Of a stretch of DNA of 40,560 nt, positions 1-40,560 are shown piece after piece; position 1 is the first letter of the stretch; every line of letters starts with the position of its first letter. The stretch is from assembly GCA_043756885.1 (NCBI GenBank), contig JAYUQF010000146.1, positions 1-40,560 on the forward strand. The letters are read 5' to 3'. The position numbers and the translations under genes are program-made. The notes beneath the pieces were generated by a model. It made no database searches, was not told where the DNA came from, and saw only the letters and a program-made list of their open reading frames with translations. The stretch is from Pseudomonadota bacterium. Its GTDB lineage: Bacteria > Pseudomonadota > Gammaproteobacteria > Ga0077536.

Positions 1-347
1 AGGTTCTGTGGCAAGCCACTGGTTTGTTCCGCCTCGTCGGCGATTAAAAAATCCTCTATCCCCAAGCGCGCGATGGTGGCGCCACTGGTGTCGCACAGCC
101 AGCGATTGGGTGTGTCCGGCAGCGCTACACCCTGGGCTGCCAGCCACGCTGCAGCACCACGGCCCTTAAAACCGACGCGGGCCAGATGGGTGTGATCACA
201 GAGCCAGGGTGCACCAGCGGTGATGCGGGTGCGCAGTTGTGCGCTGACCCGATAAGCATTGATTTCCAGCCAGCTGCTGGTGAGCGGGGCTAAGCGCTCA
301 AACAGCGGGCTACGACAGGCGCAGGTATTCACGGCCGTTTCAGTCAT
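1..347 (-). CDS. mgdD: sarcosine oxidase gamma-subunit family protein (N-methylglutamate dehydrogenase subunit D); N-terminal ~115 codons only, continues beyond the window
   Basis: Absent from the ORF track because there is no stop in the window. The ATG at 347-345 overlaps the alpha-subunit stop (ATGA). Hand translation MTETAVNTCACRSPLFERLAPLTSSWLEINAYRVSAQLRTRITAGAPWLCDHTHLARVGFKGRGAAAWLAAQGVALPDTPNRW... is open to base 1. The position after the alpha subunit and the GFKG..AA.WL motif fit the SoxG family. Confidence 0.75.
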   Translation of the reverse strand, partial: MTETAVNTCACRSPLFERLAPLTSSWLEINAYRVSAQLRTRITAGAPWLCDHTHLARVGFKGRGAAAWLAAQGVALPDTPNRWLCDTSGATIARLGIEDFLIADEAEQTSGLPQN

Positions 348-3256
348 AGTTGCTGGCGCGCGTTGTGTGGGTCGTAGAAGGCGCTCTGCACCACCTCGGC
401 GCTGAGCAAGCCGCCGCTGCCCGATAACTTAATTTCAAAACGAGCGCCGAGCTGCGCCATATCGGGCGCGACATAAGCCAAGCCGATGATGTGGCCAACG
501 GCTGCGGAATAAACAACCGAGGTCACGCGGCCAACGATTTCATTATTGCGCAGGGTGAGGTTGCATTCTTCGGGCAGCGGCGAGCCACTGGGCAGACGAA
601 AGCCAACCAGTCGCCGCGTCAGGCCGCGCCGCGCCAAAGCAGCGATGGCACGTTGGCCGATGAAAAAAGGTTTTTCGTTGGCGACCACGCCGTCCATGTC
701 CACTTCCTGCGGGTAGCTGAGGCCGTCGCTGTCCTGACTGACGATGATGTGACCTTTTTCAAGTCGCAACAGACGTTGTGCTTCGATGCCAACCGGCACC
801 ACGCCCAGAGTCTCGCCAGCGGCCATCAGTGCGCGCCACACGGCCTCGCCATGGTGAGCCGGAATATGTACTTCCCAACCGAGCTCGCCGACAAAACCGA
901 CGCGCATAAAACGGGCGAGCACACCTTTGATTGAGCCAAGCCGGCATTGCGAAAAGCCGAAGGCCGTGCTGGATAAATCAACATCATCAACCAGGGGTGC
1001 AAGCAGTTCACGCGCTGCCGGGCCGGCGACATTAATGGCGCACCAGGCGCTGGTGACATTGATGAGGTCGACCGCCAGCTGCCATTGCGCCTGCCAGCGT
1101 TGCATGTGGCGATAAACAACATCGATACCTGTAGTGGTGGTGGTGACGTAAAAAAAATCTTCTGCAAAACGTGCTGCAATGCCGTCATCAACAATGATGC
1201 CGGCCTCGTCTGTCATCAAAACATAACGCAAGCGCCCGAGCGGCTGCTTTTTGTAGCGGAAGGTGTAGATGCGCTCGATGAACTCGGCGGCATCAGGGCC
1301 ACGGACTTCGATCTTGCCCAGCGTTGAGACATCGATGAGGCCCACGCGTTGATGCACCGCCGCCGCTTCGCGCGCGGCTGCCAACGCAGCGCTGGTTGCG
1401 TCACCGTAGTAGGCCGGGCGCTGCCAACTGCCGGCCGGCATCATGCGCGCGCCACTTGCGAGGTGCCAGTTGTGCATAGGCGTGCGGCGCAGCGGCTGAC
1501 GATCGCGACCAGCAAGATGGGCGATGGGCTCGGGCAGGACCGGTGGACGCTGGGTGGTTAGCCGTGCACCGCTTAAGCTCGCACCTTGCGCGCGCAGCGT
1601 GATGCGCAAGGTATTGGCGGCCGAATAACGCCCCTGGGACGGGCCCATGACGGCCGTGGAATAACGCTTGACCAGGTTAATGTCGGCATAACCGGCGGCC
1701 ACCGCGTCTTCGATATCTTTAACCTGCAGGTCTTCGTCGATATCGACAAAGTCTCGCCCACGGGGATCGCTGGTAATGGGCCAGGCGTGGCCTTCGGCTG
1801 CGTCTATAACCGTGGCGGGTGGCGCGGCAGCACTGCGCAAGGCCAATACTTCGGCGGCCTGCCAGCCAGCATAGCGCCCATCAGCCAGTGCGTTGGCGAG
1901 TGTCGCCCGTCCGCCCACTGCACCGGCCAGCAGGGCGCAGGGATTGTGCGCGGGTGCATGGGCGATGAAATGCGCGCCGTCGGCGTCGGCCAACAGATCG
2001 CCGCCAGCTTGCGTTACGAGCTGTGCGGCCGGTAAGTAGCCGGCGCTGACACACAGGAGATCGCAGGGCAGGGTGCGCGCCTGACCATCAACACCGATAG
2101 CGCGCACCACCGCGCCGAGTAATTGTTGACCGTAACGCGTGGTAACGGCTTCGATCACGGTGTGGCCGTGCAGGATCTCAATACCCGCCAGGGCGAGTGC
2201 TTGTTGCATGGCTTCACCCTCGTGGGCAGCACGCAGATCAACCACGGCCGCCACTTCGACCCCGGCATCACGCAGATCGAGCGCCGCGCCGTAACCGGCC
2301 GTCGTCGCAGTCAGGACCACCGCACGGCTTCCCGGTTTCACACCGTAAAGATGGATCAGGCGTTGCGCAGCACTGGCCAGCATCACGCCGGGTGCATCGT
2401 TATTACGAAATACTGCGGGCTGCTCAATCACCCCCGTCGCGGCGATGACGACGCGCGCGCGAATTTTGTAATACCGCTGTGCGTCCATCACCGCCAGCCA
2501 GTTATCGGCGAACCAGCCGGTGCAGGTTGCGCCATTGAGCACCGTAATGAGCGGTGCGGCGATGATGGCTGCATTCAGTTCAGCAAGTGTTTGTTGCGCG
2601 GCTTCGCGTGCGAGGGCATCACGGCCGTATAGCAGCGCCCCGCCCAGGCGCGCGCCGTCATTGATCAGAATCACTTCCGCGCCAGCGCTTGCAGCTTGCA
2701 GCGCGGCGGACATGCCTGCCACGCCACCGCCAATCACCGCCACATCGGCAAAACGATGCTGGTGATCTATCGTCGTGTGGGGGGCGCTGCGCGCCACACG
2801 CCCCAGGCCTGCCAAGCGTCGAATGATCGGTTCCCACCAGCGCCACGCACCACGCGGTTTGTAGAAGGCGTGGTAATAAAAACCAACCGGCAGGAAACGA
2901 CTGAATACTTCAATCGCCCGTGCCCAATCAAGTTTAAGACTGCCCGCGACATTCTGCGCATTGACCACCAGGCCAGGTTCGATGGGGTGTGCATCGGCTC
3001 GCACATTCGGTTGCGGGCCAATCTGCACCAGGCAGTTGGCGTCGTTGCCAGCCAAGGCGTAGATACCCCGCGGCCGATGGTATTTGAATGAACGCGAGAG
3101 GATACGCACGTCGTTGGCGGCTAAGGCGCTGGCAATGCTGTCACCGACAAAACCGCTATAACTCTCACCCTCAAAACGAAAACGCACTTCGTGCTGACGG
3201 TCAATAAGCAGGCCGTTAGGTGCGGGCAAACGCATCGTATTGCGTGTTTTGCGCAT
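344..3256 (-). CDS. mgdC: sarcosine oxidase alpha-subunit family protein (N-methylglutamate dehydrogenase subunit C)
   Basis: ORF 344..3292 trimmed to the ATG at 3256, which overlaps the delta-subunit stop (TAATG at 3254-3258). N-terminus FRFEGESYSGFVGDSIASALAANDVRILSRSFKYHRPRGI. Rossmann motif DVAVIGGGVAGMSAAL. The C-terminal half looks like a GcvT/aminomethyltransferase-type folate domain. Confidence 0.9.
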   Translation of the reverse strand: MRKTRNTMRLPAPNGLLIDRQHEVRFRFEGESYSGFVGDSIASALAANDVRILSRSFKYHRPRGIYALAGNDANCLVQIGPQPNVRADAHPIEPGLVVNAQNVAGSLKLDWARAIEVFSRFLPVGFYYHAFYKPRGAWRWWEPIIRRLAGLGRVARSAPHTTIDHQHRFADVAVIGGGVAGMSAALQAASAGAEVILINDGARLGGALLYGRDALAREAAQQTLAELNAAIIAAPLITVLNGATCTGWFADNWLAVMDAQRYYKIRARVVIAATGVIEQPAVFRNNDAPGVMLASAAQRLIHLYGVKPGSRAVVLTATTAGYGAALDLRDAGVEVAAVVDLRAAHEGEAMQQALALAGIEILHGHTVIEAVTTRYGQQLLGAVVRAIGVDGQARTLPCDLLCVSAGYLPAAQLVTQAGGDLLADADGAHFIAHAPAHNPCALLAGAVGGRATLANALADGRYAGWQAAEVLALRSAAAPPATVIDAAEGHAWPITSDPRGRDFVDIDEDLQVKDIEDAVAAGYADINLVKRYSTAVMGPSQGRYSAANTLRITLRAQGASLSGARLTTQRPPVLPEPIAHLAGRDRQPLRRTPMHNWHLASGARMMPAGSWQRPAYYGDATSAALAAAREAAAVHQRVGLIDVSTLGKIEVRGPDAAEFIERIYTFRYKKQPLGRLRYVLMTDEAGIIVDDGIAARFAEDFFYVTTTTTGIDVVYRHMQRWQAQWQLAVDLINVTSAWCAINVAGPAARELLAPLVDDVDLSSTAFGFSQCRLGSIKGVLARFMRVGFVGELGWEVHIPAHHGEAVWRALMAAGETLGVVPVGIEAQRLLRLEKGHIIVSQDSDGLSYPQEVDMDGVVANEKPFFIGQRAIAALARRGLTRRLVGFRLPSGSPLPEECNLTLRNNEIVGRVTSVVYSAAVGHIIGLAYVAPDMAQLGARFEIKLSGSGGLLSAEVVQSAFYDPHNARQQL

Positions 3257-3534
3257 TACTTGGCGCTCACCTGTGCGTTGAAGTAGTCGCACGCCGGATA
3301 GGTTTTTAAGATGGTATCGCTGGCCGTATCACGTTCAGCGATGAACCAGTAGGCACTTGCCAGGTGATACCACCACTCGCGCACCACACCGCATGTATTG
3401 TTTTCAATAAACAGGTATTCCGCCCAGCGCCGATCGTCGCTGGTGGCCGGATCAGGCATGACACCCACGGTGCCGCCATACACAAACTCAGCGATGTTGC
3501 GTGGGCCGTTAAGCGGGCAGTGCATGATTTTCAT
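3256..3534 (-). CDS. mgdB: sarcosine oxidase delta-subunit family protein (N-methylglutamate dehydrogenase subunit B)
   Basis: 92-aa ORF MKIMHCPLNGPRNIAEFVYGG... of typical SoxD size with the N-terminal Cys/His motif. It sits between the beta and alpha subunits, 2 nt after the beta stop. Confidence 0.88.
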   Translation of the reverse strand: MKIMHCPLNGPRNIAEFVYGGTVGVMPDPATSDDRRWAEYLFIENNTCGVVREWWYHLASAYWFIAERDTASDTILKTYPACDYFNAQVSAK

Positions 3535-3536
3535 TG

Positions 3537-4772
3537 TCAGTGTCCGACCGACGCGGCACCTTTTTCGCCTACCTGTGCGTAGTCGTAAAAGCGTTCAAGC
3601 GAGAAGGGCGCACACAGGTGATGGGGTTTGCCGGTGGCGACGGTCTCGGCCATACAAATGCCCGATACGGGCGTGGCTTTGAAGCCCCAGGTACCCCAGC
3701 CGGCATCGATGTAATAACTGTCGACAGGCGTTAAGCCCATCACCGGGCTGAAGTCCGGTGTCATGTCGGCCATGCCCGCCCATTGCCGCAGCACGCGCAA
3801 CGATCCGATGAATGGAAACAATTCCAGCATATGCATCATCAAGTCTTCTTTGAACTCCAGCGTTGAGCGAGTTGCGTAGAGCGGATAGGGATCGGTCGAA
3901 CCACCCATCACCAACTCGCCACGTGCCGACTGTGAGACATAAATATGCAGAGAGCCAGACACAATGATGGGATCGAGAAATGGTTTGACGGGTTCCGATA
4001 CACAGGCCTGCAAAGGGATGGTGCGGATAGGCAACCGGAAGCCCGCCATGCGCGCAATTTCCGAGCTCATGCCGGCCACCGCCTGCATGGCCTTGCCGCA
4101 GGTTATGTCGCCACGATTGGTCTGCACACCCACCACTCGATTGTTTTCGATCTGTAAGCCGGTGACCTCGGTGTGGGTATGGATCTCCACCCCCAGTTCA
4201 GCGGCACGCTGCGCATAAGCCCAGGCCACTGCATCGTGCCGCGCAATGGATCCCGGCGGATGGTAGAGCGCGCCCATGATCGGATAGCGCACGTCGTCGC
4301 GAAGATTTAACTGCGGACACAGACGCGCGATTTCGTCCGGATAAACCAGACTGGAATTAACCCCCAGGTGTTGATTGACCTCGGCCCGCCAGCGCGCGGT
4401 ACGCAGCGCGGCATCGGTATGGGCGAGGGTCAGGTGGCCGCGCTCGCTGAACATGATGTTGAAATCGAGTTCGTGGCTGAGCGCGCGAAACAGGCGCACC
4501 GACTCATCGTAGAAGCGCACACCATCGGGGGTCAGATAGTTGGAGCGCACGATAGTGGTATTGCGTGCTGTGTTACCCGACGCCAGATAACCCTTTTCCA
4601 GCACGGCGACATTGTTAATGCCCCAGGTTCTGGCCAAGTAATAAGCACAGGCCAGACCGTGAGCACCACCGCCGATGATCACAACATCGTAGGATGATTT
4701 CAGTGGTCGCGGCGCAGGTAGTTGGCGCGGTGGGCGACCACCACGCAAGCCGCGCTTCAGGAGCTCGAACAT
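3537..4772 (-). CDS. mgdA: sarcosine oxidase beta-subunit family FAD oxidoreductase (N-methylglutamate dehydrogenase subunit A)
   Basis: The start of ORF 3537..4787 is a TTG, so I prefer the ATG at 4772 (MFELLKRGL...). FAD Rossmann motif YDVVIIGGGAHGLACAYYLA and DAO-family features throughout. Confidence 0.9.
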   Translation of the reverse strand: MFELLKRGLRGGRPPRQLPAPRPLKSSYDVVIIGGGAHGLACAYYLARTWGINNVAVLEKGYLASGNTARNTTIVRSNYLTPDGVRFYDESVRLFRALSHELDFNIMFSERGHLTLAHTDAALRTARWRAEVNQHLGVNSSLVYPDEIARLCPQLNLRDDVRYPIMGALYHPPGSIARHDAVAWAYAQRAAELGVEIHTHTEVTGLQIENNRVVGVQTNRGDITCGKAMQAVAGMSSEIARMAGFRLPIRTIPLQACVSEPVKPFLDPIIVSGSLHIYVSQSARGELVMGGSTDPYPLYATRSTLEFKEDLMMHMLELFPFIGSLRVLRQWAGMADMTPDFSPVMGLTPVDSYYIDAGWGTWGFKATPVSGICMAETVATGKPHHLCAPFSLERFYDYAQVGEKGAASVGH

Positions 4773-4800
4773 GGTCTGACTTGGCAATCAGTTGCGCGCT

Positions 4801-4882
4801 GCAGGTCCGAATTCATTTGGACATTCGTCCCACGCAAATGTCTCGCCGCGTAGCGCAATGTCCGACTGAAGTCGGACCTGCG
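4801..4882. repeat. REP-like palindromic unit pair (inverted orientation) in the gmaS-mgdA spacer
   Basis: GCAGGTCCGAATTCATTTGGACA (4801-4823) and, on the opposite strand, GCAGGTCCGACTTCAGTCGGACA (4859-4881). Each can fold as a GTCCGA/TCGGAC stem-loop. The same unit recurs at 10119-10200. Confidence 0.8.
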
Positions 4883-4926
4883 ACGGACAAAAGAGCAGAC
4901 AGGCAAGAACAAGGAATTCACAGGCC

Positions 4927-6234
4927 TCAACAATCCAGCGTGTTTTTTCTTTCCCACTCGCTCAAGTGCGCAGTGTACTCGCGCCACTCGCCCATTTTAA
5001 GTTTGATGTAGGAAGCGACAAAGTCTTCACCAAGCAAGGCGGCGATCTCTTTATTTTTCTCAAACAGACGCAAGGCGTCGAGCAGAGTGGCCGGCAGTTT
5101 TTTTGCCGATTTAACCGTGTGACCTTCTTCGTACATATTGATATGCAAAGGTGCGCCGGGATCACGCTTGTGGGCGATGCCGTCCAGGCCTGCGGCGAGG
5201 ATGCCGGCCTGGGCCAGATAAGGATTGGTTGAGCCATCAAGCAGGCGCAGCTCAAAACGTCCGGCATCGGGCACACGAATCATATGAGTGCGGTTATTGC
5301 CGGCATAGGTCACGGCATTGGGCGACCAGGTGGCGCCGGAGCTGGTGACGGGCGCGTTGATGCGTTTGTAGCTGTTGACGGTGGGATTAAACAGCGCGCA
5401 CAGCGAGGTGGCATGCTGCATGATGCCGCCCAGAAAATGATAAGCCAGCGGGCTCAGCCCTAGTGCATCGCGTGCGTTCAGGAATAAATTTTTGGCGCCG
5501 GTTTTGTCCCACACCGAAACATGGGCATGGCAGCCATTGCCGGTCAGATGGGGGAAGGGCTTGGGCATGAAGGTGGCGCGATAACCATGGTTCTCGGCCA
5601 CAGTTTTGACCATGTACTTAAAAAACACATGACGATCAGCGGTGACCAGCGCATCGTCGTAATCCCAGTTCATTTCGAACTGGCCATTGGCGTCTTCGTG
5701 ATCGTTTTGATAGGGCCCCCAGCCCAGTTCCTGCATGGCATCGCAGATCTCCCGGATGATCGGGAAGCGCCGCATCAACGCTTGCTGGTCGTAACAAGGC
5801 TTGTTTTGATCGTCGGCCGGGTCGGACACACTGCGACCATCGGCGCTGGTCAGAAAATACTCGCACTCAACGCCGGTTTTCATGCGGTAACCAAGCTTTG
5901 CAGCGCGTTCGATCTGACGCTTCAACACCACCCGTGGTGACGCTTCGACCTCAGCGCCGCTCATCCATAAATCGGCGGCCAGCCAGCCCACTTCGCGATT
6001 CCACGGCAGTTGCACCAGACTGGCGGGATCGGGACGGCCAAACATATCCGGATGGGCGGGTGTCATGTCCAGCCACACGGCAAAACCGGCAAAACCGGCA
6101 CCGTCACGTTGCATCTGTTTAATGGCACTGGCCGGTACCAGCTTGGCCCGCAGCGCGCCAAACAGGTCGACGAAGCTGATTAAAAAATATTTGATGCCTT
6201 TGGCTTTTGCGACTTGGGCCAGATCGGTAACCAT
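4927..6234 (-). CDS. gmaS: type III (GlnT-size) glutamine synthetase family protein, probable gamma-glutamylmethylamide synthetase
   Basis: The first codon of ORF 4927..6240 is TTG. The ATG at 6234 has a GGAG 6 nt upstream. The ~435-aa GS catalytic-domain protein lies between mgsC and mgdA, as in described NMG clusters. Confidence 0.85.
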   Translation of the reverse strand: MVTDLAQVAKAKGIKYFLISFVDLFGALRAKLVPASAIKQMQRDGAGFAGFAVWLDMTPAHPDMFGRPDPASLVQLPWNREVGWLAADLWMSGAEVEASPRVVLKRQIERAAKLGYRMKTGVECEYFLTSADGRSVSDPADDQNKPCYDQQALMRRFPIIREICDAMQELGWGPYQNDHEDANGQFEMNWDYDDALVTADRHVFFKYMVKTVAENHGYRATFMPKPFPHLTGNGCHAHVSVWDKTGAKNLFLNARDALGLSPLAYHFLGGIMQHATSLCALFNPTVNSYKRINAPVTSSGATWSPNAVTYAGNNRTHMIRVPDAGRFELRLLDGSTNPYLAQAGILAAGLDGIAHKRDPGAPLHINMYEEGHTVKSAKKLPATLLDALRLFEKNKEIAALLGEDFVASYIKLKMGEWREYTAHLSEWERKNTLDC

Positions 6235-6314
6235 GCTCAACTCCGTCAGGGGTGATTGTTGCGCCGCTTACACTCGCGCTTATACGCGCATGCACTCACA
6301 GCACTGCAAAGCAT

Positions 6315-7676
6315 TCAAAACTTGCTGTGGCCCGGTATCCAATCGGTGCCGGCCAAGGGTACTTTGGCCATAGCAGCCGCTTCGATAGTAAGCGCTACGA
6401 GATCTTCAGGCTCGAGGTTGTGCACATGACTCTTGCCGTTGGCACGGGCCAGAGTTTGAGTTTCAAGGGTCAGTACGCGCAAATAATTAGCGAGTCGTCG
6501 GCCCCCCAGTATCGGATCAAAACGCGCTGCGAGTGTTGCATCCTGAGTTGAGATGCCGCTGGGGTCACGGCCTTCGTGCCAGTCGTCGTAAAAACCTGCG
6601 GCGCTGCCCAGACGACGGTATTCATCCTCAAGGTCCGGGCTGTTATCACCCAGGGCGATGAGGGCCGCAACACCGATAGAGACCGCATCGGCGCCCATTG
6701 CAAGTGCCTTGGCGACATCGGCACCGGAACGTATACCACCGGACACGACCAACTGCACTTTGCGGTGCATGTCGAGTTCCTGCAGCGCTTCAACGGCCTG
6801 GCGCAGGGCCGGCAGGGTTGGAATGCCAACATGTTCAATGAATACATCCTGGGTCGCGGCCGTGCCGCCCTGCATGCCGTCCAGTACGATGACATCGGCG
6901 CCGGCTTTGACTGCCAGCGCGGTGTCGTAATAGGTGCGGGCCGCGCCGATCTTGATGTAGATCGGCTTTTCCCATTCGGTGATCTCGCGCAGTTCCTGAA
7001 TTTTTATCTTCAGATCATCGGGGCCCGTCCAATCGGGATGACGACAGGCACTGCGTTGATCAATGCCGGCCGGCAGATCACGCATTGCGGCGACACGCGC
7101 GGAGATCTTCTGGCCCAGCAGCATGCCACCACCACCCGGCTTGGCGCCCTGGCCGACCACCACTTCGATGGCATCAGCGCGGCGCAGATCGTCAGGATTG
7201 AGGCCATAACGTGAGGGCAGCACCTGGTAAACGAGCAGCTTCGAATGTTCACGCTCTTCGTGCGTCATGCCACCATCGCCGGTGGTGGTGCTGGTGCCGG
7301 CGATGCTGGCGCCACGGCCGAGCGCTTCTTTGGCGGGCCCGGACAGTGCACCAAAACTCATGCCGGCTATAGTGATAGGGATCTTGAGCTCGATAGGCTT
7401 TTTGGCAAAGCGGGTGCCGAGCGTAACGCTGGTATCGCAGCGTTCGCGATAACCTTCGAGCGGATAGCGCGACATGCTTGCGCCGAGAAACAGCAAATCA
7501 TCAAAATTCGGAATACTGCGCTTGGCACCGAAGCCACGAATGTCATAGATGCCCGTGCGCGCGGCGCGCTGGATCTCGGCGATCACGGTGCGCGGAAAGC
7601 TTGCCGATTCGCGTAAGCGCGATTGTAATTCTGCTTGCGCGAGCATCTCGCGATTGCGACGTCGCTTAGTAGGCAT
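6315..7676 (-). CDS. mgsC: FMN-binding glutamate synthase family protein (N-methylglutamate synthase subunit C)
   Basis: The GQGAKPGGGGMLLG motif is typical of the GltB FMN domain. The ATG at 7676 overlaps the mgsB stop by 11 nt. Confidence 0.88.
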   Translation of the reverse strand: MPTKRRRNREMLAQAELQSRLRESASFPRTVIAEIQRAARTGIYDIRGFGAKRSIPNFDDLLFLGASMSRYPLEGYRERCDTSVTLGTRFAKKPIELKIPITIAGMSFGALSGPAKEALGRGASIAGTSTTTGDGGMTHEEREHSKLLVYQVLPSRYGLNPDDLRRADAIEVVVGQGAKPGGGGMLLGQKISARVAAMRDLPAGIDQRSACRHPDWTGPDDLKIKIQELREITEWEKPIYIKIGAARTYYDTALAVKAGADVIVLDGMQGGTAATQDVFIEHVGIPTLPALRQAVEALQELDMHRKVQLVVSGGIRSGADVAKALAMGADAVSIGVAALIALGDNSPDLEDEYRRLGSAAGFYDDWHEGRDPSGISTQDATLAARFDPILGGRRLANYLRVLTLETQTLARANGKSHVHNLEPEDLVALTIEAAAMAKVPLAGTDWIPGHSKF

Positions 7677-8355
7677 CGGTATTGTCCACATTGAAGTGAT
7701 AAAGTTTTCGCGCTGAGCCAAAACGACGGAATTCTGACGCATCGGCGCCGCTCACGCCGGCTTCGACCAGCAGTTTGTCGAGCTCGATTTTATGTTTGTC
7801 CTTCATGGTCTTCTCCACGCAGTCGGCACCGAGCCCGGCGACGTTGCCGCGCACGTAAAGGCGCGCTTCGTAGAGCGAATCACCCAGCGCATCACCGGCG
7901 TCGCCGCAGATCACCAGGCGGCCCGATTGCGCCATAAAGGCGCTCATATGACCCACCGCGCCATGCACGACGATGTCCACGCCCTTCATGGAGATACCAC
8001 AACGGGAGCTGGCATTGCCTTCAATGATCAGCAAACCACCATGGGCAGTGGCGCCGGCATATTGTGAGGCGCTGCCAATCACGCGCACGATGCCGGACAT
8101 CATGTTTTCGCCCACCCCAGGGCCCGCATTGCCGCGTACGGTAATGCGGGCATATTTGTTCATACCGGCGCAGTAGTAGCCGACGTGGCCGTCTATATCG
8201 ACCAGCAGGGGCGCATCGACGCCCACCGCAAGGTTGTGCAGGCCGTTGGCGTTTTTGACTAACCACGTCGCGCTTTCTTCGCTGCCATTGAACTCATGCA
8301 GGGCGTGGTTGAGCTCGCGTGTAGTGCCGTGGGAGAGATCAAATTGGTGGACCAT
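7666..8355 (-). CDS. mgsB: GXGXG-motif (glutamate synthase C-terminal beta-helix-like) protein (N-methylglutamate synthase subunit B)
   Basis: Repeated Gly-rich beta-helix motifs (GNAGPGVGENMMSG, GDAGDALGDSLYEA). The ATG at 8355 lies 1 nt after the mgsA TGA (8357-8359). Confidence 0.85.
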   Translation of the reverse strand: MVHQFDLSHGTTRELNHALHEFNGSEESATWLVKNANGLHNLAVGVDAPLLVDIDGHVGYYCAGMNKYARITVRGNAGPGVGENMMSGIVRVIGSASQYAGATAHGGLLIIEGNASSRCGISMKGVDIVVHGAVGHMSAFMAQSGRLVICGDAGDALGDSLYEARLYVRGNVAGLGADCVEKTMKDKHKIELDKLLVEAGVSGADASEFRRFGSARKLYHFNVDNTDAY

Positions 8356-8356
8356 G

Positions 8357-9253
8357 TCAGTGGCTCCAACTGTAGATGCGGCCCGGCGCGGGCTCCCAGC
8401 ACTCGGCAAGTCCTGCGCCTGGCAATACCGCCAGGGCGCGGTACTCCGACGCCATTGCCACCCATTGATCGGTCTCGGCGATCACCGCCGGCTTGCACGC
8501 GATGGGGTCACGTAACACCGCAAAACCGTCGCGGGTGCCAATGGCAAAGGTGTAAAAGCCGTCCAGTTCAACGATGGCGCGATCGAGTGCAGCTTCCAGG
8601 CTATCGCCTTCCATCAAACGCCAGGTGAGAAAACCAGCGGCCACTTCACTGTCGTTGTCGGTGGTGAAGTGGATGCCACGCTTGCTGAGCTGGGTGCGCA
8701 GGCGGTTGTGGTTGGATAACGAGCCGTTATGCACCAGGCAGAGATCTTCGCCGGTTGAAAAAGGGTGCGAGTGTTCGGTCGTAACGGCGCTCTCGGTGGC
8801 CATGCGGGTATGGCCGAGCGCATGGGTACCGCTGAACTGTGAGACGCCAAAATTGTGCGCGACCTCGGCCGGCAGGCCCTTCTGCTTGTAGATTTCAATG
8901 GTGCTGCCGGAACTGTTAACGCGCAGGGCCGGGAAGTTGCCCCGGATCCAGCTCGTCAAGTCAGCACTGGCAGCATAGGCGCTGAGGATGGCGTGATTGC
9001 CCATCATCCCCAGGCCGGTGACACCCTGAAAGACATTGCGCACGGAATGCTCGAAGTCCGGCCAGGAAAACCACGGCACTGTAGCGAGCAGGGTGAGCTT
9101 GACCTGTCCCTCGGGCACCGGGTTGCGGTAAACCGCCACGCCCGCGCTGTCGGGGCCGCGATCGGTCATTTCCAGCAGCATTGGGGTCAGGTAGAAACCG
9201 AGCTGCGCTGCGAATTCTGGGGTCTTGGCAAACAGACCGACGATGCCACACAT
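8357..9253 (-). CDS. mgsA: class II (Ntn) glutamine amidotransferase (N-methylglutamate synthase subunit A)
   Basis: ORF 8357..9364 trimmed to the ATG at 9253 so that the protein starts MCGIVGLFAK. Cys must follow the initiator Met in Ntn amidotransferases. Confidence 0.88.
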   Translation of the reverse strand: MCGIVGLFAKTPEFAAQLGFYLTPMLLEMTDRGPDSAGVAVYRNPVPEGQVKLTLLATVPWFSWPDFEHSVRNVFQGVTGLGMMGNHAILSAYAASADLTSWIRGNFPALRVNSSGSTIEIYKQKGLPAEVAHNFGVSQFSGTHALGHTRMATESAVTTEHSHPFSTGEDLCLVHNGSLSNHNRLRTQLSKRGIHFTTDNDSEVAAGFLTWRLMEGDSLEAALDRAIVELDGFYTFAIGTRDGFAVLRDPIACKPAVIAETDQWVAMASEYRALAVLPGAGLAECWEPAPGRIYSWSH

Positions 9254-9374
9254 AGGTGTTTCCCGATCGGCTGGTCCGATCTTTTGATTTGAGCCTAAAC
9301 GCCTGAATTCGAGAGGGAGATTTCCGCGACCTGCGGCACTGGCGAGCCCAATCGCAAACCTCACTCGGAATCAA

Positions 9375-9416
9375 GAATTTCATTCGGGGAACAAAATTAT
9401 CCCAATATGAAAATTC
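9375..9416. promoter_or_regulatory. imperfect inverted repeat in the AT-rich regulator-mgsA spacer (candidate operator)
   Basis: GAATTTCAT (9375-9383) ... ATGAAAATTC (9407-9416) within the 172-bp spacer 9254-9425. No consensus promoter hexamers could be assigned confidently. Confidence 0.2.
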
Positions 9417-9425
9417 CAGCAAGGC

Positions 9426-10052
9426 TTAATCGGCGTCCTTCGCCCGACTCAAAACCGCGATCATTTTCACCGGCAGGCTGATTAATTCTTCCGGGCCATG
9501 GGCAGCCTCGGCGTCAAAAAACAATGAGTCGCCGGCTTTTAAGTGATAAGTCCCGCGGCCATGCCGATAGAGCACTTCGCCAGCGAGGATGTAGAGGAAC
9601 TCCACGCCGGTGTGCTGAAAGAGCGGAAAGACCTCAGATTTGTCGGTCAAGGTGATGAGATAGGGTTCAACCGTCAAATGACTGCGGATGTTATGGCCGA
9701 GCAGGCGGTATTCGTGCCCGGCGCGGGTGCCTGCCCGTTCAATGACCAAGCCCTCGCCGGCCCGCACATAGGCGCAGTCCCGTTGTTCTTCATATCTGCG
9801 AAAGAAAGCGGTGACCGGCACGTTCAAGGCCGCCGCAACTGCCGTGAGGGTGCTCAATGACGGCGAACTCACGCCGCGTTCGATTTTAGACAGCATACCG
9901 ACCGACAAGCCGGCGAGGTGCGCAACCTCAGCCATGGTGACATCAAGCTGTTTGCGAAATTCGCGCATCTGCGCGCCGATAGCCTCGGCCAGACGCCGTT
10001 CGTCAGCTTTCATAACGCCGGCGAGTGCGGGGGATTGTTCGGACTGTGACAT
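9426..10052 (-). CDS. XRE-family HTH transcriptional regulator with C-terminal cupin domain
   Basis: ORF 9426..10142 trimmed to the ATG at 10052 (MSQSEQSP...). HTH segment MAEVAHLAGLSVGMLSKIERGVSSPSLSTL; cupin segment GVEFLYILAGEVLYRHG...GDSLFFDAEAAHG. Confidence 0.88.
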   Translation of the reverse strand: MSQSEQSPALAGVMKADERRLAEAIGAQMREFRKQLDVTMAEVAHLAGLSVGMLSKIERGVSSPSLSTLTAVAAALNVPVTAFFRRYEEQRDCAYVRAGEGLVIERAGTRAGHEYRLLGHNIRSHLTVEPYLITLTDKSEVFPLFQHTGVEFLYILAGEVLYRHGRGTYHLKAGDSLFFDAEAAHGPEELISLPVKMIAVLSRAKDAD

Positions 10053-10118
10053 GGTTACGTCCTGATCTGCAGGCTGCCAGGCCTTCTTATAGTCGAGCCT
10101 GCCCACGCAGGCAACGCG

Positions 10119-10200
10119 ATGGTCCGAATTCATGCGGACCATCGTGCTGGAGCGGGTCGCGGGAACCTCTGTGTACTGTCCGAATGAATTCGGACCTGCG
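10119..10200. repeat. REP-like palindromic unit pair (same family as 4801-4882)
   Basis: ATGGTCCGAATTCATGCGGACCAT (10119-10142) and, on the opposite strand, CGCAGGTCCGAATTCATTCGGACA (10177-10200). Confidence 0.8.
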
Positions 10201-10248
10201 GGAGGAGCATGGATGACACAGGTGGTTCATGAATTCAGTAAATTAATC

Positions 10249-10277
10249 TTGACTTAAAAAAACTAAATAACTAGTAA
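10249..10277 (+). promoter_or_regulatory. putative sigma70-type promoter abutting the ArsR start codon (possible leaderless mRNA)
   Basis: TTGACT (10249-10254), a 17-nt A/T-rich spacer, then TAGTAAT (10272-10278). The ATG at 10285 follows about 7 nt later with no Shine-Dalgarno sequence. Confidence 0.3.
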
Positions 10278-10284
10278 TGTAGTC

Positions 10285-10596
10285 ATGAATAAAAAATATA
10301 TGCGCGCCTTGCCCACCGCCTGGCAAAAAACTGCTGCGGTATTCATGGCGCTGGGCGATGCGCATCGGCAGCGCATTCTGTTGACCTTTGACAAAAACGA
10401 GTGCCTCACCATCACTCAGATAACCGCCATCGCGCCGTTATCGCGCACTGCGGTCACCCACCATGTGCGTCTGCTCGCGCAGGCGGGCATTCTGTCCAGT
10501 GAAAAGCAAGGCCGTGAAGTGTTTTTTCATATCGATAAAAAAATCTTGAAAGGCACACTGCAAACTGTGGTCAGTTATATCAATGCCAATGTGTAA
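10285..10596 (+). CDS. ArsR/SmtB-family winged-helix transcriptional regulator
   Basis: 103 aa with FMALGDAHRQRILLTF...LTITQITAIAPLSRTAVTHHVRLLAQAGIL. Locally AT-richer than its neighbours. Confidence 0.85.
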   Translation: MNKKYMRALPTAWQKTAAVFMALGDAHRQRILLTFDKNECLTITQITAIAPLSRTAVTHHVRLLAQAGILSSEKQGREVFFHIDKKILKGTLQTVVSYINANV

Positions 10597-10641
10597 GCGG
10601 CATGTGGCGTTCGACACCTTCCCCGCCAGGAGCAATCTGAA

Positions 10642-13167
10642 ATGACCGGATTGGCATTTTTATGTGGCATCGCGATGCTGTTCATCAGCCTGCTGGCCTA
10701 TGAGAGTGAAGACGGCGGCGCACGCTTGCGCGATTCCCAGCGTGGTTTATGGACTTGGCTGATAGCGGACAACTGGCCGGCCAAGGTCGGCGGTGCGCTG
10801 CTGGTGATCGGCCTCGGCGCGTTGCTGCGTTATACGCTGCTGCATGCCCGCCTGCCGCCAGACATGAAACTTTCCGCTGGCGTGGTGCAGGCGGCAGTGC
10901 TGGGTTATCTGTCTTACCGATTGCATGCTTTGCCCGCGCGACGGAGTCTGTTTCTGGCGCTGGCAGGGGCGGCAGGCGGCGTGGCTTACCTCACCGCTTA
11001 CAGTGCGTTTGCCTTGTTCGGGTATCTCAATAATATCGCTGGGCTGACGCTGCTGGTCTTGGTCTGCGCCGCAGTAGCGGTATTTGCGGTGTGTGCGCAG
11101 GCCGCATCGATGGCGGTGCTCGCGATGTTGGGTGCTTATGCCGCCCCGGCTTTTGGTCTCGGCGAGCCGGGGCCGTTGGTCGTATTCGGCTATTACTTCG
11201 CCTGCAGTAGCTTGGTGATGGTGCTGGTGATGGCACGCGGGTGGCGTGCACTTATCCACTTGAGCTTTTTATTTACGCTGGCCGGCTCGATCTTTTTTGG
11301 CTGGACAGCGCACTACTACCAGCCCGAGCACTACGCGGTCATGCAGCCACTGCTGTATCTGCTGGTGGCATTGCATATCGCTATGCCGATCGTTGAGCGC
11401 CGCGCCACTATCTTTGCCGCAGTGCCATCAACAAGCGATTGGCCGGACCGCCTGGACCAAGGCTATTTTGTAGCCTTGCCGATGGTGGCGGTGATCCTCA
11501 CCTATTGCATCGCGCCCCACATCGCGCCGCAAGCGGCATGGGGCACTGCCGGCTTGGCCGCGTTGTGGGCGGTGGCGGGTGCAGCGGTTTTTGTCAATCG
11601 ACGTGAAGCACTGCGTTACGGCATTGTTGCGCTCTTGCTTGTTACCGCGGCACTGCTGGCGGGTTTTAATGACATTCCCGGCACGCTCATTGTGTTGTTC
11701 GCGATGGCGGTACTGCTGACTATCGCGGTGCGCTTGCAGCTGCCCGAAACCGTTGCAGGGTTAGCGAGTTTTTTGGTCACCCTGCTGGCAGCGTTGTACG
11801 TCGTGCAGTCGATGTTCGAGCATGGCAGCGGCACAATGTTCTTTAATGCGTGGTTTGGCCAGCGCGCCGTGGCGGTCGCTATCGTGGCGTGGTGTGCGTG
11901 GTTGCGTGATCGGCAGGCGCCGGGTTATGCGCGGCTGCTGTACTCAATCGCGGCGGTGTTGTTATTCGAAAGTATCGTTATCGAACTGTTGCGCTGGCAG
12001 TTGCGCATTACTGCTGAACTGCTGCACGCCCTGGCGGTGGCGGCCGTTGTGGTGGCGGCTTATCGTGCTGAGCGTTGGTCCAGCGCCGCGCGCGTGGTGT
12101 GGGTGGCCACGCCGGTGTTGTGGCTGTCGGCGCTGTGGGCAGCAGAGGCTGACACAAACTACGCGACGGTTTTGGTGATGGTGCTTTTTGCCGCAGATGC
12201 GCTGGCGCTGGCTTATGCCGCGCGACGTTTTGCCGGCACCTCGCGCACCCACGACAATACCGCGATGTTGTTGTTGATTGCGCTGCCGCTGCTGGCAGCG
12301 ACGTGGACACCCGAGCTTTTCCCGTGGTTAGAGCAGGGTGCGGGGTTCAGGCTAATGAGTGTCGTGAGTTTCGCGACCCTCGCTATGTGCCTGTTTGCGA
12401 CGCGCATCGAATGGTTGGACGAGCGCTGGAAACAAAACGCGTTGCCGGCGCTGTTCTGGTTCAACGGCTTTCTGCTCGGTGCCATCACGCTGTGTCATAT
12501 CGCCCGTGGCCTGTGGCCGGCACTCTACGAACTGTCGACCCTGGCCTTGCTCGCCACGCTGTATTGGTTGCTGCGGGTGTCCGAGCAAGCGCGATGGCGC
12601 GGTATCGTGACCCTGATTGGCGCAGCGTTAGTGTTGCAGGCCGGGCTGCTGCGCCTGCTGACACCCGCCTTGGCCGATCACGAAGTGCTGAGTGTGCTCG
12701 ATGTTACGGCCATGAGATTGCCAGCCGTGTTGTCCCTGGTGTGGGCCATGCTCGGCGCAGCGCTTGCACTGTGGAGTGGCCGCACGGGTCTGCGCAGCAC
12801 CTGGACGGCGGGCTCGATCTTGATGGCGGTAGCAGCCGGCAAGTTGGTCTTGTTGGATTTTGGTTCGCTGGGTGAGCTTGGCAATATTCTCGCGTTGATC
12901 GCAGCCGGTGGTGTATTTCTGCTGGTCGCGTGGCTGGTACCCATGCCGCCCCGCGGCACGCCAAGTCCGGCTCCGCTGAGTACGCCGCCATCCGCAGGTC
13001 ATGGCAATGACACGCCGGTGGGCAGCGTAACAAGTGCCCCGGACGGCCCTAAGCCACGCGCGCCGAGTCTTGAATTTGGGGCTTTAAATTTGCGGCCACG
13101 TGCAGTCGCCAGCGCTAACCCTCCAGCACCAACGGCGAGTACAGACGCGGGCACTCAACCACCCTGA
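10642..13167 (+). CDS. large polytopic inner-membrane protein of unknown function (DUF2339-like) with a Pro/Ala/Ser-rich C-terminal tail
   Basis: 841 aa with an AGGAG Shine-Dalgarno sequence. More than 20 hydrophobic helices by eye. The last ~70 aa are low-complexity (PPRGTPSPAPLSTPPSAG...NPPAPTASTDAGTQPP). The family name is from memory of the architecture only. Confidence 0.7.
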   Translation: MTGLAFLCGIAMLFISLLAYESEDGGARLRDSQRGLWTWLIADNWPAKVGGALLVIGLGALLRYTLLHARLPPDMKLSAGVVQAAVLGYLSYRLHALPARRSLFLALAGAAGGVAYLTAYSAFALFGYLNNIAGLTLLVLVCAAVAVFAVCAQAASMAVLAMLGAYAAPAFGLGEPGPLVVFGYYFACSSLVMVLVMARGWRALIHLSFLFTLAGSIFFGWTAHYYQPEHYAVMQPLLYLLVALHIAMPIVERRATIFAAVPSTSDWPDRLDQGYFVALPMVAVILTYCIAPHIAPQAAWGTAGLAALWAVAGAAVFVNRREALRYGIVALLLVTAALLAGFNDIPGTLIVLFAMAVLLTIAVRLQLPETVAGLASFLVTLLAALYVVQSMFEHGSGTMFFNAWFGQRAVAVAIVAWCAWLRDRQAPGYARLLYSIAAVLLFESIVIELLRWQLRITAELLHALAVAAVVVAAYRAERWSSAARVVWVATPVLWLSALWAAEADTNYATVLVMVLFAADALALAYAARRFAGTSRTHDNTAMLLLIALPLLAATWTPELFPWLEQGAGFRLMSVVSFATLAMCLFATRIEWLDERWKQNALPALFWFNGFLLGAITLCHIARGLWPALYELSTLALLATLYWLLRVSEQARWRGIVTLIGAALVLQAGLLRLLTPALADHEVLSVLDVTAMRLPAVLSLVWAMLGAALALWSGRTGLRSTWTAGSILMAVAAGKLVLLDFGSLGELGNILALIAAGGVFLLVAWLVPMPPRGTPSPAPLSTPPSAGHGNDTPVGSVTSAPDGPKPRAPSLEFGALNLRPRAVASANPPAPTASTDAGTQPP

Positions 13168-13185
13168 GCAAACAAACTGCGGCGT

Positions 13186-13686
13186 TTAAAGCGCTGGTTT
13201 GGCGATCGCAGCAACTTGCGCGCGGCTGACGTGCACGAGATCAGCAGCACTCAGTTCCAACGTGCGGGTGCGCAAGCCGGCGCCACAACGCAACCAGGTC
13301 TGTGCCAGCACTGCGCAGTCCACCACCACTTCGATATGGGGCTGCACAGCAAAGGGGCCGAGTCCACCCACTGCAAAACCCAGCTCGCTTTCGACCCGCG
13401 CTGCGGGGATCAGCCGCAACGCGCGACGATTACAACCGAGCACAGCGCTCAATTGTTTGTAATCAACTTGAGCTGCGTGTTGAACCGCCGCGAGCACCGT
13501 GCGGCCACCCGCTTCGATCTCGAAGGCAATGGTCTTGATCAGATTTTCCAACAAATGCGGCGCGCGCTGCGCGGCTTCATCGATAGTGCGTATCTCGCCA
13601 TGCTCGTGCACACGATGGGCGATGTTGGCCGCAGTGAGCAGGCTTACGATGTGTTCGAAGATTTCTGGCATGGTCGGTTTGTGCAC
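13186..13686 (-). CDS. YbaK/EbsC-type aminoacyl-tRNA deacylase domain protein
   Basis: IKTIAFEIEAGGRTVLAAV...VDYKQLSAVLG...GFAVGGLGPF matches the YbaK-like pattern. The ORF start is a GTG at 13686; an alternative ATG lies at 13671. Confidence 0.75.
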   Translation of the reverse strand: MHKPTMPEIFEHIVSLLTAANIAHRVHEHGEIRTIDEAAQRAPHLLENLIKTIAFEIEAGGRTVLAAVQHAAQVDYKQLSAVLGCNRRALRLIPAARVESELGFAVGGLGPFAVQPHIEVVVDCAVLAQTWLRCGAGLRTRTLELSAADLVHVSRAQVAAIAKPAL

Positions 13687-13826
13687 GCACGTAGTCAGTC
13701 ACCAGTCTGACCGCTCTACGTGGCGGTGTGTAGTGCGCACTATTGGCCAGCGATACGTTACACGCCGGCCACTACTCGTCGTAACATGGCACATCGATAA
13801 CTCAGTTTCATTGCAAGGGGCACCCT

Positions 13827-15044
13827 GTGGCAGCAATTGATCTCAATAACCTCTGGCGTCAGGACACACCGGGCAGCGCTGCCTGGCCACGTTCGCCGCA
13901 GCCCGCGAGCGCCAACAAATATTTCATGGTGTCGGCCGACTGCCACGTGCAGGAACCCAATGATTTTCTCAGTGCGCGCATGGATAAAAAATTCCAGGAC
14001 CGCCTGCCCGGTATTGTGTTGGGTGGCGACGGCAGCAAACTGCAGAAGAGCGAAGGTTTTCGCCCCATCCGCATCGGCAGTTTCACCCTCGAAGGCGAGG
14101 ATCTCGAACGCAGCTTGTCGGGTAAAACACCCGAGCAGCGTCTGGCGGCGCAGGCACGCGATGGCATTGACTGCGAGATCATGTTTCCCAACAAGGGTTT
14201 GACTATCTGGGCCACGCCGGACGTCGAATTCAGTCAAGCAATGTGTCGCGCTTACAACGACTGGGCGTGGGAAACGTTTGCCTCTCACAATGATCGCCTG
14301 GCGCCTATGGCCTGCATCGCGAGCGCTGACATCGCAGGGGCCATCCGTGAAGTGCAACGCGCCGCCAAGCGCGGCTTTCGGGGTTTATCGCTGCCATGTA
14401 AACCGGTGTGGGGTGCGCCCGATCACGAGCACGTCAACTACAACTTGCCGGTATTTGATCCGCTATGGGCTGCTGTGTGTGATTGTGATCTGCCCATCAC
14501 CTTTCACGTGTCGACCGGGCGCGACCCGCGTACTGCGCGCGGCAATGGTGGTGCGATTATCAATTACGCGGTGCATTCCCTGGCGCCGACCATGGAGCCG
14601 CTGGTGAATCTGTGTTCCGCGGGTGTCATCGAGCGTTTTCCTAAACTTGTTTTTGGCAGTATCGAAGCCGGCATCGGCTGGGTGCCATGGATGCTGACGG
14701 CCATGGACGAGGCCTATCACAAGCACCATATGTGGGTAAGACCCAAACTTAAAACATTGCCCAGCGATTATTTCCGCAGCAACGGTTTTGCGAGTTTTGG
14801 TGAAGATGCACCGGGTCTTGATCTGATGCGCTCCCATGGGCTGTGCAATAACTTTCTGTGGGCTAACGACTTTCCCCATCATGAAGGCACCTGGCCCCAT
14901 TCTGCGGCGGCGGTTGAACGCACCATGGGCGGGCTCGATGATGGTGAGCGGGCCAAAGTTCTTGGTTTGAATGCAGCGCGGATTTTTAAATTCGATATTC
15001 CGCAACGCTATCGCGATTTTGCCGACGTGGCAGCGCTGGCCTGA
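13827..15044 (+). CDS. amidohydrolase-2 (ACMSD/LigW-like metal-dependent hydrolase/decarboxylase) family protein
   Basis: GTG start with an AAGGGG Shine-Dalgarno sequence. VSADCHVQEPNDFL N-terminal metal-site motif, WANDFPHHEG near the C-terminus, 405 aa. Confidence 0.8.
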   Translation: MAAIDLNNLWRQDTPGSAAWPRSPQPASANKYFMVSADCHVQEPNDFLSARMDKKFQDRLPGIVLGGDGSKLQKSEGFRPIRIGSFTLEGEDLERSLSGKTPEQRLAAQARDGIDCEIMFPNKGLTIWATPDVEFSQAMCRAYNDWAWETFASHNDRLAPMACIASADIAGAIREVQRAAKRGFRGLSLPCKPVWGAPDHEHVNYNLPVFDPLWAAVCDCDLPITFHVSTGRDPRTARGNGGAIINYAVHSLAPTMEPLVNLCSAGVIERFPKLVFGSIEAGIGWVPWMLTAMDEAYHKHHMWVRPKLKTLPSDYFRSNGFASFGEDAPGLDLMRSHGLCNNFLWANDFPHHEGTWPHSAAAVERTMGGLDDGERAKVLGLNAARIFKFDIPQRYRDFADVAALA

Positions 15045-15047
15045 ACA

Positions 15048-16229
15048 TTGATAGCGCGTACCTTGCGCGGTCGCGCCGCGGTTGTTGGCATCGGCGAGAC
15101 CACCTACTACAAACGCGGGCAAGCGCCCACCGCTGAATTCAAGTTGGCACTGGAGGCCATCGTCACGGCTTGTGAAGACGCCGGTATTCACCCGCGGGAG
15201 ATCGACGGCTTTGCATCGTTCAGTAATGAGCGCAACGATCCGTCGCAGTTAAGTGCTGCGCTTGGTTGCCGCGAACTGCGTTATTCCACTATGCAGTGGG
15301 GCGGCGGCGGTGGTGGTGGCTCGGCCGCGATTGGCAACGCGGCAGCGGCCATCAACAGCGGCACGGCGGAGTGTGTGGTGGTATTTCGTGCCCTGGCCCA
15401 GGGCCAATTCGGCCGTTTTGGTCAGGGCCCGCAGGCCCTGGGTGTGAGTGGTCATGCGGCCCACACCGTGCCTTATGGTCTGATGTCGCCGGCGCAGATG
15501 TTTGCCATGAAGGTCAAGCGCTTCATGCATGATTATGGCGTAAGCCAGGATGCACTACGTGCGATCGCACTGGCCAGTTACCACCACGCGCAAAACAATC
15601 CGCGTGCCGTGATGTTCGGGCGGCCACTGGACGAGGCCAGCTACGATGCTTCGCGCTGGATCACCGAGCCTTTTCATCTCTATGACTGCTGTCTTGAAAA
15701 CGATGGTGCGGCGGCCATGATCCTGGTTAGTGCCGAACGTGCCAAAGACTTCAAACATGAGGCCTGTTATGTACTCGCGGCGGTGGCTGGCAGCGATCAT
15801 CGCGCCGGTGCAACCGTGCACAACGCGCCCGACTACGGCAGTGCAACGTTCAAAACTGTGGCGCCACGCTTGTATCGCATGGCCGGCCTCGGGCCCAGTG
15901 ACATCGATGTCCTGCAGAGCTATGAAAATTTCACCGGTGGTGTGCTGATGAGCATCGTTGAGCACGGCTTCTGCAAGGCGCAGGAGTGCAACGATTTTTT
16001 TAAGCTGGATAATCTGCTGGCACCCGATGGCGACCTGCCGCTCAATACCAGCGGAGGTAATCTCGCCGAGTGTTATATGCATGGCCTGGGTCTGAACATC
16101 GAAGCCGTGCGGCAGATCCGCGGCACCTCCACGGCGCAGGTCGCGCGTGTTGAGGTGTCGATGGTGACATCCGGGCCGATGGTCACCCCGGTCAGTAGTT
16201 GTATCTTCGGCAGCGAGGCGACTCTGTGA
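15048..16229 (+). CDS. thiolase-like (SCP2/lipid-transfer-type) protein lacking the nucleophilic Cys
   Basis: AAVVGIGETTYYKRG N-terminus and NTSGGNLAECYMHGLG C-terminal thiolase motif. The loop that normally carries the active-site Cys reads WGGGGGGGSAAIGNAAAAINSG (Gly7 encoded at 15300-15320). TTG start 3 nt after the amidohydrolase stop. Confidence 0.8.
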   Translation: MIARTLRGRAAVVGIGETTYYKRGQAPTAEFKLALEAIVTACEDAGIHPREIDGFASFSNERNDPSQLSAALGCRELRYSTMQWGGGGGGGSAAIGNAAAAINSGTAECVVVFRALAQGQFGRFGQGPQALGVSGHAAHTVPYGLMSPAQMFAMKVKRFMHDYGVSQDALRAIALASYHHAQNNPRAVMFGRPLDEASYDASRWITEPFHLYDCCLENDGAAAMILVSAERAKDFKHEACYVLAAVAGSDHRAGATVHNAPDYGSATFKTVAPRLYRMAGLGPSDIDVLQSYENFTGGVLMSIVEHGFCKAQECNDFFKLDNLLAPDGDLPLNTSGGNLAECYMHGLGLNIEAVRQIRGTSTAQVARVEVSMVTSGPMVTPVSSCIFGSEATL

Positions 16230-16663
16230 GCACGCCTTATCTCAAGCCCGGTTTGCCCATGCCCGTGGCCACTGATCTCGACCGTCCGTTCTGGGAAGGA
16301 TTGTGTGCGGGCCGATTGTTATTGCAGCGCTGTCGCGCCTGCCATCGTTTTCAGTGGGGCCCGGAGTGGATCTGCCATCGCTGTCTGAGCTTTGACTACG
16401 ACTATGTTGAAGTGCCGCCAGAAGGGCGCCTGTACAGCCATCAACGAGTCTGGCACCCGGTGCACCCAGCCCTTGCCACGCAGGGCGCTTATGTCATCGC
16501 ACTGGTTGAGATCCCCCACGCCGACAATATCCGCCTCGTGGGCAACTTGCTCGGCGATCCGCAACAGCCCTTGGTGATCGGTACAGAACTCGAGGCGGTG
16601 TTCGAGCAACATCCCCACGCCGATCCGCCGTTTGCATTGTTGCAGTGGCAAGTGCTGACATGA
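16226..16663 (+). CDS. Zn-ribbon/OB-fold DUF35-family protein (thiolase-like partner subunit)
   Basis: The GTG start overlaps the upstream stop (GTGA) and has a GAGG Shine-Dalgarno sequence. Four-Cys ribbon CRACHRFQWGPEWICHRC followed by an OB-fold-like region. Confidence 0.8.
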   Translation: MSTPYLKPGLPMPVATDLDRPFWEGLCAGRLLLQRCRACHRFQWGPEWICHRCLSFDYDYVEVPPEGRLYSHQRVWHPVHPALATQGAYVIALVEIPHADNIRLVGNLLGDPQQPLVIGTELEAVFEQHPHADPPFALLQWQVLT

Positions 16664-17004
16664 CGCTGCAGCACGCAAAACTCACTGCGCTGCTCTTGCC
16701 GCTATTGGCGCTCAGCGCGCAGGCCGAGATCACCGCACTGGAATTGGCCGAGACCTGCAGCCGGGCCCTGGCAGAAAACTACGCTGGACTCGATGCCGAA
16801 GCCTGCAATTGGTATGTGGCACCGTGTCCGGTGTGCGGCCCCGGCGCCGCCTTCGAGGCCGAGTGGTGCGCGCCACCTGGCGAGCCGGTGAGCACTATCG
16901 CATCTCGCGCCGCAGCGGCTTTACGGGCGCGACCCGACGCCGCCCATGAACCGGCGCGGGCGGCGCTCAAAGACATTCTCAGTCGCGCTTATCCGTGTCG
17001 ATAA
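16660..17004 (+). CDS. small exported Cys-containing protein, Rap1a/Tai4 immunity-protein-like
   Basis: The ATG overlaps the DUF35 stop (ATGA). Signal peptide MTLQHAKLTALLLPLLALSAQA. The pattern ...C..A......C.WYV....C.PPG.PVSTI......L...PD..HEPA..AL.DILS.AYPC resembles the Rap1a/Tai family as I remember it. Confidence 0.5.
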   Translation: MTLQHAKLTALLLPLLALSAQAEITALELAETCSRALAENYAGLDAEACNWYVAPCPVCGPGAAFEAEWCAPPGEPVSTIASRAAAALRARPDAAHEPARAALKDILSRAYPCR

Positions 17005-17011
17005 ACGGCCC

Positions 17012-18157
17012 TCACCACGCCGCTTCGAGCAGCTCCAATACCACCGGTGGCCCACTGATGGGGCGCGGATTGGTTTTAACCCACAGGTCATGCATGGCTT
17101 CCTCCGCAATACGCGGCAGGAGTTCGCGCGGCACGTTGGCATCGCGTAAGCGGCCCGGCAATCCGAGGTCAGCAACCAGTTGCGCGACGATGTCAGCCGC
17201 GGCCGTCGCGGGCGCACCCATGGCCTGGGCCAACAACTGCTGACGCTCGCGGGTGACATCCAGGTTGTAACGCAGGACGTGGGGCAACATTACACAGGAC
17301 GTTTCGCCATGGGGCATACCGGCGGTACCACCCAGGACGTGGCCAATGCCATGACTGGCGCCGAGATCAACCATGGTTGATACGCCCTGGATCGATAACC
17401 ACGAACCGAGCTGACATTGCAGACGCATGTCGAGATCCTGAGGGTCTTTCAAACAACCGCGCAGGCCGGCGGGCAGTAGTCGCAGCGCATGGAGTGAAGT
17501 CGCTTCAACCGGTGGTGTGACGTTGATCGAGCACCATGATTCCACTGCGTGATCAACCGCGCGTATGCCAGTCGAAAACCATAAACGTGGTGGTGTGGCC
17601 AAGGTCAGCGCCGGATCGAGTATCACGACATCGGGTGCGAGATCGGGGTGCACATAAAGTTCTTTGCGCGGCCCGCGTTCGTCGGTGACACCGGCAAAGT
17701 GGGTGAACTCCCCGGCCGACAGCGTGGTTGGGATCATGATGTAGGGCAGCAGTGGGCCGGGTGCGGTTGATGGCACCCGCAGGGCGTCGAGATCAGCGGC
17801 GCTTTGCACGTTGTTGGTCAGGCACTGGGTCGCGACCTTGCTTGCATCACATACCGAGCCGCCGCCAAAACCGACGACCGCGTCGGCATTGTGTTTGCGC
17901 AAGGCCGCCAGGATGCGCATCACATCACCGCGCGGAGAATGTGCGCCGATGCCGGTGACAACTTCCAGACATCGAGCGCCGAGCGCGGCCTGAACCACTG
18001 CTGCCAATGCGCCGGGCGCAGACAGGCTGTTGGTGGTCACCAGTACCACACGGCTCGCACCGAGCTTGTCCAACTCCGCTGGCAGCGACTGCGCGATAGG
18101 TTTGCCGTAAACCACCGATTGCCGCGGCGGCGGTGTGAATTGTCCGGATAATGTCAT
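17012..18157 (-). CDS. iron-containing alcohol dehydrogenase family protein (maleylacetate reductase-like)
   Basis: 381 aa with a GGGGGAG Shine-Dalgarno sequence. Fe-ADH fold motifs GFGGGSVCDASK and HGIGHVLGG. Confidence 0.8.
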   Translation of the reverse strand: MTLSGQFTPPPRQSVVYGKPIAQSLPAELDKLGASRVVLVTTNSLSAPGALAAVVQAALGARCLEVVTGIGAHSPRGDVMRILAALRKHNADAVVGFGGGSVCDASKVATQCLTNNVQSAADLDALRVPSTAPGPLLPYIMIPTTLSAGEFTHFAGVTDERGPRKELYVHPDLAPDVVILDPALTLATPPRLWFSTGIRAVDHAVESWCSINVTPPVEATSLHALRLLPAGLRGCLKDPQDLDMRLQCQLGSWLSIQGVSTMVDLGASHGIGHVLGGTAGMPHGETSCVMLPHVLRYNLDVTRERQQLLAQAMGAPATAAADIVAQLVADLGLPGRLRDANVPRELLPRIAEEAMHDLWVKTNPRPISGPPVVLELLEAAW

Positions 18158-18359
18158 GGTGGATCTCCCCCTGATGCTATTGCGCGATGCTTGTTAGTGT
18201 ACCCGCAGCGTCGACCCTCTCGCCTTGCACACGTTGTGCGGGTTTAACTCTGACCGGTCCTCATTTAAGTATCGTTCCGGTGTAGTAGCGTTTTTGTCGA
18301 ATGGCGGGCGCGAGCGTCTGGCGTTTATCATCACGCGCTCAGTTCACGAGGCCCCCAAC

Positions 18360-20270
18360 ATGACCAACGACCAGGCCCGACACGAAGCGCAGGCATTCAG
18401 CGACGCTATCGCCCTTGCCAATATTCCGAGCCTGCTCATGATGCTGGTGCAGCTGAGCGGCGATCTGCATTGGTTGGAGGAGCCCTATCGTCCGACCCGG
18501 GCGCGCGGCGCAACCGATCATGACGACGGCGGCCTGGCCCCCGCGGAGCAGACCATCGTGCGGCGCGCCGCACTGGACGCGATCCTGGCGTGGCGTGCGG
18601 GTCGGCCGCCAGCGATCGCCGAGCCCGACACGGCCTTGCGGCAAAAAATGCTGAGCGTGGCGATGGGTGAAGACATTCCGGCGGACTACGACGGCATCAT
18701 TGCTGCGGAACTACCGCTGGCTGCCCACGAGCAGCAGCAGGCCATGCAAGTGCCCGACGGCTTTCAGGCGGTGATCATCGGTGCTGGTGTGTCAGGAATA
18801 TGTGCGGCTATCCATTTTCAACGCGCCGGCATTCCCTTCGTTATTCTTGAAAAGAGCGCCGCACTCGGTGGCATCTGGCGTGACAACCGTTATCCCGGTG
18901 CCGGCGTTGATACACCCAATCATCTGTATTCTTATACCTTCGCACCCTACGACTGGACGATGTATTTCGCCCTGCGTGACGAACTCGAAACCTATCTGAC
19001 GCATGTCGCGACAAAATTCGACCTGCATCGCCATATCCGTTTTAACACCACCGTCGACGCCGCCGATTACGACGTGCAGGCACAACGCTGGCGGCTTACG
19101 GTGCGTGAAGCCGATGGCGCGGCCAGCCGGCGTAACGCTGATCTGTTGATCAGCGCGGTCGGCATCTTCAACCCGATCAAGATGCCGGACATCAAGGGCC
19201 TGGCAAGTTTCAGCGGGCCGCGTTTCCACACGGCCGAATGGCCCAAGGACATCGATTTACGCGGCAAACGTGTTGCCATCATTGGCAATGGCGCGAGCTG
19301 CATGCAGACCGCGCCCGAAATTCAACACCAGGTTGAATCGCTCACCATCTTTCAACGTTCGCCCCACTGGGTCGCGCCCAATACCCAGTTCCGTAAAGCA
19401 ATCCCCGAGCCCCTGCGTTTTCTGCTGAAAGAAGTGCCGCTCTATCGTGCCTGGTATCGACTGCGTCTGGGCTGGACCTATGGTGATCAGGTTTTCAACG
19501 CGCTCCAGAAAGACCCGAATTGGGCGCACCCCGAGCGCTCGCTGAACAAAGCCAACGATTCCCATCGCGGCTTTTTTACCCAGTATGTCGTCTCGGAACT
19601 TGGCGACCGGCAAGACCTGCTCGCTAAGGTCCTGCCCCAATACCCGCCCTTCGGCAAACGCATGCTGATGGACAACGGTTGGTATCGCATGCTGCGCAAT
19701 CCTAAAGTCACTTTGATCGACAATCCCATCACCGAGATCACAGCCACGGGCGTGGTGAGCGCCGATGGTCAGCAGCACCCGGCCGATGTTTTGATCATCG
19801 CCACCGGTTTCGATGTTTTGCGCTTTATCACGGCCTTTGAGGCGCGTGGCCGCAGCGGCCGCAGTCTGCGTGAGACCTGGGGTGACGACGACGCCAAAGC
19901 CTACCTCGGTACTGCGATGCCGGACTTCCCGAATTTTTTCTGTCTGTACGGCCCCAATCTGCAAGCGGGCCACGGTGGCAGTTTGATTTTCATGATTGAA
20001 ATGCAGATGCGTTTCATCATGGACGCGGTCAAACAGATGCTTGAGCGTAATCTCGGCGCTATTGAAATCCGTCAGGACGTGCACGACGCGTACAACGCTG
20101 ACATCGATCGCGCCCACGCCAATATGGTGTGGACCCATCCAGGCATGAGCACCTACTACCGCAATTCGCGCGGTCGTATCGTGGTCAATTCACCGTATCG
20201 CAATGCGCGCTTTTTTGAGATGTCGAAGCACGCGAATATCGAGGATTTTGTGGTTGAAGCGCGGCGCTGA
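18360..20270 (+). CDS. type I Baeyer-Villiger (flavin-containing) monooxygenase with a ~140-aa N-terminal extension, HAPMO-like
   Basis: ORF 18225..20270 trimmed to the ATG at 18360. FAD motif GAGVSGICAA, BVMO fingerprint FSGPRFHTAEWP, NADPH motif VAIIGNGASCMQ. Confidence 0.88.
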   Translation: MTNDQARHEAQAFSDAIALANIPSLLMMLVQLSGDLHWLEEPYRPTRARGATDHDDGGLAPAEQTIVRRAALDAILAWRAGRPPAIAEPDTALRQKMLSVAMGEDIPADYDGIIAAELPLAAHEQQQAMQVPDGFQAVIIGAGVSGICAAIHFQRAGIPFVILEKSAALGGIWRDNRYPGAGVDTPNHLYSYTFAPYDWTMYFALRDELETYLTHVATKFDLHRHIRFNTTVDAADYDVQAQRWRLTVREADGAASRRNADLLISAVGIFNPIKMPDIKGLASFSGPRFHTAEWPKDIDLRGKRVAIIGNGASCMQTAPEIQHQVESLTIFQRSPHWVAPNTQFRKAIPEPLRFLLKEVPLYRAWYRLRLGWTYGDQVFNALQKDPNWAHPERSLNKANDSHRGFFTQYVVSELGDRQDLLAKVLPQYPPFGKRMLMDNGWYRMLRNPKVTLIDNPITEITATGVVSADGQQHPADVLIIATGFDVLRFITAFEARGRSGRSLRETWGDDDAKAYLGTAMPDFPNFFCLYGPNLQAGHGGSLIFMIEMQMRFIMDAVKQMLERNLGAIEIRQDVHDAYNADIDRAHANMVWTHPGMSTYYRNSRGRIVVNSPYRNARFFEMSKHANIEDFVVEARR

Positions 20271-20286
20271 AACGCGGAGCGTTTCA

Positions 20287-20374
20287 AGAAACTGGGGTCA
20301 AGAAACTGGGGTCAGATGAAACTTTTCGCTGCCCGCAGAAAGCTTCATCTGACCCCAATTTCTCACCAATTTCT
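20287..20374. repeat. palindromic GGGGTCAGATGAA-type repeat element (MITE/REP-like hairpin)
   Basis: AGAAACTGGGGTCA occurs twice in tandem (20287-20300, 20301-20314). 25-nt arms AGAAACTGGGGTCAGATGAAACTTT (20301-20325) and AAAGCTTCATCTGACCCCAATTTCT (20339-20363) have 2 mismatches. The same family occurs at 22641-22803. Confidence 0.85.
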
Positions 20375-20865
20375 CATTCCCAGTCCGGTGGCAAGCCCAT
20401 CACATCCGGACGCGGCAGGCCTTGCTCGCGGCAAGCCCGCAGATAAGCGCGCGCGATGTCCATGGCGCTGGTTGCGCCTTCGATCTCGCCCGTGGCACCG
20501 AGTTCGATATTGGAGCCGTGCACGATGAATATAACGTCGGCTGGCTCGGGGCTGTCCTCGGGCACATGCAGGGTATGTTTTGAGCCCGCCGGCTCGTATA
20601 GATAAGAATTGGCGTGGCTGCTTTGTGGATACTCCAGGTAGTGCCAGGTGCCCGCCACCGTCCAGGCAAAAACATGGCCGGTATGGATGTGAGTACGCAG
20701 CTTGAGCCCCGGCGCCAGCCTCGCCCGTGTGACCCGCACGTTGTGGTCAAAATCGACCTGCAGCAGCTGGAGCGCCACGCCGGGGCCAATCTCGACCATC
20801 GGGAGATCGCTCTCTTGCCGCAGGATGGCCGCCGGTATCGCGCTGCTGTCGTGACTCATGAGCAT
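20374..20865 (-). CDS. ChrR-like cupin domain protein (possibly 2,4'-dihydroxyacetophenone dioxygenase family)
   Basis: 163 aa. Cupin metal motif THIHTGHVFAWTVAG...EPAGSKHTLH, with no N-terminal anti-sigma domain. The specific family name is from memory. Confidence 0.65.
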   Translation of the reverse strand: MLMSHDSSAIPAAILRQESDLPMVEIGPGVALQLLQVDFDHNVRVTRARLAPGLKLRTHIHTGHVFAWTVAGTWHYLEYPQSSHANSYLYEPAGSKHTLHVPEDSPEPADVIFIVHGSNIELGATGEIEGATSAMDIARAYLRACREQGLPRPDVMGLPPDWE

Positions 20866-21067
20866 AGTGTTTTCCTCGTCTATGTGGTGCGTCGTCGCGC
20901 TGTTGGACTATAGCCGCTTTATTTGCAGGGACGCGACCCCGCCCAAGATGGGCTTCAAGCGTAGTGTGCGGTCAGGTCTGCTTACGCTGGGCGAAGTGCC
21001 AATGGCTGTTCGCACGGACCAGGGACTTCGCGCATCATTGGGTGAACTCTGCAGCAAGGTGGCACCT

Positions 21068-21466
21068 ATGGATCTGTCTATTGTCGGCACTTGGCGACTT
21101 GTGCGTGTCGAAGCACGTGATGGTGAGGGTCTGCCGTTGGCAGCGCCCTACGGCGGCGCGAAGGCGATGGGTCGACTGAGCTTCAACGCCGATGGGCGCA
21201 TGATGGCGGTGTTGTGCGATGGACGTCCTGTGCTGCCCGATGGCGCCGCGCGGGAATACAACTCGTATTGTGGCAATTATTTTTTCGATGGCAGACAACT
21301 GACGACCATTGTCGATGCCGCCGCAACCGGCATCGCGATGGGCTCAAAGCAGGTGCGAGACGTCAGCCGCGAAGGCGACCTGCTGGTACTGCGCCCTCCG
21401 CAACGCCAACACGCACAATCGATTGAGCAGCGAATTCTGTACTGGGAAAAGATCGCCGAGCAGTGA
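21068..21466 (+). CDS. lipocalin-like domain protein
   Basis: ORF 20858..21466 trimmed to the ATG at 21068 (AAGGTGG Shine-Dalgarno sequence). The start MDLSIVGTWRLVRVEARDGEG...YCGNYFFDG is typical of the lipocalin-like (Lipocalin_5-type) family. Confidence 0.65.
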   Translation: MDLSIVGTWRLVRVEARDGEGLPLAAPYGGAKAMGRLSFNADGRMMAVLCDGRPVLPDGAAREYNSYCGNYFFDGRQLTTIVDAAATGIAMGSKQVRDVSREGDLLVLRPPQRQHAQSIEQRILYWEKIAEQ

Positions 21467-21657
21467 GCAGGGCGGCGCGGATGTTTTGCCGCCTACGCAA
21501 AACACCCGAGCTATCCAACATATAGCGCTGCGTTCGACGTGCGCTTCAAACAGGCGAACTGTGATCTGCGTCGTTATGCTCGCTGCTGGATTTTGTAAGC
21601 AATAATCGGTTTCGCAAATTCGAACACCGACACCTACCCATCGGGAGACTCTCATCC

Positions 21658-22539
21658 ATGTCAACACTGGCCGGTAAACGCATTGTCATCACGGGTTCTT
21701 CGCGCGGCTTAGGTCGCGGCTTTGCGCTTGAAATGGCCAAGGCCGGCGCGCGGGTGGTCATCAATGGCACGAATGCCGAAGCGCTGGGCGCAACCGCAAG
21801 CGCTATCGGTGCTGCCGGTGGTGAGGTTGTCAGCGTGCTGGGCTCAGTAGCCGACTCGGCCCTATGCAGCAAATTGATCCAGACCTGCGTAGACAGTTAT
21901 GGCGGCATCGATGTGTTGATCAATAACGCCGGCCAAGTGCGCGACCGCACTTTATTCAAAATGAGTGATGATGATTTTGATGACGTTATCGCGGTGCATC
22001 TGCGCGGTACCTTCATGTGTTCTCGCCAGGCGGCACTTGTGATGCGTGAACAAGGCGCTGGCCATATCGTTAATGTGGTCTCTTCGTCGGGTCTGGCCGG
22101 TGGTTTTGGTCAGAGCAATTATGCCGCCGCCAAAGCGGGCATGATGGGCCTGTTATATACCTGGGTGATGGAACTCGCGCGTTATGGCATTCGCTGCAAT
22201 GCCTTCTGGCCCATCGCGCAAACCGATATGACGCAAGTGGTCTTTGCGCGCGCCAAACAGGATGCCAGCGCCAAGGGCCGCGCTGCACCGACACCCGCCG
22301 CGCTTGGTTTTGGCACGCCAGCGGAAGTGGCACAAGGCATGATCTGGCTGGCGAGTGACGCCGCCGCAAAATTCAACGGCCAGTGTTTTACGTTTAATGG
22401 CCGCAAGACCGCCTTATGGAGTCACCCGACCGAAGTGATAGAAAGCTTCAAAACCGCGCCATGGAGCGTGGCAGAGCTGACGACGTTTTATGCTGCGGTT
22501 GAGCCCGTGCCGGCCTATCAACCTCGTTTTGTCGAATAG
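21658..22539 (+). CDS. SDR-family oxidoreductase with C-terminal extension (MFE-2 dehydrogenase-like)
   Basis: TGSSRGLGRG cofactor motif and catalytic YAAAKAG. A ~40-aa tail follows FNGQCFTFNG. GGGAGA Shine-Dalgarno sequence. Confidence 0.88.
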   Translation: MSTLAGKRIVITGSSRGLGRGFALEMAKAGARVVINGTNAEALGATASAIGAAGGEVVSVLGSVADSALCSKLIQTCVDSYGGIDVLINNAGQVRDRTLFKMSDDDFDDVIAVHLRGTFMCSRQAALVMREQGAGHIVNVVSSSGLAGGFGQSNYAAAKAGMMGLLYTWVMELARYGIRCNAFWPIAQTDMTQVVFARAKQDASAKGRAAPTPAALGFGTPAEVAQGMIWLASDAAAKFNGQCFTFNGRKTALWSHPTEVIESFKTAPWSVAELTTFYAAVEPVPAYQPRFVE

Positions 22540-22558
22540 ACACTAGCAGCGCTGAGCG

Positions 22559-23123
22559 TCAGCTCAGGATCACCGGCGGTGGCAGCGGCTCGAAGCCGAG
22601 CAGCATGCGGCCGGCCGATTCGATTTGATTCACCGCGACGGCAGAAACTGGGGTCAGATGAAACTTTTGGCTCTCAGTTTCTTCATTTAGCAGAAACTGG
22701 GGTCAGATGAAACTTTTGGCTCTCAGTTTCTTCATTTCGCTCTGCCCGCAGAAAGCTTCATCTGACCCCACTTTCTAGGTGAACATCTGACCCCAGTTTC
22801 TCCAAGATGGTTTCGACCGAAGCCGGCGCGAGTGGCGAGGTGAACAAAGTATTGACGTTGCCGATAAAAGCACACCAGCCGGTCGAGCCGTCGAGCGCCG
22901 CGATCGCCTCCAGGCGTTGTGCAAATGCGAGTGGTTCGAGTTGCGAGCCACCGAGTGAACGTGGCAGGTACAACTTGAACAGGCCAGCCTCAATCAAGGC
23001 CCGCACGATGGGCTGTGGCAGACGCCGCTCGGCTTCAGCGGCATCGGCATCGGCATGGGCCGCGATGACGGGCGCAAGCGCGGCGATGTCTGAGAGATGC
23101 TGGGCTAAACGTGCTGTGGTCAT
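22559..23123 (-). pseudogene. acyl-CoA dehydrogenase-family gene remnant; the central ~250 codons are replaced by a repeat block
   Basis: 107 N-terminal codons (23123-22803: MTTARLAQHLSDIAALAPVIAAH...LYLPRSLGG...STGWCAFIGNV...SVETIL) end exactly at the repeat edge. In another frame, 22642-22559 encodes AVAVNQIESAGRMLLGFEPLPPPVILS*, which looks like the family's extreme C-terminus. Confidence 0.7.
22641..22803. repeat. nested palindromic repeat block (two direct 49-bp units plus two inverted right arms), same family as 20287-20374
   Basis: Units GCAGAAACTGGGGTCAGATGAAACTTTTGGCTCTCAGTTTCTTCATTT(A/C) at 22641-22689 and 22690-22738. Right arms AAAGCTTCATCTGACCCCACTTTCT (22752-22776) and CATCTGACCCCAGTTTCT (22784-22801). 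Confidence 0.9.
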
Positions 23124-23274
23124 GGCGCAGGTGTCTGTCTGCTTGATGCCAGAGCGCATGATGCAAGCTGGACGGGCGGACAGGCAATATGGTGCCACGC
23201 CACTGCGACGGCGCTGACCATAAAACCGGCGCCTGCATTATGATTGTGTTCCCAATAACCTGCGGGAGATATCC

Positions 23275-24459
23275 ATGAGCCAGTCCCTGCGCCTCAGCGC
23301 CGACGCGATCCTTCAGCACACCATCAGCCGCGCTGGCGGCGCACCGGGGGTTGTGGCGATGGCCTGCGACCGCAACGGCAATATTTATGAAGGCGCGGCG
23401 GGTGTACGCGAGCTCGGTGGCAGTGTCGCCATGACGACCGACTCCGTCATGCTGCTCGCTTCCTGCACCAAGGCGCTCACCGGTACGGCCCTTATGCAGC
23501 TAGTCGAGGAGGGCAAGCTGACGCTGGAAGATGAAGCGCGGCGCTATGTGCCCGAGATTGATGCGATCCAGGTGTTGGATGGTTTCGAAGCCAACGGCGA
23601 GGCGCGCCTGCGCAAACCGCGCAGCGCCATCACCCTCAGCCAGCTGATGCTGCATACCGCCGGGTTCTGTTACGACTTTTTCAGCGCTGATCTGTTGCGT
23701 TATCGCACGGAGCGCAATATCCCCTCAATCCTCGCCTGTCAATTTGCCGCGGTGCAGGACGTGCTTCTGCACGATCCGGGTGAGCGTTGGACCTACGGCA
23801 ATAACATCGATTGGATCGGTCGGGTGGTCGAGGTATTGCGTGGCAAACGTCTGGGCGAGGTTTTGCGCGAGCGGGTATTCACACCCTTGGCGATGCAGGA
23901 CATCGGCTTCACCATGACACCAGGCATGCGCGCGCGTCTGGTCAGTATTCATCAGCGCTCGGCCGATGGCCAATTGACCGTCCATCCTGAAATTGTATTG
24001 CCACAACCGCCCGATATGGATATGGGCGGCCACGGTTTGTATGCAACTATCGGCGAATACATGAAATTTATCCGCATGATTCTGAACGATGGTGTGGGCG
24101 CAGAAGGCCGCGTATTAAAAGCAGAAACGGTGGCGCGTATGGCAGCCAACGGCCTGGGCAACTTAAAGAGTGGTGCATGGACTACGTCCAATCCGGCGCT
24201 CGCCAACAGCGGCGACTTTTTTCCGGGCTTGAGTAAGTCCTGGTCCTATACTTTTCAGGTGAACGACGAAGTTGCGCCAACCGGCCGCGCGGCCGGTGCA
24301 TTAGCCTGGGCCGGCCTTGCGAATACGTTTTTCTGGATCGACAGGCAGCACGGTGTTGGTGGCATGTGGGGCACGCAGATCCTGCCGTTCCAGGATGTCG
24401 GTTCTTATCCGGGCTTTGTTGACTTTGAGACCGCGGTATACCGCACTGTGCGCCGCTGA
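23275..24459 (+). CDS. serine hydrolase, beta-lactamase/family VIII esterase-like
   Basis: S-x-x-K motif LLASCTKALTG, a Tyr motif WTYGNN, and a C-terminal AWAGLANTFFWID. GGGAGA Shine-Dalgarno sequence. Confidence 0.85.
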   Translation: MSQSLRLSADAILQHTISRAGGAPGVVAMACDRNGNIYEGAAGVRELGGSVAMTTDSVMLLASCTKALTGTALMQLVEEGKLTLEDEARRYVPEIDAIQVLDGFEANGEARLRKPRSAITLSQLMLHTAGFCYDFFSADLLRYRTERNIPSILACQFAAVQDVLLHDPGERWTYGNNIDWIGRVVEVLRGKRLGEVLRERVFTPLAMQDIGFTMTPGMRARLVSIHQRSADGQLTVHPEIVLPQPPDMDMGGHGLYATIGEYMKFIRMILNDGVGAEGRVLKAETVARMAANGLGNLKSGAWTTSNPALANSGDFFPGLSKSWSYTFQVNDEVAPTGRAAGALAWAGLANTFFWIDRQHGVGGMWGTQILPFQDVGSYPGFVDFETAVYRTVRR

Positions 24460-24509
24460 ACTTGGAACCTAAGCTCGTAAATCTGAATTACTGCGCAAGA
24501 GACGGAACG

Positions 24510-25019
24510 ATGAAACGATACCTCAGCATTGCATTACTGGTTGCTACCGGCAGTGGTGGCGCCATGGCACAAAGCACGACAGGCGCAGTCGCCTCGAAAA
24601 ACCGCGACTCATCGGCGGCATTTGTCGCCACTCAAAATTTTATCGTTGGCCGTCTGGGCCGCGATTGTCTGACCGAAATCGGGCGCAGTGAAACACCGCT
24701 TGAATTTCAGACAAAATGGCAAAATGACAATGCCAAGTACTACGGTGCGGCAAGCAAATACATGGAAGCGCGGCTGGCCGAAATCGGGGACCCGCAAGAG
24801 CGGGATGCAGTTGCGGGCTCGTATTACGCGTCGGTGCAGAAAACTGCCGAAGCGGCTGTTAGTCGTCAATTTAGCAGCGGGTCTAAAAATGACGTATGTA
24901 AATACGCCATGACGCTGATCGACACCGGCAGCATGAATATTGAAGAGTTTGCCAAAGCTAACAAGCTGCCGATCATGCAGGACCTCGAAGAACTGGTCAC
25001 ATGGTCTAAGCCCAAATGA
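24510..25019 (+). CDS. exported hypothetical protein
   Basis: ORF 24462..25019 trimmed to the ATG at 24510. Signal peptide MKRYLSIALLVATGSGGAMAQ. AT-richer than its surroundings. I recognise no family. Confidence 0.6.
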   Translation: MKRYLSIALLVATGSGGAMAQSTTGAVASKNRDSSAAFVATQNFIVGRLGRDCLTEIGRSETPLEFQTKWQNDNAKYYGAASKYMEARLAEIGDPQERDAVAGSYYASVQKTAEAAVSRQFSSGSKNDVCKYAMTLIDTGSMNIEEFAKANKLPIMQDLEELVTWSKPK

Positions 25020-25110
25020 AAATATCGCAGGGCTGCAGCGATACCGCGCACGCGTGAAGTTTTAGGGCGCGATCGAACTCATCTCACCGCGTGAGCGCGA
25101 TGCTGGGCCG

Positions 25111-26166
25111 TTAGTCTTTGGCTGGCATGGGCAAAAATGGCGCGGCCAGCGGCTCGCCGATAAAGATCCCCTGGCCGGGCATCGCAACACTTTTCCAATA
25201 AGCTTCCATGAGTGTTTCACCGCGCAGATAGTTGTCGACCACAATCACCGGGTCGGGAAATTTCTGCGGAAAATTGCACGGCTCCTGGACGGTGCCATAA
25301 CTGCCGGTGGCGCCAGCCTGCAACCAGCGCAGCGCTGACATTTGTGGACTGTCGGTGAGCATGCCACCAAAGGATGTGAGGTGGTCGGCGATCGCGCCCG
25401 GTTTAAAGCCCAGCGTTTCAAGGCCCGCAACCTGGGCGCGCCCGGTAAAATAAAAAAGTACGTCGCGTGCACCGTAGAGTACGTCCTGCCGCAGGACCCG
25501 GCTGGCAACCCGTCGCCCGAGAATTTGTGCGACCACCGGATAGTTCACGCTGCGCACATTGCGCGCGCGATCGCTGGTGGACAACAGATAAGCGCGTGCG
25601 TCCGGCAGGCTGCCGTCGGCCCGCGCACCGCGGTCGATCAAGGCCACCGCATCCTCAAAGTTGTGTGCGGCGAGGCTCATGGTCGGGCGTAAACCAAAAT
25701 CGGTATAGGGTTCACGGCTGCTGGAGTTGAATAAGGGGCTCACCTTGGTCGGCTTGCAGCCACTGGCGCAGTAGGCGCGCTGGAAGCCGAAGGCAAAAGC
25801 CGACGTCATCGACATACATTCAACTCGATAGGGCAGCGCCCAGGTCAGCACATAGGCCTGCACTCGTGAGACGGTCTGACGTTCAACTTCAGCTTTGAGT
25901 AGTTTAAATTCGCGCTCCGACATAGTGGTGGAGCCCGGCTCAAATCGGATCTTGATGATGTTGCTGAGCGGTAACTGGCGGCGCACGACATAGTATTCGC
26001 CGATGGCGTAGCTCACCGGGTCTGCCACGTTAATCACGACCGCCAGTTGCGAACGGTCCAGCGCTTGTGCCGATGGCGCGAGCAGGCCGAGCAGCATTGC
26101 CGTTGTCAGCGCGATCATGCGCCCCATTGCAATCATGCTTAGACGACGTAGCGAAGGACGATGCAT
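25111..26166 (-). CDS. exported hypothetical protein, TIGR03790-like
   Basis: ORF 25111..26259 trimmed to the ATG at 26166. Hydrophobic leader MIALTTAMLLGLLAPSAQA. LAVVINVADPVSYAIGEYYVVRRQLP near the N-terminus and GSYGTVQEPCNFPQKFPDP...GETLMEAYW...GEPLAAPF at the C-terminus resemble that uncharacterised family as I recall it. Confidence 0.6.
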   Translation of the reverse strand: MHRPSLRRLSMIAMGRMIALTTAMLLGLLAPSAQALDRSQLAVVINVADPVSYAIGEYYVVRRQLPLSNIIKIRFEPGSTTMSEREFKLLKAEVERQTVSRVQAYVLTWALPYRVECMSMTSAFAFGFQRAYCASGCKPTKVSPLFNSSSREPYTDFGLRPTMSLAAHNFEDAVALIDRGARADGSLPDARAYLLSTSDRARNVRSVNYPVVAQILGRRVASRVLRQDVLYGARDVLFYFTGRAQVAGLETLGFKPGAIADHLTSFGGMLTDSPQMSALRWLQAGATGSYGTVQEPCNFPQKFPDPVIVVDNYLRGETLMEAYWKSVAMPGQGIFIGEPLAAPFLPMPAKD

Positions 26167-26467
26167 GGATGTTGGGCGAGTAAAAGGGTGGCAAGTACGC
26201 GCACGATGACTGGTCGGGATGGAGTGGTTATGGCGTGCCTGCGGCCGCGTCAAAGGCAATCACCCAAGCCAACCACCTAGGATTCACGGCTCCTGGAATG
26301 ATACTTTGACGGGTCGGCAATGAACATTGGAAGTCTCGCGATTTCACTAACCAGTGCGCGGCCAGCAATTGCACCTTCGGCTGTAGCGGAAGCTTGTGCA
26401 TCGCGCTGTAGTGTGCCGAGTGAATTTCCACATCAAAACAAGGCCTCATCATGAGCACTGACCACGG

Positions 26468-28051
26468 ATGCCCGACGCGATGCGTCTGACCGATTACACC
26501 CGTTATGCCGATGCGCAGCGCTACTTCTCAAAAGAAGCGCTGTGGGCCTTGTTCGACGGTGGACGCGAGCGCTTGAATATCGCCCACGAATGTGTCGACC
26601 GCCATGTCGGGCGCGCAGACGGCGACGATGTTGCGATCCGAGTCGCCCATGCCGATGGTCGTGATGAACTCATCACCTTCAGTGAACTCTCAATATGGAG
26701 CGGGCGGGTCGCGACGGACCTGTTGACTCGCGGCATCAAACCCGGCGATCGCGTGGCGATGATGCTGGAACCTTCCCTGGCGTTTTACGCGGCCTTGTTT
26801 GGTGCGATGAAGGTTGGTGCGGTAGCGGTGCCGCTGTTTACCCTGTTTGGACCCGATGGCCTGGGTTTGCGCATGGCCGACTGCAGCCCGGCACTACTGT
26901 TGCTCGCGCCCGAGAAGCGTGAGTTGGCCGCAGCGGCAGGCACGGCAGTGGTGATCGCGGACGAACACTGGCTGGCACAGGTTGCCCACTGCGCGGTGCG
27001 AGCGCCGCTTGCCAGTAGTGCCGATGATTTGGCCTTGTTTCAGTACACCTCGGGTACGACGCGCGAGCTGCCCGAGGCGGTTAAACATCGTCACCGCGCC
27101 ATTGTTACCGTGGCGATCGCAGCGCTGTACGCAACCGGCGTGCGGCCGGGCGATCGTTATATGTGCCCGTCATCACCGGCCTGGGGGCATGGTTTGTGGC
27201 ATGGCACCCTGGCGCCCCTGGCGCTGGGTGTCAGTATCGCCGCCTATGCGGGCAAGTTTGATGCCGAGCGCTTGTTGCAGGCCCTGGCGGATTACCGCAT
27301 TACCAATCTGTCGGCCGCAGCAACCCATTATCGTCTGATGAAAAACACCGGTAACGCGGAGCGTTATCAATTTGCCATCGAAAAGCTGACTTTTACCGGC
27401 GAGCCCATCGACAGCGATACGGCGGCCTGGGCGCAGCGTGTTTTTGGTCCGCCAGTGTGCAGCATCTACGGCACCACCGAAGTGGGTGTGATCCTGGCCA
27501 ATTATCCCGGCGCCGACGATCTGCCGGTTAAACCCGGCTCGCTTGGCAAGCCGGTGCCAGGTGTCGAAGTGGCCATTCTCGATCACGAGGGCAAAGCCTG
27601 CGCACCAGAGGTTATCGGCGAGATCATGTTGCGGCGGGGCGAAGGCTGGTTTCCGACCAAAGATCGCGGCCACATTGATGCCGAAGGTTATTTTTATCAC
27701 AACGGTCGTGCCGACGATGTCATCATCTCGGCGGGGTGGACCATGAGCGCGGTGGAGATTGAAGACACCTTGCTCAAGCACGCCGATATTGCCGAATGCG
27801 CAGCGATTGGCGTACCGGATGAAACCCGCGGACAAGTGGTGAAGGCTTATGTTGTATCACCGCGTGCGCCCTCGGCCGAGTTTGTCCGCGAGATTCAAGA
27901 ATTCGCCCAGCAGCGCCTGAGCCGCCATGAGTATCCGCGTCAGGTCGAGTTTGTCACCGAATTACCAAAAACGCCGGCGGGCAAGGTTAATCGCAATGCC
28001 TTGCGTGCACGCAATCACTCAATAGTTGCCAGGGGAGTAAAAGATGAGTAA
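26468..28051 (+). CDS. AMP-dependent synthetase/ligase (acyl-CoA synthetase family)
   Basis: Adenylate-forming motifs FQYTSGTTRELPEAV (deviant P-loop), YGTTEVG, TKDRGHIDAEGYFYHNGRADDVI and PKTPAGKVNR. Confidence 0.88.
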   Translation: MPDAMRLTDYTRYADAQRYFSKEALWALFDGGRERLNIAHECVDRHVGRADGDDVAIRVAHADGRDELITFSELSIWSGRVATDLLTRGIKPGDRVAMMLEPSLAFYAALFGAMKVGAVAVPLFTLFGPDGLGLRMADCSPALLLLAPEKRELAAAAGTAVVIADEHWLAQVAHCAVRAPLASSADDLALFQYTSGTTRELPEAVKHRHRAIVTVAIAALYATGVRPGDRYMCPSSPAWGHGLWHGTLAPLALGVSIAAYAGKFDAERLLQALADYRITNLSAAATHYRLMKNTGNAERYQFAIEKLTFTGEPIDSDTAAWAQRVFGPPVCSIYGTTEVGVILANYPGADDLPVKPGSLGKPVPGVEVAILDHEGKACAPEVIGEIMLRRGEGWFPTKDRGHIDAEGYFYHNGRADDVIISAGWTMSAVEIEDTLLKHADIAECAAIGVPDETRGQVVKAYVVSPRAPSAEFVREIQEFAQQRLSRHEYPRQVEFVTELPKTPAGKVNRNALRARNHSIVARGVKDE

Positions 28052-29189
28052 CACCAATCGCAGCGAGGAATTCCCGCGCATCACCGACCAAGGGCTGGAA
28101 GATCTTCAGCGCCGTATCAATGTGCGTATCGCCCAAGAACCTGAGCCCTGGTGCCATGAAGCCACACGCGACAACATCCGCCATTACGCCCACGGTATCG
28201 GCGACGATAATCCGCTGTGGTGCGAGCCCGAATATGCGCGTAATACCTCCTACGGCGGTCTCATTGCCTGCCCGTCGTTTTTATTCGCTTGTTCGCGTAT
28301 CGCTTCGGGTTATGTCGGCGGGTTGCCGGGCATCCATGCGATGTGGGCGGGTGCAAATTGGGTGTGGTTCAAGGCCGCGCGTCGTAATGATGAGATATCC
28401 ACACAGTCGTGGTTAAAGGACCTGGTCCAGCACCAGACCAAGTTCGCCGGACGGGCCGTTCAACAGATTTACCACGTGGAATATTTTAATCAGAGCGGCG
28501 ATAAGCTGGCCGAAGTGGATAGCTGGTGTTTTCGTACCGAACGTGATGCCGCACGTGAACAAGGCACCAAGTACACCGCAGTAAAAGCCCGCGCGGAAAA
28601 ACGCTACAGCCCTGACGAACTGGCCGAGGTCTATCGGACCTATGCCAAAGAAGAAGTGCGCGGCGCGACACCGCGTTATTGGCAGGATGTCGAAGTGGGC
28701 GAGCGCCTGCCTACCCTCGCTAAGGGGCCGATGACGGTGACGGGATTCATCGCTTTTGCACAAGGCTGGGGTGGTCTGTACATCCGCGCCAACAAGCTCG
28801 CGTGGCGCATGATCCATGCCCATCCCGGTTTAGGTATTCCCAATCGTTTTAATATCCCCGATTGTCCGGAGCGGGTGCATTGGGAGCAGGATTTTGCGCT
28901 CAAGGTTGGCGCACCGGGGGCCTACGACTACGGTCCGGAACGGTGCTCGTGGCTGACCCATCATTTGACCAATTGGATGGGTGATGACGGTTTCCTGGTC
29001 TCATCGTCGAGCAAGATCCGTCGCCACAATCCTGAAGGTGATGTGCTGATGTTTAATGGCGAGGTGCTGCGCAAATTTGTCGATGAGCAGGGGCGGCATT
29101 GTGTGGAGGTAGCACAGCGTGCCGCAAATCAGGATGACGAGGAATCAATTATTGGCTCCGGTGTGGTGGCTCTGCCGGTGCGCGCTTAG
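28044..29189 (+). CDS. double hotdog-fold acyl dehydratase / (R)-enoyl-CoA hydratase-like protein (FAS1-like N-terminal + MaoC-like C-terminal domain)
   Basis: 381 aa. The ATG overlaps the ligase stop by 8 nt (ATGAGTAA) and has a GGGGAG Shine-Dalgarno sequence. The RHYAHGIGDDNPLW motif is typical of hotdog hydratases. Confidence 0.7.
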   Translation: MSNTNRSEEFPRITDQGLEDLQRRINVRIAQEPEPWCHEATRDNIRHYAHGIGDDNPLWCEPEYARNTSYGGLIACPSFLFACSRIASGYVGGLPGIHAMWAGANWVWFKAARRNDEISTQSWLKDLVQHQTKFAGRAVQQIYHVEYFNQSGDKLAEVDSWCFRTERDAAREQGTKYTAVKARAEKRYSPDELAEVYRTYAKEEVRGATPRYWQDVEVGERLPTLAKGPMTVTGFIAFAQGWGGLYIRANKLAWRMIHAHPGLGIPNRFNIPDCPERVHWEQDFALKVGAPGAYDYGPERCSWLTHHLTNWMGDDGFLVSSSSKIRRHNPEGDVLMFNGEVLRKFVDEQGRHCVEVAQRAANQDDEESIIGSGVVALPVRA

Positions 29190-29518
29190 GTGTCCGTCGG
29201 GTTCCTGGGGGCGCCGCTACCGCGTGCAACACACGGTGGAGAGCGCCAACCCGTCTAACGCGGTCTGAAGTCTGATCCGCGTGCCATCGGTAGCACGCTC
29301 ACCCGTCACAACACGCCCTGCGATGGTGCTTTAGACCCCGCTCGGCGTTATTTCGGCGCTGCCGCTGCGCGGCGTGCGGCACGTTCAACTCCCTGTGCAT
29401 AACACCCTCAAGTATCCGCAAGTTTCGCTCGCTATAAGCGCCAGAGACGAGTGGGATACGGCTGGTATCCCGCACCGGCAGCGCTCCTACGTGCCGACAA
29501 CATTTTACGGGTATTGTC

Positions 29519-30310
29519 ATGGCCAAATCCGCCGTCCAAGTTTCGCTACGCTCGCAGCCAAGCGAGCCAATTTTTGTCTTCGGCGCCGATATGGATGGGG
29601 ATTTTTCGCGTGGATCGGCCGCGATCGCGCAGCGCTACTTCAACGCTGACACCACCGTCTGCAGCGGTGCCAGCGGTCATGCTTACGCCGTTCCCTACCG
29701 CGATTGCGACGGCAAGTTCTTAAGTTTTGGCGCGCTGGCGCCGCATATCACCGCCTTTCTAAGTCACGCACGGGCCAATCCACAACAAGTTTTCATGATC
29801 GCCCACTTTGGCTGTGAAAGCGGCGGCAGCGACATAACGAGTATGGTGCGCCACTTCAGTCATCTGCCAGCCAACTGTTTGCTGCCTGGTCCATGGGCCC
29901 GTCACCTCGACGCTAAAAGTGGCGTACGTCTTTTGATTTTCGACCCCTTTGCGCGCTTCCGCGAGCCCTATTGGCAGGACAAGCTTAAGCGCTATCTGGC
30001 GCTCAATGCCGACACCTGTAATGGCGCGCAAGTTGAAGTTGTCAGCTTCGGTGGTGCACGTTCGCTGGTTGCCAACGACATGGCCGCCAAACGCCTGGGA
30101 CTAAAACATCGAGTATTCGGGCCCAACGAGACCTTTTTTGGCAAACACGCCGAGCTCGCTGCGGAAATGAAGGCGATGTGGTACTCAACGCACTTTTTAT
30201 CGCTCTGTGATTTCAGCCAAACCGTGCAGCCCCAGCAGTTCCGCGTGACAACCGCCGCGATCAGCGCCGGCTTGGTGATAGACCAACTGGAAGTGAGCGG
30301 CGCACTCTGA
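29519..30310 (+). CDS. hypothetical two-domain protein: A1S_2505-type phage-associated domain fused to a DUF2493/SLOG-like domain
   Basis: N-terminal half IFVFGADMDGDFSRGSAAIAQRYF...GASGHAYAVPYRD...FMIAHFGCESGG...LPANCLLPGPW follows the FVFGSN..G.HG.GAA..A...G.SYAIPT...IGCG.AG...P.NV.LP pattern. C-terminal half VEVVSFGGARSLVANDMAAKRLGLKHRVFGPNETFFGKHAELAAEMKAM follows the DUF2493 pattern HGGA.GAD..A..WA...G......ADW..YGK.AG..RN..M. No Shine-Dalgarno sequence. Confidence 0.5.
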   Translation: MAKSAVQVSLRSQPSEPIFVFGADMDGDFSRGSAAIAQRYFNADTTVCSGASGHAYAVPYRDCDGKFLSFGALAPHITAFLSHARANPQQVFMIAHFGCESGGSDITSMVRHFSHLPANCLLPGPWARHLDAKSGVRLLIFDPFARFREPYWQDKLKRYLALNADTCNGAQVEVVSFGGARSLVANDMAAKRLGLKHRVFGPNETFFGKHAELAAEMKAMWYSTHFLSLCDFSQTVQPQQFRVTTAAISAGLVIDQLEVSGAL

Positions 30311-30322
30311 GTGCGCGTGGAT

Positions 30323-31186
30323 TTAATTCGTGCTGATGAAGTCCAGCAGCGCTCGGCATAACGCGCTGTCAGGCTCTTCAAAGCCCGCGATCGCGCTCAG
30401 GTGATTTTTGCCTGCTTGGGCAAACTCCGTCGCGTGATGACCGGCAGCTCGCCACGCCGCAACATAGTCGGCCGATTGGCGATGAAATTCTTGCGACTCA
30501 TCACCGCCCAGCGTGACCAATAGCGGCGGGCCGTGTGCAGGAATGTTGAAGAGCGGGCTTTGTCGTTCGATCAAATCGGCATCGAGTTGCAATTTGGCTT
30601 GCAGCCAGGAATGACGGAACGGTCGCAGATCAAACAGACCGCTGATCGGCATCCCCCCTTTGATGATATCGGCAGGCAGGCCGTACTCGTTGTGCCAGTC
30701 GGTGGCAGCGAGCATGCCGACCTGGTGCCCCCCCGCCGAATGACCAGCGACAAAGATGCGGGCTGGATCGCCGTTATATCGTGCGATGTGATGCGCCAGC
30801 CACGCCACTGTGGCCCGACTCTGGCGCGTGATTTCAGCGATGCTTACTTTTGGGCACAGCGAATAATTTGATATCACCACGGTGACGTCGTGGGCCACCG
30901 GACCACGCGCCACCAACGAGAACTCTTTACTCGACAGCATGCGCCAGTAGCCACCGTGCACGAACAACAGCACGGGTGCATGGGGTCTGCTGGCCGGAAA
31001 GATATCGAGGGTTTCGTCGCGGGTGGGGCCGAAGGGCACGTCCAATACACACGCCAGCTCAGCACGAGCGCGCGCGCTGCCACCAACGAACCACTCAACG
31101 TAGGGGCCCATGTCACCCACCGCGAGTTCGATGTTGTACTCGCTGTCGATGGCTTCCTGGCTGTCGAATTCGCGGTAAATTTTCAC
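30323..31186 (-). CDS. alpha/beta hydrolase (esterase / arylformamidase-like)
   Basis: The start of ORF 30323..31237 is a TTG. I prefer the GTG at 31186, which is preceded by CAGGAT. Oxyanion motif FVHGGYW and nucleophile elbow GHSAGGH. Confidence 0.85.
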   Translation of the reverse strand: MKIYREFDSQEAIDSEYNIELAVGDMGPYVEWFVGGSARARAELACVLDVPFGPTRDETLDIFPASRPHAPVLLFVHGGYWRMLSSKEFSLVARGPVAHDVTVVISNYSLCPKVSIAEITRQSRATVAWLAHHIARYNGDPARIFVAGHSAGGHQVGMLAATDWHNEYGLPADIIKGGMPISGLFDLRPFRHSWLQAKLQLDADLIERQSPLFNIPAHGPPLLVTLGGDESQEFHRQSADYVAAWRAAGHHATEFAQAGKNHLSAIAGFEEPDSALCRALLDFISTN

Positions 31187-31264
31187 GGCGTTATCCTGGG
31201 GTAGCTGTGCACGCGGGCGTCGCCACTGCGCGCCCAACGCGCGCAGCGGCGGCGATCAAAGCGC

Positions 31265-32305
31265 TTATTTGCGGAAAGCCGGAATGACGTCCTTGGCGAA
31301 CATCTCCATGCTGGAGCGGATGAGATGCGGCGCGAGGCCGGACATGGCCATACCACACACCAGATGAGTCACACGACCCCGTTTGACATAGTCAGCGATC
31401 AGCTCACGCACATCGGCAGGTGTACCAACCAGGGCTTCTTCGCCGAAGACATTAAACTGCTGCTTCTTGATGATCTCCTCAACTGAGGCAATACCCTCGA
31501 TGACTTTATCGTCGCCGGGTTTATCGTTGGCTTCGGCGAACCATTTTGCGTAACACGTCGCGGTGTAGTGCAAGGATTGTGCACACGACTCCCAGGCCTG
31601 CTCACGACTCTTGGCGACGTGTACCCAGCGTAGTTGGGCGGTCGAGTATTCCTGTGGATTACGACCAGCAGCGCTCAGGCAGGCATCATAGTGTTCAACC
31701 AGTGAAGGCGGGCCGACTACCTGGAAGTGAAAGCCCATTTTGGCCGCACGTTCAATCGCCTTGGGCGCGATCGCACCGATCCAGATCGGCGGGTGAGGGC
31801 GCTGCAAGGCTGGCGGTACGATGCGAATTTCTTTGAGTTGACTGAACTTGCCGTCGAAGGTCACTTCTTCATCGGACAGCAGGCGTTGGATCAAGGCGAT
31901 ACCTTCGTTCAGACGAGCGCCACGTTCGGTATGGGAGATCCCTTGGTCGGCAAACTCTTTACGGCGATAGCCCAAGCCTACACCGAGATCAAAACGACCA
32001 TTGGATAACAGATCGACCGTCGCCGTATCTTCGGCAATGCGCACTGGGTTGTGCAGCGGCAGCAAAATTAGAAACGTGCCGATTCGGATGCGCGAAGTGC
32101 GGGTTGCAACACCAGCGGCGATCGGCAACAACGAGGGCGAATAACCGTCGTCGACAAAATGATGTTCGGTCAGCCACGCATTGTCGTAGCCCATCGCTTC
32201 GGAATCGACAATCAAATCCATGTGGCTGCGGTACAGATCCTGCCAGGGCACGCGGTTAAAACTGGGATTGCGGAACGGCCACAGCAGGCCAAAGCGTAAA
32301 TTCAT
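31265..32305 (-). CDS. LLM-class (luciferase-like) flavin-dependent oxidoreductase
   Basis: 346 aa with a GAGGGAG Shine-Dalgarno sequence. MNLRFGLLWPF...GYDNAWLTEHHF is typical of the LLM N-terminus. Confidence 0.85.
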   Translation of the reverse strand: MNLRFGLLWPFRNPSFNRVPWQDLYRSHMDLIVDSEAMGYDNAWLTEHHFVDDGYSPSLLPIAAGVATRTSRIRIGTFLILLPLHNPVRIAEDTATVDLLSNGRFDLGVGLGYRRKEFADQGISHTERGARLNEGIALIQRLLSDEEVTFDGKFSQLKEIRIVPPALQRPHPPIWIGAIAPKAIERAAKMGFHFQVVGPPSLVEHYDACLSAAGRNPQEYSTAQLRWVHVAKSREQAWESCAQSLHYTATCYAKWFAEANDKPGDDKVIEGIASVEEIIKKQQFNVFGEEALVGTPADVRELIADYVKRGRVTHLVCGMAMSGLAPHLIRSSMEMFAKDVIPAFRK

Positions 32306-32406
32306 GATCGTGCTCCCTCTCGTTTTTTTTGCTTAACTGCGACGCGGGTCGCAGGCAGCTCAGTGGTAGTTGGCAGGCGTAGGCCAGCGCGGCCCGGCAG
32401 TGTGAT

Positions 32407-33375
32407 TCATCCCGCTGCGCGCGCCAACCGCTTTTCGAGCTGGCCTGCATGGCTGTGCCAAATCGCATCACTGCGCAAATCGATCTGCGCGCCACGCGCT
32501 AGTGCCGCCCGCCATGGAATGGGGCTGGGCAACAAACATAAGGTCAACACGTAGCGTGGTCCCCGTTGCGGCGTGATTCCGCTGTGCAGCACCCGCGCCG
32601 GCTGAAACAACACCGCATCACCCGCGCGGGGATGGTGGTGATAAGCCTCAAGCTCACGTTTGGCGAGGGTCGCCAGCTTGGTCAGCGAGTCACTGCGACG
32701 CTGGCCACGGGCGAACATGTAGCCGGTGCGTGCAACTGCCGCGCTGCCGGCGAGATCCAGATAGGAGGTGCCACCACCGTGTTCACGGTAGTCGTTCAGA
32801 TAAACCAGCAGTTTCAAATGTGAGCGCGGGCCCTGGTCACAATGCCAGCGAAATGAAACCGAAGCGGGTGCGGTGCTCGGCGCCGTGCGCGACAAGGTGT
32901 ACCAGTACACAAAATATTCGCTGCGGAAAAATTCCAGACAATGGCCATCAACTTCCGCACTCAGCGCACTGTCGAGCAGGCGCGTGATAAGCGCCGCATC
33001 AGTGAGCGCATAACCCTCAAGTTTGGCGGAATCGCGTTTGAGTTGCGCAATGTCTTCGGCGGCGCTGACCGCGGCCAGTAACTGCGTTGCTTGAGGTGCG
33101 GCCATGACCTCGAGCGACGCATAGCCCTGGGTGATGAGCGAGCCGGGTGTGACATTGGGCGGTAATGGCCGCGTGAGTCGTGTGCGGCAGTGGGCCTGCC
33201 ACGCTTCATAACCGCGCGCCCGATCAAATTCGTCAAAGACCCTTGTGACCCGGTCCGGGTCGAGGTCAGGTTCGAACCAGCGCTGGATTTTCCTCAGCAG
33301 GATGCCCGGTCCATGGCGGTTGAGAGGAATCAATGACTGGCCTCCAGCTTGGCCTCCGGCAGGCCGAACACCCAC
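32407..33375 (-). CDS. PhyH/2OG-Fe(II) oxygenase-like hypothetical protein (start uncertain: GTG at 33375 or TTG at 33333)
   Basis: HxD motif FRWHCDQG, then LKLLVYLNDYREHGGGTSYLD, and distal His/Arg GDAVLFQPARVLHSG...RYVLTL. No signal peptide. The TTG at 33333 overlaps the PQQ-gene stop (TTGA). Confidence 0.6.
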   Translation of the reverse strand: MGVRPAGGQAGGQSLIPLNRHGPGILLRKIQRWFEPDLDPDRVTRVFDEFDRARGYEAWQAHCRTRLTRPLPPNVTPGSLITQGYASLEVMAAPQATQLLAAVSAAEDIAQLKRDSAKLEGYALTDAALITRLLDSALSAEVDGHCLEFFRSEYFVYWYTLSRTAPSTAPASVSFRWHCDQGPRSHLKLLVYLNDYREHGGGTSYLDLAGSAAVARTGYMFARGQRRSDSLTKLATLAKRELEAYHHHPRAGDAVLFQPARVLHSGITPQRGPRYVLTLCLLPSPIPWRAALARGAQIDLRSDAIWHSHAGQLEKRLARAAG

Positions 33376-35084
33376 AACACCCCACCCTGTGGCACCTGCG
33401 TGCGGGTGCCAAAAGCCTGGTCGAGAAAGTCCTGTTTGCGTTGTGCGTCCACACCCCAGCCCGATTGCACCGCTACGTACTGTTTGCCATCAAGACTGTA
33501 GCTGGTAGGCACACCGACGATCCCGGAATTGGTCCGTTGTTGCCACAAAATTTTGCCATCCTTGGCATCGAAGGCACGGAAGTAACGGTCATTGGTGCCA
33601 CCAGCGAAAACCAGGCCACCGCCGGTGGTCAGCACCGGTCCCCAGTTGTGCGATTTGAACTTTGTTGTCCAGACTCTTTTGCCGGTTTTCATGTCCCAGG
33701 CCTGCAGTTCACCGATGTGTTCACGCGCTTCAGGTGTTGGCAGCACTTCAATCTTGGGAAACGGTACGCCCATGTAGAGTTCGCCACGACGGTATTTGGG
33801 TTTTTTATCGCCGGTGAAAGCGCTGCATAGATTTTCGTTAGCGGGGATATAAAGATAACCGGTGTCGGGGTTGTAGGCCGTCGGTGGCCAGTCTTTGCCA
33901 CCCCACAAACTCGGGCAGAACTCTGCCCTGCCGCCACTGTGCGGCACTTTGGTCGGGTCGTATTCAGGACGACCGGACTCCGCGTCAAGTTTGGTGAAAA
34001 CATTTTGTTTCACATAGGGTGTGCCGGCGACATAGCGGATGTCGTTGGCCGATCGCTCCAGCACCCATAAATAACCATCGCGGCCGGCGTGCACCAGACT
34101 CTTGATGGTTTTGCCGTTGCGCGGTAAGTCGATCAATAAAGGCGCGGCCACTTCGTCCCAATCCCACGAATCGTTCCAGTGATATTGGTGATGAGCGCGG
34201 ATCTTACCCGTACCCACATCGAGCGCGATGACCGAGGTTGCATACAGATTGTCGCCGGCACGCTGGTCGCCCATCCATGGCCCGGCGTTACCAGTGCCCC
34301 AGTAGGCGAGTTTGGTTTCAGGGTCGTAGCTGCCGGTCAGCCACACCGGCACTCCGCCGCGTTTCCAGGTTTCACCCGGCCAACTGTCGTGGCCCGGCTC
34401 GCCCGGGCCGGGCACGGTGAAAGTTTTCCACAGCGATTCCCCACTGGTGGCGTCGAAGGCTTGAATAAAACCGCGGATGCCAAATTCGCCGCCCGACACA
34501 CCGACCATGATTTTGCCATCCACCACCAGCGGTGCCATGGTCATGTAATAACCGGCCAGATAATTCTCGACGGGTTTCTGCCAGATCAGTGCGCCGGTAC
34601 GCGCGTCCAGCGCCACCAGGAAAGCATCAACAGTCGCGATATAAACACGGTCGCCAAATAAGGCCACCCCCCGATTGGTCGGGTGAAGCTGGAACAGATC
34701 GGCCGGCAGTTCACGACGATACCGCCACAGCAGATCGCCCGTGCGCGCATCTAATGCCAGCACTTGATCACGCGGGGTGGTAATGAACATGACGCCATCA
34801 TTAACGATGGGCGGCGCTTGATGGCCTTCGTCCACGCCAGTGGAAAAACTCCACAGCGGTTTTAACTGCGCGACGTTGCTGGTATTGATCTGCTGCAGCG
34901 GGCTGTAGCCCCAGCTGTCATAGGTACGGCGATACATGAGCCAGTTGCCGGGCTCGGGATGGGTAAGTCGTTGTGCGGTGACGGTGGAATAGGGCGGCGG
35001 CGGAACGGCCAGCGAGACCTTGTTTGTCAGTGCCAACAGCAGGCCCAGGCTCAGACATAAGTAGATTTTGCGCATGTTTATCAT
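33330..35084 (-). CDS. PQQ-dependent dehydrogenase, methanol/ethanol family (atypical: no vicinal Cys-Cys, lanthanide-type Asp signature)
   Basis: 584 aa. Sec leader MINMRKIYLCLSLGLLLALTNKVSLA. Eight-bladed-propeller W-motif repeats. GGEFGIRG, GTGNAGPW and DSWDWDEV align by eye to the Glu/Asn/Asp(+Asp) metal ligands of the MxaF/XoxF family. Confidence 0.88.
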   Translation of the reverse strand: MINMRKIYLCLSLGLLLALTNKVSLAVPPPPYSTVTAQRLTHPEPGNWLMYRRTYDSWGYSPLQQINTSNVAQLKPLWSFSTGVDEGHQAPPIVNDGVMFITTPRDQVLALDARTGDLLWRYRRELPADLFQLHPTNRGVALFGDRVYIATVDAFLVALDARTGALIWQKPVENYLAGYYMTMAPLVVDGKIMVGVSGGEFGIRGFIQAFDATSGESLWKTFTVPGPGEPGHDSWPGETWKRGGVPVWLTGSYDPETKLAYWGTGNAGPWMGDQRAGDNLYATSVIALDVGTGKIRAHHQYHWNDSWDWDEVAAPLLIDLPRNGKTIKSLVHAGRDGYLWVLERSANDIRYVAGTPYVKQNVFTKLDAESGRPEYDPTKVPHSGGRAEFCPSLWGGKDWPPTAYNPDTGYLYIPANENLCSAFTGDKKPKYRRGELYMGVPFPKIEVLPTPEAREHIGELQAWDMKTGKRVWTTKFKSHNWGPVLTTGGGLVFAGGTNDRYFRAFDAKDGKILWQQRTNSGIVGVPTSYSLDGKQYVAVQSGWGVDAQRKQDFLDQAFGTRTQVPQGGVLWVFGLPEAKLEASH

Positions 35085-35085
35085 C

Positions 35086-35688
35086 TCAAGTGGCAGGGGC
35101 GCCGAGCGCGCCGCTGAAGGGACCGGCGATGACGATTTGTTCGCCCACGCGTTTGAGTGGTAACGCCGGCAGCGCGCGCACCGTGGGGCCGCTTACGCGG
35201 ACCGCGCCTTTGGCCGGGTCGTAGGCCGACGAATGACAAGGGCAGACCAGGTGACGCGCGTCAGCCTGCCATTCACTGACCGCGCAGGCAGCGTGGGTGC
35301 AAATGGCCGAGTAGGCGACGATGCCGTCAACTGCGCGGGCGCGGGTGCTTTCATCCAGCGTGGCAGGGTCGAGACGCAGGACGAGGATTTGATTGAGTCG
35401 CGAGTTCTCGCGTGTGACACCGCTCACCGGGTCCTGCGGATAGACCGACAGCGGCGCGGCGTCGAGTTCCACGTCGGCCAGGGTCAGCGCGCGCGGGTCA
35501 TCCTCCCAGGAGGCAAAAGCCAGCACATCGCCGGGTGTGGCCGCCTCTTTGCTGGCATCGGCCTCGGCGGCAAAACCGCGCAGTGGCGCGCTCAGCCCGG
35601 CAGCCACCGCCGCGCATAACAGACGTCGCCGCGGCAGCGAGGCACAGTTGTCTTCTGCCGACCCAGTGGCTGGCGCTTCATTGTCCAT
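35086..35688 (-). CDS. Tat-exported Rieske [2Fe-2S] protein (bc1/arsenite-oxidase-type cluster boxes)
   Basis: Twin-arginine leader SLPRRRLLCAAVAAGLSAPLRGFA. Cluster boxes CTHAAC and CPCHSS. GAGGGGAG Shine-Dalgarno sequence. The stop lies 1 nt before the PQQ gene's ATG. Confidence 0.85.
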   Translation of the reverse strand: MDNEAPATGSAEDNCASLPRRRLLCAAVAAGLSAPLRGFAAEADASKEAATPGDVLAFASWEDDPRALTLADVELDAAPLSVYPQDPVSGVTRENSRLNQILVLRLDPATLDESTRARAVDGIVAYSAICTHAACAVSEWQADARHLVCPCHSSAYDPAKGAVRVSGPTVRALPALPLKRVGEQIVIAGPFSGALGAPAT

Positions 35689-35972
35689 CGATGTCTCCCC
35701 TCGTGCGCCGCCCGAGGTGGCGACGCGGGCGACAATGTGTCACTGCGGGTACGGTGCTGGCAAGTCGCAGGCAGATCCTGCATGGCCGCATGCAATCGTG
35801 CCGCGCGGCCCGTGGCTCAAGTGCCTGTCATCACAAACACGGTTCAAGGCCTCGGCGCAGGCCTTTGATCATCCCGTGGGCGCGCAGACAGGTGCACACG
35901 AATGCTGCACAATCGTGGCGTCGGCTTGCATCTCCCGGCACACACCCCTAACAATCAGCGATGGTCTTAGTT

Positions 35973-37319
35973 ATGACCAGCCAACGCCAACTGCACCGCG
36001 GCGCTTTCATGCGCCCGGTCAGTATCCACACCAGCGCCTGGCGTTACCCAGGCGGCTACGCGGACGCCAACTTCAATTTTCAGCATTACGTGCGTTTCAT
36101 CCAGACCCTTGAGCGCGGATGTTTCGACGCGTTTTTCATGGCCGATCACCTGGCGGTGCTAAACATGCCGATGGCGGCGCTGAAACGCAGTGCGACGGTC
36201 TCCTCTTTTGATCCCTTGACCTTGTTACCGGCGCTGGCTGCACTGACCTCACGCATCGGTCTTATCGCCACCGCTTCGACCAGTTATAACGAGCCTTATC
36301 ACGTGGCGCGCAGATTCGCCTCGCTTGACCACATAAGCGCAGGGCGCGCCGGCTGGAACGTGGTGACCTCGGCCAACCCCCACGAAGCACTCAACTTTGG
36401 TCGCGAGCAGCATCTTGATCATGCCGAGCGCTACAAACGCGCGCGCGAGTTTTACGCAGTGGTAACCGGCTTGTGGGACAGCTGGGCCGATGATGCTTTT
36501 ATTCGCGATGTGGAGCAGGGCGTGTATTTCGATCCGGCACGGTTGCACGTGCTCAACCACAAGGGCGATGATTTTGCCGTGCGTGGGCCGCTCAATGTCG
36601 CCCGCCCGATCCAGGGTTGGCCAGTGATCGTGCAGGCCGGCAGCTCTGAGGCCGGTCGTCAGCTTGCCGCTGAGACTGCCGAGATGGTGTTCTCAGCCGA
36701 AGTAACCCAGGCCTCGGCCCAGGCGTTTTATGCTGACGTGAAAGGGCGCATGGCAGCGTTTGGGCGTGACCCCGAGCATTTAAAAATCATGCCTGGTGCA
36801 TTTGTGGTGCTGGGCAGCTCGCTCGCCCAGGCCGAAGAACGCAAAGCCCACCTCGACGCCCTGGTGCATCCGGATTCCGGGATTTCGTCGTTATCGGTTC
36901 TATTGGGCTGCGATGCCAGTAACTTTGATCTCGATGGCCAACTGCCCGACATACCCGAGAGCAATGCCAGCCGCAGCAGCCGCGACAAACTGCTGAGCAT
37001 GGCACGTGAGCGCCGCATGACTGTGCGCCAGATGGCGCAGTGGGTGGGCGGTGCCTATGGCATTCTGGAGATGATCGGCACCCCAAATATGGTCGCCGAC
37101 CAGATGCAGGCCTGGCTTGAGGCCAAAGCTTGCGATGGTTTTAATGTGATGTTCCCTTACTTGCCGGTTGGCCTCGACGATTTTGTTGAGCAAGTGGTGC
37201 CTGAGCTGCAGCGGCGCGGCATTTTCCGTCGTGACTACCAGGGCCCTACCCTGCGCGACCACCTTGGTCTGCCACGGCCAGTTAACCGCTATTTTCCCTC
37301 ACCACGTTCCCCCGCCTGA
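35973..37319 (+). CDS. LLM-class flavin-dependent monooxygenase, NtaA/SnaA/DszA subfamily
   Basis: About 448 aa. LHRGAFMRPVSIHTSAWRYPG N-terminus and the size are typical of the NtaA/DszA group. The start is either 35961 or 35973. Confidence 0.85.
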   Translation: MTSQRQLHRGAFMRPVSIHTSAWRYPGGYADANFNFQHYVRFIQTLERGCFDAFFMADHLAVLNMPMAALKRSATVSSFDPLTLLPALAALTSRIGLIATASTSYNEPYHVARRFASLDHISAGRAGWNVVTSANPHEALNFGREQHLDHAERYKRAREFYAVVTGLWDSWADDAFIRDVEQGVYFDPARLHVLNHKGDDFAVRGPLNVARPIQGWPVIVQAGSSEAGRQLAAETAEMVFSAEVTQASAQAFYADVKGRMAAFGRDPEHLKIMPGAFVVLGSSLAQAEERKAHLDALVHPDSGISSLSVLLGCDASNFDLDGQLPDIPESNASRSSRDKLLSMARERRMTVRQMAQWVGGAYGILEMIGTPNMVADQMQAWLEAKACDGFNVMFPYLPVGLDDFVEQVVPELQRRGIFRRDYQGPTLRDHLGLPRPVNRYFPSPRSPA

Positions 37320-37450
37320 CGCGCCTGTCGACTTGCGTCGCGCGGTCCTTGGGCCGCGGCAAAATCTGCCCTCCAGCAGGCTCAAGTTTGCCGCCTGCGG
37401 GCCGCCACACACTCATATCGCGAATAACAACAAGGACAGCCCACGTGAGC

Positions 37451-38338
37451 ATGCCAGCAGTTCAAATGGATCTCACTTTCCCCGGCGAGCGCATCGCGCG
37501 CAGCCTCATCGAAGATATGTCGGGCCTGGTTTCGCCGCCCGATGTGTGCCTGAAGGTCAACGAACTGGTCGCCGATGACAGTACCTCGCTGGAGCAGATA
37601 GCACTGGTCATCATCCGTGATCCAAACCTGACCGCCCGAATTCTCAAACTTGCCAATAGTGCTTTTTATGGTCTGCCAGGACGGGTCGATACGGTGACCC
37701 GCGCAGTGATGCTGCTCGGCATGGCGGAGATCCACAAAATAGTGCTGGCGGTGTGCGCCGTGCAGTCATTTTCGCGCTTAGCGAGTTCTGTGACCAATAT
37801 GAATTCATTCTGGCGTCACGGCGTGTATACCGGTCTGGTGGCGCAAGCGATCGCACGGCGCGCGCGCATCCTGCACCCCGAGCGCCTGTTTGTGGCCGGC
37901 ATGCTGCACGACATCGGCACGCTGCTGATCAACAAACGTTTCCCGGAGATTGCACAAGCCACCATCATTGAAGCGGCCGGTGACGAAGATGCGCAGCAGC
38001 AACTGGAAATGCGCGATCTTGGTTTTGACCACGCACTGTTGGCAGGCATGATGCTCGATAGCTGGCATTTACCGGCGACCTTGGTTGATACCGTTTACTG
38101 GCATCACACCCCACAACGGGCACTGCATGCCAGCGCCGAAGCCGCGATTGTGAAAGTTGCCGACCAGGTAGCCAATTTTTCCGGCACCGGCAGTTACTCG
38201 GAGCGAATTCCACGCGAGCAGCAAGCCGATATGTCACCGCTCGCCACATTTGGCCTGCAAGTTGATTGCACGGGTGAAGAACTGATGGATGAAGTTGATC
38301 CGCAGTTCATCGAAGCGATTTATCTGATCGTTACCTGA
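37451..38338 (+). CDS. HDOD domain-containing signalling protein
   Basis: ORF 37349..38338 trimmed to the ATG at 37451. LKVNELVADDSTSLEQIALVIIRDPNLTARILKLANSAFYG and GMLHDIG motifs. Confidence 0.85.
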   Translation: MPAVQMDLTFPGERIARSLIEDMSGLVSPPDVCLKVNELVADDSTSLEQIALVIIRDPNLTARILKLANSAFYGLPGRVDTVTRAVMLLGMAEIHKIVLAVCAVQSFSRLASSVTNMNSFWRHGVYTGLVAQAIARRARILHPERLFVAGMLHDIGTLLINKRFPEIAQATIIEAAGDEDAQQQLEMRDLGFDHALLAGMMLDSWHLPATLVDTVYWHHTPQRALHASAEAAIVKVADQVANFSGTGSYSERIPREQQADMSPLATFGLQVDCTGEELMDEVDPQFIEAIYLIVT

Positions 38339-38398
38339 GTCCCCTACGCGCCCCTGCGGGGTTTATGCTGGCGTCCTTACTATCATGAGGACGTACCC

Positions 38399-39391
38399 AT
38401 GGGCTTGTTGATCAATGGCGTGTGGGACGCCGACGCCACCATGATCCCCATTCAAGCGGGGCGCTTTGAGCGTGAAGCCGCTGTCTTTCGCGATACCGTT
38501 ACTGCCGACGGTTCATCTGGCTTCAAGGCGCAGGCGGGCCGTTATCATCTTTATGTCGCCTTTCACTGCCCGTGGGCGTGGCGCACGCTGCTTTACCGTC
38601 GCTTAAAACGGCTTGAGCACGTGATCTCCATGACCATCGCCATTCCCAACGATAGACGCCAAGGCTGGATATTTGGCGACTACCCAGGTGGCTGCGGGCC
38701 CGACGAGGTCAACGCTTTTACACATCTGCACCAGGCCTACACGGCCGCGCGGCCCAACTACAGCGGCACGGTGTCGGTGCCGGTGTTATGGGATCGCGAG
38801 CGCCGCACGATTGTCAGCAACGAATCGTCAGAAATCATCCGCATGTTGAACAGCGCATTTGATGCACTGACAACAGCCCGCGAGGATTATTATCCATTGG
38901 CCTGGCGCCCGGAGATCGACACTGTCAATCAGCGTGTTTATGACGGTGTTAACAACGGTGTTTACCGAGTTGGTTTGGCGCGCAGCCAGGAGGCTTACGA
39001 CGAAGCCTTCGATGCTTTGTTTGCGACTCTCGATTGGCTGGATGCGCGTTTAGGCCACCAGCGTTATCTAGTGGGTACAGGCATCACCGAGGCAGACTGG
39101 CGCTTGCTGGCCAGCTTGCTGCGTTTTGATCTGGTCTATCAGCCGTTGTTCAAATGCAATCAACGCACCATTGCCAGCTATGGGCAGTTATCAAACTATC
39201 TGCGCGACCTTTATCAGGTGCCTGGTGTCGCGCAAACCGTCAATATCGAGCATTTTGTGCGGGGCTATTATTCGATCCCCCACGTCAATCCCAATGGCAT
39301 TATTCCGCGTGGCCCGAAGTTCTATGCTCACTGGCTGCAGCAACCCCATGATCGCGCACGCTTCGATCGGCCAGTGGCTGTCACGCCTTAG
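38399..39391 (+). CDS. yqjG: Xi-class glutathione S-transferase / glutathionyl-hydroquinone reductase (YqjG/ECM4 family)
   Basis: GRYHLYVAFHCPWAWRTLLYR (CPWA active-site motif), 330 aa, GAGGA Shine-Dalgarno sequence. Confidence 0.85.
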   Translation: MGLLINGVWDADATMIPIQAGRFEREAAVFRDTVTADGSSGFKAQAGRYHLYVAFHCPWAWRTLLYRRLKRLEHVISMTIAIPNDRRQGWIFGDYPGGCGPDEVNAFTHLHQAYTAARPNYSGTVSVPVLWDRERRTIVSNESSEIIRMLNSAFDALTTAREDYYPLAWRPEIDTVNQRVYDGVNNGVYRVGLARSQEAYDEAFDALFATLDWLDARLGHQRYLVGTGITEADWRLLASLLRFDLVYQPLFKCNQRTIASYGQLSNYLRDLYQVPGVAQTVNIEHFVRGYYSIPHVNPNGIIPRGPKFYAHWLQQPHDRARFDRPVAVTP

Positions 39392-39551
39392 CTATCGGTT
39401 CAAACCGTGGTCGCGCAGGTGCGTGAGTGCGAGTGACGGCCAGCACTACGCCCAACCTGGGCCCTGCCTTACTGCATTGGTATCGTCCCGTGGGGGACAT
39501 TCTGCGATACTGCATGGCAGCAATTAGGTGTGCGCTAAACATAGGTCCAGC

Positions 39552-40560
39552 ATGACCCCGAATACAAAACTCGGAATTGGTGCCATGGCTGGCACCCTCG
39601 CCGTGTTATGGCTGATATTGATGATACGCGGCGGCCCAGACCGCGCCGTCGACCCCGCATCGGCGGGCGCTCAGCCGCCGCCACCAACGGTCACCGTCGC
39701 CAAACCGGTGTTCAAGAGCATTACAGAATGGGACGACTACACGGGCCGCTTTATCGCCAAGGAGCGTGTCGATGTGCGCGCGCGGGTGTCGGGTTATCTG
39801 GAGTCGGTGCATTTTAAGGAAGGCCAGATGGTCGCTGCCGGCGAGCTGTTGTTTGTCCTCGATCAACGCCCCTTCAAAACGCAGGTAGCGGGCGCCAAGG
39901 CGGAAGTTGATCGTGCCAATACCCAGCTCAGAGTTGGGCAGCTCGAATTTGAACGTGGCGAGCGTTTGCAGTCCTCGCGTGCCATGAGCAAGGAGTCCGC
40001 TGAAGAGCGGCGGGCCAAACGCGATGCCGCGCAAGCCGATGTTGATGCGGCCGAAGCCGCGTTGCGTAACGCAGAATTGAACCTCAGCTTCACGCAAGTG
40101 CGCGCACCGATGGCGGGCCGCCTGTCAGATGTGCGTGTTGATGCCGGCAATCTGATCTCGGGTGGCAAGGCCGACTCGACGGTACTCACCACTATCGTCT
40201 CGCTCGATCCTATCGAGTTTGAGATCGAGGCCTCGGAGGCTGAATTCCTGCGTTACACCCGTCTCGACACCGCCGGCACGCGGCCATCCTCACGCGATGT
40301 ACCCAATCGCATCGAGGCCCAGCTGATCGACGAAACCGAGTGGGTGCATAAGGGCCACATGACCTTTGTCGACAACGAGATCGATCGCGACTCCGATTCC
40401 ATGCGCGGCCACGCGACCTTTCCCAATCCCGATCATCTTTTGCTGCCGGGCATGTTTGCGCGCGCACGCCTGTTCGGTGCCGGTGAACATGAGGCGGTGC
40501 TGGTGCCCGATGTAGCGATAGTTGCTGATCAAGCGCGCAAGCAGGTGATGGTGCTGGGCA
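39552..40560 (+). CDS. efflux RND transporter periplasmic adaptor (membrane fusion protein); 5' 336 codons, continues beyond the window
   Basis: Not in the ORF track because there is no stop. Hand translation from the ATG at 39552 is open to the window end: MTPNTKLGIGAMAGTLAVLWL...VRARVSGYLESVHFKEGQMVAAGELLFVLDQRPF...LNLSFTQVRAPMAGRLSDVRVDAGNLI... These are classic MFP lipoyl/hairpin motifs. Confidence 0.88.
   Translation, partial: MTPNTKLGIGAMAGTLAVLWLILMIRGGPDRAVDPASAGAQPPPPTVTVAKPVFKSITEWDDYTGRFIAKERVDVRARVSGYLESVHFKEGQMVAAGELLFVLDQRPFKTQVAGAKAEVDRANTQLRVGQLEFERGERLQSSRAMSKESAEERRAKRDAAQADVDAAEAALRNAELNLSFTQVRAPMAGRLSDVRVDAGNLISGGKADSTVLTTIVSLDPIEFEIEASEAEFLRYTRLDTAGTRPSSRDVPNRIEAQLIDETEWVHKGHMTFVDNEIDRDSDSMRGHATFPNPDHLLLPGMFARARLFGAGEHEAVLVPDVAIVADQARKQVMVLG

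What the first reader, a model, noticed from the sequence alone, without database searches (positions are those of the whole stretch)
29519..30310. Stand-alone fusion of two phage-associated nucleotide-binding-type domains (A1S_2505-like + DUF2493/SLOG-like) in a non-phage context
Residues ~17-135 follow the signature of small phage 'non-structural' proteins (FVFGSN..G.HG.GAA...G.SYAIPT...IGCG.AG...LP), with substitutions at several usually invariant positions (FGAD, DFSRGSA). Residues ~165-255 follow the DUF2493 pattern (..GGA.G.D..A...A...G......W..YGK.AG..RN..M), again partly degenerate. In phages these normally occur as separate small ORFs. I do not know of a described fusion or of any assigned function. 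SLOG-type domains have been predicted to bind or process nucleotides or nucleotide-derived signals. There is no Shine-Dalgarno sequence, integrase or phage neighbour. It may be a domesticated or decaying remnant, or a one-gene sensor/effector.
Basis: inference. Interest (0 to 1): 0.6.

Follow-up and report, generated by a model that had tools for sequence, protein, structure and literature searches.

The report
Domesticated macrodomain–SLOG fusion with remodelled pockets
This is an intact, conserved bacterial gene that fuses a DarG-type ADP-ribose-removing (macro) domain to a YAcAr/SLOG nucleotide-binding domain. The fusion type is already described in phages, but here it is a chromosomal core gene whose usual catalytic and ligand-binding residues have all been replaced, so it probably does something other than the phage versions.

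Summary

**N-terminal domain (residues 14-132).**
- It passes NCBIfam A1S_2505_Nterm (78.6 bits, cut-off 45).

**C-terminal domain (residues 134-260).**
- Half of the full-length relatives hit PF10686 directly.

**The fusion is not new.** Aravind-group surveys describe phage SLOG-Macro fusions, and dozens of sequence clusters share the architecture.

**What is distinctive about this clade:**
- It is chromosomal and vertically inherited: 10/10 genomes of the genus, 18/24 of the family, often with a paralogue.
- It is stand-alone among metabolic genes and under strong purifying selection (dN/dS about 0.04-0.1).
- The experimentally defined DarG2/AdfM catalytic Asn and Lys are Asp24 and Arg61.
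- The YAcAr GxD, RN and SxGT motifs are also replaced.

It is therefore not a decaying remnant. It is most likely a repurposed binder, or an enzyme with altered specificity, for an ADP-ribose-like anionic ligand. The function is untested. I class it as a new variant of a known kind, of moderate interest. The scan had already noted phage macro and SLOG genes on other DNA.

The parts
29519..30310 (+). Whole CDS (263 aa plus stop): macrodomain-SLOG fusion protein
   Evidence: The ORF was listed and translated. There are 22 full-length orthologues at 39-88% identity, all starting MA(K/T)(P/S)A. dN/dS is 0.04-0.10 for the closest pairs.
29558..29914 (+). N-terminal domain, residues 14-132: compact DarG2/AdfM-type macrodomain (NCBIfam A1S_2505_Nterm, phrog_2072)
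29588..29590 (+). Codon for Asp24, at the position of the catalytic Asn (T. aquaticus DarG2 N22, PhiKZ AdfM N23)
   Evidence: The register comes from hhalign. The roles of N22/N23 and the inactive N23A mutant come from PMC13309987. 46 of 56 full-length relatives (45 besides the query) have Asn here; the query has Asp.
29696..29701 (+). Codons for Tyr60-Arg61, at the position of the T-K of the PTK motif (DarG2 K80, AdfM K78)
   Evidence: The register comes from hhalign. T77 and K78 are invariant in the AdfM-like alignment A5. None of the 14 closest sequences keeps the Lys, whereas about 30 of the 42 more distant ones do.
29918..30298 (+). C-terminal domain, residues 134-260: divergent YAcAr (PF10686, formerly DUF2493) SLOG domain with its signature loops replaced
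29190..29518 (+). 329-nt upstream intergenic region, presumed to hold the gene's own promoter and 5' UTR. It has a weak SD-like GGG at 29509-29511 and a perfect 7-nt inverted repeat at 29453-29471.
   Evidence: An intergenic gap of 180-330 nt precedes the gene in every orthologue locus. Only the last ~40 nt are conserved. The inverted repeat is GGGATAC-N5-GTATCCC. There is no Rfam match and no sigma-70 consensus.

Best explanation
The gene encodes a stand-alone cytoplasmic two-domain protein. A compact DarG2/AdfM-type macrodomain (the ADP-ribose-binding and -removing fold) is fused to a YAcAr-type SLOG domain (a Rossmann-like nucleotide-binding fold of the YpsA/DprA/LOG superfamily).

This architecture arose among phage and mobile-element proteins that are predicted, and for the macro part shown, to handle ADP-ribose adducts or ADP-ribose-derived signals.

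The window's copy belongs to a derived subfamily that became a vertically inherited chromosomal gene of one uncultured gammaproteobacterial family. It is often duplicated. In this subfamily the catalytic Asn/Lys pair of the macro pocket is Asp24/Arg61. The glycine-rich GxD loop and the RN and SxGT motifs of the SLOG pocket are replaced by a different, equally conserved set of residues rich in Arg and His.

My reading is that it no longer works as a DarG-type DNA ADP-ribosylglycohydrolase. It has been repurposed as a binder/sensor, or as an enzyme of altered specificity, for an anionic ADP-ribose-like or other nucleotide-derived ligand, in a housekeeping role and not a phage-conflict role.

- Shown: the domain identities, the residue replacements, conservation and selection, the distribution, and the lack of a conserved partner gene.
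- Inferred: loss of canonical catalysis, the nature of the ligand, and the housekeeping role.
For: **Domain identities.**
- NF049995 scores 78.6 bits.
- Profile-profile comparison with AdfM-like Pfam-Macro proteins gives 89%, E 2.2e-6.
- PF10686 hits 28 of 56 relatives, and hhalign gives 97.5%.

**Catalytic mapping.**
- DarG2 N22/K80 and AdfM N23/K78 are the active-site residues, and N23A is inactive (PMC13309987).
- They align to D24 and R61 of the query.
- None of the 14 closest sequences keeps the Lys or the SLOG GxD loop. The modal state of more distant fusions is fully canonical (N, K, GxD, RN: 15 of 56).

**Selection and inheritance.**
- There are 22 full-length orthologues.
- dN/dS is 0.04-0.10, and tighter in the C-domain.
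- The gene is present in 10/10 genomes of the genus, 18/24 of the family and 1/16 other families, with no internal stops.
- A paralogue lies in the same genome.
- Synteny holds among orthologues at 71-89% identity.

**Stand-alone status.**
- No neighbour family is shared across subclades. The neighbours are housekeeping or metabolic genes.
- There is no PADLOC hit.
- A separate canonical MacroD-type macro gene exists in the genome.

**Literature.** SLOG-Macro fusions are predicted to process ADPr derivatives (PMC7824862 and PMC9503650).
Against: - No biochemical data exist for any member of this fusion family.
- Asp for Asn and Arg for Lys are conservative in charge and hydrogen-bonding terms, so some hydrolytic activity could persist. 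K-to-R and K-to-Q variants also occur in relatives with a canonical SLOG domain.
- The macrodomain link rests on a predicted structure and on a profile-profile score of 89%, which is strong but not overwhelming. Pfam Macro itself does not hit the protein, and comparison with MacroD-type macros is not significant.
- dS is saturated, so the dN/dS values are approximate.
- The host is uncultured, so there is no expression or phenotype evidence.
- The 'housekeeping' role is inferred only from context and distribution.
Confidence: 0.55

Rival explanations
1. It is still an active ADP-ribosyl hydrolase. Asp24/Arg61 form a variant catalytic pair, and the enzyme removes ADP-ribose from DNA, RNA, protein or a small-molecule ADPr derivative. 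The SLOG domain supplies substrate recognition or a second cleavage step, as proposed for the phage fusions.
For: The DarG-type macro fold and the diphosphate-loop 'GC..GG' are retained. Both domains are under strong purifying selection. K-to-R variants also occur in fusions with a canonical SLOG domain. The literature predicts a division of labour between Macro and SLOG on ADPr derivatives (PMC9503650).
Against: Both experimentally defined catalytic residues are changed. The SLOG signature motifs are also lost. No ADP-ribosyltransferase partner lies nearby.
Confidence: 0.25
2. It is a single-gene phage-conflict element kept by the host. One option is an orphan DarG-like 'antitoxin' that neutralises incoming DarT-type toxins. 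Another is a sensor/effector of a defence system.
For: Its relatives are phage counter-defence proteins (AdfM). Canonical fusions sit next to GmrSD and Vsr-like genes in mobile-looking contexts.
Against: There is no PADLOC hit. The neighbours in every subclade are metabolic or housekeeping genes, and there is no effector domain. Strict vertical inheritance with genus-wide retention is atypical for defence genes. The catalytic residues needed for anti-DarT activity are replaced.
Confidence: 0.08
3. The C-terminal SLOG domain works like DprA, as a single-stranded nucleic-acid binder. The protein acts on nucleic acids, for example by recognising modified DNA or RNA ends, and not on small nucleotides.
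Against: YpsA-clade matches score higher than DprA. There are no DNA-metabolism neighbours. Nothing has been tested.
Confidence: 0.1
4. It is a decaying remnant of a prophage gene with no function.
For: Usually invariant motif positions are substituted in both domains. There is no strong Shine-Dalgarno sequence.
Against: All copies are full length with no stops or frameshifts. dN/dS is 0.04-0.10. The replaced positions are themselves invariant within the clade. Composition equals that of the host. There are no phage genes nearby.
Confidence: 0.02

Closest known systems
Phage and mobile-element Macro-SLOG(YAcAr) fusion proteins, with or without an N-terminal DUF4326 domain, described computationally by Iyer, Burroughs, Anantharaman and Aravind (Viruses 2021, PMC7824862; Viruses 2022, PMC9503650)
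   Same: The two-domain order and length (about 250 aa) are the same. HMMER aligns the query to these proteins across both halves. Relatives carry PF10686, and some carry DUF4326. An Atlas cluster has the same fold at TM 0.79/0.82.
   Different: Those proteins keep the canonical Asn/Lys and the GxD/RN motifs and lie in phage or mobile contexts. The window's clade has replaced all of these motifs and is a vertically inherited chromosomal gene among metabolic genes.
DarG2 antitoxin macrodomain (T. aquaticus and M. tuberculosis; PDB 5M3E and 5M3I) and phage AdfM (PhiKZ gp104; Cell Rep 2026, PMC13309987)
   Different: The query's domain is about 25-30 residues shorter. It is not recognised by Pfam Macro. 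It has Asp24/Arg61 in place of the catalytic Asn/Lys. It has no DarT partner and carries a fused SLOG domain.
Pfam PF10686 YAcAr ('YspA, cpYpsA-related SLOG family', formerly DUF2493) and the B. subtilis YpsA structure 2NX2
   Different: The query is below Pfam detection. The signature SGGAxGxD, AGxxRN and DGxSxGT motifs are replaced, and there is a 3-residue insertion.
NCBIfam NF049995 'A1S_2505 family phage non-structural protein' (N-terminal domain) and PHROG 2072
   Same: The query is a bona fide member by score: 78.6 bits against a cut-off of 45, and E 1.7e-19.
   Different: The family names carry no functional information. The work here ties the family to DarG-type macrodomains. Typical phage members are single-domain proteins of about 110-150 aa.

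Membership tests
NCBIfam NF049995 A1S_2505_Nterm | HMM score above the curated cut-off of 45 bits | tested here: met
   78.6 bits over residues 18-126, covering profile positions 1-109 of 109.
Macrodomain, DarG2/AdfM/TARG1-like branch | Macro fold (three-layer alpha/beta with the ADPr cleft) | tested here: met
Macrodomain, DarG2/AdfM/TARG1-like branch | Sequence-level homology to certified Macro proteins | tested here: met
   hhalign of A3 against A5 (AdfM-like, PF01661-positive proteins) gives 89.2%, E 2.2e-6, over 114 columns. By contrast there is no direct Pfam PF01661 hit, MacroD-type macros score only 0.7%, and the PDB sequence-profile search finds nothing.
Macrodomain, DarG2/AdfM/TARG1-like branch | Catalytic Asn (DarG2 N22, AdfM N23) | tested here: not met
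   The aligned residue is Asp24. N23A inactivates AdfM (PMC13309987).
Macrodomain, DarG2/AdfM/TARG1-like branch | Catalytic Lys of the PTK motif (DarG2 K80, AdfM K78) | tested here: not met
   The aligned residue is Arg61, preceded by Tyr60 in place of Thr.
Macrodomain, DarG2/AdfM/TARG1-like branch | Binds ADP-ribose or removes ADP-ribose from a substrate | not testable with these tools
   This needs biochemistry.
Pfam PF10686 YAcAr (DUF2493), SLOG superfamily | Pfam HMM above the gathering score (28.2 bits) | tested here: not met
   There is no Pfam hit for the query even at E 10. None was found in the whole genome either.
Pfam PF10686 YAcAr (DUF2493), SLOG superfamily | Homology to PF10686-positive proteins, and the SLOG fold | tested here: met
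Pfam PF10686 YAcAr (DUF2493), SLOG superfamily | Signature glycine-rich GGAxGxD loop and the AGxxRN and SxGT motifs | tested here: not met
   They are replaced by FGGARSL, AELAAE and SQTVQPQQ.
DarTG toxin-antitoxin system | An adjacent DarT ADP-ribosyltransferase gene | tested here: not met
   The neighbours are an acyl-CoA synthetase, a MaoC-like dehydratase, an alpha/beta hydrolase and a luciferase-like oxidoreductase. No ART-like neighbour appears in any subclade. The genome-wide DarT search was negative, but its control rang nowhere, so that part is inconclusive.
Known anti-phage defence systems (PADLOC) | A match to any PADLOC model | tested here: not met
   No hits for the whole protein or for either half at E 10.

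The most novel reading that the evidence does not exclude
A phage counter-defence module (anti-DarT-type macrodomain plus SLOG) was captured by an uncultured gammaproteobacterial lineage, duplicated, and rebuilt in both ligand pockets at once. It became a housekeeping receptor or enzyme for a nucleotide-derived ligand that neither canonical macrodomains nor canonical SLOG domains recognise. That would be a new ligand specificity for both folds, and a clear case of a host domesticating a viral ADP-ribose toolkit.
Probability: 0.3. Interest if true: 0.55.

Novelty: new variant of a known kind. Interest (0 to 1): 0.4.

Why it matters
- It gives the uninformative 'A1S_2505 family phage non-structural protein' (NCBIfam) and PHROG 2072 labels a concrete identity: a compact DarG2/AdfM-type macrodomain. 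These labels cover thousands of phage proteins. The same result explains the stray 'ADP-ribosyltransferase' annotations as name-transfer errors.
- It documents that the phage Macro-SLOG fusion has a chromosomal, vertically inherited offshoot under strong selection in which both pockets are rebuilt. That makes it a natural experiment on how ADP-ribose-handling folds change function.
- No member of the Macro-YAcAr fusion family has been characterised biochemically, so this clade and its canonical cousins form a ready-made comparison set.
- It is not a new kind of system.

Tried and rejected
- **Direct Pfam scan** of the protein at E 10 gave no hit, so Pfam alone would have wrongly 'refuted' both halves.
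- **PADLOC** gave nothing.
- **Whole-model Foldseek against the PDB** returned only spurious two-domain Rossmann-like matches (methylene-H4MPT dehydrogenase, metformin hydrolase; TM about 0.25, rmsd 14-16 A). I discarded these.
- **HMM profile of the N-domain against PDB sequences** found no macrodomain, only chance hits at E above 0.09.
- **hhalign of the N-domain against MacroD/YmdB-type macros** from 24 genomes gave 0.7% probability, which is not significant. The link appears only with DarG2/AdfM-type macros.
- **Rfam** on the locus found no match. The promoter scan found no sigma-70 consensus, and the terminator-like hits were at chance level.
- **Search for a conserved partner gene** across 24 loci found none. 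An AMP-binding homologue recurs near two subclades, but such paralogues are very numerous in these genomes.
- **The search for related loci with the diverse alignment A2** failed because it had no conserved stretch. I repeated it with A1.
- **DarT (PF14487) in the window's own genome** gave no match, but the control genomes were silent too and the genome is 80% complete, so this is uninformative.
- **The 2015 NAR paper defining SLOG and YAcAr** is not in the library.
- **Locus L062** comes from the unpublished genome G063.

Full report
**1. Observation**

Pfam finds nothing in it even at E 10. Two other libraries confirm the N-terminal assignment:
- NCBIfam NF049995 'A1S_2505_Nterm' covers residues 18-126 at 78.6 bits, above its cut-off of 45.
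- PHROG 2072 (function unknown) covers residues 7-132 at E 1.7e-19.

PADLOC has no match.

**2. The family**

A word-indexed search found 22 full-length orthologues at 39-88% identity. All are 250-296 aa, have the same start (MA[KT][PS]A) and show no truncations. The C-terminal half is the more conserved.

An exhaustive profile search of 1.84 billion cluster representatives found 3,553 clusters at E <= 1e-3. Most are single-domain phage-size proteins that match only the N-half. About a third of the best 150 are proteins of roughly 250 aa that align to the query in one stretch across both halves, and some are 320-345 aa with an N-terminal extension.

Scanning 56 such full-length relatives against Pfam gave:
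- PF10686 YAcAr, the renamed DUF2493: 28 hits, best E 4.6e-19.
- The DprA family: 12 hits.
- DUF4326: 5 hits.

P0053, for example, carries PF10686 at residues 124-190.

A direct profile-profile comparison of the clade's C-half with PF10686-type C-halves gives 97.5% probability, E 5e-12, over 98 columns. A reversed-sequence control gives 0.3%.

**3. Folds**

The AlphaFold2 model of the whole protein (pLDDT 85, pTM 0.81) is a two-domain alpha/beta protein.

I then folded the N-domain alone with a 25-sequence alignment of phage relatives (pLDDT 91.8) and searched again:
- Foldseek gives probabilities of 0.97-1.00 and TM 0.5-0.67 for macrodomains, though its E-values are only 8e-3 to 0.1.

The ESM-Atlas fold search found a 254-aa bacterial cluster with the same two-domain fold (TM 0.79/0.82) in which 27% of members carry PF10686. 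It also found viral single-domain clusters named 'A1S_2505 family' and, wrongly, 'ssDNA thymidine ADP-ribosyltransferase'.

**4. Sequence-level link to DarG/AdfM and the catalytic residues**

Two tests failed to reach macrodomains: an HMM of the N-domain against PDB sequences, and hhalign against MacroD/YmdB-type macros from 24 genomes (0.7%).

Following a lead in earlier scan notes, I read Morgan et al. (Cell Rep 2026, PMC13309987). PhiKZ gp104 (AdfM) is a DarG2-like macrodomain that removes DarT2-added ADP-ribose from DNA. The active-site residues are N22/K80 in T. aquaticus DarG2 and N23/K78 in AdfM, and N23A is inactive.

I fetched gp104 from the phage collection and collected 131 relatives, nearly all PF01661-positive. 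I aligned 28 diverse ones and compared the profiles. The result was 89.2% probability, E 2.2e-6, over 114 columns.

The register is unambiguous:
- The family's VFGS**N**LAGrHGxGAA aligns with AdfM VNPV**N**CVGVMGAGLA.
- YAIPT**K**D aligns with NFPT**K**xxW.
- TRIGCGxAGY aligns with PPLGCGxGGL.

The A1S_2505-type domain is therefore a compact DarG2/AdfM-type macrodomain. In the window's protein the two catalytic positions are Asp24 and Arg61, with Tyr60 in place of Thr. The diphosphate loop reads GCESGG.

**5. Both pockets are remodelled, and the changes go together**

In the SLOG half, three signature motifs are replaced:
- SGGAxGxD is SFGGARSL.
- GKxAGxxRN is GKHAELAAE.
- DGxSxGT is DFSQTVQPQQ, with a 3-residue insertion.

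Across the 56 full-length relatives, the commonest state is fully canonical (Asn, Lys, GxD and RN: 15 of 56). Among the 14 sequences nearest the window, none keeps the Lys and none keeps the GxD loop. These sequences are kin, so this may be a single evolutionary event.

The replacement residues are themselves invariant or nearly so within the clade. They include many Arg and His in the C-domain: R137, R158, R181, H197, R198, H225 and R242.

**6. Not decaying**

Pairwise Nei-Gojobori dN/dS for the closest orthologue pairs is 0.04-0.10. It is 0.02-0.07 in the C-domain and 0.04-0.11 in the N-domain. dS is saturated, so these values are approximate. No copy has an internal stop.

**7. Distribution and context**

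The whole window is metabolic. It encodes sarcosine oxidase, glutamine and glutamate synthase, a BVMO, Fe-ADH, a beta-lactamase-family protein, an acyl-CoA synthetase, a MaoC-like dehydratase, an alpha/beta hydrolase, luciferase-like oxidoreductases, a 2OG oxygenase, a PQQ dehydrogenase with its Rieske partner, HDOD and GST. There is no tRNA, integrase or phage gene, and GC content is uniform.

The gene follows a 329-nt intergenic region and converges on the downstream hydrolase gene, so it is monocistronic. Orthologues at 71-89% identity are fully syntenic. More distant members sit in other neighbourhoods that are also housekeeping in character: GNAT/MscS/amidase, a DEAD-box helicase, or PLP decarboxylase/SIMPL/CstA. 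No neighbour family is shared by all subclades.

In whole genomes the gene is present in 10/10 members of the genus, 18/24 of the family and 1/16 other families of the class. The family members without it are mostly genomes of 1.7-2.2 Mb or incomplete ones.

The window's own genome has a 261-aa paralogue on contig C12, next to amidase, MscS-like and GNAT genes. About half the genus keeps both copies, and one genome has a tandem pair. All named records are uncultured Gammaproteobacteria MAGs. The genome also encodes an ordinary MacroD-type macrodomain.

By contrast:
- Canonical fusions lie in mobile-looking contexts, next to GmrSD, a Vsr-like endonuclease, AAA_25 and SLT.
- In 278 sequenced phages only the N-half is matched.
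- In Rhodobacter phage RcIroh the macro-like gene, annotated 'ADP-ribosyltransferase', and a 137-aa 'DprA-like' gene are separate ORFs about 2 kb apart.

**8. What is known**

Iyer et al. [quoted passage not shown] Iyer et al. [quoted passage not shown] They also say these SLOG domains 'remain experimentally uncharacterized'.

The fusion as such is therefore described, though not tested.

**9. Interpretation**

The best-supported reading is a phage-derived Macro-SLOG protein that was captured and fixed in one gammaproteobacterial family, duplicated, and rebuilt in both pockets.

Both experimentally defined DarG/AdfM catalytic residues are changed, and so are all YAcAr signature motifs. The new residues are under strong constraint. 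I therefore think it no longer strips ADP-ribose from DNA. It more likely binds, or acts differently on, an anionic nucleotide-type ligand in a housekeeping role. This step is inference.

The main rival is a still-active hydrolase with a variant Asp/Arg pair, which I put at about 25%. A defence or antitoxin role and a DprA-like nucleic-acid-binding role are minor rivals. Decay is effectively excluded.

**10. Verdict**

- This is a new variant of a known kind.
- Interest is moderate (0.4), for two reasons. The work ties the opaque A1S_2505/PHROG 2072 family to DarG-type macrodomains. It also shows a domesticated, doubly remodelled offshoot of a phage ADP-ribose module.

Noticed in passing
G000 contig C12:2208-2987 (-), equal to L004 1093..1878 (-): A second full-length macro-SLOG gene (261 aa, 96 bits to NF049995) lies in the same genome, between an amidase and MscS-like/GNAT genes. 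It belongs to a separate paralogous subclade (about 46% identity) that about half of the genus also keeps. Its catalytic positions are also Asp and Arg (GTD..., IAFRD).
   Followed up: partly
L044 2492-2860 (Rhodobacter phage RcIroh gp56) and about 10 related Rhodobacter phages: The single-domain homologue of the macro-like domain is annotated 'ADP-ribosyltransferase', and an Atlas cluster is auto-named 'ssDNA thymidine ADP-ribosyltransferase'. This is probably a name mis-transferred from fused DarT-DarG entries: the similarity is to the DarG macrodomain (an eraser), not to DarT (a writer).
   Followed up: partly
window 29453-29471: A perfect inverted repeat, GGGATAC-N5-GTATCCC, lies about 50 nt upstream of the start codon. 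Its outer GGGA...TCCC is partly kept in two orthologue loci. It could be an operator or an RNA hairpin. There is no Rfam match.
   Followed up: partly
window 26468-29189; L009 3096-5794: The acyl-CoA synthetase / double-hotdog dehydratase pair stays adjacent to the gene even in the 59%-identity relative, where the pair is inverted to a divergent orientation. An AMP-binding homologue also recurs three genes upstream in the paralogous subclade. This may be chance, given the many such paralogues.
   Followed up: partly
G021:C54:117963-119533; L041 around 6001-6736: Tandem duplicates of the macro-SLOG gene occur in two other genomes, which suggests recurrent duplication in this family.
   Followed up: no
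L028 (CAMCBY010000045.1) and L037 (CALRPY020000030.1): Contigs carrying clade members, and syntenic with the gammaproteobacterial MAG loci, are titled 'MAG: Klebsiella pneumoniae' and 'MAG: Hydrogenophaga intermedia'. These look like mislabelled or mis-binned records.
   Followed up: no
L077 7001-8727: A canonical fusion of a ~90-aa N-terminal extension (Pfam-unassigned) + macro + YAcAr (331 aa) sits next to a GmrSD-type type IV restriction gene and near Vsr-like, AAA_25 and SLT genes, in what looks like a mobile or defence-island setting.
   Followed up: no
G000 contig C619:4564-4902 (+), locus L045: The genome also encodes an ordinary MacroD/YmdB-type macrodomain protein (152 bits to PF01661), so canonical macro activity is supplied separately.
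   Followed up: no

Follow-up and report, generated by a model that had tools for sequence, protein, structure and literature searches.

We describe a pair of adjacent genes, one for a Rieske [2Fe-2S] protein with a twin-arginine leader and one for an atypical PQQ dehydrogenase, which stay together in many bacterial phyla. Judged by gene neighbourhood, the conserved unit is these two genes, the Rieske gene followed by the dehydrogenase gene. Quinoproteins of the methanol/ethanol family pass their electrons to a neighbouring c-type cytochrome (MxaG/XoxG/ExaB) or to a fused haem domain. We consider it rather probable that a Tat-exported Rieske protein here re-oxidises the PQQH2 of a Sec-exported, translationally coupled dehydrogenase. 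If this is true, the Rieske protein stands in for cytochrome cL, XoxG, c550 or the fused haem domain, a pairing for which our literature search returned no paper.

The genes lie in the window, that is, the whole stretch of 40,560 nt that was analysed:

35086..35688, (-) strand: Rieske [2Fe-2S] protein, 200 aa, PF00355 match
33330..35084, (-) strand: PQQ dehydrogenase of the methanol/ethanol family (TIGR03075), 584 aa, from a 'His' clade without Cys-Cys
32407..33333, (-) strand: PhyH-type 2OG/Fe(II) oxygenase-like protein, 308 aa counted from a TTG, without leader
31265..32305, (-) strand: luciferase-like (LLM) oxidoreductase (PF00296, E 1e-59)
30323..31237, (-) strand: alpha/beta hydrolase resembling hormone-sensitive-lipase-type esterases

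Conservation of the gene pair

The ORFs, motifs and junctions listed in the preliminary description were all recovered where it had placed them in the ORF calls and the sequence. A single base (35085) separates the TGA of the Rieske gene from the ATG of the dehydrogenase gene, the TGA of the latter overlaps the TTG at 33333 (TTGA), and 101 nt precede the LLM gene. The same description had seen neither an exported c-type cytochrome nor a pqq gene, and this held as well: the window contains no credible c-type cytochrome, and none of the ORFs covered by our domain scan showed a PQQ-biosynthesis domain, although pqq genes may lie elsewhere in the genome. The sole CxxCH in a called ORF lies in 16199-16663, which adjoins a thiolase-like gene.

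We defined the dehydrogenase clade as proteins that share at least about 50% identity with the window protein. In 77 of 80 species-representative genomes that carry the clade, a Tat-signal Rieske gene lies directly upstream on the same strand, at a distance below 250 nt. One more genome has a TonB-dependent receptor gene between the two, and in the other two (L049, L058) no Rieske gene is found within 10 kb upstream of the dehydrogenase. With proper gene calls the gap measures 10-11 nt, compared with 1 nt in the window. Among the genomes bearing the pair are Gammaproteobacteria (Porticoccaceae, Pseudohongiella, SAR86), Rokubacteria/Methylomirabilota, Acidobacteriota of several orders, Myxococcota and Entotheonella, and altogether the pairing turned up in well over 100 genomes and contigs, spread over many bacterial phyla. 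The converse search, starting from the Rieske alignment, gave 69 metagenome contigs with at least 250 nt of downstream sequence, 51 of which have a clade dehydrogenase directly downstream. The co-conservation on which the preliminary description had staked its proposal is thus borne out from both sides. The comparison of Rieske and cytochrome c neighbours that it had proposed also comes out for the former, since gene clustering over the 80 loci revealed no conserved cytochrome c gene, nor an MxaJ/XoxJ gene, around the pair. A third conserved gene is likewise missing, since each of the other gene clusters reaches at most 20 of the 81 loci. The distance matrices of the two proteins are correlated (Mantel r 0.90, with none of 999 permutations as high), but part of this correlation stems from shared organismal phylogeny, and the Spearman coefficient of the same matrices is only 0.47. 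At the level of genomic context, the adjacency proves a functional link, although it falls short of direct electron transfer; the conserved order, with the dehydrogenase after the Rieske gene, makes the Rieske protein the probable electron acceptor.

In a halophile subclade (P0361/P0362) the upstream slot is taken by a cytochrome c protein of 508 aa instead of the Rieske protein, and P0361 carries a homologue of this protein as an N-terminal fusion to the dehydrogenase. This exchange supports the view that the upstream slot is one for a redox partner.

The genes downstream of the pair do not share its conservation. Only L001-L003 and L081, the nearest relatives, have the 2OG gene next to the pair; the LLM gene is syntenic only in L001, L002 and L081, and the hydrolase gene only in L001 and L081. 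Homologues of the 2OG protein with 73% and 65% identity sit in unrelated gene contexts. By this distribution the 2OG oxygenase is a lineage-specific passenger outside the conserved pair, and the LLM oxidoreductase and the alpha/beta hydrolase are lineage-specific neighbours outside the module. Of the interpretation originally offered, the association of the Rieske gene with the dehydrogenase clade therefore stands, while the wider, five-gene module is not supported.

The third gene product itself is what it had been taken for, a PhyH-like protein with the motif WHCD...VLHSG and, reading the N-terminus by eye, no leader. Its start had been left between the TTG and a GTG-initiated frame (32407-33375, (-) strand); both frames exist, and the TTG at 33333 is the likely start because the homologues (303-309 aa) begin at that position. 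The match to 2OG-FeII_Oxy_3 (PF13640) reaches 27.3 bits at a cutoff of 27. In the homologue alignment H164-x-D166...H250...R260, the iron triad and the 2OG-binding Arg, are invariant. The AF2 model (pLDDT 92) finds SnoK/SnoN, EctD, GriE and PtlH as best Foldseek matches (E 6e-9 to 2e-7, TM 0.42-0.49), so that both the residues and the modelled double-stranded beta-helix fold place the protein in the 2OG/Fe(II) superfamily.

The Rieske protein and the dehydrogenase

Export routes (Tat, Sec or cytoplasmic) were assigned by reading the N-termini by eye. The relevant features of the Rieske protein are:

35569..35688, (-) strand: twin-arginine leader, residues 1-40, ..SLPRRRLLCAAVAAGLSAPLRGFA/A, with cleavage after GFA placed by eye
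35284..35301, (-) strand: cluster box I, C-T-H-A-A-C, residues 130-135, which holds the first disulfide cysteine
35218..35244, (-) strand: cluster box II, C-P-C-H-S-S-A-Y-D, residues 149-157, with Ser and Tyr where bc1 has its hydrogen-bond donors

The N-terminus shows RRR at 20-22, a short hydrophobic stretch and then G-F-A/A. R20 and R21 are invariant in our alignment (A1), and in 77 of 79 Rieske partner proteins a hydrophobic stretch comes after a twin-Arg, the uncharged stretch having a median of 18 residues, which agrees with the twin-arginine leader first reported for this ORF. The assignment of the two boxes to the bc1/b6f/arsenite-oxidase type proved equally sound: C130, H132 and C135 are invariant in the same alignment, as are C149, C151 and H152, so that cluster ligands and disulfide cysteines are all retained, as they are in the locus partners, and S154 is nearly invariant. 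All partners whose true second box was matched by the motif search have a spacing of 19 residues between the boxes. The aromatic residue of box II is Tyr in the window and, more commonly in the family, Phe. Tyr at this position raises the Rieske potential in bc1, and the potential of the cluster here may be fairly high.

Residues 46-199 align with the soluble domain of the Thermus thermophilus Rieske protein (1NYK/3FOU, E 5e-32), which is a much nearer relative than AioB (E 4e-9). Neither of the known subunit families accommodates the protein. Among the bc1/b6f models, the best one (actinobacterial QcrA) gives 86 bits (cutoff 275) and the proteobacterial Rieske model 29 bits (cutoff 97), and the pair has no cytochrome b gene next to it, either in the window or in the clustered loci. 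The AioB model (TIGR02694) gives 47.7 bits against 95.65, and the adjoining gene encodes a PQQ propeller. Members of the Rieske family also adjoin genes for two other periplasmic dehydrogenases, a GSDH-type PQQ dehydrogenase in one case and a molybdenum dehydrogenase, together with a cytochrome c protein, in the other; going by these neighbours, the family is not exclusive to the His-clade dehydrogenase.

Three features of the dehydrogenase matter for the argument:

35007..35084, (-) strand: Sec-type leader, residues 1-26, MINMRKIYLCLSLGLLLALTNKVSLA/VPPPP, by eye, without twin-arginine
34668..34685, (-) strand: H-P-T-N-R-G, residues 134-139, at the position of the vicinal Cys-Cys ('CCxxxNRG') in the 6ZCV alignment
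34149..34166, (-) strand: W-D-W-D-E-V, residues 307-312, aligned to WDFDGV of 6ZCV

The protein matches TIGR03075 with 582.4 bits (cutoff 480.05) and PF01011 with E 3e-85, and the nearest solved structure is 6ZCV/6ZCW, deposited as a quinoprotein ethanol dehydrogenase (E 1e-111). Its N-terminus, MINMRKIYLCLSLGLLLALTNKVSLA/V, fits the Sec leader that had been proposed. The metal-binding Glu (GGE) and Asn (GTGN), the catalytic Asp, the PQQ-stacking Trp and the PQQ-binding Arg align with 6ZCV and are conserved across 81 clade members.

The enzyme had been called atypical, and this label is justified because the vicinal Cys-Cys, which lies over PQQ in cytochrome-c-linked quinoproteins, is missing. 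The alignment places ..QL-HPTNRG.. opposite ..PCCDVINRG.. of 6ZCV. His-Pro-Thr occupies the site in 81/81 clade sequences and His in 104/104 motif-matched members, H-x-T-x-R-G recurs in nearly all representatives of at least 50% identity that have the site, and a motif search found no vicinal Cys-Cys in 117 members. Paralogues encoded in the same loci keep the Cys-Cys; those resembling XoxF retain 'ACCDVN' and 'WDYDG', and several others carry a CxxCH haem motif. Since the His-clade members of the halophile subclade have a cytochrome c partner, loss of the Cys-Cys alone does not make a Rieske partner necessary.

N-[DE]-[SA]-W-D-W-D-E-V is present in 81/81 clade sequences and WDWDE in 117/117. 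We take the first Asp of W-D-W-D-E-V to be the catalytic base and the second to occupy the lanthanide-coordinating position of XoxF and PedH, so the clade enzyme probably uses a lanthanide at its active site.

The Rieske protein as probable electron acceptor

Put together, these features suggest the following scheme. The dehydrogenase, exported through Sec and translationally coupled to the Rieske gene, would oxidise an alcohol or aldehyde in the periplasm, with a lanthanide as the probable active-site metal. Its PQQH2 would be re-oxidised in two one-electron steps by the cluster of the Rieske protein, a Tat-exported, probably soluble [2Fe-2S] protein of the bc1/Thermus type whose leader is presumably cleaved. 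From there, electrons would reach a terminal oxidase by way of general periplasmic carriers, such as a cytochrome c or cupredoxin whose gene lies elsewhere. We infer both the direct electron transfer with complex formation between the two proteins and the general nature of the downstream carrier.

The Rieske protein might also be the permanent small subunit of an AioAB-like heterodimer. Within such a complex PQQ would reduce the [2Fe-2S] cluster, and a soluble cytochrome or cupredoxin would then take up the electrons. We see this as a version of our explanation, not as its opposite, and regard it as possible but rather unlikely. The gaps of 1-11 nt suggest equimolar synthesis, gene order and adjacency are conserved, and the sequence matches include AioB-type Rieske proteins. 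AioA, however, travels with AioB through Tat, while the dehydrogenase has a Sec leader of its own and so is exported separately, in an unfolded state. The Rieske family also serves other enzymes.

It is improbable that the Tat leader stays on the Rieske protein and anchors it in a membrane complex, the dehydrogenase then feeding a bc-like complex or the quinone pool. The nearest sequence relatives, the Rieske subunits of Thermus and actinobacterial bc complexes, do retain their leaders as anchors, and in some homologues the uncharged stretch after the twin-Arg extends to 22 residues. In the window, however, the hydrophobic stretch of the leader has only about 14 residues, most leaders contain many Pro, Gly and Ser residues and have a small-x-small motif at their end, and neither the window nor the clustered loci have a cytochrome b gene near the pair.

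We give least credence to a pairing that reflects mere co-regulation or a non-electron role (sensing, cofactor or metal handling, protection), with the dehydrogenase using an ordinary cytochrome c encoded elsewhere, or to an 'empty' quinoprotein without PQQ: quinoprotein-like families from genomes lacking PQQ synthesis do exist, TIGR04528 matches the dehydrogenase at 386 bits (below its cutoff of 650), no pqq genes were seen in the window and one His-clade subgroup uses cytochrome c, but the PQQ and metal ligands are all invariant across the clade, as are the Rieske cluster ligands, the gene order is kept across phyla where all other synteny is lost, and a cytochrome c domain fills the same slot in the sister group.

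Comparison with known systems

The dehydrogenase most resembles PedH/ExaF (6ZCV/6ZCW), whose acceptor is cytochrome c550. Both are periplasmic, eight-bladed propellers of the TIGR03075 family with a Sec leader, identical PQQ/metal-site residues (Glu, Asn, Asp, Arg, Trp) and a D-x-D with the extra Asp. The clade is set apart at about 50% identity; it has His-Pro-Thr in place of the vicinal Cys-Cys, W-D-W-D-E instead of W-D-F/Y-D-G, and an upstream Tat Rieske gene without a neighbouring cytochrome c. In XoxF-XoxG-XoxJ and MxaFI-MxaG, too, the genes for a periplasmic PQQ enzyme and for its dedicated one-electron acceptor occur together, and XoxF shares the lanthanide-type Asp. Their acceptor, however, is a downstream c-type cytochrome, whereas the candidate here is an upstream [2Fe-2S] Rieske protein, and the pair has no XoxJ/MxaJ-like gene or small subunit.

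In the type II/III quinohaemoprotein ADHs the first acceptor of a PQQ ADH is also built in or tightly associated, but it consists of haem c domains or subunits, and the Cys-Cys is kept. The sole precedent that our literature search found for an iron-sulfur centre with a PQQ-ADH is the membrane ADH of Gluconacetobacter diazotrophicus, reported to contain a [2Fe-2S] cluster (Gomez-Manzo et al. 2010, cited in PMC4307304); there, the cluster is ascribed to the catalytic subunit, whereas here it belongs to a Rieske protein of its own. Heterotrophic marine Thaumarchaeota have PQQ dehydrogenase homologues that also lack the disulfide motif, some with D-x-D, and for which an acceptor other than cytochrome c was suggested (PMC7300363; discussed in PMC11845868). 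They belong to a different lineage, the proposed acceptors are blue copper proteins or quinone, and Rieske proteins do not occur in the text of that paper.

On the Rieske side, the Thermus thermophilus protein (1NYK, 3FOU) agrees over the full-length soluble domain, in the cluster boxes, their spacing and the disulfide cysteines. It is a subunit of a cytochrome bc complex, whereas the window family has no accompanying cytochrome b gene, and it has Gly (CPCHGGVY) where the window family has a conserved Ser (CPCHSSAY). In architecture, arsenite oxidase AioAB offers a parallel: two adjacent genes encode a periplasmic oxidoreductase whose electrons leave through a Tat-signal bc1-type Rieske protein with disulfide cysteines, the onward acceptor of AioAB being a soluble cytochrome c or azurin. 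The catalytic partner is a molybdopterin/[3Fe-4S] subunit in AioAB, whereas in our pair it is a PQQ propeller that travels through Sec on its own.

A conserved two-gene unit

The genes concerned are five consecutive ORFs on the reverse strand of the window, and their families were assigned with Pfam and NCBIfam:

35086–35688, minus strand: Rieske protein, 200 aa (ORF call)
33330–35084, minus strand: PQQ dehydrogenase, 584 aa (TIGR03075, methanol/ethanol family, 582 bits against a curated cutoff of 480)
32407–33333 from a TTG, or to 33375 from a GTG, minus strand: 2OG-oxygenase-like protein
31265–32305, minus strand: luciferase-like (LLM) oxidoreductase
30323–31237, minus strand: alpha/beta hydrolase

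The Rieske TGA and the ATG of the dehydrogenase are parted by one base; the TTG at 33333 overlaps the TGA that ends the dehydrogenase gene, and a gap of 101 nt comes before the LLM gene. Homologues of the 2OG protein are 303–309 aa long and start at the TTG position, so that a TTG start with a four-base overlap is likely for this gene. All ORFs and junctions are present in the sequence as first described. The window had also been said to lack an exported c-type cytochrome and a pqq gene; among the scanned window ORFs, we indeed found neither a c-type cytochrome nor a PQQ-biosynthesis domain. A scan of positions 30000–36200 for transcription-unit boundaries gave no promoter-like site, and eight terminator-like sites where 6.6 were expected.

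The preliminary description had counted the 2OG protein into a candidate redox module, with the unit running on into the LLM oxidoreductase and hydrolase genes. When 160 loci were searched with all five window proteins (tblastn), only the Rieske and PQQ dehydrogenase genes co-occurred across them, and neither a five-gene nor a three-gene module could be upheld. The other three genes accompany the pair only in three genomes (L001–L003) and one metagenome contig (L081), which are the closest relatives, with dehydrogenases 89–93% identical. 2OG homologues with 73% and 65% identity sit in unrelated neighbourhoods without a Rieske gene or a PQQ enzyme, and in Panacagrimonas a homologue is found among genes for cell-envelope glycans. 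What is conserved is thus a unit of two genes rather than of three or five. The label "PhyH-like" was a fair one for the 308-aa 2OG protein: the H-x-D...H...R residues are invariant, and the AF2 model (pLDDT 92) best matches SnoK/SnoN, EctD, GriE, PtlH and AndA (E 6e-9 to 2e-7, TM 0.42–0.49), which are PhyH-type 2OG oxygenases of secondary and compatible-solute metabolism.

A query with the dehydrogenase against one genome per species (GTDB representatives) returned 476 relatives, of which the best 80, at 63–93% identity, were examined. These span Gammaproteobacteria (Porticoccaceae, Pseudohongiellaceae, SAR86, 'Multivorans'), 'Deltaproteobacteria', Rokubacteria/Methylomirabilota, Myxococcota, Entotheonella, Acidobacteriota (Bryobacterales, Holophagales, Thermoanaerobaculia) and others. 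A same-strand Rieske homologue ends less than 250 nt before the dehydrogenase gene in 77 of these best 80 of the 476 relatives (tblastn). In one locus (L069) a TonB-dependent receptor gene is inserted between the two, and in two (L049, L058) a Rieske gene was not found in the available 10 kb upstream. The locus gene calls were crude ORF calls except where a look-up supplied calls; where proper gene calls exist, the intergenic gap is 10–11 nt. Approached from the Rieske side, by scanning metagenomes with an alignment (A1) of 22 homologues of the Rieske protein, the best 80 contigs included 69 with at least 250 nt downstream, and 51 of these 69 carry a dehydrogenase gene directly 3' whose product is 54–89% identical to the window protein. 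The Rieske gene is thus co-conserved with the dehydrogenase clade in genomes and contigs alike, the point on which the gene-neighbourhood check proposed in the preliminary description had turned.

After clustering of all locus ORFs, no other gene family occurred in more than 20 of the 81 loci, and the recurring other neighbours reflect lineage-specific synteny. Likewise, a search for a hidden cytochrome c acceptor by a CxxCH scan of window ORFs and pair neighbours gave lineage-specific matches only, for example a CCP/MauG di-haem peroxidase two genes off in the Pseudohongiella group. The Rieske and dehydrogenase distance matrices are correlated (Mantel r 0.90, 0 of 999 permutations; Spearman 0.47), which fits joint inheritance and transfer and, being partly due to shared phylogeny, carries little weight. 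No Rieske–dehydrogenase fusion of the Rosetta-stone kind was found, the sole fusion seen being with a cytochrome c protein; some long ORFs that suggested a Rieske–dehydrogenase fusion proved to be frame artefacts of GC-rich DNA in the crude gene calls.

Several neighbours recur within particular lineages. TonB-dependent receptor genes adjoin the pair in L069 (6383–9568, minus strand), in L028–L036 and L057 (upstream of the Rieske gene) and in L058; in Porticoccaceae the receptor gene is divergent and upstream of the pair. Given the lanthanide-type Asp of the enzyme, these receptors could point to a link with lanthanide uptake. In the Pseudohongiella/Pseudomonadales-type group (L033–L061), the pair is followed 3' by a gene for a small glyoxalase/VOC protein with a twin-arginine N-terminus by eye, and then, on the opposite strand, by genes for a di-haem CCP/MauG peroxidase and a YtkA-like protein, a block seen in about 17–20 loci.

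Elsewhere in the window, 344–9364 (minus strand) holds genes that resemble those of the N-methylglutamate pathway for using methylamine (a SoxA-like/GCV_T fusion, a DAO oxidoreductase, a gmaS-type glutamine-synthetase-like gene and mgsCBA-type Glu_synthase/GXGXG/GATase genes). In a related lineage (L165/L166, 9024–13355), the pair has the same genes, at 64–85% identity, as its direct neighbours. A general link to methylamine metabolism was rejected, as they are absent from the other 80 genome loci. At 35961–37319 (plus strand), divergent from the Rieske gene across a 272-nt intergenic region, is an NtaA/DmoA-family FMN-dependent monooxygenase gene (TIGR03860, 571 bits) that shows no synteny with the pair in other loci, its place in L003 being taken by HDOD and GST genes. 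Between the hydrolase gene and a dehydratase-like gene, a 263-aa ORF (29519–30310, plus strand) matches the N-terminal domain of "A1S_2505 family phage non-structural protein" (NCBIfam, E 4e-22) and recurs at 81–89% identity in L001 and L002. Finally, 13827–16663 (plus strand) encodes an amidohydrolase_2 protein, a thiolase-like protein and a 154-aa ORF with the only CxxCH among the called ORFs of the window (CRACH); the latter two look like the widespread pairing of a thiolase with a zinc-ribbon/OB-fold protein and not like a cytochrome.

Signatures of the dehydrogenase clade and of its Rieske partner

The nearest solved relatives of the dehydrogenase are 6ZCV and 6ZCW, deposited as quinoprotein ethanol dehydrogenase (E 1e-111), which we take to be the lanthanide-dependent PedH. 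In the alignment to these structures every PQQ and metal ligand is present in the window protein, and the second Asp of its W-D-W-D-E-V motif occupies the lanthanide-coordinating position. What is missing is the vicinal Cys-Cys: the window protein reads L-H-P-T-N-R-G where the reference has P-C-C-D-V-I-N-R-G. All 81 aligned sequences share [LMFGI]-H-P-T-N-R-G and N-[DE]-[SA]-W-D-W-D-E-V, and the Glu, Asn, Trp and Arg positions are conserved. When metagenome copies were included (117 sequences, down to 57% identity), Cys-Cys occurred in none and W-D-W-D-E in all 117, and the His was present in every motif-matching sequence.

The boundary of this clade was located by an exhaustive search of 1.84 billion cluster representatives followed by motif extraction. 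H-x-T-x-R-G together with W-D-W-D-E is found in nearly all representatives of at least about 50% identity that cover the site, whereas most full-length representatives below about 50% have Cys-Cys. Among these, the nearest (P0364) has W-D-Y-D-E and a fused N-terminal cytochrome c domain. Paralogues encoded at the same loci serve as internal controls: those with a readable motif keep A-C-C-D-V-N or similar and W-D-Y-D-G, and several others contain a CxxCH haem motif.

Aligned end to end, residues 46–199 of the Rieske protein correspond to the soluble domain of its respiratory counterpart in Thermus thermophilus (1NYK/3FOU, E 5e-32); remoter matches are actinobacterial bc-complex Rieske subunits, arsenite oxidase AioB and b6f proteins. 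It passed none of the specific NCBIfam models, the top scores (actinobacterial QcrA, AioB, b6f Rieske) all being well below cutoffs. Public names of these genes are generic or read "ubiquinol-cytochrome c reductase iron-sulfur subunit", a name used by some sources that is a misannotation.

The cluster boxes, C-T-H-A-A-C and C-P-C-H-S-S-A-Y-D, have the bc1-type spacing of 19 residues and include the two disulfide cysteines as well as the Ser and Tyr, which in bc1 form hydrogen bonds to the cluster and raise its potential, as known from mutagenesis. The partners in the other loci keep C-x-H-x-x-C/C-x-C-H-x-S-x-[FY]-[DE], with the Ser conserved and Phe commoner than Tyr. The N-terminus (RRR, about 14 hydrophobic residues, then G-F-A/A) reads by eye as a predicted cleavable Tat leader, and the twin arginine is kept in 77 of 79 Rieske partners. 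The Rieske protein evolves faster than the dehydrogenase (median p-distance 0.55 vs 0.34).

Other partners of the two proteins

The exceptions on the Rieske side pair the same family with other enzymes. In one example (L102, 4685–6551) the Rieske gene lies directly 5' of a GSDH-type PQQ sugar dehydrogenase gene (PF07995, E 1e-124); this soluble glucose/sorbosone dehydrogenase type is a second PQQ family, unrelated to the methanol/ethanol one. In about ten near-identical metagenome contigs (L125, 1991–5477; L130, L138 and others), it lies between the gene for a Tat-signal molybdenum-cofactor-binding dehydrogenase subunit of the aldehyde oxidase/xanthine dehydrogenase type and that for a 275-aa protein with a C-terminal cytochrome c domain, a set with the look of a periplasmic dehydrogenase chain of three components. 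A few divergent variants of the Rieske gene stand by themselves. Because of these GSDH-type and molybdenum pairings, the family looks like a periplasmic electron-transfer protein for several dehydrogenases, with the present PQQ clade as its main partner; it may be a general periplasmic shuttle for several dehydrogenase types.

On the enzyme side, two representatives from hypersaline metagenomes (P0361 and P0362) belong to the His clade at 55–58% identity, with H-P-T-N-R-G and W-D-W-D-E-V, and have no Rieske neighbour. Directly 5' of P0362 (L168, 3404–6788) is a gene whose 508-aa product ends in a cytochrome c domain (C-A-S-C-H). In P0361 (L167, 112–3339) a homologue of this protein is fused to the dehydrogenase N-terminus (C-A-R-C-H; 44% identity over 459 residues). 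This halophile partner of about 500 aa consists of a propeller-like domain, a long acidic Gln/Asp-rich linker and the cytochrome c domain; its N-terminal domain had no Pfam match. Since the cytochrome c protein encoded 5' in P0362 is fused to the enzyme in P0361, a Rosetta-stone argument suggests that the gene 5' of these enzymes encodes the redox partner, which in the main clade would be the Rieske protein. With a cytochrome c partner in these two cases, the replacement of Cys-Cys by His does not strictly go together with a Rieske acceptor. Another clade without Cys-Cys (P0376, F-H-P-N-N-R-G) has a small cytochrome c gene downstream.

A possible electron route and its relation to known quinoproteins

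From gene order and motifs, the Rieske protein is very probably the acceptor of the dehydrogenase in one form or another. We somewhat favour a role as physiological primary acceptor in which it is a diffusible or otherwise unspecified partner. It might instead be a permanent subunit, bound to the dehydrogenase in a stable AioAB-like heterodimer, an arrangement that we consider less likely.

In the mechanism that we consider most likely, with the Rieske protein as acceptor, the dehydrogenase would be exported by Sec, bind PQQ and probably a lanthanide, and oxidise an alcohol or aldehyde. The Rieske protein would be exported by Tat, folded and loaded with its cluster, and would draw both electrons from PQQH2 in single steps and relay them to general periplasmic carriers. 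Quinol oxidation by coupled proton and electron transfer is the normal chemistry of Rieske clusters, and since PQQH2 is itself a quinol, a direct reaction would, speculatively, be chemically natural. More tentatively, electron and proton of the quinol cofactor would go to the exposed histidine of the cluster, much as at the bc1 Qo site, along a route that includes the invariant His found in place of the Cys-Cys disulfide. The potentials (enzyme-bound PQQ/PQQH2 about +90 mV, Thermus Rieske about +150 mV, bc1 Rieske with Ser and Tyr about +300 mV) make the transfer thermodynamically plausible.

The clade is common among uncultured bacteria of the sea, of freshwater and of soil (SAR86, Porticoccaceae, Pseudohongiella, Rokubacteria, Acidobacteriota, Entotheonella). 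Tentatively, it may represent a widespread unrecognised quinoprotein class: the primary oxidation of PQQH2 would fall to a soluble Rieske protein of the bc1 type, the clade His would lie on the route and the enzyme would probably be lanthanide-dependent. If true, this would be a new solution for electron exit in the methanol/ethanol quinoprotein family, would link two coordinated changes, the loss of Cys-Cys near PQQ and the gain of an iron-sulfur partner, and would reveal a sizeable overlooked entry of alcohol and aldehyde electrons into respiration. It would also speak directly to the long debate over what the disulfide does in electron exit. The lanthanide signature and the abundance in uncultured ocean, stream and soil bacteria matter for estimates of natural lanthanide-dependent metabolism.

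To our knowledge, the characterised methanol/ethanol quinoproteins all pass electrons to haem c, to azurin via a haem domain, or to quinone. The pair described here would accordingly be a candidate for a quinoprotein dehydrogenase system whose dedicated acceptor belongs to a new class. A full-text literature search found no paper on a Rieske partner for a PQQ dehydrogenase; subscription journals fall outside its coverage, and an earlier mention is possible. The nearest precedents for the pairing are the membrane ADH of Gluconacetobacter diazotrophicus, reported, as cited in PMC4307304, to have a [2Fe-2S] cluster in its catalytic subunit, and the quinoproteins of heterotrophic marine Thaumarchaeota, which are without Cys-Cys and whose acceptors are unknown (PMC7300363, PMC11845868).
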